DNA from: Myxococcota bacterium
Lineage (GTDB): Bacteria; Myxococcota; JACRCW01
NCBI GenBank assembly: GCA_040752415.1
Contig: JBFMGU010000102.1
Coordinates: 1 to 35,743, forward strand
Direction: 5' to 3'
DNA: 35,743 nucleotides
Translations under genes and position numbers: made by a program
The notes under the pieces: generated by a model
What the model saw: only the letters and a program-made list of their open reading frames with translations
What the model was told of the DNA's origin: nothing
Databases searched by the model: none
Shown: piece after piece, positions 1 through 35,743 of the stretch
Layout of the letters: every line of letters begins with the position of its first letter
Numbering within the stretch: the first letter of the stretch is position 1

Positions 1-114
1 CCTCCCCCTCCCGGGAAGTCAGTGGCACCGGGTCGACGGGTGCCCCCCGGTTTTCCGACGAGAAAATCGACAACCCACGGACTCCGCACCCGCTGACTTC
101 CCGGGAGGGGGAGG
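1..114. repeat. Inverted repeat / REP-like hairpin, probably truncated by the window edge
   Basis: Perfect 22-bp inverted repeat: CCTCCCCCTCCCGGGAAGTCAG (1-22) and CTGACTTCCCGGGAGGGGGAGG (93-114). The purine tract at 115-135 suggests the left arm continues before base 1. Confidence 0.8.
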
Positions 115-181
115 GGGATGGGGAGAGGGAGGGGGAACACCGCCTTTTGTACCGGTCAACCTGACCGGGCACCGTTGTAAG

Positions 182-487
182 GCGGGGACGGGCGTTTGCC
201 CCGACGCGAACCGCGCGCGCACGAGTGCCCCGGGACGCGCGCCAGGAGACCGCGGTCCGAAGACTCTCTCCGACGAGAAACCCTGCTCCGCGAGCTCCTG
301 CAAACCCGGCTGATACGTCCCGCGCCACTCGGATCATCGTGTGGCAGCCAACGGTGGCGGGGGGTAAGACTCATCGTCGGCAGGGTCCTGCTTCCGCACC
401 CGCCTCCCTGGTCACGGTCGCATCCTGCGTCCGGGCCCCCCACCAACACCACCGCAACTCCGCGCGCGTCGGGACGCCCGTCCCCGC
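182..487. repeat. Long imperfect fold-back (REPIN-like) element in the leader of the VTC operon
   Basis: Outer arms 182-208 and 465-487 pair over 14+9 bp with a 4-nt bulge. Nested stems 229-238/427-435, 248-252/415-419, 280-286/380-386 and 308-312/345-349 all centre near base 333. Confidence 0.65.
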
Positions 488-504
488 GCGCCTGACGGGT
501 CCTC

Positions 505-1299
505 ATGGCCGTCAACGAGAACCTGCTCGAGCGACGCGAGCACAAGTACCACCTGCCACCGCACCTGGTGCCCTACGTCAGGGAGACCGCGCTCTCGGTG
601 TGCAAGCTGGACAGCTACGCCGGACCGAACGGCTCCTACGCCATCCGCTCGCTCTACTTTGACACCGACCAGTACGCACTCTTCTGGGCCAATGACCACG
701 AGGTGTGCGACCGCTTCAAGGTGCGCGCCCGCATGTATCCCGGAGCCCAGGGCAAGGCCCCCGTGTTCCTGGAGGTCAAGCGCAGGGTCCTGGACGCCAT
801 CATCAAGACGCGGGGCGGGGTGCCGGCGGAGCAGTGGCAGGAGGTCATGTGCCATCCCAACGGGGAGGCCGCCTCACGCGTGGCGCCCAAGGCGCGGCGC
901 GCGGTGGAGCGCTTCAACTCGCTGGTGCACACCTATCACCTCAAGCCGGTGGTCCTGGTGGAGTACGACCGCGAGGCGTACGTCAGCACCGTGGACGACT
1001 ACGCGCGTCTCACCTTTGACCGACACATCCGCTGCCAGCTGAAGAGCACGCTGGACATGGAGGTGGACCCCAAGGCCTGGCGCCTGGTGGATGACCCCAT
1101 CCGCACCAAGTCCCTGGAGCCCATCACGCTGTTGGAGCTGAAGTTCGCCGGCCCGGCGCCACGCTGGATGATGAACATGGTCCAGCGCCTGGAGCTCATC
1201 CGCTATTCGTTCTCTAAGTATGGCTATAGCCTGGATGTCCAGCACTCCGTGCCGGGCGTCCGGATCCCCACCTATGATGAATGGAGGCTTGGAGCATGA
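505..1299 (+). CDS. VTC-domain polyphosphate polymerase family protein (CYTH/TTM-like tunnel fold)
   Basis: Motifs ERREHKY, IRSLYFDT, RFKVRARMY, FLEVKRR, VEYDREAY, RLTFD, LLELKF and FSKY are typical of bacterial VTC-domain proteins. Sits next to a DUF4956 gene, the usual context. Confidence 0.92.
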   Translation: MAVNENLLERREHKYHLPPHLVPYVRETALSVCKLDSYAGPNGSYAIRSLYFDTDQYALFWANDHEVCDRFKVRARMYPGAQGKAPVFLEVKRRVLDAIIKTRGGVPAEQWQEVMCHPNGEAASRVAPKARRAVERFNSLVHTYHLKPVVLVEYDREAYVSTVDDYARLTFDRHIRCQLKSTLDMEVDPKAWRLVDDPIRTKSLEPITLLELKFAGPAPRWMMNMVQRLELIRYSFSKYGYSLDVQHSVPGVRIPTYDEWRLGA

Positions 1300-1979
1300 T
1301 GGACTGGCTCGGGCCCCTGGGGCGGACGGACGTGGTGGACTGGCGTTCCGCCGCGCTGTCCCTGCTCCTGGCTTTTGCACTCACTCAGGCCATGGCCGCG
1401 GTGTATCTCTGGACCTTCCGCGGCCTGAGCTATTCGCGCAGCTTCGTCCACACCCTGGCCACCGTCAGCATCGTGGCCTGCACCCTGATGCTGGCCATTG
1501 GCAACAGCGTGGCGGCCGGCATTGGCGTGGCGGCGGGTCTGTCCCTGGTGCGCTTCCGCACGTCGCTGCGGGACCCCCGGGACATCCTGTTTGTCTTTGC
1601 CTCCCTGGCGGCGGGAGTGGCGTCGGGCCTGCAGGCCTACGGCGCGGCGCTGCTGGGAACCGGGATCTTCCTGGGCGCCGCCACGTTGCTGCACACCATC
1701 TCCTTTGGCGCGCGGTTCCAGTCCGACGGGCTGGTGCGTTTCTTTGCACCCAAGAGCCCGGAGGCGGAACAGGCCGTCTCGGAGATCCTGCGCACCCATA
1801 CCCGGAGCTTCGTCCTGGTGACGCTGCGCGCCGCAGCGCAGGACCAGCAGATGGAGCATGCCTACCAGATCAGCATCCCGGATCCCCGCCGTCGTGGCGA
1901 GCTGGTGGCGGCGCTCCAATCCATTGAAGGTGTCCGCGACGTCTCGCTCCTGATGCAGGAGCCCACGCTGGAGTTGTGA
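1296..1979 (+). CDS. DUF4956 family membrane protein (MgtC-like TM region plus C-terminal ACT-like domain)
   Basis: Signature GLSLVRFRT..RDPRDILFVF.S.A.G.ASG and about 5 hydrophobic segments. ATGA overlap with the VTC stop (1296-1299); GGAGG at 1283-1287. Confidence 0.9.
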   Translation: MMDWLGPLGRTDVVDWRSAALSLLLAFALTQAMAAVYLWTFRGLSYSRSFVHTLATVSIVACTLMLAIGNSVAAGIGVAAGLSLVRFRTSLRDPRDILFVFASLAAGVASGLQAYGAALLGTGIFLGAATLLHTISFGARFQSDGLVRFFAPKSPEAEQAVSEILRTHTRSFVLVTLRAAAQDQQMEHAYQISIPDPRRRGELVAALQSIEGVRDVSLLMQEPTLEL

Positions 1980-4099
1980 CTCCAATGAGCTGGCAGACTC
2001 GAATGAAGCTCTGGGTCCTGGGCCCATGGCTGGTGTTTGCAGCAACCGTTGCCGCAGTGGCCGTCCTCAACGGCGGCGTCGCTCCCACGCGTTCCGTGGT
2101 GGCGTTCGCGGAGGGCGTCCCGGAGGGCATTGCGCCGCTGGAAGCGGGTCGACTCGCCTCGCTCGCGGTGGAGCCGGGCCAGGACGTGGCGGAGGGTCAG
2201 GTGGTGGCCTGGCTGGATACCACCGCCCTGGATTCCGAGATCGCCGTGGTGGAGGCGCAACGCCAGCAGGCCCTGGCGCAGATGGGGGCGGTGGAGGCGG
2301 AGACCCGTCGGGAAGTCAGCCTGGACGAAAACAAGATGAAGCAGTGGCTATACGAGGCGCGGGTGGCGCTGGCGCGCGAGGAGGTGGCGCTGGCCAAGGC
2401 GCGTGCGCAGGAGAAGACGCTGCGCGCGGAGCGTGACCGTCTCAAGGAGTTGGTGCAGCGTCGCCTGGCGCCGGCAAGCGAGCTGTCCGCGGTGGAGGTG
2501 GAATACGAGGCCGCGGCGCGGGAGGCCGAAGCGCTGCCACCCATCATCGAGTCGCTGCGTCGTCAGCTGCACGGAGCCCAGCGCGAGCCGGGACGGGAAG
2601 GAGCCAACTACTGGACGGTGCTGGCGGTGCCGCTGCAACGCGAGCTGGAAGTGGTGGAACGTCAGCTCAGCTGGCTCAAGCAGCGTCGGGAGGGCCTGCG
2701 GCTGCGCGCGCCTTCCGCGGGCCGCATCCTGCAGGTGGTGAAGCGTCCCGGGGAGGTGGTGGCGGCGGGTGAGGCGGTGGCCATGCTCATCCGCCAGCAG
2801 GCCACGCGCGTGGTGGCGTGCGTCACCGAGCAGGACGCGGTCAACGTGCAGGAGGGCAACAAGGCCATGCTCTGGCCCCGCGGCGGGAGCGGGGAGGCCC
2901 TCAGCGGGCGGGCGGTGGCGCTGGGTCCGCTCGTCGACGAGCTGCCCGCGCGGTGTCGTCGGACGCCGCGGGTGCCGGTGTGGGGACGCAACGTGGTCAT
3001 CCAGCTGGACCAGCCGTCCCACATGCTCCCGGGCCAGGCCTTTGACGTGCGCTTCATGCCCGACGAGCAGGCTCCCCCGCCCCACGGCGTGGCGGCGGCG
3101 GCGTTGGGCGTCACTTCGGACTCCTTCGCGGGAGATGGCGTGCCCGGCGCGGCATCCCCGGGTGGCGCCGAGAAGGACCGCGTGCCCGCGCCGCTCGTCG
3201 TGGAGGTCCCCCCGGCGCTGGCGGAGAAGTACCACCTGGAGCCCAGCGGCCTGGCCTGGCGCGCGGACCTGGCGCGTTACCTGGTGGTGAGCGACGACAC
3301 CGGCTACTCCGACGACGACAAGCACGCGCCGGTGCTGTTCACGTTGTCCATGGACGGGCGCGTGGATCCCCAACCCACCGCGGTCTCGGGCGTCGACGAG
3401 CTCAATGACCTGGAGTCCATTGCGCCAGCGCCGGACGGTTCCATCTACGTGCTCTCCTCCCAGAGCGTGGCGCGCTCCGGGAAGCGCAAGCCCTCGCGCA
3501 CGGCGTTCCTGAAGCTGGTTCCCTCGGGAACGGGCCTGCGCGTGGCGGGGAAGGTGCACCTGGCGGACCTGCTGGATGGGCTGACTGCCGAGCAACTGAA
3601 GGCGCTGGGGCTCCCTGGGAACACCCGCGCCCTCGACGTGGAAGGCATGGCCTACTGGCAGGGCGCGCTCTACCTGGGCCTCAAAGGTCCCCTGGACGCG
3701 GAGGGCCGGACGGCCATCTGGCGCCTGGGCTCCCCGGATGTGCTGTTTGCCGGAGGCAAGGTGCAGGACGCCGGCCTTGGCCTGTGGGCCCGTGTCAAGC
3801 TGGACGCCGAGGTCGACGGCAAGCCCGCGCCCGGTGGCATCTCCGAGCTGCTCTTCCTTCCCGACGGGACACTGGTGGTGGCCTCCACGCCTTCGCAGGC
3901 GGAAGGTGGTCGCCAGACGGGTCGCCTGTGGGTGGTGCCGGAACCGCGTGCCGGTGAGCTGACCCCGCGCCTGGTGCACGACTTCCCCGGACTTCGTCCC
4001 GAGGGGTTGAGCCTTTCGCCGCACCCCGGCCGCCTCGCCGTGGTCTTCGACGAGGGCAGCGGCCATCCCAAGTGGATGGAACTTCCCTGGCCACGCTGA
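1976..4099 (+). CDS. HlyD-family membrane fusion protein fused to a C-terminal beta-propeller (DUF3616 / SdiA-regulated / phytase-like type)
   Basis: N-terminal TM helix, lipoyl half-motifs IAPLEAGRLASLAVEPGQDVAEGQVV and LRAPSAGRILQVVKRPGEVV flanking a coiled coil, barrel end LPGQAFDVRF. The C-terminal ~300 aa have repeated blade motifs EPSGLAW, VVSDD, DLESI, DVEGMA, PEGLS. GTGA overlap with the DUF4956 stop; ATGs at 1985 and 2003 are alternative starts. Confidence 0.8.
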   Translation: MTPMSWQTRMKLWVLGPWLVFAATVAAVAVLNGGVAPTRSVVAFAEGVPEGIAPLEAGRLASLAVEPGQDVAEGQVVAWLDTTALDSEIAVVEAQRQQALAQMGAVEAETRREVSLDENKMKQWLYEARVALAREEVALAKARAQEKTLRAERDRLKELVQRRLAPASELSAVEVEYEAAAREAEALPPIIESLRRQLHGAQREPGREGANYWTVLAVPLQRELEVVERQLSWLKQRREGLRLRAPSAGRILQVVKRPGEVVAAGEAVAMLIRQQATRVVACVTEQDAVNVQEGNKAMLWPRGGSGEALSGRAVALGPLVDELPARCRRTPRVPVWGRNVVIQLDQPSHMLPGQAFDVRFMPDEQAPPPHGVAAAALGVTSDSFAGDGVPGAASPGGAEKDRVPAPLVVEVPPALAEKYHLEPSGLAWRADLARYLVVSDDTGYSDDDKHAPVLFTLSMDGRVDPQPTAVSGVDELNDLESIAPAPDGSIYVLSSQSVARSGKRKPSRTAFLKLVPSGTGLRVAGKVHLADLLDGLTAEQLKALGLPGNTRALDVEGMAYWQGALYLGLKGPLDAEGRTAIWRLGSPDVLFAGGKVQDAGLGLWARVKLDAEVDGKPAPGGISELLFLPDGTLVVASTPSQAEGGRQTGRLWVVPEPRAGELTPRLVHDFPGLRPEGLSLSPHPGRLAVVFDEGSGHPKWMELPWPR

Positions 4100-4163
4100 T
4101 GGCTACGCGTGGCTAATCCTGACGAACTCCAGAGTGCGTGGGAGCGACTCCCTGGCGCAGCCC

Positions 4164-4685
4164 CTATGCCGCCGGGTGGGCGCGGTCCCGGTACGCCTGG
4201 ATGCGCTCCGCGCTGGCCAGCGCCTCCTCGGCGGTGCGCTTGACGGTTGGCCCGTCGTGGTGCGGAGCCAGCGGCACCGGGCGCGCGGCCGCCAGCTTCT
4301 CCACCACCCCGGGTGCTTCGTCACCCAGCAGCTTCTCGCACAGCTCGTAGAGGCCACCCGGCCCCTCCTCCAGCGCGTTGTGTTCCGCCAGGATGACGCG
4401 CACCTCCCGCACGATGTCCGACGACGGCGTGGGCACCAGCAGGCTGCTGATGGCGGCGTGCTCCACGCGCAGGCGGCGCGCATGGGGAACCACCTCACCC
4501 CGCAGACGACAGCGCAGCTCCGGCACCAGGATCTTCTCCTCCATGCCAATGTGGCGCAGGATCCCGCCGCGAAACGTCTCGAACGCCGCGTGATCAAAGG
4601 CGTGGGGATCCGCCACCGCGCGGTCCAGCAGCCGGTCCAGGCGCGCGTGGTCCTCCCGCATGAACTCAGTGATGGTGCCCGGCAT
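4164..4685 (-). CDS. Hemerythrin (HHE) domain protein
   Basis: H/HxxxE pattern DHARLD, RHIGMEE, EHAAI, EHNALEE. GGAGG upstream; overlaps the 3' end of ric by 20 bp. Confidence 0.85.
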   Translation of the reverse strand: MPGTITEFMREDHARLDRLLDRAVADPHAFDHAAFETFRGGILRHIGMEEKILVPELRCRLRGEVVPHARRLRVEHAAISSLLVPTPSSDIVREVRVILAEHNALEEGPGGLYELCEKLLGDEAPGVVEKLAAARPVPLAPHHDGPTVKRTAEEALASAERIQAYRDRAHPAA

Positions 4686-5373
4686 CGGCGCCCTCCGGCG
4701 GCTGGTGGCGCGGCATCAGCACGTGGTTCTCCAGGTGGACGTGCCGCAGGATGTCCTCCTCCATCTTCTCCAGCTCACCCAGCAGCGCCCGGTAGCTGCC
4801 GCAACCCCATTCCGGGACGGTGAAGTCGTCGGAGAGCGCGCGGATGCGTTGCAGCATCTCGCCCACCACGAGGTGATCACGGTGCATCTCGTGGAGCTCG
4901 CGCGCCACCACCTCCCGCGCGCCGGCGTTGGAGAGCAGCGCCGGAAACAGCACCTGCTCCTCGTGGTCCAGGTGGTCCAGCAGGAGGTTCACCAGGTCCC
5001 CGTAGGTCGCGTGCAGGTCGGGCAGCTTGGGGTTGTGCGCCCCGTGCACCCGCGCCACCTTGGACGCCATCTGGGCAATCCACGGAATGGCGCGACGCAG
5101 GTACGCATGGTGCCGCTCCACGATGTACGCAATCAGCGCCGACGACGTCATGGCGGCGAAGTCGCGGTCCTCCCCGCCGCGCCCCTCGTCAATCACCCGC
5201 TCCAGCTCGGCGTAGACCGCCTGCGCGTCCACGCCCTGGCTCCGGCACGCCTCCTCCACGCTGACGCCGCCGCGACAGCAGAAATCAATCCGGTGGTTCT
5301 GGAAGACCCGCGCGCACGTGGGGTGCGTGGCCACAATCTGCGCAACGGTCATGCTTCGGTCGAGTGTCTGCAT
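4666..5373 (-). CDS. ric: Iron-sulfur cluster repair di-iron protein (Ric/YtfE/ScdA/DnrN)
   Basis: N-terminal IDFCCRGG (ScdA_N/DUF542), then YIVERHHAYLR, KVARVHG, HLDHEEQVLFP, HVHLENHVL. Confidence 0.95.
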   Translation of the reverse strand: MQTLDRSMTVAQIVATHPTCARVFQNHRIDFCCRGGVSVEEACRSQGVDAQAVYAELERVIDEGRGGEDRDFAAMTSSALIAYIVERHHAYLRRAIPWIAQMASKVARVHGAHNPKLPDLHATYGDLVNLLLDHLDHEEQVLFPALLSNAGAREVVARELHEMHRDHLVVGEMLQRIRALSDDFTVPEWGCGSYRALLGELEKMEEDILRHVHLENHVLMPRHQPPEGADAGHHH

Positions 5374-5390
5374 CCCGCCTCCGTGGGTGA

Positions 5391-5404
5391 ATGATTTGCG
5401 TCAA
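5391..5404. promoter_or_regulatory. Putative FNR/DNR-type (Crp/Fnr family) box
   Basis: TTGACGCAAATCAT on the minus strand matches TTGAT-N4-ATCAA at 8/10 positions, 18-31 bp upstream of the ric start. Confidence 0.45.
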
Positions 5405-5405
5405 C

Positions 5406-5422
5406 TGCATTGCCTGTGCCGG
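5406..5422 (-). promoter_or_regulatory. Sigma-54 (-24/-12) promoter for ric-hemerythrin
   Basis: Minus strand CCGGCACAGGCAATGCA: GG-N10-GC with a GGCAC core, about 35 bp upstream of the ric ATG and beside a sigma-54 activator gene. Confidence 0.7.
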
Positions 5423-5474
5423 AGTGGTCGCGACGGGATCAGGACGGTTGCCGGGCCGTGATGTCATCCTTAGC

Positions 5475-5489
5475 GTTCCAGAGCGGAAC
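5475..5489. promoter_or_regulatory. Candidate enhancer (UAS) palindrome for the sigma-54 activator
   Basis: GTTCC-N5-GGAAC, about 80-95 bp upstream of the predicted ric start site and just upstream of the activator RBS. Confidence 0.35.
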
Positions 5490-5505
5490 TTCGAGGAACA
5501 TCAAG

Positions 5506-6525
<1,020 letters not shown>

Positions 6526-6533
6526 GCTTGCGG

Positions 6534-6550
6534 CTGGCCCGCAAACTGCA
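6534..6550 (+). promoter_or_regulatory. Sigma-54 (-24/-12) promoter for the cytochrome c' gene
   Basis: CTGGCCCGCAAACTGCA: GG(6536-37)-N10-GC(6548-49), 25 bp upstream of ATG 6575, in the 49-bp gap after the activator gene. Confidence 0.55.
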
Positions 6551-6574
6551 CAGAAGTCGGCGGGAGGTTTTGTC

Positions 6575-7240
6575 ATGACGGGTTCACGGTGGATCTGGAG
6601 CGGGGTGCTGGCCGGCGCGGTGGTGGTGGCGCCCTGGGCGCTGCAGGCGGAGGACGAGAAGAAGGCCTGCTGCATGATGAAGGAGGAGGGCGGCGGCGCG
6701 GGAGGTGGACACCAGGGACACGGGGGGAAGACCGGCAAGCGCCAGGACGCACTCGACCCGCACGACCACGGGTCCGCTCCTGCCGACGTCGGCGCAGGTC
6801 ACGGCCACGGCGCCGCGGGCGGTCACGGCGGAGCGCACCACGGCGGCGTGACGCCGGGCGTGCAGGCATCCGTGGCAGCGGTCCCGGTTCCCAACGAGCC
6901 CGGCCCCACGGCGCTGAAGGCAGAGATGTGGCTGCTCACCGCGGCCATGCAGGAGGTCCTGGTGGCGTTGGCCAACAACAACCTCCCGGCCATCCCCGCC
7001 GCCATCCACCGCGTCCACGCAGCGCGGGAGATGACCGAGCAGTCGCTGGAGCGTGGGCTGGTCAAGCTGCCGCGCAACGCGGACAAGGTGGCGGAGTTCA
7101 AGCAGGAGGACGCCGCGTTCCACGACGAGCTGGTGAAGCTGGTCCAGGCCTCCCGCCACAACGACCTGCAGGCCGCCACGCGCCAGACCGGCGTGCTGCT
7201 CAACGCCTGCACGCAGTGCCACCTGAAGTACCGGTTTTAG
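6575..7240 (+). CDS. Exported class II cytochrome c (cytochrome c'-like) with a His/Gly-rich N-terminal extension
   Basis: Signal peptide ending ALQA, CCMM then a 9-His Gly-rich tract, a helical body, and a single C-terminal haem motif CTQCH followed by KYRF. RBS GGGAGG upstream of ATG 6575. Confidence 0.8.
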   Translation: MTGSRWIWSGVLAGAVVVAPWALQAEDEKKACCMMKEEGGGAGGGHQGHGGKTGKRQDALDPHDHGSAPADVGAGHGHGAAGGHGGAHHGGVTPGVQASVAAVPVPNEPGPTALKAEMWLLTAAMQEVLVALANNNLPAIPAAIHRVHAAREMTEQSLERGLVKLPRNADKVAEFKQEDAAFHDELVKLVQASRHNDLQAATRQTGVLLNACTQCHLKYRF

Positions 7241-7246
7241 GACATC

Positions 7247-8383
7247 TTAGCCGCCGAAGGCCCGCTCATAGGCCGTGGCAATGGCCAGCACGCCGGGGCG
7301 ACGGTCCCAGGTGTTGGCGCTGTACACGCCGTCACGCACGTACATGCCGCCGCGGTACTGGTCCGTCCCCGCGAACGCGTAGGGGCTCACGCGGCCGTGA
7401 TTGCGGTAGCCCAGCCCGTTGTAGAACTCCGCGTACGTGGCCATGGCCGCCGGGTCGCGCGAGTTGTAGTTGAGCCCCAGCTGGTCGGCGACGTGGCGCT
7501 TCTGGTTGAGCGCGTGCACCGCGGCCTCCACGAACTGGTCCCTCCGGAAGGAGATGCCGCGCGGCACGTGTGTGGTGGGACGACCCAGCGGGTCGCCGTT
7601 GTGCAGGTAGACGCCGTCGCGCAGGGACGCCTCGCGGTACCAGATGCCCGCCACCAGGGAGGGCGGCAGGTTGGCGCGACGCGCGATCTCGTCGATTTGC
7701 CGCCGCTTCTCCGGCGTGAGGTTGCGCATGACCTGGTCCACCTCCCGCTGGTAGCGACCGTCCATGCGCGCGTTGTCCGCCCGCGCGGCGTTGTCGCGGT
7801 AGACCTGGCCAATCCGCCCCTGCGGGTTGGGACGCTGCGACGACGGTGGCGTGGCCGCTGCGGGCGGGTTCTCCGACGGAGCGGGCCTCAGCGGCTCGCC
7901 CTGGGGAGCGGGCGGCGGCTCGTTGATGCGCTCACCGCGGTGGGTGGCCTGCTGCAACGCCGCGCGCGTCCGCGGGCCCACCTGTCCGTCGGGGCGCAGG
8001 CCATGGGCGCGCTGGAAGTCCACCACCGCCTCGTGGGTCCGGAAGCCAAAGGTCCCCGGGCCCGTGTTCATCTCGTCACGGCTCATGTACCCGAGCCGCA
8101 CCATGTCCTCCTGCAGCGCCCGCACGTCCTCTCCGCGGGAGCCGCGCCGCAGCGTGCGCGGGATCCCGGACTCCACCGCGGCCAGGCGGGAGCGCGTGGC
8201 CGACTCGGCCCCGGCCGCCACCGTGCGTGAAGCGTCGCGGACCTCGGCGGTGGGGGCGGTGCGCGTGGGCGAGGCGGGCGCCGTTTCCGTCGACGCCGGG
8301 GCCTCCGCGGGCCGCAGCGGCGTGGGCTCGTTCGGGGCCACGTTGGAGCGGGGACGAGCTGGCGCGAGCGTGACGGCAACCAT
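7247..8383 (-). CDS. Peptidoglycan-binding domain plus lysozyme-family (COG5526-like) protein
   Basis: PG_binding_1 motif LRRGSRGEDVRALQ...DFQRAHGLRPDGQVGPRT; C-terminal WYREAS...LHNGDPL...EFYNGLGY...SPY.FAGTDQY..GMYVRDG. GGAGG precedes ATG 8383. Confidence 0.85.
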   Translation of the reverse strand: MVAVTLAPARPRSNVAPNEPTPLRPAEAPASTETAPASPTRTAPTAEVRDASRTVAAGAESATRSRLAAVESGIPRTLRRGSRGEDVRALQEDMVRLGYMSRDEMNTGPGTFGFRTHEAVVDFQRAHGLRPDGQVGPRTRAALQQATHRGERINEPPPAPQGEPLRPAPSENPPAAATPPSSQRPNPQGRIGQVYRDNAARADNARMDGRYQREVDQVMRNLTPEKRRQIDEIARRANLPPSLVAGIWYREASLRDGVYLHNGDPLGRPTTHVPRGISFRRDQFVEAAVHALNQKRHVADQLGLNYNSRDPAAMATYAEFYNGLGYRNHGRVSPYAFAGTDQYRGGMYVRDGVYSANTWDRRPGVLAIATAYERAFGG

Positions 8384-8628
8384 GGACAACCTCCTCACAC
8401 TCCGTTTTCGGGGTGCGCGCGGGTAGGTTGCGGTCGGAGCCGCCGCCAACTGACGGATGACGACGTGCGTCCCCCCGCTGACGGATGCCACCGCCCGCGC
8501 CGCGCCGCTCCCACGGGAGCCCGCGCCGCCCACGGCCCGGCCCTCGTCGCCACCGCTTGACGGAGCGGGGATGCCAGACTGTGATGAAACGGTTCCACCC
8601 GACGGGGAGCACAGGGAGCTTGGACGCG

Positions 8629-10014
8629 GTGAAGGAAAGCATCATCGAGATCAACGGGGGCCGACGTTTGACGGGCGGGCGGGTGTCCGTGGCCGGCTCC
8701 TCCAACCAGGTCACCAAGAGCATCATTGCCGCGCTGCTGACCAACGAGGACGTGCTCATCAAGGGCGCCCCGGAGGTCAATGAGCGCAAGATGGTGGAGG
8801 AGCTCTTTGCGTTCCTCGGCGGGCGCGTGGAGCACGTGGACACCGCCACCGTGCGACTCAACGCGCGCGGCGTCACCACCGCCAACATCCCGGATGATCT
8901 GTGTCGTCGGAACCGCATCAGCGTGCTGGCCGCCGGGCCCCTGCTGCACCGCTTCCGGGAGGTCTCCATTGCCAACACGCTGGGCGGCGACAAGATCGGC
9001 AAGCGGCCGGTGGACTTCCACGTCAAGGGCCTGCAGGAGATGGGCGCGCACGTGGAGACGGAGGGTGGTCGCTACCAATTCTCCGTGGGCGAGGAAGGCC
9101 TGCACGGCGCGCACATCGTGCTGCCGTTCCCGTCGGTGATGACCACCGAGCACCTCATCATGACCGCCACGTTGGCGCGCGGCCGCACCATCATCGAGAA
9201 CGCCGCCACCGAGCCGGAGATCATCGAGCTGGTGAAGATGCTGCAGAAGATGGGCGCGGACATCATGGTGGACGCGCACCGCACCTTCGTCATCCAGGGC
9301 GTGCAGAAGCTCAAGGGTTGTGAGCTGCGCTGCATGGTGGACCGCAACCAGGCCGTGAGCTTTGCCTGCGCGGCGCTGGCCACCGGCGGGAACGTGCTGC
9401 TGGAGAAGGTCCCGCATGACCCGGTGTACAGCTTCCTGAACTACATCCAGCGCATGGGCGCGGAGTTCCGCGTCAACTCCGAGGGCGTGTACGTCAGCGC
9501 CCCCGCGGGGCGACCGCTGACGGGCACGCACATCGAGGTGGAGGTCCACCCGGGCTTCATGACCGACTGGCAGCAGCCCTTCATGGTCCTCTTCACGCAG
9601 GCCTCCGGCGTGAGCGTGCTGCACGAGACCATCTTCGAGGACCGCCTGGCGTACACGCGCTTCCTCACGGACATGGGCGCCAACATCACGCTCTTCTCCA
9701 GGTGCCTGGGTGAGGTGCCGTGCCGCTTCCGGGGCCGCAACCACGTGCACTCGGGCATCATCCAGGGCCCCACGGAGCTGCACGCGCGGGACTTCAAGCT
9801 GCCCACGGACATCCGCGCCGGCATGTGTCTCGTCGTGGCGGGGCTGGTGGCGCGCGGGACCATGCGCCTGTCCAACATCCAGGAGCTGCAGCGCAAGTAT
9901 GACAACCTGGTGCCCAAGCTGCAGAACATGGGCGCGGACATCCGCGTCAACGGCGTGGAATCCACCCAGGGCTTCACTTCGCAGAGCTTCATCTCCGGGA
10001 TGCCGCGGGTCTAA
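8629..10014 (+). CDS. murA: UDP-N-acetylglucosamine 1-carboxyvinyltransferase (MurA), Asp115-type
   Basis: GGDKIGKRPVDFH, PSVMTTE, IENAATEPEI, HPGFMTDWQQPF, ETIFEDR, DIRAG. Start uncertain: GTG 8629 after GGGAG, or ATG 8584. Confidence 0.9.
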   Translation: MKESIIEINGGRRLTGGRVSVAGSSNQVTKSIIAALLTNEDVLIKGAPEVNERKMVEELFAFLGGRVEHVDTATVRLNARGVTTANIPDDLCRRNRISVLAAGPLLHRFREVSIANTLGGDKIGKRPVDFHVKGLQEMGAHVETEGGRYQFSVGEEGLHGAHIVLPFPSVMTTEHLIMTATLARGRTIIENAATEPEIIELVKMLQKMGADIMVDAHRTFVIQGVQKLKGCELRCMVDRNQAVSFACAALATGGNVLLEKVPHDPVYSFLNYIQRMGAEFRVNSEGVYVSAPAGRPLTGTHIEVEVHPGFMTDWQQPFMVLFTQASGVSVLHETIFEDRLAYTRFLTDMGANITLFSRCLGEVPCRFRGRNHVHSGIIQGPTELHARDFKLPTDIRAGMCLVVAGLVARGTMRLSNIQELQRKYDNLVPKLQNMGADIRVNGVESTQGFTSQSFISGMPRV

Positions 10015-10020
10015 TCGACC

Positions 10021-10746
10021 ATGACGTTCCCCTGGGTGCCACGCATTCCACCGCTGGCGCCGGGCGTGATCCAGGTCCACCGCTTCACGCTGGCCGCCCC
10101 ACCCGCGCGCCGGGAGGCATTGCTGGCGCTCCTCACCGACGACGAGCGACAACGCGCGAGCGGGTACTTCTTCCCGGTGCACCAGGAACGTTTCGTGGTC
10201 GGGCGCGCCACGTTGCGGTTGATCCTGTCCCCTCACCTGGGAACCCAGCCTTCCGCGGTGCGCCTGCGCGTGGGACCGCACGGCAAGCCCGCGTTGCACG
10301 ACGACACCGCGCTCAGGTTCAACCTCTCGCATTGCGAGGACTGCGCGGTCTGCGCGGTCACCACGGGCCACGACGTCGGGATTGACGTGGAAGCGGTGCG
10401 TGAGCGCCCCCTGCTGCACCAGGTGGCGCAGCGGTTCTTCTCGCCGGTGGAAGCGCAGGAGGTGTTGAGCGCGCCCGCTCCCGCGCAACTGCGCCGGTTC
10501 CTCACCTGTTGGACGCGCAAGGAGGCGTTCATCAAGGCGTGCGGCGGCGGCCTGTCCATCCCGCTGGATGGCTTCCAGGTCACCACGCAAGGACCGGCGC
10601 GCCTGCTCGCCACACCGTGGGCGCCCGACGAGGTGGAACGTTGGAGCCTGATGGACGTCGACGTGGGGCCCGACCACGTGGCCGCGCTGGCGGTGGGCGC
10701 GGGAAATCACGTCGTGGAGCAGGTCCGCTGGGAGGAGCCGGGCTGA
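10021..10746 (+). CDS. Sfp/HetI-type 4'-phosphopantetheinyl transferase
   Basis: HGKP, FNLSH, VGIDVE, WTRKEAFIKACG.GL. Starts 6 bp after the murA stop. Confidence 0.93.
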   Translation: MTFPWVPRIPPLAPGVIQVHRFTLAAPPARREALLALLTDDERQRASGYFFPVHQERFVVGRATLRLILSPHLGTQPSAVRLRVGPHGKPALHDDTALRFNLSHCEDCAVCAVTTGHDVGIDVEAVRERPLLHQVAQRFFSPVEAQEVLSAPAPAQLRRFLTCWTRKEAFIKACGGGLSIPLDGFQVTTQGPARLLATPWAPDEVERWSLMDVDVGPDHVAALAVGAGNHVVEQVRWEEPG

Positions 10747-10801
10747 GCCTGTGTCGTCCCCCGGCTCAGCGCACCAGGGACGACGTCAAGAATCGGGAGC
10801 C

Positions 10802-11641
10802 TCAGGGCACCAGGAGACTCGCGCCCGTCAGGCCGGCGCCGAGCGCAAGCAACGCCAGACCGAGCACGAGCGCCGCGCTCCCGACGAGGGCGGCGACCGC
10901 ACCGCCCAGGATCGTGGCGGTTTCCAGGTCGCTCCCGTGTCGGAGACGGGGGACGCGGGTGCCCGCATAACGATTGACCACCGGAGTCACGAACACACCC
11001 GCCTCCGCCGCGACGCCACCCGGTCCCAGGGGTCCCAACAACGCCATCACCACCGCCCCCACCACCGCCGCGGCGGCACCGGCGGTCCGCAACACCGGCG
11101 CCACGCTCGGAGCGGCGGTGCTCCCGACTGCGCGCGCGTGACCGCTCGTCTCCACCAACTGACGCACCATGGGCGACGCGGCGGCCAGGAGCTCCTGCGC
11201 CTGACGCACCTTGAGCTGTCGCGACACGGAAGCCACCTGCAACGCCGTGCGCAGGTCCAGCAGCCACAGCTCCACGCGGTGATCGTCGTCGACACGGAAC
11301 ACCGCGCCGCCAACCATGTGGGTCACCCCCAGCGCGCCGGCCATCTCGGTGTCCAGGAGCGCGCAGCGGTCGGTGGCGCAGGTGAGGAGCTGTCTCTGGC
11401 TGTCGTCGGAGAGGAGGACCGCCACCTCCTGGGGTGACATCACGCGCGCAAAGGTGGAGCCCCGACGCAGCTCGTCGACGAGCGTCAGCGTCATCAGCTC
11501 CACCATGCTTGAATCCGCGCCGCCCTTGGCCTGCAGGGGAAACACCGCAACGCTCTCGGCGGACCGCGCCGGCGCCGCCACCGCAGTGACAGGCCACGAC
11601 AACCCCAGCGCCAAAACCGCGCGAGAGAGGCGCGAAATCAT
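10802..11641 (-). CDS. Hypothetical exported/membrane protein
   Basis: Signal peptide, VAVFPL strand, C-x4-C pair (CATDRC) followed by MAGALGVTHMVGG (TolB-N/CsgG-like pattern common in myxobacterial exported proteins), and a hydrophobic C-terminus with 2-3 TM segments. Confidence 0.7.
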   Translation of the reverse strand: MISRLSRAVLALGLSWPVTAVAAPARSAESVAVFPLQAKGGADSSMVELMTLTLVDELRRGSTFARVMSPQEVAVLLSDDSQRQLLTCATDRCALLDTEMAGALGVTHMVGGAVFRVDDDHRVELWLLDLRTALQVASVSRQLKVRQAQELLAAASPMVRQLVETSGHARAVGSTAAPSVAPVLRTAGAAAAVVGAVVMALLGPLGPGGVAAEAGVFVTPVVNRYAGTRVPRLRHGSDLETATILGGAVAALVGSAALVLGLALLALGAGLTGASLLVP

Positions 11642-11689
11642 GGCCGCACATGTAGCACTGGTTTGACCTCTGGTAGCATCCTCCCTCGC

Positions 11690-13051
11690 ATGTCCGGACC
11701 CCGTGCCTGCGGCGCTGCGCTGTTGCTCGTCTTGACCGCAGCATGCCGACCCAGCCTGACCAATTCCTGGTGCGAGTCCGACGCCGACTGCGCCGCCGAG
11801 GCCGGGCTGCGCTGCGTGGACGGCACGTGCGTGGAACCGGGCGCATCCTCCGGGGCGGCCCCAACGTCCTCGTCGGTCTCGTCGAGCGGCGCCTCCACGT
11901 CCTCCGCGTCAGCCTCCACCTCGAGCGCGAGCGCCGCCACCACATCCACGACGTCATCGTCCCCGGGCGCAAGCTCGTCCGGCGGCGCCACGTCGAGCGC
12001 GTCCGCGGCCACCAGCTCGTCGTCGACCGCCAGCAGCTCCGCCGCCAGCGGGTCGACGGGTGCAGCGTCTTCCGGGAACACCACGAGCTCAAGCGCCAGC
12101 AGCTCCTCATCATCCACCGGCAGCCTCCTCACCTCGTCATCCAGCAGCGGGTCCCTGTCCTCGTCGCTGACAGGGTCGTCCTCCGCCGCGTCCTCCCCGT
12201 CGTCGAGCTCCAGTTCCTCCGCTTCCTCCTCCTCGGGATGCGGCACCATCCAGTGGGGGCTGAGCGGCAACCTGGAGACCACGGAACAGGGCACCACCGT
12301 GGCGGTTGCCTTCCAGCTGAGTCAGGCGCCGGTGGGCGCGGTGAGCCTGGGCGTGTCGGTGACACCTTCCAGCGAGGCGCAACGCGCCGACGGAGCGCTG
12401 CCCTTGACGTTCGACCAGGTCAACTGGTCCGAGCCGCAGTTCGTCACCGTCCAGGGCGTCGACGACAACGACTATGACGGGAACCAGCCGTTCACGTTGC
12501 GGGTGAGCTACACCGCCGGGGACGCCTGCTACGTCTCGCAGTCGGTCACGCTCGTCGGCGTCAACCACAACGACGATTTCCTCATGTTCGCCAGCACCCT
12601 GTGGACTGGCAACCTGGGCGGGCCGGCGGGCGCCGACGCCAAGTGCGCCGGCGAAGCGGCCGAGGCCCCACTCCCGTCCGGCACGTACCGCGCCATGCTC
12701 GTCGACGGGACCACGCGGAGCGCCCAGCCGGCCTTGAACTGGGTCCTCCAGCCGAGCTCCCGCTACTACGACCAGAACAGCGTCTTCCTGTTCCAGACCG
12801 ACGCCACCGGCCGATTCGACTTCGGCGATGACGAGTGGACCAACGCGCTCTCCGTCGACACCATGTATGACGCCTGGACCGGCCTGAACGCCGACTGGAC
12901 CACCCACGCGGACACCTGCAACGGCTGGGCATCTGAGGAGGACGCCGTGAATGGACGGCGCGGGAGCATTCATGCCACGGACGCCACGGCGATCTCCTCG
13001 GTTTCGGCCCGCTGCAACGACATCGCGCGGCTGATTTGCGTCATGCAGTGA
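11690..13051 (+). CDS. Lipoprotein with Cys knot, Ser-rich linker, Ig/Calx-beta-like domain and C-terminal DUF1554 (endostatin-like) domain
   Basis: Lipobox LTAAC; CESDADC...CVDGTC; ~130-aa Ser/Thr tract; LTFDQVNWSEPQFVTVQGVDDNDYDGNQ; GNLGGPAGADAKC...WTGL.ADWT...C.GW...LICVMQ. Confidence 0.82.
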   Translation: MSGPRACGAALLLVLTAACRPSLTNSWCESDADCAAEAGLRCVDGTCVEPGASSGAAPTSSSVSSSGASTSSASASTSSASAATTSTTSSSPGASSSGGATSSASAATSSSSTASSSAASGSTGAASSGNTTSSSASSSSSSTGSLLTSSSSSGSLSSSLTGSSSAASSPSSSSSSSASSSSGCGTIQWGLSGNLETTEQGTTVAVAFQLSQAPVGAVSLGVSVTPSSEAQRADGALPLTFDQVNWSEPQFVTVQGVDDNDYDGNQPFTLRVSYTAGDACYVSQSVTLVGVNHNDDFLMFASTLWTGNLGGPAGADAKCAGEAAEAPLPSGTYRAMLVDGTTRSAQPALNWVLQPSSRYYDQNSVFLFQTDATGRFDFGDDEWTNALSVDTMYDAWTGLNADWTTHADTCNGWASEEDAVNGRRGSIHATDATAISSVSARCNDIARLICVMQ

Positions 13052-13204
13052 GCGTGGCGCGCGCGGTTGGTCCAAGACGAGCCCAGCATCTCCCGACCTT
13101 GGCCTTGGGCGTGTGGCCTCCGACGTCGTCGTGAAACCTTGCGTCCCTGCGGGCGGATGATATTCCCAGTCCCCGCGCGACACCTGGGAGACCACCGCAG
13201 CAAC

Positions 13205-13498
13205 ATGTCCGCCCCCACCAGCATCCGACTGACCCTCTGCAAGGGCGCCCTGACCCGGCTCTTCACCGACGAGAACTGGAACGGCTCCGCGATTCCCGAC
13301 GTCGTGGAGGCCTATGCCAGGACGCTGCGCGGCGCGCTTGCCAGGCACTACGGCACGCAGCTCATCCGGGTTGAGATCAGACCCGACCAGGTGGGACGGA
13401 TGCGTCTCGTGTTCGGGGGCACGGGAGTGGATGACCTGGCGGAGACCGCGCGCATCTGGGCACTGGCGCAGGAGGTCTCGCGCTGGGTCTACGCCTGA
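13205..13498 (+). CDS. Small hypothetical protein (97 aa)
   Basis: GC3-biased open frame with globular-looking composition (MSAPTSIRLTLCKG...WVYA); GGAG upstream. No family recognised. Confidence 0.6.
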   Translation: MSAPTSIRLTLCKGALTRLFTDENWNGSAIPDVVEAYARTLRGALARHYGTQLIRVEIRPDQVGRMRLVFGGTGVDDLAETARIWALAQEVSRWVYA

Positions 13499-13574
13499 CC
13501 GCCCGCCCCGCTCAGCGCGTCACACCCACCGCGCCCAGTGAACAGATCCAGAACGGTTGCCATCTGTTCCTGAC

Positions 13575-13790
13575 CGCCTCCAACGGACCACGACCTGGCG
13601 TGCGGCGGGTCCTCGCCGCCCTGGTCAGCGTCGAGCGGTTTGGACAACCGTCAAGGGTCCACGCGCCACGAGACAGCACCCTGCACGACGTCATGGAGCC
13701 CAAGGGCTGTTCGGCCCGCTGTGAACGCGCTCGACGCTGACCAGGGCGGCGAGGGCCCGCCGCACTCCAGGTCGTGGTCCGTTGGAGGCG
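13575..13790. repeat. REPIN-like inverted repeat element (63-bp arms, 90-bp spacer)
   Basis: 13575-13637 and 13728-13790 are reverse complements with 2 mismatches. Each arm carries CCTGG(A/C)GTGCGGCGGG(C/T)CCTCGCCGCCCTGG, an internal palindrome. Confidence 0.9.
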
Positions 13791-13829
13791 CTCTGGGCCA
13801 CGTGTCCAAGGTTGTTCTGACGCAGCCGC

Positions 13830-14036
13830 TCAGGTGTTCGGAGCCTGACAGTGAGGGGACACGGGTGGCGCGTAGCGCGCGAGCAGGTTGAGGAGGAGGT
13901 CGCGGCGACTGCGGCCGATGGCCACCCGCAGACGCATGCCGCCGCGCAGCGCGCCGGTCAGCAGGAGCACGTACGCGGACAGCACCCAGGTGGCGGGTCC
14001 GTGATCACGCGCGGCAGGTGGTCGTGACGACGCCAT
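13830..14036 (-). CDS. Possible small hypothetical protein (68 aa)
   Basis: ORF with one hydrophobic stretch (WVLSAYVLLLTGAL) filling an otherwise empty gap. Weak RBS. Confidence 0.35.
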   Translation of the reverse strand: MASSRPPAARDHGPATWVLSAYVLLLTGALRGGMRLRVAIGRSRRDLLLNLLARYAPPVSPHCQAPNT

Positions 14037-14112
14037 GCAGGCCCCACATCTCCATCACGACGTAACGGAGCATGAATTTTGCGTCAGCGTGTGCCTTGTC
14101 CGCGCCCGCGCG

Positions 14113-14508
14113 TCACGGCTCGCGGTCATCCGTGGTGGCGTTCTCCGACGGTGGGGGCAGGTCATCGGTCTCCCAGGTCACCAACGGAGAATGACGCACC
14201 ACCATGGTCACCACGCGCGCCACGGGTTTGAACGTGGCCAGGGTGATGAGCGCGGACCCCGCCAGCAGGGCCCAGCCCGCCGTGGAGCGTTGGTTCCGCC
14301 ACAACAGCGTGCTCGCCAAGGCGGTCAGTGCCACGTGTGCAGTCGCGCCGAGCATGAGTGCCAACCATGCCAGCGCGCGGTCCGCGCGGTGCAGCTTGAA
14401 GGCCACGGCAAACACCACGCCGCCCGTCAGCAGCGCTCCCAGGACGAGCACCACCACACCCACCACCAACCACCGTGGTCTCTGTCTGCTGCGCGCCCGC
14501 CGGCCCAT
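14113..14508 (-). CDS. Small membrane protein (3 TM)
   Basis: Basic N-terminus, three long hydrophobic segments and an acidic tail. Start ATG 14508 or TTG 14535. Confidence 0.65.
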   Translation of the reverse strand: MGRRARSRQRPRWLVVGVVVLVLGALLTGGVVFAVAFKLHRADRALAWLALMLGATAHVALTALASTLLWRNQRSTAGWALLAGSALITLATFKPVARVVTMVVRHSPLVTWETDDLPPPSENATTDDREP

Positions 14509-14684
14509 GCCCGGCCACTCTGCCACCGACGGCAAGCGGCACCAATCCCGGCCATGCCTTCAGGTCTGGCGCAACCGCAGGATCGTCGTGAGACGTGTGC
14601 CGGTGATCCTGGTCAAGACGACGCGCGGAAATACGAAACCCGGGACAACGCCCGGGCCTCGCACTTCCATCACGTCTCAACCGA

Positions 14685-17111
<2,427 letters not shown>

Positions 17112-17181
17112 GTGCGACCTCTCCTTGGAGCGGTGCCCCAGGGGGCGCCGGGTCCGACCGGCAGCCGCGCGGGCCGTCGGT

Positions 17182-17219
17182 TCGTGAACGGAAAATAAGA
17201 TCGTTCACGATTCTGGCAA
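17182..17219 (-). promoter_or_regulatory. Putative lon promoter with an overlapping palindromic operator
   Basis: Minus strand TTGCCA (17219-17214)-N16-TATTTT (17197-17192), overlapped by the inverted repeat TCGTGAACG-N11-CGTTCACGA (17182-17210). Confidence 0.6.
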
Positions 17220-17255
17220 GGGGGTGATCCCGCCTGCCGGCCCGGGTGGGGCAGT

Positions 17256-17858
17256 TCACCGGCCGTTGCGACGCTTGAGCAGGCCCTGGAGAACCAGCTG
17301 GTGCATGGCCTTGAGCAGCGGTTCCACCTCGTCGCGTGGCTGAGAATAGAGCCAGGGCGGGGTGAAGGCCGCGTAGGCGCGTTGCAGCGCGGTGGCGGTG
17401 AGCTCCGGATCTTTGATGCTGAACTCACCTTGGCGATTCGCGGCTTGCAGCAGCTCGCGCAGCATCTGGTGCTCTTCCTGCTGGAACCGCTGGTGCGCGT
17501 CCTTGACCGCGGGGCAGACGCAATGGACCAGCTCATGCGCGTGCTGGCCCACTTCCTTGATGGCCAGGAACATCTGGCAGCGGCGGTCCAGCATCTCGCG
17601 CAGCCGCTCCTCGTAGGAGCCCGGGCCCACGGCGATCTCGCGCATGGCCTTGAGCACGTCGGCGTGACGGACGCGGCTGATCTCCAGGACAATGGCGTCC
17701 TTGGACTCGAACTCCAGGTACACCGTGCCCACGCCGATGCGCGCCTCGCGGGCGATGTCACCGATGGTGGTCTTCTGCAGCCCGTAGTGGACCAGCAGGC
17801 GCTCGGCGGCCCGCAGGATCTGGGTGCGACGCAGGGACTCGTTGGAGCCTGTGGTCAC
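17256..17858 (-). CDS. TetR/AcrR family transcriptional regulator
   Basis: RRTQILRAAERLLVHYGLQKTTIGDIAREARIGVGTVYLEFESKDAI HTH signature. GTG start after GGAGG. Confidence 0.95.
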   Translation of the reverse strand: MTTGSNESLRRTQILRAAERLLVHYGLQKTTIGDIAREARIGVGTVYLEFESKDAIVLEISRVRHADVLKAMREIAVGPGSYEERLREMLDRRCQMFLAIKEVGQHAHELVHCVCPAVKDAHQRFQQEEHQMLRELLQAANRQGEFSIKDPELTATALQRAYAAFTPPWLYSQPRDEVEPLLKAMHQLVLQGLLKRRNGR

Positions 17859-17878
17859 GCAGCCCTCCGGCGGTGCGC

Positions 17879-17905
17879 CGTGAATGAAACGCGCTCATAT
17901 TCAAC
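17879..17905. promoter_or_regulatory. Second copy of the operator-like motif, upstream of tetR
   Basis: CGTGAATGAAA...TTCA has the same TGAA-N15-TTCA geometry as the lon site, and its left half matches 9/11. Confidence 0.5.
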
Positions 17906-17946
17906 AAGGTATCGGAGCGCGGCGCAAGTGCCCTTGGGCTGGGGCC

Positions 17947-18229
17947 TGACCTTCGACTCCGCGAGGGTGGTGCCCTCCGAGCGCAGGCGCACGGTCGCCA
18001 CGTGGGTTGGGTTGGGAGGGCGTGTCCGGGGGGGCACGCGGAACAGCCGCTCAGGCACACGACGCGCGGCGCCGGAGGACCTCCCGAACGCAAGGTGTAT
18101 GACACTTTGTGAGGTTGCGGGGGCCCTCCGCCTCCGCGGGTGCCAGCGCAGTCCGACCGCCAACGCTCCCAACCAACCCACGCACCGCGCCGCCGCGCAG
18201 CCCAGCACCCGAGGGGGACGCGCAGGTCA
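17947..18229. repeat. Degenerate long fold-back element between the BON gene stop and the tetR promoter
   Basis: CGTGGGTTGGGTTGGGAG (18001-18018) pairs with CTCCCAACCAACCCACG (18166-18182). Nested stems 18054-58/18140-44, 18065-69/18134-38, 18073-78/18125-30 and 18089-98/18102-11; outer 17947-52/18224-29. Confidence 0.55.
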
Positions 18230-19684
18230 AATCCCGCCGCGCCCCCGCTTGCCCACGACGAGCTCGTTGTGCAGCCCCTTGGCGCCACAGCGCAGCGCGT
18301 GTTCCTGCGCCTCGCGCCAGGCCATCCAGCCGTCCACCCGGCCGGTCAGCGTCACCACGCCGTACTGCACATTGACCTCGACGGCGCTGGTGTCGGTGAA
18401 CGGACTCCACTGCAACGCGCTCTCCACGTTCTCACGGATACGCACGTCCGCCTCCGAGCTCCACGACTCACTGATCTTGAGCGCGTTGTGGATCCCCACC
18501 ACGCCGTTGATGTCCGCCGCCGCGCGCTCCGCCTCCTCGCGCTCGAACTGGCTGTCCACCTCGCCAGTCAGCGTCACGATCCCGTCGTAGAGCGACCAGC
18601 TTACCTCCGTCGGGTCGACGTACGGCTGGAAGGCCATGGCGCGCTCCAGGCGGGTGCGCAGCTCCGCGTCGGTGACACGTCGCGCGGGCTGCAGCGTCAC
18701 GCTGTTCTCCACGCGCCAGATCCCCGGCGTGTTGCGCGCCACCTCTTCCGCCGCCAGCCGCGCCTGTGCGTTGTCGACGACGCCCATGACCCGCGCCAGC
18801 CCACCCGCCACCGTCGCCTGCAGCTCATAGGGCGCCAGCCGCGGGTCCCGCTGGAATGACACGTGGAGGAAGTCGGTGAGCTCCTCCGCCGTGGGCTCGG
18901 CCACCGGGTGACGACGCTGCAGCTCGGCGCCCCACCCGAAGTCCACCTCCAACCGCGAGGCATCCACCTCCCGCACACCTTCCACCCACGCCAGCTCCGC
19001 GGCGCGCTGCTTCTCCACCGCGCTGCCCACGCTCCCGCTGAGCAGGACCCGGCCCTTCTTGACGTCCACCTCCACGAGCGCGTCGTTCAGCCAGCCGGAC
19101 AGGCGGAAGGTGTGTGCAATGTCCCGGCGGGTCTCCTCGTCAAAGCGGAACGTCTGGCTCTCCAGCAGCGTCATGCGGTCTTCCAGGGCGGTGATGCCCT
19201 TGATGCCCGACACCGTGTCCAGCACCAGCGCACGCGCGCGTCGACCGGGCACCGGGCCGTGCAGCGTCACCACGCCGTCACGCACCTCCGCGCGCAGGCC
19301 GTAGCGGTGGAGCGTGGGATTGAGCGTCAACACCTGGAGCACGTCGGCACGGATGGTGTCGTCGGGACGGCGGGGGACGACCATGCGAATGCGGTCCACC
19401 ACGCCGCGCACGCCGCGCACGCTCCGGGCAATCTGGAGGGCGGCGTTCCGCGCGCGCAGGTGCTGGGCCTGCCCGGTGAGCGTGACCACGCCACCCTGGG
19501 TGTCGACGTCAATGAGGAACGACGTCACCGCCGGGTCCGCCGCCAGCCGACGATGCACCGCCAGCGAGATGGCCTCGTCCGGGTAGACGCGGGTGGCGTG
19601 GGCCAGGGATTCCGCGTCGGCGCGCGCGGAGAGCAGCAAGAGCACCGCGGACGCAACCGCGGCCTTCAGCGACCGGGATGACAT
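18227..19684 (-). CDS. Periplasmic multi-BON domain protein (about 6 BON repeats, OsmY-like)
   Basis: Signal peptide ending ARADA; repeated (D)GVVTLTG.V ... A....GV..V.N.L units. Confidence 0.92.
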   Translation of the reverse strand: MSSRSLKAAVASAVLLLLSARADAESLAHATRVYPDEAISLAVHRRLAADPAVTSFLIDVDTQGGVVTLTGQAQHLRARNAALQIARSVRGVRGVVDRIRMVVPRRPDDTIRADVLQVLTLNPTLHRYGLRAEVRDGVVTLHGPVPGRRARALVLDTVSGIKGITALEDRMTLLESQTFRFDEETRRDIAHTFRLSGWLNDALVEVDVKKGRVLLSGSVGSAVEKQRAAELAWVEGVREVDASRLEVDFGWGAELQRRHPVAEPTAEELTDFLHVSFQRDPRLAPYELQATVAGGLARVMGVVDNAQARLAAEEVARNTPGIWRVENSVTLQPARRVTDAELRTRLERAMAFQPYVDPTEVSWSLYDGIVTLTGEVDSQFEREEAERAAADINGVVGIHNALKISESWSSEADVRIRENVESALQWSPFTDTSAVEVNVQYGVVTLTGRVDGWMAWREAQEHALRCGAKGLHNELVVGKRGRGGI

Positions 19685-19875
19685 GCAACACCTCTGGGCG
19701 GAGGCGGGGATTCACGGAGGTGACCGGGCGTCACGTGCGCGCCCGCAGCAATGCCTCCGTCACGACGTCAACCAGCCCGCCACGCTCAATGTAACGGGAG
19801 CGGAAGCATGTGACACGCGACCCGCGCGCCCAGAACGCGTGCTAACCTGCGCGTGTCACCACGAGAGGCCCCACC

Positions 19876-20208
19876 GTGCCGCCCAACTCCAGCGCCGCCG
19901 CACTCTCCCGCACCAGCCCGGGCCCGCTCCGCAAACGCGGCGTGCGCCTTGGTCGCGCGTTGGCGCAGCCGGAGAGCATCAGCGTGGCGCTGGCGGCTTC
20001 CGTGGGCGGATGGATTCCCGCCGGGATGGCGTGGAACCTGGCCGTGGGCAACACGGTCCTGCATCACGCGGCCGGCGTGGTGGCGCTCAGCGTGTGGTTG
20101 TGCTGCGTGACGGCGGGGCTGGCGGTGGGTGCGTGGCTGGGCTTCAGATCTGGAGCTTCCCGCCCGCCTCCAGCGTCGCCGCCTGCGCCCACACCAGGGA
20201 AGCAATGA
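19876..20208 (+). CDS. Small hypothetical membrane protein (2 TM)
   Basis: GAGAGG before the GTG start; two hydrophobic segments. Overlaps the 3' end of the convergent prenyltransferase gene by 65 bp. Confidence 0.45.
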   Translation: MPPNSSAAALSRTSPGPLRKRGVRLGRALAQPESISVALAASVGGWIPAGMAWNLAVGNTVLHHAAGVVALSVWLCCVTAGLAVGAWLGFRSGASRPPPASPPAPTPGKQ

Positions 20209-21130
20209 ACAACACCGCAAACAGCGCGTGCATCACCTCCGCACGGAACACCACCTGGTCCTTGGACACGTCGCGTTCCGCGTAGGCTCGTCGCACGGCC
20301 TGGGTCACCGGGATGATCAGCACCACCGCGGCCAGGGAGATCAACGACGCCCGGGGCAGCAGACCCAACGCCGCCAGCCCCCCCAGCGAGACGGCCGTAC
20401 CCGCCACCAACAGCAGCATCACCCGCACCGCACCCTCCACGCCCCGGCGGAGCGCCAGCGTGCTGACCCCTTCCACCGCGTCGTGCTCGCGGTCGCGGAT
20501 GTCGCGCGCCAGCAGCACCGTGCCCACCATCATGGCCAGGGGAATGGCGCACAGCAGGCTGTAGAGCAGCTCCCGCACCGTCACGATGGGCGCCGCGGCC
20601 AGCATGCCCAGCACGGTGAGCCCCGGTCCCCACGCCACGGCCTCCGGCAGGTCACCCAGGCCCACGTACTTGTAGCGACGAGGACGGGCCACGTACGTGA
20701 ACCCGGCAAACAGGACGAGGAACAACGCCATCACCAGCGCCGGACGCGTGAGCGCCAACGGGATGAACACCGGCGCCAGCGAGAACGCCGCCAGCACCAC
20801 GCACGCCACCGCGGAACGTCGCAGGTTGTGCTCCGCCGCTTCGCTGCGCGCCAGCGCCGCGGCGTCCAGGGTGTGGCCCAGACGGTCCAGGCCGCGGCGG
20901 AGATCGTCGGCGTCGTCGTAGAGGTCCAGCGCGCCGCTCAGCAGCACCGCCGCCAGAGCCGCCAACGCCAGGCCGCCCAGCTCCACGTGGTAGCCACGGG
21001 CGTGCAAGAGCGCGCCGCCCAGGAAGACCGAGGCCAGCGCGGCAACGAAACTGAAGGCATGCAGCGTCCGCAGCCAGACCTGCGGTGCAACCGGGACCTC
21101 ATGGGTCGGCAACACATCCGCCAGCTTCAT
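20144..21130 (-). CDS. menA: UbiA-family prenyltransferase, MenA-like (DHNA polyprenyltransferase)
   Basis: Asp-rich motifs YDDADDLRRGLD and RDIRDREHDAVEGVSTLA, the MenA-type YKYVGLGDL motif, and about 8 TM segments. Confidence 0.72.
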   Translation of the reverse strand: MKLADVLPTHEVPVAPQVWLRTLHAFSFVAALASVFLGGALLHARGYHVELGGLALAALAAVLLSGALDLYDDADDLRRGLDRLGHTLDAAALARSEAAEHNLRRSAVACVVLAAFSLAPVFIPLALTRPALVMALFLVLFAGFTYVARPRRYKYVGLGDLPEAVAWGPGLTVLGMLAAAPIVTVRELLYSLLCAIPLAMMVGTVLLARDIRDREHDAVEGVSTLALRRGVEGAVRVMLLLVAGTAVSLGGLAALGLLPRASLISLAAVVLIIPVTQAVRRAYAERDVSKDQVVFRAEVMHALFAVLFIASLVWAQAATLEAGGKLQI

Positions 21131-21324
21131 GGGCTCACCTCGTCGTCGACGACGCGGTTCCCCCGCGCCGCGGCCGCCGGGACTGCTTTGTTCAGCTAAC
21201 CACGTGCTGCAACCTCATCAAGCTGGCGTCCTCGGCCCGGGCCATGCTCCTCTCGACGTCACCGATGCCCCGTGCCGGGAATGTCGCGCCCGCGTGGCAC
21301 GGTTGGGGAGACGGAGAGAGGCAC

Positions 21325-21852
21325 ATGGCCAGCCTGGGACACGTGGCGGTGGGGATGATGGCGGCGCGCTTGCGCCACACGGATGGGAACACCCGCGCCC
21401 TGCTCCAGAGCATGGTGGGCTGGTCCGCGCTCTCGCTGGCGCCGGATCTCGACGTCATCGCGTTCAAGCTGGGGATTCCCTACGCGGCCCCGTTCGGCCA
21501 CCGCGGTGCCAGCCACGCGTTCCTGACGGCCGTGCTCGTCGGTCCGCTGGTGGCCCTGTTGCTGCGCACCTCTGGAGCCCGCTTCTGGAATACCACGCTC
21601 ACCGCCAGCGCGGTGCTGGCGAGTCACGGGCTGCTGGACATGCTCACCGACGGAGGACTGGGCGTGGCGTGGTGGTGGCCGTTCTCGTCGGAGCGACACT
21701 TCCTCCCGGTGCGGCCGATTCCCGTGGCGCCCATGGGACGGAGTTTCCTCTCGTCACGCGGGATGATGGTGGCGGCCACGGAGCTGGTGATGTTTGCGCC
21801 GCTGTTCCTCTACGCGCTGTGGCCGCGCAAGAAGGCGTTGCGCGCAGCGTGA
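21325..21852 (+). CDS. YdjM-family (LexA-binding, inner-membrane) metal-dependent hydrolase
   Basis: MASLGH, APDLDV, FGHRGASHA, SHGLLDMLTDGG.GV.WWWPFS, PIPVAP. RBS GGAGAGAGG. Confidence 0.9.
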   Translation: MASLGHVAVGMMAARLRHTDGNTRALLQSMVGWSALSLAPDLDVIAFKLGIPYAAPFGHRGASHAFLTAVLVGPLVALLLRTSGARFWNTTLTASAVLASHGLLDMLTDGGLGVAWWWPFSSERHFLPVRPIPVAPMGRSFLSSRGMMVAATELVMFAPLFLYALWPRKKALRAA

Positions 21853-21904
21853 CCGGTGACAGCGCCGACGGTTTGTCGTCGGGACAACGCGCTGGGCTGG
21901 TGAA

Positions 21905-22181
21905 TGGACCCGCGAGCGCCACTGGTCTTCGACGGAGGCGTAGCGCTCGCCCTGGAGTGCGGTGCAAGCGCCCAACGACGACAAGGACACACTGAGGCGC
22001 GCAGCACCGCCCTGGGTCGGGCTGGCCGGTTGCCCGATTGGACCTTGCCGAGACCGATGACAACGGATCCAGGGCGGTGCTGCGCGCCCCCGGTGTGCAT
22101 CGTCGTCGGGATGGGCGCTTGCACCGCACTCCAGGGCGAGCGCTGCGCCTCCGTCGAGGACCAGTGGCGCTCGCAGGTCCA
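21905..22181. repeat. REPIN-like inverted repeat element (~115-bp arms, ~47-bp spacer) between convergent genes
   Basis: 21905-22018 and 22066-22181 are reverse complements; the first 70 bp differ at only 3 transition positions. Each arm contains CCTGGAGTGCGGTGC...GCACCGCCCTGG. Confidence 0.92.
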
Positions 22182-22288
22182 CCTGCAGGCGGTCTCCTGG
22201 CTGGGCTTTGCTGGCGACGCACCGCCAGCCCGGGCCCGGTGAGCTCTGTCCGTCACTTGTTCATCGGTCGATCAACACAACGGGCACT

Positions 22289-23620
22289 TCAACGACGCGT
22301 CACCAGGAAGTACCCCGCGCACATCTCCTCCTCGTCACCCCAGTGCAGGTCCCGCGGCGCGGTGCGCTTGCCGTCCACCGTGGGCTGGTTCTCCTCGGAA
22401 TTGTCCCAGTGACATTCCACGTAGAGCTGGTCGCCGGGCCGGAGGTCCACCGGGGTCTCCAGCCAGTACTCGCCCTGCCAATCCTCATCCCACTGGTCCA
22501 CCTGCAGCAGGCACTCCTGGCGCCCGTCCTGGCGCAGAATCCCCAACACACCGCGGTCACCCCAGTGGTGCATGTGCAGCTGCGCGTTGTGGATGCGCAA
22601 CGTGGAGAGGGGCGCGTACGTGGGCGTGGGATCGGCGTGGTAGAGATAGCGCACGTCGCTGTCACCGGCCGGGATGAGCATGCCGTCCTGGTGGTTGTAC
22701 CAGATGGGATTCACCATCGTGATCCACAGCGCCTGGTCCCTGACCTCGTCATCCAGCTTCAGCTCCACGCGTGAGCGGTCCGACGTGGTGGCCCCACCCG
22801 CAAGCTTGTAGTGCATCCCGAACACGAGCTTGGAGCCGGGCTCCACGCGGAACCCCAGTCCGTCGGGAAAGTCGTGCGCCTGCACGCCCGGCACCCAGCC
22901 CGCCAACGAGCCCTGCACGTGCGACTGCGGGATGCCTCCCTGGCAGTCAAAACCCGGCGCCTCATCCACGCCATCCTCACGCCGCAGTCCGTCGACGTCA
23001 CCCGGCCCCGCCAGGAACACGATGGCGTGATGCACCACCGCGCGCGTGCCGGGAATGACGTTGACGCCGGTGACGTGCGTGGCGCGGTCCAACGGCCAAT
23101 CCGCCAGGAAGCAGCGGTACTCATGCTCCTTCCCCGACGGAGGTGACGGCGTGTGCTCCACCGGCATCTCCACGCTGAGGTCCACGCGGCTCAGGCCCCC
23201 GGGGGGCGGCGGAGCGTCGGGCGCATCCGCGGGGTCGCCTTCGGGCGCACCGGACTGCACCCACGCGTCAATGGTGGCGATCTCCACGGCGGAGAGGGAA
23301 CGGTCGAAGCGGTAGCGGTTGCAGCACGCCGCGGGCGGCCAGGGCGGCATGGTGCCGGAGAGGACCGCGCTACGGATGTCGTCGCGCCAGGTGCGTGCGT
23401 CGTCGAGCGTGGTGAGCGGGAATGGCGCCAGGCCGCCCTCCACGTGGCAGCCACCGCAGCGCGCGCCCAGGATGGGACGCACGTCGCGCCACCAGGTGGG
23501 CGCCGCCTCCAACGTGACCGGCTCCTTCTCGACGCTGCACCACGGAAACCCCACGTCGGAATCCGGGCACGCGGTGAGAAGCAGCGCCACGCTCGTCGTG
23601 AACCCCCACCCGGCACGCAT
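22289..23620 (-). CDS. Lipoprotein: N-terminal c-type haem domain plus copper type II ascorbate-dependent monooxygenase (PHM/DBH-like)
   Basis: Lipobox LLLTAC; CGGCH...APFPL...MPPWP; CuH ligands VHHA and MHY; CuM ligands HMH and EEEMC. Confidence 0.88.
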   Translation of the reverse strand: MRAGWGFTTSVALLLTACPDSDVGFPWCSVEKEPVTLEAAPTWWRDVRPILGARCGGCHVEGGLAPFPLTTLDDARTWRDDIRSAVLSGTMPPWPPAACCNRYRFDRSLSAVEIATIDAWVQSGAPEGDPADAPDAPPPPGGLSRVDLSVEMPVEHTPSPPSGKEHEYRCFLADWPLDRATHVTGVNVIPGTRAVVHHAIVFLAGPGDVDGLRREDGVDEAPGFDCQGGIPQSHVQGSLAGWVPGVQAHDFPDGLGFRVEPGSKLVFGMHYKLAGGATTSDRSRVELKLDDEVRDQALWITMVNPIWYNHQDGMLIPAGDSDVRYLYHADPTPTYAPLSTLRIHNAQLHMHHWGDRGVLGILRQDGRQECLLQVDQWDEDWQGEYWLETPVDLRPGDQLYVECHWDNSEENQPTVDGKRTAPRDLHWGDEEEMCAGYFLVTRR

Positions 23621-23623
23621 GCG

Positions 23624-26329
23624 TCACTCCACCAGGCCCACGGTCTGTTCGTCGCGGGTGACGTAGACCAGGCGCGTGCCCTGGGGATCCATGCGCAGCC
23701 CCACCGGCGTGCCCGCCACCTTCACCTGTGAGAGGCTGCGCAACCGCATCTCGTCGCCCTCACCTTCAATCGCGAACTCGATGATGTTCCCTTCCGTGCC
23801 CGCGTAGAGACGACGCCCGTCGGGCGAGGCCACCAGCGGGACCTGGGAGAACGGCGCGTCCGCCTCCAGCACGCGGTAGACCGGCTGGCGCGCCGCATCC
23901 ACGTCGAGCAGCCCCAGCTCGAACGAGAAGCTCTGCAGCTTGAAGAACACGCCCAGGAGGCCGCCGCCGGGCAGGATGGCGCCGGACATGGGGAAGAGCG
24001 CCTGCTCGGCCAGCTCCACCGGCGTGCCACCCGAGACGTCCCACGTGCGCAGGAAGAACGGCACCGCCTCCCCCGGCCGCTGCTCGACGATGTAGAGCAC
24101 CTCCCGCACCGGGTCGTGGAGCCCCTGCAACGCGTTGCACGCCACCAGCGTTCCCGACGAGCCATCGCGCGGCACCAGCTCCACCCAGTCCGCCTCCGCA
24201 CCCACCGCCGCCTGCTGGCACGCGTTCCCGTTGTTGTTGGCCACGCCGAAGTAGTGCACCAGCGCGAACTCCTCCGTGACCACGCGCGGCAGCGCGCCCG
24301 TCACCCACACATCGGGGAGACCCAGCCGGGTGCTCTCCTTGCCAAAGTCGGCGCCGGTGGCGGTGACGTCGTAGCGGAGCAGGTCCACCTGGTAGAAGTT
24401 GGTTCCCGCCACGGTCTGCACATTGCGCGGCTGGGCGGCCCACACCGCCGCGGGAGCGCCCCGCTCGTCGGTCTCCACCGCCGCGGAGTAGGGCATGCGC
24501 ACCAGGCGCGAGGACAACACCTGCCCCGAGCTGTCCGCGTGCATGAGCATGGTGGGGTAGATGACGAGGACACCGCCGCGCTCACGGGACATGGGCCACG
24601 CATCCCACGGCGCGCCGAGCACCGAGGCGGAGCGCACCAGGGTGCCGTTGCGGTCCAGCACGTCGACACGGCCACCACTCTCCGGGATGGCGTAGAACGT
24701 GGGAGTCACCGGGTCCACGTGCAGCGCCGCATACATGGTCCGCGTGGGGACGATCTGCATGGTGTCCTGCTGATTGAACATCCACAGCTCGGCGCGCGGC
24801 TCACCGTAGAGGCGGGGCACCACCGCCACCGTGGAAGCGGCGAGGTTGCAGTCCGGCAGCGCCGCGGCGGTCACCGCGCGGAAGACCTGCGAGGTGAGCT
24901 CCACGACGTACGGCTGGCCCAGCGCGTCGAACACCGCGCACACCGGTTCGTTGGCGGGCGCCACCGGGGACAGCGGACGCATGGGCACCGCCACCATTGC
25001 ACCGGTGTAGAAGGGCACCAGCTCCATGGGCGTCTCACTGGCAACCTCGCCGCGCCCCGCGAAGTAGCTCGCGCAGCGCGCGCATCCCTCGTCGCCGGGC
25101 GCGCACGGTTGGAGATCCACCGGTCCCACCTGCTGCGCCTCCGGCAACACCTCGCCTGTCGTGGCGTCGACCAGCAGCACGCGCAGGCGCACCCCGCCCT
25201 GCAGCGGACGGCGTGACAGGTGCGCCACCATGGACAGCCCCGGCGCCGCCAACCACGAGCCCGGCAACACGCCCGCCGCCAACGGAAGCTCCCCCGGGAA
25301 GGTCTGCACCACCTCGCCCGGCCCGTCGGCGTCGTACGCCTGCAGCGAGTAGGCAAAGCCCACGCCGTCGCTGCTGACGCCCAGCGCCAGCGCCTTCTCC
25401 GGCGTCACCAGGAGGTACGGCAAGATGATGTTGCCGGCCAGCGTGCTGGCATTCAGCACCTCCTGGCCCGCGCCCAGCAGGTGCGTGCGGAAATGCGTGG
25501 CAGTCAGGTCCAGCGTCACGCCCTCGTGCACCAGCACGCCGGGCTGCGCGTCGGCCTCGTCGGGCCAGGAGAAGGTGCTGGGGGAGGCGTAGGGGATGGC
25601 GGCGTGGCTGAGACGCGCGAACTCGTCGTTGCGCAGCGCCGGGAGCTGGCCCACCTCGCTGTAGCCCACCAGCGGATACACGCGCGCCTGGTAGATGGGG
25701 TCGTTCACCGCGAAGGTGGAGCCCAGGCCGAAGGTGACCGCCACCGCGCCCTGCGTCTCCGCCGCCACACGACACGCGGGATCCTGCACGGGCAGCACAC
25801 CTCCGTCGGGGTTGGGAGGAAGACCGCAGGGAAGACCGGTGGCGGGGTTGATGGGGGCGCACTGCGCGGAGCCCACGCCCGACGCCATGATCACCAGCCG
25901 GGGCTCGGCCTCGCCGATGAACGAGGGCGCGGGGGGATGGCCCACGCCGAGGTAGCAGAAGGATTGTACGTACGGCTCGCTGGCGCGCGGACCGGAGAGC
26001 ACGGTGATCTCACCCTCGGGCAGGTCCGCGGGCACCACCGCGCGCAGCTCTTCCGTCGTCACGCCCTCCAGGTCCAGCTCGATGCTCCCCACGCGCAGGC
26101 GCACCGTGGCCACGTCCCAGCCTCCGCCGGTGACCACCAGCGTGTCGCCCGCGTAGGCGCAGGGCCTGGCGGTGCCGCCGTCGCCACCCAGGCTGCGCTC
26201 GGCCACCGTGACGTGCTCGATGTGGGGACGCGGGCCTGCGTCGTCACGTTCCGCGGAAGGCAGGAGCACGCGCGGACAACCCGTGCCCAGGATGACGACG
26301 ACACCCAACGTGGCTGCAACGTTCCTCAT
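23624..26329 (-). CDS. Large lipoprotein with an N-terminal IPT/TIG-like Ig domain and a probable beta-propeller region
   Basis: ATG 26329 after GAGG; lipobox ILGTGC; GDTLVVTGGGW...LRAVVP (IPT-like); C-terminal blades VASPDGRRLYAG and MDPQGTRLVYV. Ends 3 bp before the monooxygenase start. Confidence 0.75.
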   Translation of the reverse strand: MRNVAATLGVVVILGTGCPRVLLPSAERDDAGPRPHIEHVTVAERSLGGDGGTARPCAYAGDTLVVTGGGWDVATVRLRVGSIELDLEGVTTEELRAVVPADLPEGEITVLSGPRASEPYVQSFCYLGVGHPPAPSFIGEAEPRLVIMASGVGSAQCAPINPATGLPCGLPPNPDGGVLPVQDPACRVAAETQGAVAVTFGLGSTFAVNDPIYQARVYPLVGYSEVGQLPALRNDEFARLSHAAIPYASPSTFSWPDEADAQPGVLVHEGVTLDLTATHFRTHLLGAGQEVLNASTLAGNIILPYLLVTPEKALALGVSSDGVGFAYSLQAYDADGPGEVVQTFPGELPLAAGVLPGSWLAAPGLSMVAHLSRRPLQGGVRLRVLLVDATTGEVLPEAQQVGPVDLQPCAPGDEGCARCASYFAGRGEVASETPMELVPFYTGAMVAVPMRPLSPVAPANEPVCAVFDALGQPYVVELTSQVFRAVTAAALPDCNLAASTVAVVPRLYGEPRAELWMFNQQDTMQIVPTRTMYAALHVDPVTPTFYAIPESGGRVDVLDRNGTLVRSASVLGAPWDAWPMSRERGGVLVIYPTMLMHADSSGQVLSSRLVRMPYSAAVETDERGAPAAVWAAQPRNVQTVAGTNFYQVDLLRYDVTATGADFGKESTRLGLPDVWVTGALPRVVTEEFALVHYFGVANNNGNACQQAAVGAEADWVELVPRDGSSGTLVACNALQGLHDPVREVLYIVEQRPGEAVPFFLRTWDVSGGTPVELAEQALFPMSGAILPGGGLLGVFFKLQSFSFELGLLDVDAARQPVYRVLEADAPFSQVPLVASPDGRRLYAGTEGNIIEFAIEGEGDEMRLRSLSQVKVAGTPVGLRMDPQGTRLVYVTRDEQTVGLVE

Positions 26330-26432
26330 GGGCAACCTCAGCTCCGTTCTCCTGGCCATCCCACGCCGAGGTTGCTTCCGTCCACGGCGCGCGGGGCTGA
26401 CGTGGGCCCCCGTCTCCGCGCACAATAGCGCC

Positions 26433-26954
26433 GTGACCACGCCGTACGATCCGCTGGCATCCCACCGGGAAACCCCGGCGCGCGCTCCGTCGCTGCTGGC
26501 GGTGGACCTGGGCATGCGCTCGGGCCTGGCGGTCTACGGTGACGACGGGAAGCTGCTCTCCTACCGCTCGCAGAACTTTGGCACGCCCGCCCGCCTCCGA
26601 CGTGCCGTGCCCCAGGTCCTGTCCGCGCTTCCCACGGTGCGCTGGCTGTTCATGGAGGGAGACCGCAACCTGGCGGCCATCTGGGAGAAGACCGCGGAGA
26701 AGCGGGGCATCACCTGTCGCACCGTGGGAGCGGAGACCTGGCGCGCCATGCTGTTGCTCTCCCGGGAGCAGCGCTCCGGTCCCCTGGCCAAGCAGAGCGC
26801 GGACAAGGTGGCGCGACAGGTGATCGCCTGGTCGGACGCGCCCCGGCCCACCTCGCTCAATGACGACGTGGCGGAGGCCATCCTGCTGGGTCTGTGGGGC
26901 GCGCGGGAACTGGGCTGGCTTCCCGGCGACGCACCGTGGCGCTCCGTGCGCTGA
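26433..26954 (+). CDS. RNase H / RuvC-fold hypothetical protein
   Basis: LLAVDLGMRSGLAVYG, FMEG, AETWR and DDVAEAILLG reproduce the D-E-D/E acidic pattern of RuvC/YqgF-like folds. Start (GTG 26433) uncertain. Confidence 0.65.
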   Translation: MTTPYDPLASHRETPARAPSLLAVDLGMRSGLAVYGDDGKLLSYRSQNFGTPARLRRAVPQVLSALPTVRWLFMEGDRNLAAIWEKTAEKRGITCRTVGAETWRAMLLLSREQRSGPLAKQSADKVARQVIAWSDAPRPTSLNDDVAEAILLGLWGARELGWLPGDAPWRSVR

Positions 26955-26955
26955 A

Positions 26956-29295
26956 TCAGCGGCCGTCGCACTCCAGCGTGCCGCAGGTCCACTGGCCGTT
27001 GATGCAACCAGAGCCCACGTAGGTGCACCCGTCGGGCGGAGCCGCGCAGTCGGGGACCGGGCCTTCACACGTCGAGCAGACGAGATCGCCGCAGGTCCAC
27101 GCCCCGTTCACGCATCCGCCGCCCACGTACTCGCAGCCGGGCGGGGGCGCCGCGCAATCCGGCACCGGGCCGGGACACACGCCGCAGTGCAGGTCGCCAC
27201 ACGTCCACGCGCCGTTGACGCAGCCGGCGCCCACGTATTCGCACCCGTCGGGCGGAGGCGCGCAGGCGGGCGGGTCTCCGTCGCACACCGCGCACACCAG
27301 CTGGCCACAGCTCCAGTTCCCATTCACGCAGCCGCCGTTCTCGTAGTGGCATCCGTCGGGCGGCGCGGCGCACGGCGGGAGCGGGCCGCTGCACACGTCA
27401 CAGACCAACGCGCCGCAGGTCCACTGCCCGTCGACACAACCCGCGCCGTCATGACGACACCCCTCGGGCGGCGCGGCGCAATCCGGCGGCGGACCGTCGC
27501 ACGCCTCACAGACCACGTGACCGCAGGTCCAGTGCCCGTCGACGCATCCCGCGCCGTCATAGAAGCACCCCGGCTCCGGCTCGGCGCACACCGGTTGATC
27601 GCCGGCACACACCTCACAGACCAGGTGACCGCAGGTCCACGCGCCGTTCACGCAACCCGCACCGTCGTAGAAACAGCCTTCCGGCGGCGCGGCGCAATCC
27701 GGGATGGGCCCGTCACAGTAGCCGCAGTGCAGCTCGCCGCACGTCCACACGCCGTCGACGCAACCGCCGCCCACGTACTCACAACCCGGCGGCGGCGCGG
27801 CGCAGGACACGGGCTCACCGGTGCACTCGTGGCAGACGAGGTCGCCGCAGGTCCACGCGCCGTTCACGCAACCACCGCCCACGTACCCACAACCCGGCGG
27901 CGGCGCGGCGCAATCGATGACGGGGCCAGGGCACACGTCACAGACGAGGTCACCACAGGTCCACTGTCCGTTCACGCAGCCGCCGTCGACGTAGTGGCAT
28001 CCTTCCGGCGGCGCGGCGCAGTCCACGGGCATCCCTTCGCACACGTCGCAGACGAGGTCACCGCAGGTCCACGCGCCATTCACGCAGCCGCCGCCCACGT
28101 AGTGACATCCCTCCGGCGGCGCGGCGCAGTCGGGGATGGGGCCGCTGCACACGTTGCAGTGGAGGTCGCCGCAGGTCCACTCCCCGTTGACGCAACCACC
28201 GCCCACGTACTCGCAGCCGTCGGGGGGAGCGGCGCAATCCACGGGAGGGCCGTCGCACGTCTCGCAGACCAGGTCACCGCAGGTCCACGTACCGTCGACA
28301 CAACCACCGCTGCGGTAGTTGCACCCCTCGGGCGGAGGAGCGCAGGGCGGCAGCTCACCGGTGCAGACGTTGCAGACGAGGTGGCCACACGTCCAGGCAC
28401 CATTCACGCAGCCGCCACCGTCGTAGAAGCAGCCCTCCGGCGGTGCCGCGCAATCCGGGATGGGACCGGAGCAATACTCGCAGCTCAGCTCGCCGCAGCT
28501 CCAGCGTCCCTCGACGCAACCTCCACCGACGTAGGTGCACCCCTCCGGCGGAGCCGCGCAGGCGGGCATCTCGCCGTTGCACACGTCGCAGACCAGGTGG
28601 CCGCAGGTCCACGCGCCGTTGACGCAACCCGCGTCGACGTAACGGCATCCCTCCGGCGGCGCGGCGCACCCGGGCATCTCGCCGCCACAGGTGTCACAGA
28701 CCACGTCGCCACAGGTCCACGCGCCGTTCACACACCCGCCGCCACGGTACTCACAACCCTCGCCCGCGGGCTCGCACGTCACCGGCTCGCCGGGACAGGT
28801 GGCGCAATGCAGGTCGCCGCAAGACCATTCCCCGTCGACACAACCGCCGCCCAGGTACTCGCATCCGTCGGGCGGCGCGGCGCAGTCGGGCGGGGTGCCG
28901 GTGCAGCTGTCGCAGATGAGCTGACCGCAGGTCCATTCTCCATTCACGCAACCCGCGCCCTCGTAGGTGCAGCCCGGCGGCGGCGCGGCGCAGTCGATCA
29001 CCGGACCATCACAGCCACCACCGGAGCTGGACGAGCTGGAGGACGAAGCTTCACCGCTGGAGCTGCCCGACGACGAGCCGGTGCCGCCGGAGCTGGACGT
29101 GCTGCCCACGCTGGAGGACTCTCCCGACGACGACGAGGACGTGCTCCCGCTCTCCCCCGACGACGAACTCGACGACGCCGCCGCACCACTGCTGCTGCTG
29201 GTCTCCTCCACCCCGGTGGTCCCGCTGCTGCCACACGCCGACGTCACCAACGCCGCCGCAACCATCCACCAACGCCAACCCGGCTCCATGCGCAT
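26956..29295 (-). CDS. Lipoprotein with a Ser-rich stalk and 19 tandem 36-aa six-cysteine repeats
   Basis: AGGAGGAGG RBS; lipobox LVTSAC; ~70-aa Ser/Gly linker; repeat consensus C-x-G-x3-(D)-CAAPP(E/D/P)GC-x-Y-x-GGGCV(N/D)G-x-WTCG-x-L-x-C-x2. Confidence 0.9.
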   Translation of the reverse strand: MRMEPGWRWWMVAAALVTSACGSSGTTGVEETSSSSGAAASSSSSSGESGSTSSSSSGESSSVGSTSSSGGTGSSSGSSSGEASSSSSSSSGGGCDGPVIDCAAPPPGCTYEGAGCVNGEWTCGQLICDSCTGTPPDCAAPPDGCEYLGGGCVDGEWSCGDLHCATCPGEPVTCEPAGEGCEYRGGGCVNGAWTCGDVVCDTCGGEMPGCAAPPEGCRYVDAGCVNGAWTCGHLVCDVCNGEMPACAAPPEGCTYVGGGCVEGRWSCGELSCEYCSGPIPDCAAPPEGCFYDGGGCVNGAWTCGHLVCNVCTGELPPCAPPPEGCNYRSGGCVDGTWTCGDLVCETCDGPPVDCAAPPDGCEYVGGGCVNGEWTCGDLHCNVCSGPIPDCAAPPEGCHYVGGGCVNGAWTCGDLVCDVCEGMPVDCAAPPEGCHYVDGGCVNGQWTCGDLVCDVCPGPVIDCAAPPPGCGYVGGGCVNGAWTCGDLVCHECTGEPVSCAAPPPGCEYVGGGCVDGVWTCGELHCGYCDGPIPDCAAPPEGCFYDGAGCVNGAWTCGHLVCEVCAGDQPVCAEPEPGCFYDGAGCVDGHWTCGHVVCEACDGPPPDCAAPPEGCRHDGAGCVDGQWTCGALVCDVCSGPLPPCAAPPDGCHYENGGCVNGNWSCGQLVCAVCDGDPPACAPPPDGCEYVGAGCVNGAWTCGDLHCGVCPGPVPDCAAPPPGCEYVGGGCVNGAWTCGDLVCSTCEGPVPDCAAPPDGCTYVGSGCINGQWTCGTLECDGR
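26959..29013 (-). repeat. Coding tandem repeat, 19 x 108 bp
   Basis: Counted from the translation: 19 units of 36 codons with no indels. Confidence 0.9.
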
Positions 29296-29410
29296 GCGCA
29301 CCCTCCTCCTGACAGAACGGAGGATAGCGGTTGCCCCGGCGCACATGAAGGTGTTGGCGGATGATCCGTGGCTGCGGACGCGCATCCGCTGCGTGGTCAT
29401 CCGATTCGAA

Positions 29411-30247
29411 TCAGCCGGTCAGGGCGAGCAGGTTCTTGACCTCGCGCACGCCGTAGACCGCGCGGGTCAGCTCTTCGGCCAGGTTCCTGCTCTCCAGGTC
29501 TGGCACGGTGCCACGCAGCGTGACGAAACCCTCGACCACGCCCACCTCGACATTGGACGCGTCGATCTCGGTGTGGTCGCTGAGCTCCTCGTGGACCTTC
29601 TGCTGGATGAACTCGTCGGTGGCGTCGCTGCGCAGGTGACGACGGGGAATGCGGTCCCTGACCACGGGTGGCTCCCAGGTGGGGCTGTTGGAGAGTCCGC
29701 TGCCGGTGTCGCCCATGCGTCCGTCGTCGACGCGATCCAGGCTGGCCTGCTCGAAGCTGAGCGGGTCGTTGGGGACGTGCTCCATGTCGTCGCGCAGGAA
29801 GCCGGCACGCCCGGAGCGGTCCATGCCCTGGTCATCCTCGCTGCGCCAGGTGCCCTCGCCCAGCTGCTGGCCATAGTTGTCCTGGTAGTCGAGCTTGCTG
29901 TCATACCCGCGCGGGTGGCGCCCACCGCCCACGAAGTCCACCTCGGGCTCGCCCGGCGGGATCACGCCCTCGTCCTCCAGGAGCTCCGCCTGCGCCACGC
30001 TCTCCTCGCGCTCGTCGGCGTCGTACTCCTCACCAAAGCGCTCCTGCTCGTCGTAGTCGGGGTCCAGGAGGATGCCGTCGGCGGGAACGCCAAGCTCGTC
30101 GGTGCGCATCCTGAGGTCATGCTCCTCGGTCCGGCGCTGCTCCACCAGGTCGCGGTGGAATTCCTCGTGCGGGCGGCCGCTGGACGGTGAGCCCACCTGG
30201 CGCGGGTCACGTCGTGGCGCTTCAGGGCCGGGAGCCTGGCTCTTCAT
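29411..30247 (-). CDS. Single C-terminal BON domain protein with a long acidic disordered N-terminus
   Basis: DEFIQQKVHEEL...IDASNVEVGVVEGFVTLRGTV...AVYGVREVKNLL; no signal peptide. GAGGT before ATG 30247. Confidence 0.85.
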   Translation of the reverse strand: MKSQAPGPEAPRRDPRQVGSPSSGRPHEEFHRDLVEQRRTEEHDLRMRTDELGVPADGILLDPDYDEQERFGEEYDADEREESVAQAELLEDEGVIPPGEPEVDFVGGGRHPRGYDSKLDYQDNYGQQLGEGTWRSEDDQGMDRSGRAGFLRDDMEHVPNDPLSFEQASLDRVDDGRMGDTGSGLSNSPTWEPPVVRDRIPRRHLRSDATDEFIQQKVHEELSDHTEIDASNVEVGVVEGFVTLRGTVPDLESRNLAEELTRAVYGVREVKNLLALTG

Positions 30248-30364
30248 GGCGCACCTCATCCCCCTCGCACGCGATGTGTCGAGCACATCCCCGTCATGCA
30301 AGTGGCGCGCGGCGCCAACGCGGACGGGAGCGCGGGGCGGTGCATCAGGCCGGGTTCAAGCAGG

Positions 30365-33300
30365 TCAATTTGGCGGCACCACGCTGCGCAGGTCCTCGGT
30401 GCAGGAATACGTGCGGTCAAACCAATCCTGGCTGAAGTCGGGATTGAGCGCGCTGGGCGGGATGTCCACCGTCTCCCCCCACAGGAGCACCGTGCCCTCC
30501 AGCTCGTTGCTGTGGCCGCTGTAGCTGCCGTTGAACGCGTTGACGGTGGCCTGCGGAATCTGCAGGTGGAACGTCTTGCCCTCGGAGAACAGCGTCACAT
30601 CCGCGTCCGTGAGCGTCACCGCGGAGAGCTGGGAGATGGGCGTGCTGACGTCGAAGACCCCGTGCTCGCTCTCGCGCTCTCCCAGCACGGGCTGGATGTT
30701 GGCGGTGATGGTGCCGGAGTGGATGGTGAGCTTGCGACGCGGGTCGGAGCGGCCGGGATCCACGTAGTAGATGCTGAGCTCAGCCGCCTCCACGTTGGAG
30801 AGCGTGACCTGCACCGCGTTGCGGTCGCGCGGGATGATGGAGTCAATGAAGAGCAGCTTGGTCTCCCGCTCACCGCGCACCGTGCGGGACGCATCCACCA
30901 CGGCCGTGCCACGCTGGTGGTAGCGCCCACCCAGGCAGTCCTCCTGCAGCACCTCGTCGGACTCGGACGCCAGCTCGCATTGGCTGATGTCCCAGGACAT
31001 GAGCCCCATCTCTCCCGGCTCCCCCTGGACCTCGGAAGGATTGATCAGCACGAAGGTGCTCTCGAAGCCGCAGTCGGAATCCAGGTTCACCCGACGCGCC
31101 ACCGTGCCCACCGTCTGCACCAGCAGTCGCGCGGCGCCCTCCGCCAGCGTGCGGGTCATGCTGCACTGCGCTTCCGTCTCGGCGAGCCGCATGTTGGGAA
31201 TGCATGCGTAGGAGGCGTTGAATGACGTCGGGTTGAAGTCCGGATTGAGCGCGTTGCCCTGGAGGGGGACGGTGTGGGTCTGCCCGTCGATGTCGACCGT
31301 GCCGGCGAGGAAGTTGGTGCGCCCGTCCGTGCTGCCGTTCACGGCGTCCAGGTTGGCGTCGGCCACGTGGAGGGAGAACGTCTTTCCGTCGCTGAAGAGC
31401 TGCACGTCGGAGTCGCTGAGCCGCACGTCCTGGAACTCGACCACGGGAGTGCTGATGGAGCACGCCCCGGTCAGCTGGTCCTGCGCGGTGCGCGGCTTGG
31501 CAACGCCGGTGAGGGTGGCTTGATGCATCGTGAGGTGACGTGTCTCGCTGTCGGTGATGCGGAAGTCGGCCAGCAGCGCGGTGAGGCGGACCTCGGCGGG
31601 GTCGCGGCTGGTGGGAACCACGGGCGTGGTGGGGTCCCCGGTGATGATGCCGCGCACGGTCTTGGTGCCCGTCACCACGGCGACGCCGGAGACGTAGGTG
31701 CGGGTGCCCAGGCAGTCCTGGTCCACGTCGGTGGGGACGTTGAAGCGCAGCGTGCACGGCTCGCTGATGTTGTAGACCACCATGCCGCCGCGCTCTCCCA
31801 CCGCGCCCTGGACGGAGACGGTCTCCAGGACGCGCGGGCTCATGAAGCCGCACGTGGTGTCGTCGGCAACCAGCCCCACCAGCTTGCCAAACGTCCCCAC
31901 CGTGAGCCGCCCCACGCCCTCCGCGAGCCGCGGGTTCAGGGAGCACGCCGCGTCGTTGTCGACGAGCTCGAGGTTGGGCGTGCATTCGTAGCTGGCGGTA
32001 AACGTCTCCTCCGCGTAGTCCGGGTCCAGCACCGTTCCCGAGGCTGCCATGGGCACGGCAATGCTCTGCCCGTCGACGACCATGGTGCCTTCCAGCCAGT
32101 TGGTGTGCTCGGTCCCGCTCCCGCTCTGCGCGTCCAGCGACGAGGAATTGACGTGCAGACCGATGCGCGAAGCTCCACTGTGGATGAGCAGGTCCGCGTT
32201 GGCGTAGGTGAGGTCGGTGAAGGAGACGACGGGCGTGCTGATGGAGCAGGCCCCGGTGGTGACGTCGCGACCCGTGCGCGGGCTCATGCTTCCGGCCAGG
32301 GTGCCGCGGAGGATCTGCAGGCCGCGGTCCAGGTCCACGCGCTTCATCGTGAAGTCATCAAACGTGGCCTGGATGGTGAGCGTGGCGGGGTCGCGGGTGA
32401 CGGGAACCACCGGGTCGGTGCTGCTGCCGGTGAGGATGCCACGCACGCTCTTGGTGCCGGTGACCGTGACGCGGCCCTGCACCACCGTCTCCGCGCCGAG
32501 GCAATCCGTGGCAATGGTGGTGGGCTCGGTGAGCTCCAGGGTGCACGGTTGACCGAGGGTGTAGATGGCTTCGCCGCCCGCCTTGCCCAGCGCTCCATCG
32601 GTGCGCACACCGGACTTCACTCCCGCGCTGGCAAATCCACACCGTGTGTCCTCGTTCACCATCGACACCAGCTTGCCAAAGGTGCTCACCGTCAGACGCG
32701 CACCCGCTTCCGCGAACCGCTCGGGCAGTGGAGCGCAGTCGTAGGTGGGCGGGAGCAACAGGTCTTCCTTGCAGGAGATCGACTTCACCGACGTGGCGGC
32801 GTCGTAGTCGGGGTCCAGCTGGTTGGTGTCCTCGGCGGTGGGGATGGAGACCTTGGCGTCCCAGACCTGGATGCTGCCGCCAATCCAGTTCTCCTTGTCG
32901 GCCCACTTGCCGGCCTGCGCGCTGTAGTCGGACGACGGGACGTCGACGGGAAACCGCCTTCCCTCGCTCTCCATCTCCACCGCGGCGTTGCGGTAGCGCA
33001 GTCCCTCCAGGGTGAAGTCCGCCGTCGAGATGGAACACACGCCGCGCGAAGCGCTCACGGCCAGGTGCGGCCTGCCGGTGAAAGCCAGCTCGCCGGTGGT
33101 GTTCTTCAGCGCGGTGTCCTTGCCGCTGATGCGGACCTCGTAGCCGTCGAACCTCGCCACGACGTCAAACGCAATCGCGTCCGGACCGTCGGGCACCACC
33201 GCGCTCTCGGGATTGCCGGTGAGGATGCCGCGCAGGCTCTTCACCGCATCCAGCGTGACCCTGCCCACCGCCTGGGTTTCCACGTCGTTGCAGTTGCGCG

Positions 33301-33577
33301 CAATGGTGTGCAGCTCCGGGAACTCGAACGTGCAACCGCTCACCTGCCAGCGCGCCACGCCGGGGCCTCCCACCTGTCCCTCGTCGACACGCGAGGCCAG
33401 CACCTGGGGACTCTTGAAGCCGCAGCGCGTGTCGGAGTCCAGCAGGGACACCAGTGTGGCGGCGTTGCGGACGGTGAGACGCGCCACGCCCATGCCCACG
33501 CGGTCCGGGAAGAGACGCTCCGGCTGACAGCCCCCCGTGACGACGCACAGCAGCAGCCCCCAACGCACCGCCCGCAT
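30365..33577 (-). CDS. Large lipoprotein made of four ~260-aa tandem domains of unknown family
   Basis: GGAGG before ATG 33577; lipobox VVTGGC. Repeats begin (A/G)RL(T/L)V..., with D..CGF.S, RGI.TG...PVVP, G.CSISTP, N.L.G and L(D/N)PD(Y/F)...S..C (some motifs diverged in unit 4). Confidence 0.85.
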   Translation of the reverse strand: MRAVRWGLLLCVVTGGCQPERLFPDRVGMGVARLTVRNAATLVSLLDSDTRCGFKSPQVLASRVDEGQVGGPGVARWQVSGCTFEFPELHTIARNCNDVETQAVGRVTLDAVKSLRGILTGNPESAVVPDGPDAIAFDVVARFDGYEVRISGKDTALKNTTGELAFTGRPHLAVSASRGVCSISTADFTLEGLRYRNAAVEMESEGRRFPVDVPSSDYSAQAGKWADKENWIGGSIQVWDAKVSIPTAEDTNQLDPDYDAATSVKSISCKEDLLLPPTYDCAPLPERFAEAGARLTVSTFGKLVSMVNEDTRCGFASAGVKSGVRTDGALGKAGGEAIYTLGQPCTLELTEPTTIATDCLGAETVVQGRVTVTGTKSVRGILTGSSTDPVVPVTRDPATLTIQATFDDFTMKRVDLDRGLQILRGTLAGSMSPRTGRDVTTGACSISTPVVSFTDLTYANADLLIHSGASRIGLHVNSSSLDAQSGSGTEHTNWLEGTMVVDGQSIAVPMAASGTVLDPDYAEETFTASYECTPNLELVDNDAACSLNPRLAEGVGRLTVGTFGKLVGLVADDTTCGFMSPRVLETVSVQGAVGERGGMVVYNISEPCTLRFNVPTDVDQDCLGTRTYVSGVAVVTGTKTVRGIITGDPTTPVVPTSRDPAEVRLTALLADFRITDSETRHLTMHQATLTGVAKPRTAQDQLTGACSISTPVVEFQDVRLSDSDVQLFSDGKTFSLHVADANLDAVNGSTDGRTNFLAGTVDIDGQTHTVPLQGNALNPDFNPTSFNASYACIPNMRLAETEAQCSMTRTLAEGAARLLVQTVGTVARRVNLDSDCGFESTFVLINPSEVQGEPGEMGLMSWDISQCELASESDEVLQEDCLGGRYHQRGTAVVDASRTVRGERETKLLFIDSIIPRDRNAVQVTLSNVEAAELSIYYVDPGRSDPRRKLTIHSGTITANIQPVLGERESEHGVFDVSTPISQLSAVTLTDADVTLFSEGKTFHLQIPQATVNAFNGSYSGHSNELEGTVLLWGETVDIPPSALNPDFSQDWFDRTYSCTEDLRSVVPPN

Positions 33578-33706
33578 CCACGACCTCCGCGACCACATCG
33601 TGACGCGAGCGTTGCCTACGCATTTCCAGGAGGCAAGCGCGAGCGACGAGAGCGGGCACGTTTCGAGACGTCCCACGGCGCGGTCGGCTACAACCCGCAC
33701 GTGGCC

Positions 33707-34360
33707 ATGCCTCCCACCATTCCCACCGACCTGCGGCAGCACCTGACGCGCGTCGTCGACGTGGAGGTGACGCCAGCGGTGACGTTGAAGGTGCGTGAGG
33801 TGCTCTACCAGCGTCGCCCGAACCACTGGTCACGCGTGTGGCCTTCCGCGCTCGCGTTGAGTCGCTGGCTGGTGGAGCAACCGCGTCTACCGGACCGCGC
33901 GCGGGAGCTGGGATGTGGCGTGGGGGTGGTGAGCCTGACGTTGGCCCGTCTCGGCGTGCAGGTGGAGGGGACGGATCGTGAGCCCCTTGCGCTTGCGTTC
34001 GCGCTGCGGAATGCGCGGGAGAACGACGTCACGGGACTCACCGTTCGCCACCTGGACTGGCGTGAGCCGGAGGGTGAGCCCAGTGATTTCATCGTCGCGT
34101 CGGACATCCTCTACGAGCCGGAGGCGCCCGCCCTGGTATTCCACGTGATTCACACCGCGGGCCTGTTGTCGTCGGGTGGACGGTTCATCCTGGCGGGACC
34201 GCGCGCGCGCCCGGTGCCGGTGCAGGAGTTCATCCGGCGCTTGCACGACGAGGGTTACACCCACCACGAGGAGCTGCGCAGCGTGGAATGGGAGGGACGC
34301 GTGGAGGAGATTGAGATCCACGAGCTGCAGCGTCCGACGTCACACACTGGCAAGCCGTGA
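33707..34360 (+). CDS. Class I SAM-dependent methyltransferase (Methyltransf_16 / protein-lysine methyltransferase-like)
   Basis: HWSRVWPSALALSRWL, RELGCGVG, TD, HLDW, IVASDILYE. Confidence 0.88.
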   Translation: MPPTIPTDLRQHLTRVVDVEVTPAVTLKVREVLYQRRPNHWSRVWPSALALSRWLVEQPRLPDRARELGCGVGVVSLTLARLGVQVEGTDREPLALAFALRNARENDVTGLTVRHLDWREPEGEPSDFIVASDILYEPEAPALVFHVIHTAGLLSSGGRFILAGPRARPVPVQEFIRRLHDEGYTHHEELRSVEWEGRVEEIEIHELQRPTSHTGKP

Positions 34361-35182
34361 CCGCCACGCCGCGGCCCGCGAGCGCAATGCCTCCAGACGC
34401 GCAGGCAGCATGTCGGCGTCGCCCAGCTCATGACGGGGCGCCACGCTCTCGCCGTGGAAGTCGCTGCCCGACGTGGGAATGAGGTCCAGCTCCCTGGAGA
34501 TGCGCAGCCAGCGTGCGTGCGAATGCCGCGGGTGATCCGGGTGGAAGACCTCCAACCCATCCATCCCGGCGGCGCGCAGCCTGGCAATGTGGTGCCGATC
34601 CATCTTCGACGACAGCGGGTGCGCCAGCGTGGCCGTTCCACCCGCGGCGTGGATGAGCTGGATGGCGCCGGCGGCGTCGAGGCGCTGGCTGTCGACGTAA
34701 CCGGGCCTGCCCTGGCCCAGGTAGCGACTGAACGCGTCCTGCATGTCGGTGCACCAGCCGCGCTCCACCAGCAGTCGCGCCAGGTGGGGACGACCCAGGT
34801 TCGCGCCGCGAGCGCGCTCCAGCACGTCCTCCATGCGGATGGGAATGCTCCGGGCGTTGAGCTGTTCCACCATGCGCGCCATGCGTTCCCGCCGCTCCCG
34901 ACGGAACGTCACGCAGTGCTCGCGCAGCGATGGGCAGGAGGTATCCAGGAAGTGTCCCAGGATGTGCACCTCGTGATGGCCCAGGCGCGCGGAGAGCTCA
35001 ATGCCCGCAATCACCTCCACGCCCAGCTTCTGACCCGTCTGCGTGGCCTCCTCCACACCGTCGACGGTGTCGTGATCGGTGATTGCCAGGCGGGTGACAC
35101 CGGCACGCGCGGCGCGGAGGAGCAGCTCGGCGGGAGCGAATTGGCCGTCGCTGGCGGTGGTGTGGGAATGCAGGTCGATCAT
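34340..35182 (-). CDS. PHP-domain phosphoesterase (TrpH/YciV-like)
   Basis: IDLHSHTTASDG, AITDHD, GIELS, VHILG, GRPHLA, LAHP, DGLEV.H, GSDFHG. Confidence 0.93.
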   Translation of the reverse strand: MIDLHSHTTASDGQFAPAELLLRAARAGVTRLAITDHDTVDGVEEATQTGQKLGVEVIAGIELSARLGHHEVHILGHFLDTSCPSLREHCVTFRRERRERMARMVEQLNARSIPIRMEDVLERARGANLGRPHLARLLVERGWCTDMQDAFSRYLGQGRPGYVDSQRLDAAGAIQLIHAAGGTATLAHPLSSKMDRHHIARLRAAGMDGLEVFHPDHPRHSHARWLRISRELDLIPTSGSDFHGESVAPRHELGDADMLPARLEALRSRAAAWRSRLASV

Positions 35183-35743
35183 GGGCGTGGGCAGGCGTCC
35201 TCTCGGGGTGTTCTAGCAATTGGTGGCGCGGGTCCCAACCGCGTCGCTCTTCGCGCGCGCATGCCCGTCACCCGGAGGCGGCGAACACCTGCCCCCCCAC
35301 GTTCAAGCCGTTGCGCCCGCTCGCCCCCCTTCCCCAGAACCGGTTTGCCGTCGTCACCCCCACGTGATCCGCATCGACGCATGGAAGCACCCGTTGGTGT
35401 CACCGGCCGCCAAGGCCGCAGCTGGAAAAGCACCAAGCCCTGCCCTCGTGGACCACTTTTCACGACGTCATCGTCGGCAGGCCTCTACCTTGGTGGCGGT
35501 AGGGGAGGTGGTTTGCGAAATGTGGGTTGGGTGCGGCTCAATTGTGACGACGCTCTTGGCCCCCGCCAATGAGATTGGCAGGCATCAGGAATGGGTACGT
35601 CCTCTCATTTCTGGGCGCGAGGCGCGTTTCGCAGGCATCATAGGGAGGTGACGTCCGCCCTGCCGATTCGCCGCATGTTTGGCTGGACCTGTGCAGCCAT
35701 GTTGATCTTCGACGTGGGCACAGGCGGAGAATTGAGGTGGCGT

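Follow-up and report, generated by a model that had tools for sequence, protein, structure and literature searches.

Three overlapping genes near one end of a myxococcal contig (JBFMGU010000102.1) encode a VTC-domain protein, a DUF4956 membrane protein, and an HlyD-type periplasmic adaptor fused to a β-propeller. The question raised by this locus is whether these proteins could make polyphosphate and send it across the cell envelope, as proposed in the first-pass annotation. The operon is a Polyangia-type version of a conserved VTC/DUF4956/HlyD-adaptor cassette that in most relatives comes with a TolC-like channel. Polyphosphate export driven by polymerization is the best reading of this cassette, with close to an even chance of being correct.

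Operon structure and predicted proteins

The window (the whole analyzed stretch of 35,743 nucleotides) begins at a contig end and covers only 504 bases of DNA upstream of the operon. According to the ORF listing of the window, the operon occupies positions 505 to 4099 and consists of three overlapping ORFs, all on the forward strand. These are the VTC-domain gene (505 to 1299; 264 aa), the DUF4956 gene (1281 or 1296 to 1979; 232 or 227 aa depending on the start, the 227-aa form being read from the ATG at 1296), and the adaptor-propeller gene (1976 to 4099; 707 aa), for which ATG starts at 1985 and 2003 are also possible. Direct reading of the sequence confirmed the originally described junctions, an ATGA overlap of the first two genes at 1296 to 1299 and a GTGA overlap of the second and third at 1976 to 1979, with GGAG(G) motifs shortly upstream of both overlapping starts. 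The three genes form one translationally coupled operon. The contig starts with a palindromic dispersed repeat (positions 1 to 114, unstranded) with 25-nt arms at 1 to 25 and 90 to 114; the arm is found in 7 copies genome-wide, 2 of them near contig ends. The ∼390 bases between this repeat and the operon contain no convincing gene, and no sigma-70-like promoter was found within positions 1 to 5500. The next gene past the adaptor encodes an unrelated hemerythrin on the opposite strand, and no ABC, RND, MFS, CotH, Pel, or glycan-synthesis genes are found anywhere in the window.

The first protein matches the VTC domain (PF09359) with an E value of 1.1e-38 in a Pfam scan of its 264 residues and contains no predicted transmembrane (TM) segments, so it is expected to be soluble. 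A profile built from 32 VTC homologues matched yeast Vtc4 (3g3q) with an E value of 3.4e-16. Residues K14, R74, R76, K92, and Y154 align with Vtc4 residues K200, R264, R266, K281, and Y359, and R156, E211, S237, and K238 align with R361, E426, S457, and K458, so that all nine triphosphate- and Mn-binding residues of Vtc4 are retained; 8 of the 9 are invariant across the 32 sequences. These nine residues are described as required for polyphosphate formation in yeast, and K458 as absent from the inactive Vtc2 and Vtc3 (10.1101/2023.01.27.525886); its equivalent here is K238. This protein can be considered a Vtc4-type triphosphate-tunnel enzyme and a candidate polyphosphate polymerase, and its initial assignment as a VTC polymerase gains support at the level of individual residues. 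A literature search found no biochemical or genetic test of a bacterial VTC as a polymerase. The VTC gene is the sole copy in this genome, which also encodes PPK1 and PPK2; VTC is therefore not its only polyphosphate enzyme and may serve a dedicated role.

The second protein matches DUF4956 (PF16316) with an E value of 1.3e-11 and 45 bits against a Pfam cutoff of 30.6. In a structural model with a pLDDT of 83, five predicted TM helices (residues 16 to 40, 48 to 68, 72 to 87, 94 to 111, and 115 to 134) precede a C-terminal β-α-β-β-α-β domain (residues 145 to 220). This domain has structural matches among ACT domains with Z scores of 9 to 11, including the C-terminal domains of MgtC proteins 2lqj (Z = 9.0) and 7qa5 (Z = 8.7), and weak matches to the MgtC family of Pfam (PF02308) were detected in 8 of 37 DUF4956 homologues. 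Judging from the model, DUF4956 is an MgtC-like protein with five TM helices and a C-terminal ACT-like domain. Its conserved basic loops, TFRGLSYSR and RFRT..RDPRD, would face the cytoplasm by the positive-inside rule. The TM helices lack conserved charges, and no solved structure matched the TM part. The suggestion of a “split VTC” found no support, as DUF4956 could not be matched to the membrane domain of yeast VTC at the settings used.

The third protein starts with the adaptor (membrane fusion protein) part, encoded by positions 1976 to 3088 (forward strand), which matches HlyD_3 with an E value of 1.5e-8 and 35.7 bits against a Pfam cutoff of 22.2. It consists of a short cytoplasmic tail, a single predicted N-terminal TM anchor (approximately residues 10 to 38; positions 2003 to 2089), a lipoyl domain, a long helical hairpin, and a β-barrel. 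Fourteen NCBIfam adaptor models match it, every one below its cutoff, the best being the DevB family (56.5 bits against 129). A Pro/Ala/Gly-rich linker of variable length (positions 3089 to 3196, forward strand), which corresponds to gapped, unconserved columns ∼396 to 470 of the homologue alignment, leads to the C-terminal five-bladed β-propeller (3197 to 4099, forward strand; model pLDDT, 94.9; pTM, 0.93). The propeller, predicted to be periplasmic, appears to belong to the YjiK/phytase-like/DUF3616 superfamily. Its match to the phytase-like family PF13449 (E value of 2.6e-6; 28.0 bits) barely exceeds the cutoff of 27.6, but among its homologues PF13449 is recognized in 39 of 40 and DUF3616 in 11 of 40. 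The top structural match is E. coli YjiK (3qqz; Z = 20.2; rmsd, 2.9; 215 residues aligned), followed by glutaminyl cyclases (Z = 17.3 to 17.6) and the human Ca-activated nucleotidase 2h2n (Z = 16.7). Invariant acidic residues E15, D71/E73, E149, and E269 (domain numbering) start the inner strands of the blades. Pfam matches, TM prediction, and fold modeling thus agree with the domain composition first proposed: a soluble VTC, a DUF4956 protein with about five TM helices, and an HlyD adaptor with a propeller. The propeller was also said to be acidic, which holds only mildly (pI 5.3, with 38 Asp and Glu versus 30 Lys and Arg residues).

Conservation of the gene order

The fused adaptor-propeller is encoded in 109 species genomes, nearly all of them from Myxococcota. 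Neighborhoods were counted at 80 loci, each denominator being the number of loci with enough flanking DNA. DUF4956 is encoded directly upstream of the fused adaptor in 71 of 74 loci, and a TolC-like outer membrane protein (OEP) directly downstream in 59 of 69, with no TolC-like gene at the adaptor in the other 10. A VTC gene is adjacent in 53 of 64 loci, either directly before DUF4956 (36 loci) or just after the OEP gene (17 loci), so the claimed trio is indeed conserved. No VTC gene is found nearby in 11 of 64 loci, where a PPDK_N-like protein occupies the upstream slot; each of the 5 such genomes tested still has a single VTC gene, which in 4 cases belongs to a second VTC-DUF4956-adaptor cassette. 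The same arrangement in the large majority of the 80 related loci is not due to chance. Indeed, that the three genes are functionally unrelated neighbors is highly improbable: their stop and start codons overlap, and their order is repeated in Polyangia, Nannocystis, Haliangiales, Bradymonadia, and other lineages at protein identities of 26 to 48%, which already contradicts this possibility.

Three further genomes of the phylum encode DUF4956-adaptor-OEP sets with no propeller. In a sample of the phylum, an adaptor directly follows DUF4956 in just 15 of 73 DUF4956 loci, so the VTC-DUF4956 pair can be expected to work without it in most lineages. 

No ABC, RND, or MFS proteins were found among 88 scanned neighbor proteins of 29 loci, and no ORF in the 80 loci combines the Walker A and signature motifs. 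The only exceptions, an AcrB, an MMPL, and an MFS gene, each occur at a single locus and are either not co-oriented or not adjacent. The operon had been described as pump-free, with DUF4956 as the possible inner membrane partner of the adaptor. The former is borne out, as this adaptor family accompanies DUF4956 and no such pump recurs, and the latter is well supported by the gene context. The supposed absence of CotH proved wrong for the family: 28 of 54 relatives encode CotH within 8 kb of the cassette, and this genome itself carries seven genes for CotH.

No TolC-like gene adjoins the operon in this genome, so passage across the envelope, although favored by the channel gene in most relatives, can be proposed here only from those relatives. 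The TolC-like genes of this genome that best fit the cassette profile are ordinary ones (best E value, 3e-29), one of them lying beside another adaptor, and none is of the cassette type. The hairpin segment of the adaptor is 162 aa long, equal to the median of the relatives that have the TolC-like gene, and the hairpin keeps its full length also in adaptors that have no OEP gene beside them.

Polyphosphate export and alternative explanations

A conserved gene set with a usual channel and no ordinary pump probably serves to move polyphosphate out of the cytoplasm. The soluble VTC enzyme would dock onto the cytoplasmic face of DUF4956 and make polyphosphate from the γ-phosphate of ATP, as yeast Vtc4 does. 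Chain growth would drive the polymer outward through a DUF4956 oligomer, making an ABC, RND, or MFS motor unnecessary. The membrane-anchored adaptor could form a periplasmic tube above DUF4956 that joins an outer membrane channel, which in this genome would have to be encoded elsewhere. The propeller, hung from the membrane-proximal part of the adaptor by its flexible linker, would probably bind the emerging chain via metal or else cut it, and the polymer, once exported, would likely be used by secreted kinases of the CotH type, which many relatives encode close by. MgtC-family proteins are not known as channels, which counts against DUF4956 as the conduit.

An unlikely but sizable alternative is that, in this organism and maybe in others too, polyphosphate from VTC-DUF4956 gets no farther than the periplasm or the outer surface of the inner membrane, for example, as a phosphate reserve, for metal buffering, or to supply envelope enzymes, and that the adaptor-propeller is a tethered polyphosphate-binding or -cleaving protein with no duct outward. 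The absence of a TolC-like gene here and at some related loci, the lack of an adaptor from most VTC-DUF4956 sets of the phylum, and the propeller's phytase-like Pfam match and resemblance to 2h2n, a Ca-dependent nucleotidase that cuts phosphoanhydrides, are all consistent with it. So is a contig that shares the terminal repeat of the window at its own end (a putative join) and carries genes for porin O/P, PstS-, ABC ATPase-, and PhoU-type proteins (pst-phoU-like), and a purple acid phosphatase-like protein. However, the TolC-like gene belongs to the same gene string in most relatives, the adaptor has the full-length hairpin used to reach outer membrane channels, and in many bacteria a single TolC is common to several systems.

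It is rather improbable that the DUF4956-adaptor-channel set is a new pump for another cargo (for instance, a glycan with phosphate groups, a substrate of CotH, or some small molecule), with VTC splitting NTP or triphosphate for energy or a phosphoryl group and making no long polymer. Triphosphate-tunnel enzymes other than VTC are hydrolases or cyclases, and replacement of VTC by a PPDK_N-type ATP-binding protein beside DUF4956-adaptor in some Sorangium loci suggests interchangeable cytoplasmic phosphotransfer modules. The module adjoins Pel polysaccharide genes in Gram-positives (PMC7112168), and deletion of the DUF4956 and CotH homologues of Streptococcus intermedius reduced Pel-dependent aggregation, with no such drop reported for the VTC homologue in the available text (PMC12345266). 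Against this stand the complete Vtc4 residue set, with the lysine by which the active polymerase differs from its inactive paralogues, and the lack of glycan-synthesis genes in the window. Still more doubtful is a purely regulatory role, in which an MgtC-like DUF4956 would sense a metabolite through its ACT domain and control VTC or phosphate homeostasis, translocating nothing, with a separate envelope role for the adaptor-propeller. MgtC is described as acting on ATP synthase and PhoR, not as a transporter (PMC12345266); the DUF4956 fold and the absence of a charged lining from its TM helices would fit such a role. It leaves unexplained why this adaptor family is tied to DUF4956, usually with a TolC-like gene and no other membrane protein. 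HlyD-type adaptors need an inner membrane partner.

Relation to known systems

Compared with eukaryotic VTC (yeast Vtc4/Vtc3/Vtc1; 3g3q, 7ytj, 8i6v), the catalytic tunnel domain is homologous, the enzyme likewise has a small membrane protein as its genetic partner, and the proposed logic of synthesis coupled to membrane passage is shared. In contrast to yeast, the enzyme is a free protein with no SPX domain or TM helices of its own, its partner is predicted to be MgtC-like rather than a 3-TM Vtc1-type domain, and the two-membrane envelope brings in an adaptor and usually a TolC-like channel. The adaptor shares its TM anchor, lipoyl domain, hairpin, and β-barrel, as well as the TolC-family gene 3′ of it in relatives, with tripartite efflux and type I secretion systems (HlyD/EmrA/DevB type), but it scores below the cutoffs of their models, carries an added propeller, and has neither an ABC/RND/MFS partner nor an adjacent channel gene in this genome.

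In synthase-dependent exopolymer secretion, as of alginate, an inner membrane polymerase drives export with an adaptor-like periplasmic protein and an outer membrane pore but no separate pump; Alg44 has the adaptor-like periplasmic domain. The likeness to Alg8/Alg44/AlgE is one of logic alone, the polymers and protein families being unrelated. The propeller shares its fold with the five-bladed YjiK/SdiA-regulated, PF13449, and DUF3616 propellers and with the human Ca-activated nucleotidase SCAN, and there is no known function among its close families; classical β-propeller phytases have six blades.

The same VTC-DUF4956 pair occurs among the Gram-positive Pel-locus cotH/“polyphosphate polymerase”/DUF4956 genes (Whitfield et al. 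2020, PMC7112168; SIR_1592 to SIR_1594, PMC12345266), and CotH is likewise encoded near the cassette in many relatives and elsewhere in this genome. As described in these sources, those genes belong to single-membrane bacteria and are attached to Pel genes, with no adaptor or channel. The S. intermedius DUF4956 homologue is described as an MgtC TM region with an ACT domain (PMC12345266), which agrees with the model obtained here. DUF4956 differs from the MgtC family, with which it shares the ACT-like C-terminal fold, in its Pfam assignment, in its own conserved, putatively cytoplasmic basic loops, and in being always paired with VTC or the adaptor.

Gene order and conservation of the operon

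The operon at positions 505 to 4099 comprises three open reading frames on the forward strand, which encode the VTC protein (505-1299), the DUF4956 membrane protein (1296-1979), and a fusion of an HlyD-type adaptor with a C-terminal propeller (1976-4099). The overlaps by which the first-pass annotation joined these genes are seen in the sequence: the stop codon of the VTC gene overlaps the ATG of the DUF4956 gene in ATGA (1296-1299), the stop codon of the latter overlaps the GTG start of the adaptor-propeller gene in GTGA (1976-1979), and both of these starts have a GGAG(G) motif directly on the 5' side. The next two genes, both of the hemerythrin type according to Pfam (4164-5373), sit on the opposite strand, so the operon here consists of three genes. 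Positions 1 to 504 contain no convincing gene. In positions 1 to 5500, a promoter scan returned no promoter-like site, and terminator-like sites did not exceed their frequency in shuffled sequence.

Relatives of the fused adaptor form 28 clusters among 5.8 billion proteins, and a scan of species genomes detected the protein in 109, almost all of which are Myxococcota according to their record titles. Profiles built from the fused-adaptor loci were searched against all open frames of 80 kept loci, each feature being scored in those loci whose flank sufficed for it (loci with room). Both the adaptor and the propeller were found in 76 of the 80 loci. The neighborhood survey suggested in the first-pass annotation found the trio kept, with DUF4956 encoded directly upstream of the adaptor in 71 of the 74 loci with room; a gene for a TolC-family outer-membrane channel (OEP) lies directly downstream of the adaptor in 59 of 69. 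The VTC gene directly precedes DUF4956 in 36 of 64 loci with room, lies immediately after the OEP gene in 17, and is missing from the adaptor locus in 11. The same annotation had envisaged a set without either a pump or CotH, and these two parts fared differently. No ABC, RND, or MFS transporter is encoded in the window, and none recurs in the 80 related loci: Pfam analysis of 88 neighbor proteins from 29 loci revealed 20 OEP, 11 CotH, 8 lamin-tail, and 6 PPDK_N proteins and no ABC, RND, or MFS members, a paired Walker-A motif and ABC signature was found in no open frame of the 80 loci, and the polytopic proteins encoded there are unrelated singletons (one AcrB, one MMPL, one MFS, antiporters, and others). 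A CotH kinase gene, on the other hand, lies within 8 kb of the adaptor locus in 28 of 54 cases, and a gene for a 690-aa PPDK_N-type protein in 21 of 54. In one relative (L094), the adaptor (367 aa) and the propeller (386 aa) occupy separate open frames, which could be a true split or result from a frameshift.

Five genomes with a VTC-less adaptor locus were tested, and each of them encodes exactly one VTC protein elsewhere; in four of these, from Sorangium, this lone VTC heads a second VTC-DUF4956-adaptor cassette. The Sorangium genomes (loci L030, L032, L034, and L037-L040; L033, L036, and L044; and L135-L138) carry two cassettes, only one of them with VTC. In the other, the place of VTC is taken by a 690-aa protein with the PPDK_N ATP-binding domain in its C-terminal half and an N-terminal part of 370 aa that has no Pfam match. 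Three of these loci are also devoid of DUF4956.

A different picture emerges from the DUF4956 side. In a phylum sample, DUF4956 was detected in 71 of 151 genomes, and an adaptor directly follows it in 15 of 73 loci with room downstream (the window itself, three further loci, 11 of 40 sampled loci, and none of the 30 best-scoring DUF4956 loci). The propeller is carried by at least three of these 15. Among the adaptor-less loci, downstream genes were scanned in nine and proved unrelated, save for one weak CotH match. Given 71 of 74 in one direction versus 15 of 73 in the other, this family of adaptors is specific to DUF4956, and VTC-DUF4956 does not depend on the adaptor; judged from this distribution, the duct represents an add-on to VTC-DUF4956 and the propeller as a further add-on. 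In genome G003, which belongs to the window's class, the adaptor encoded in the VTC-DUF4956-adaptor-OEP locus (L004) lacks the propeller, and a free-standing propeller gene occurs on another contig (L013), where its neighbors are a second OEP gene and a PPDK_N-like fragment. At many loci of the phylum sample (L144-L147, L149, L152-L160, L164, L165, L167, L169, and L179), mostly from genomes of 9 to 10 Mb, about 2 kb separates VTC from DUF4956, and no adaptor follows.

Properties of the encoded proteins

The VTC protein (264 aa) has VTC as its sole Pfam match (PF09359, residues 10 to 243, E value of 1.1e-38, 133.5 bits versus a cutoff of 23); the Pfam scan found no SPX domain, and no transmembrane (TM) segment is predicted. 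A single-sequence search of the PDB yielded only chance-level matches, with yeast proteins barely matched, but a profile of 32 VTC homologues from related loci recognized the Vtc4 catalytic domain (3g3q) with an E value of 3.4e-16 over profile positions 5 to 248. According to a cryo-EM study of the yeast VTC complex, nine residues bind triphosphate and Mn and are required for cellular polyphosphate (polyP), and one of them, Lys458, is the one missing from the inactive paralogues Vtc2 and Vtc3 (10.1101/2023.01.27.525886). In the profile alignment, all nine have counterparts in the window protein: Lys14 (Lys200 in Vtc4), Arg74 (Arg264), Arg76 (Arg266), Lys92 (Lys281), Tyr154 (Tyr359), Arg156 (Arg361), Glu211 (Glu426), Ser237 (Ser457), and Lys238 (Lys458); eight of these are invariant across the 32 homologues. 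Because all nine residues are kept, including the counterpart of Lys458, the VTC protein has the appearance of an active enzyme of the Vtc4 type, and its presumed product is polyP. The same genome (11 Mb, G+C content of about 70%) also encodes PPK1 and PPK2, so VTC would be an additional, specialized source of polyP. The homologous Vtc4 tunnel domain is shared with the eukaryotic VTC complex; however, the latter also has SPX and the Vtc1-type three-helix channel domain, and the window protein has neither.

The DUF4956 protein was assigned by Pfam with an E value of 1.3e-11, and PF16316 was matched by all 37 DUF4956 homologues scanned. Its structural model (pLDDT of 83) consists of five TM helices followed by a C-terminal β-α-β-β-α-β domain, which in a wide structural search matched ACT domains, including C-terminal domains of MgtC. 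A multihelix TM region combined with an ACT-like domain agrees with the MgtC family, although sequence support is weak (PF02308 matched 8 of 37 homologues, with an E value of 1.5e-4 at best); the streptococcal DUF4956 homologue has been described in a 2025 paper as an MgtC TM region with an ACT domain (PMC12345266). None of the 37 homologues matched the VTC membrane-domain family at E values up to 1, which speaks against the proposed “split bacterial VTC.” The positive-inside rule would place the two conserved basic loops and the ACT domain in the cytoplasm. The TM helices carry no conserved charge, and polyP could pass via DUF4956 only if the protein oligomerizes; of the steps in the export model, this one is the weakest. 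PDB searches with DUF4956 gave chance-level matches for the single sequence and nothing meaningful for the profile, Foldseek found no match to the model at E ≤ 0.001, and the wide structural search matched the C-terminal domain alone, barely probing the TM part, for which there is no solved relative. Complex prediction for DUF4956 with adaptor residues 1 to 400, both supplied as alignments in a single run without controls, gave a score of 0.06 against a mark of 0.32, a result that weighs neither for nor against the model.

The adaptor-propeller protein has a short tail at its N terminus, then a single TM helix and the HlyD-type adaptor (HlyD_3, 35.7 bits versus a cutoff of 22.2). With its membrane anchor, lipoyl domain, hairpin, and barrel, this part corresponds to periplasmic adaptors of the tripartite type, and the 162-aa hairpin segment has the median length of its relatives. 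All 14 NCBIfam adaptor subfamilies that match the protein do so below their own cutoffs. A variable Pro/Ala/Gly linker leads to the C-terminal domain of 300 aa, modeled as a five-bladed propeller (pLDDT of 94.9). Its “acidic β-propeller” label stands as far as the fold is concerned, the acidity being only mild (pI of 5.3). In the wide structural search, the best neighbor was E. coli YjiK (Z score of 20.2), followed by bacterial glutaminyl cyclases (about 17) and the human Ca-activated nucleotidase (16.7), with no phytase among the 50 matches listed; Foldseek returned generic propellers only. By sequence, the domain belongs with phytase-like, DUF3616, and DUF6910 families, whereas the fold of Ca-phytase has six blades rather than five. 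PF13449, a family with no demonstrated activity of its own, was matched by the full protein at 28.0 bits (gathering threshold of 27.6) and by 39 of 40 homologues of the propeller, and an atlas lookup produced uncharacterized families only. Several blades have invariant acidic residues at the start of the inner strand, a pattern that resembles the central metal sites of other propellers and could serve a similar purpose.

Proposed polyphosphate export and the alternative readings

The prevailing view of bacterial polyP is that PPK1 and PPK2 synthesize it and that it stays in the cytoplasm. An operon linking a yeast-type polymerase with a duct adaptor but no pump would offer it a direct route to the envelope or the outside. 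The reading favored here, to which slightly less than even chances are given, is that polyP export is driven by polymerization: the VTC polymerase would dock on DUF4956, growth of the chain would provide the force that expels the polymer from the cytoplasm, the adaptor would lead it across the periplasm, along with a TolC-like channel where one exists, and the tethered propeller would handle polyP at the base of the duct, with secreted CotH kinases as its probable users. A more elaborate version, an envelope-spanning polyP secretion machine, is rather doubtful. Here the Vtc4-like enzyme would feed the nascent chain into a pore formed by oligomeric, MgtC-like DUF4956; from there the chain would pass into the dedicated adaptor/TolC-type duct, at whose base metal-binding propellers arranged in a ring would grip or measure it, and the exported polyP would act as phosphoryl donor or scaffold for the secreted CotH kinases, where ATP is absent.

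Several findings count against export, and some of them touch on the alternatives. The channel gene is absent at the window operon, and a system confined to the periplasm is unlikely, if the least unlikely of the rivals. VTC, DUF4956, and the fused adaptor are each encoded once in the source genome, and a single orthologue of the PPDK_N-type protein stands alone there. There is no TolC-family gene in the window, and the nine TolC-like candidates elsewhere in the genome are ordinary ones; no OEP of the cassette type was found in the genome with the cassette OEP protein as query (best E value of 2.2e-4), and the best match of the cassette OEP profile (3.2e-29) is on a contig beside another adaptor. 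Because the cassette-type OEP is absent, the case for export past the periplasm draws on the relatives and on the intact hairpin. Also counted against export are the Sorangium loci with a PPDK_N-type protein in place of VTC; that the set is a pump for a different cargo, powered by the tunnel enzyme, is somewhat less probable than confinement to the periplasm.

The MgtC kinship of DUF4956 and the many VTC-DUF4956 pairs without an adaptor likewise weigh against polyP export, as do deletion phenotypes in S. intermedius, where loss of the DUF4956 and CotH homologues cut aggregation and no such effect is reported for the VTC homologue (PMC12345266). A regulatory role of the MgtC type appears improbable. 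The operon is real and strongly conserved and, as far as searched, uncharacterized in print; a merely chance neighborhood has next to no likelihood.

CotH, a “polyphosphate polymerase,” and DUF4956 have been described as accessory genes of Gram-positive Pel loci (PMC7112168; PMC12345266), and one of these two papers states that the trio is absent outside such loci, which is contradicted by the loci found here. The window shares with that accessory set the adjacent VTC and DUF4956 genes but not an adjacent CotH: it encodes no CotH, and seven CotH matches are found on other contigs of the genome, including one on contig C46. Searches of open-access papers and bioRxiv retrieved no account of a link between a bacterial VTC or DUF4956 and an adaptor or TolC, and no assay of a bacterial VTC. 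The operon is a new, pump-less variant in which a VTC-type polymerase is combined with a duct system of the TolC type; in the lineage of the window the propeller is fused to the adaptor, and in its own genome the channel gene is missing. Envelope-spanning export of polyP driven by polymerization, if true, would represent a new class of bacterial export system, would show that a polymerase instead of a transporter can feed TolC-type ducts, and would provide the first assigned function for DUF4956 and also for the YjiK-like propellers, a second widespread uncharacterized group. Such export may also explain how secreted CotH kinases are supplied with a phosphoryl donor.

Genomic surroundings and the contig start

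Downstream of the operon (4164-6525), one of the hemerythrin-domain genes is ScdA-like, with a DUF542 N terminus, and the two reverse-strand hemerythrin genes lie head to head with a gene for a sigma-54 activator (5410-6525). Further along, the reverse strand encodes a protein with six BON domains (18227-19684) and another with one (29411-30301); three large open frames between and beside these genes (963, 814, and 1,153 aa, at 23624-33826) have no Pfam match at an E value of 1e-6.

The window is the first 35,743 bases of its contig and begins within a dispersed palindromic element, whose arms occupy 1-25 and 90-114 and whose mirrored flank extends to about base 175. The genome contains seven copies of the arm (besides the window, the element is seen at the ends of contigs C46 and C261 and on C401 and C484), and two of these copies are near contig ends, which suggests that the element breaks the assembly. 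The terminal 59 bases of C46 are identical to window positions 1-59 at 58 of 59 sites, and the C46 flank mirrors positions from about 115 to 175, as would two halves of one palindromic element; C46 may therefore join the start of the window. Against this join, a near-identical element lies inside C484, and the overlap is 59 nt versus the usual 127 nt of this assembly. The tail of C46 (55000-71533 of that contig, locus L140) encodes a 1,131-aa CotH and lamin-tail protein, a purple-acid-phosphatase-like protein, porin O/P, a PstS-like protein, an ABC ATPase, and PhoU. Genes of the pst/phoU type are absent near the cassette in all 80 relatives. If the join is true, the operon lies directly downstream of a phosphate uptake cluster.
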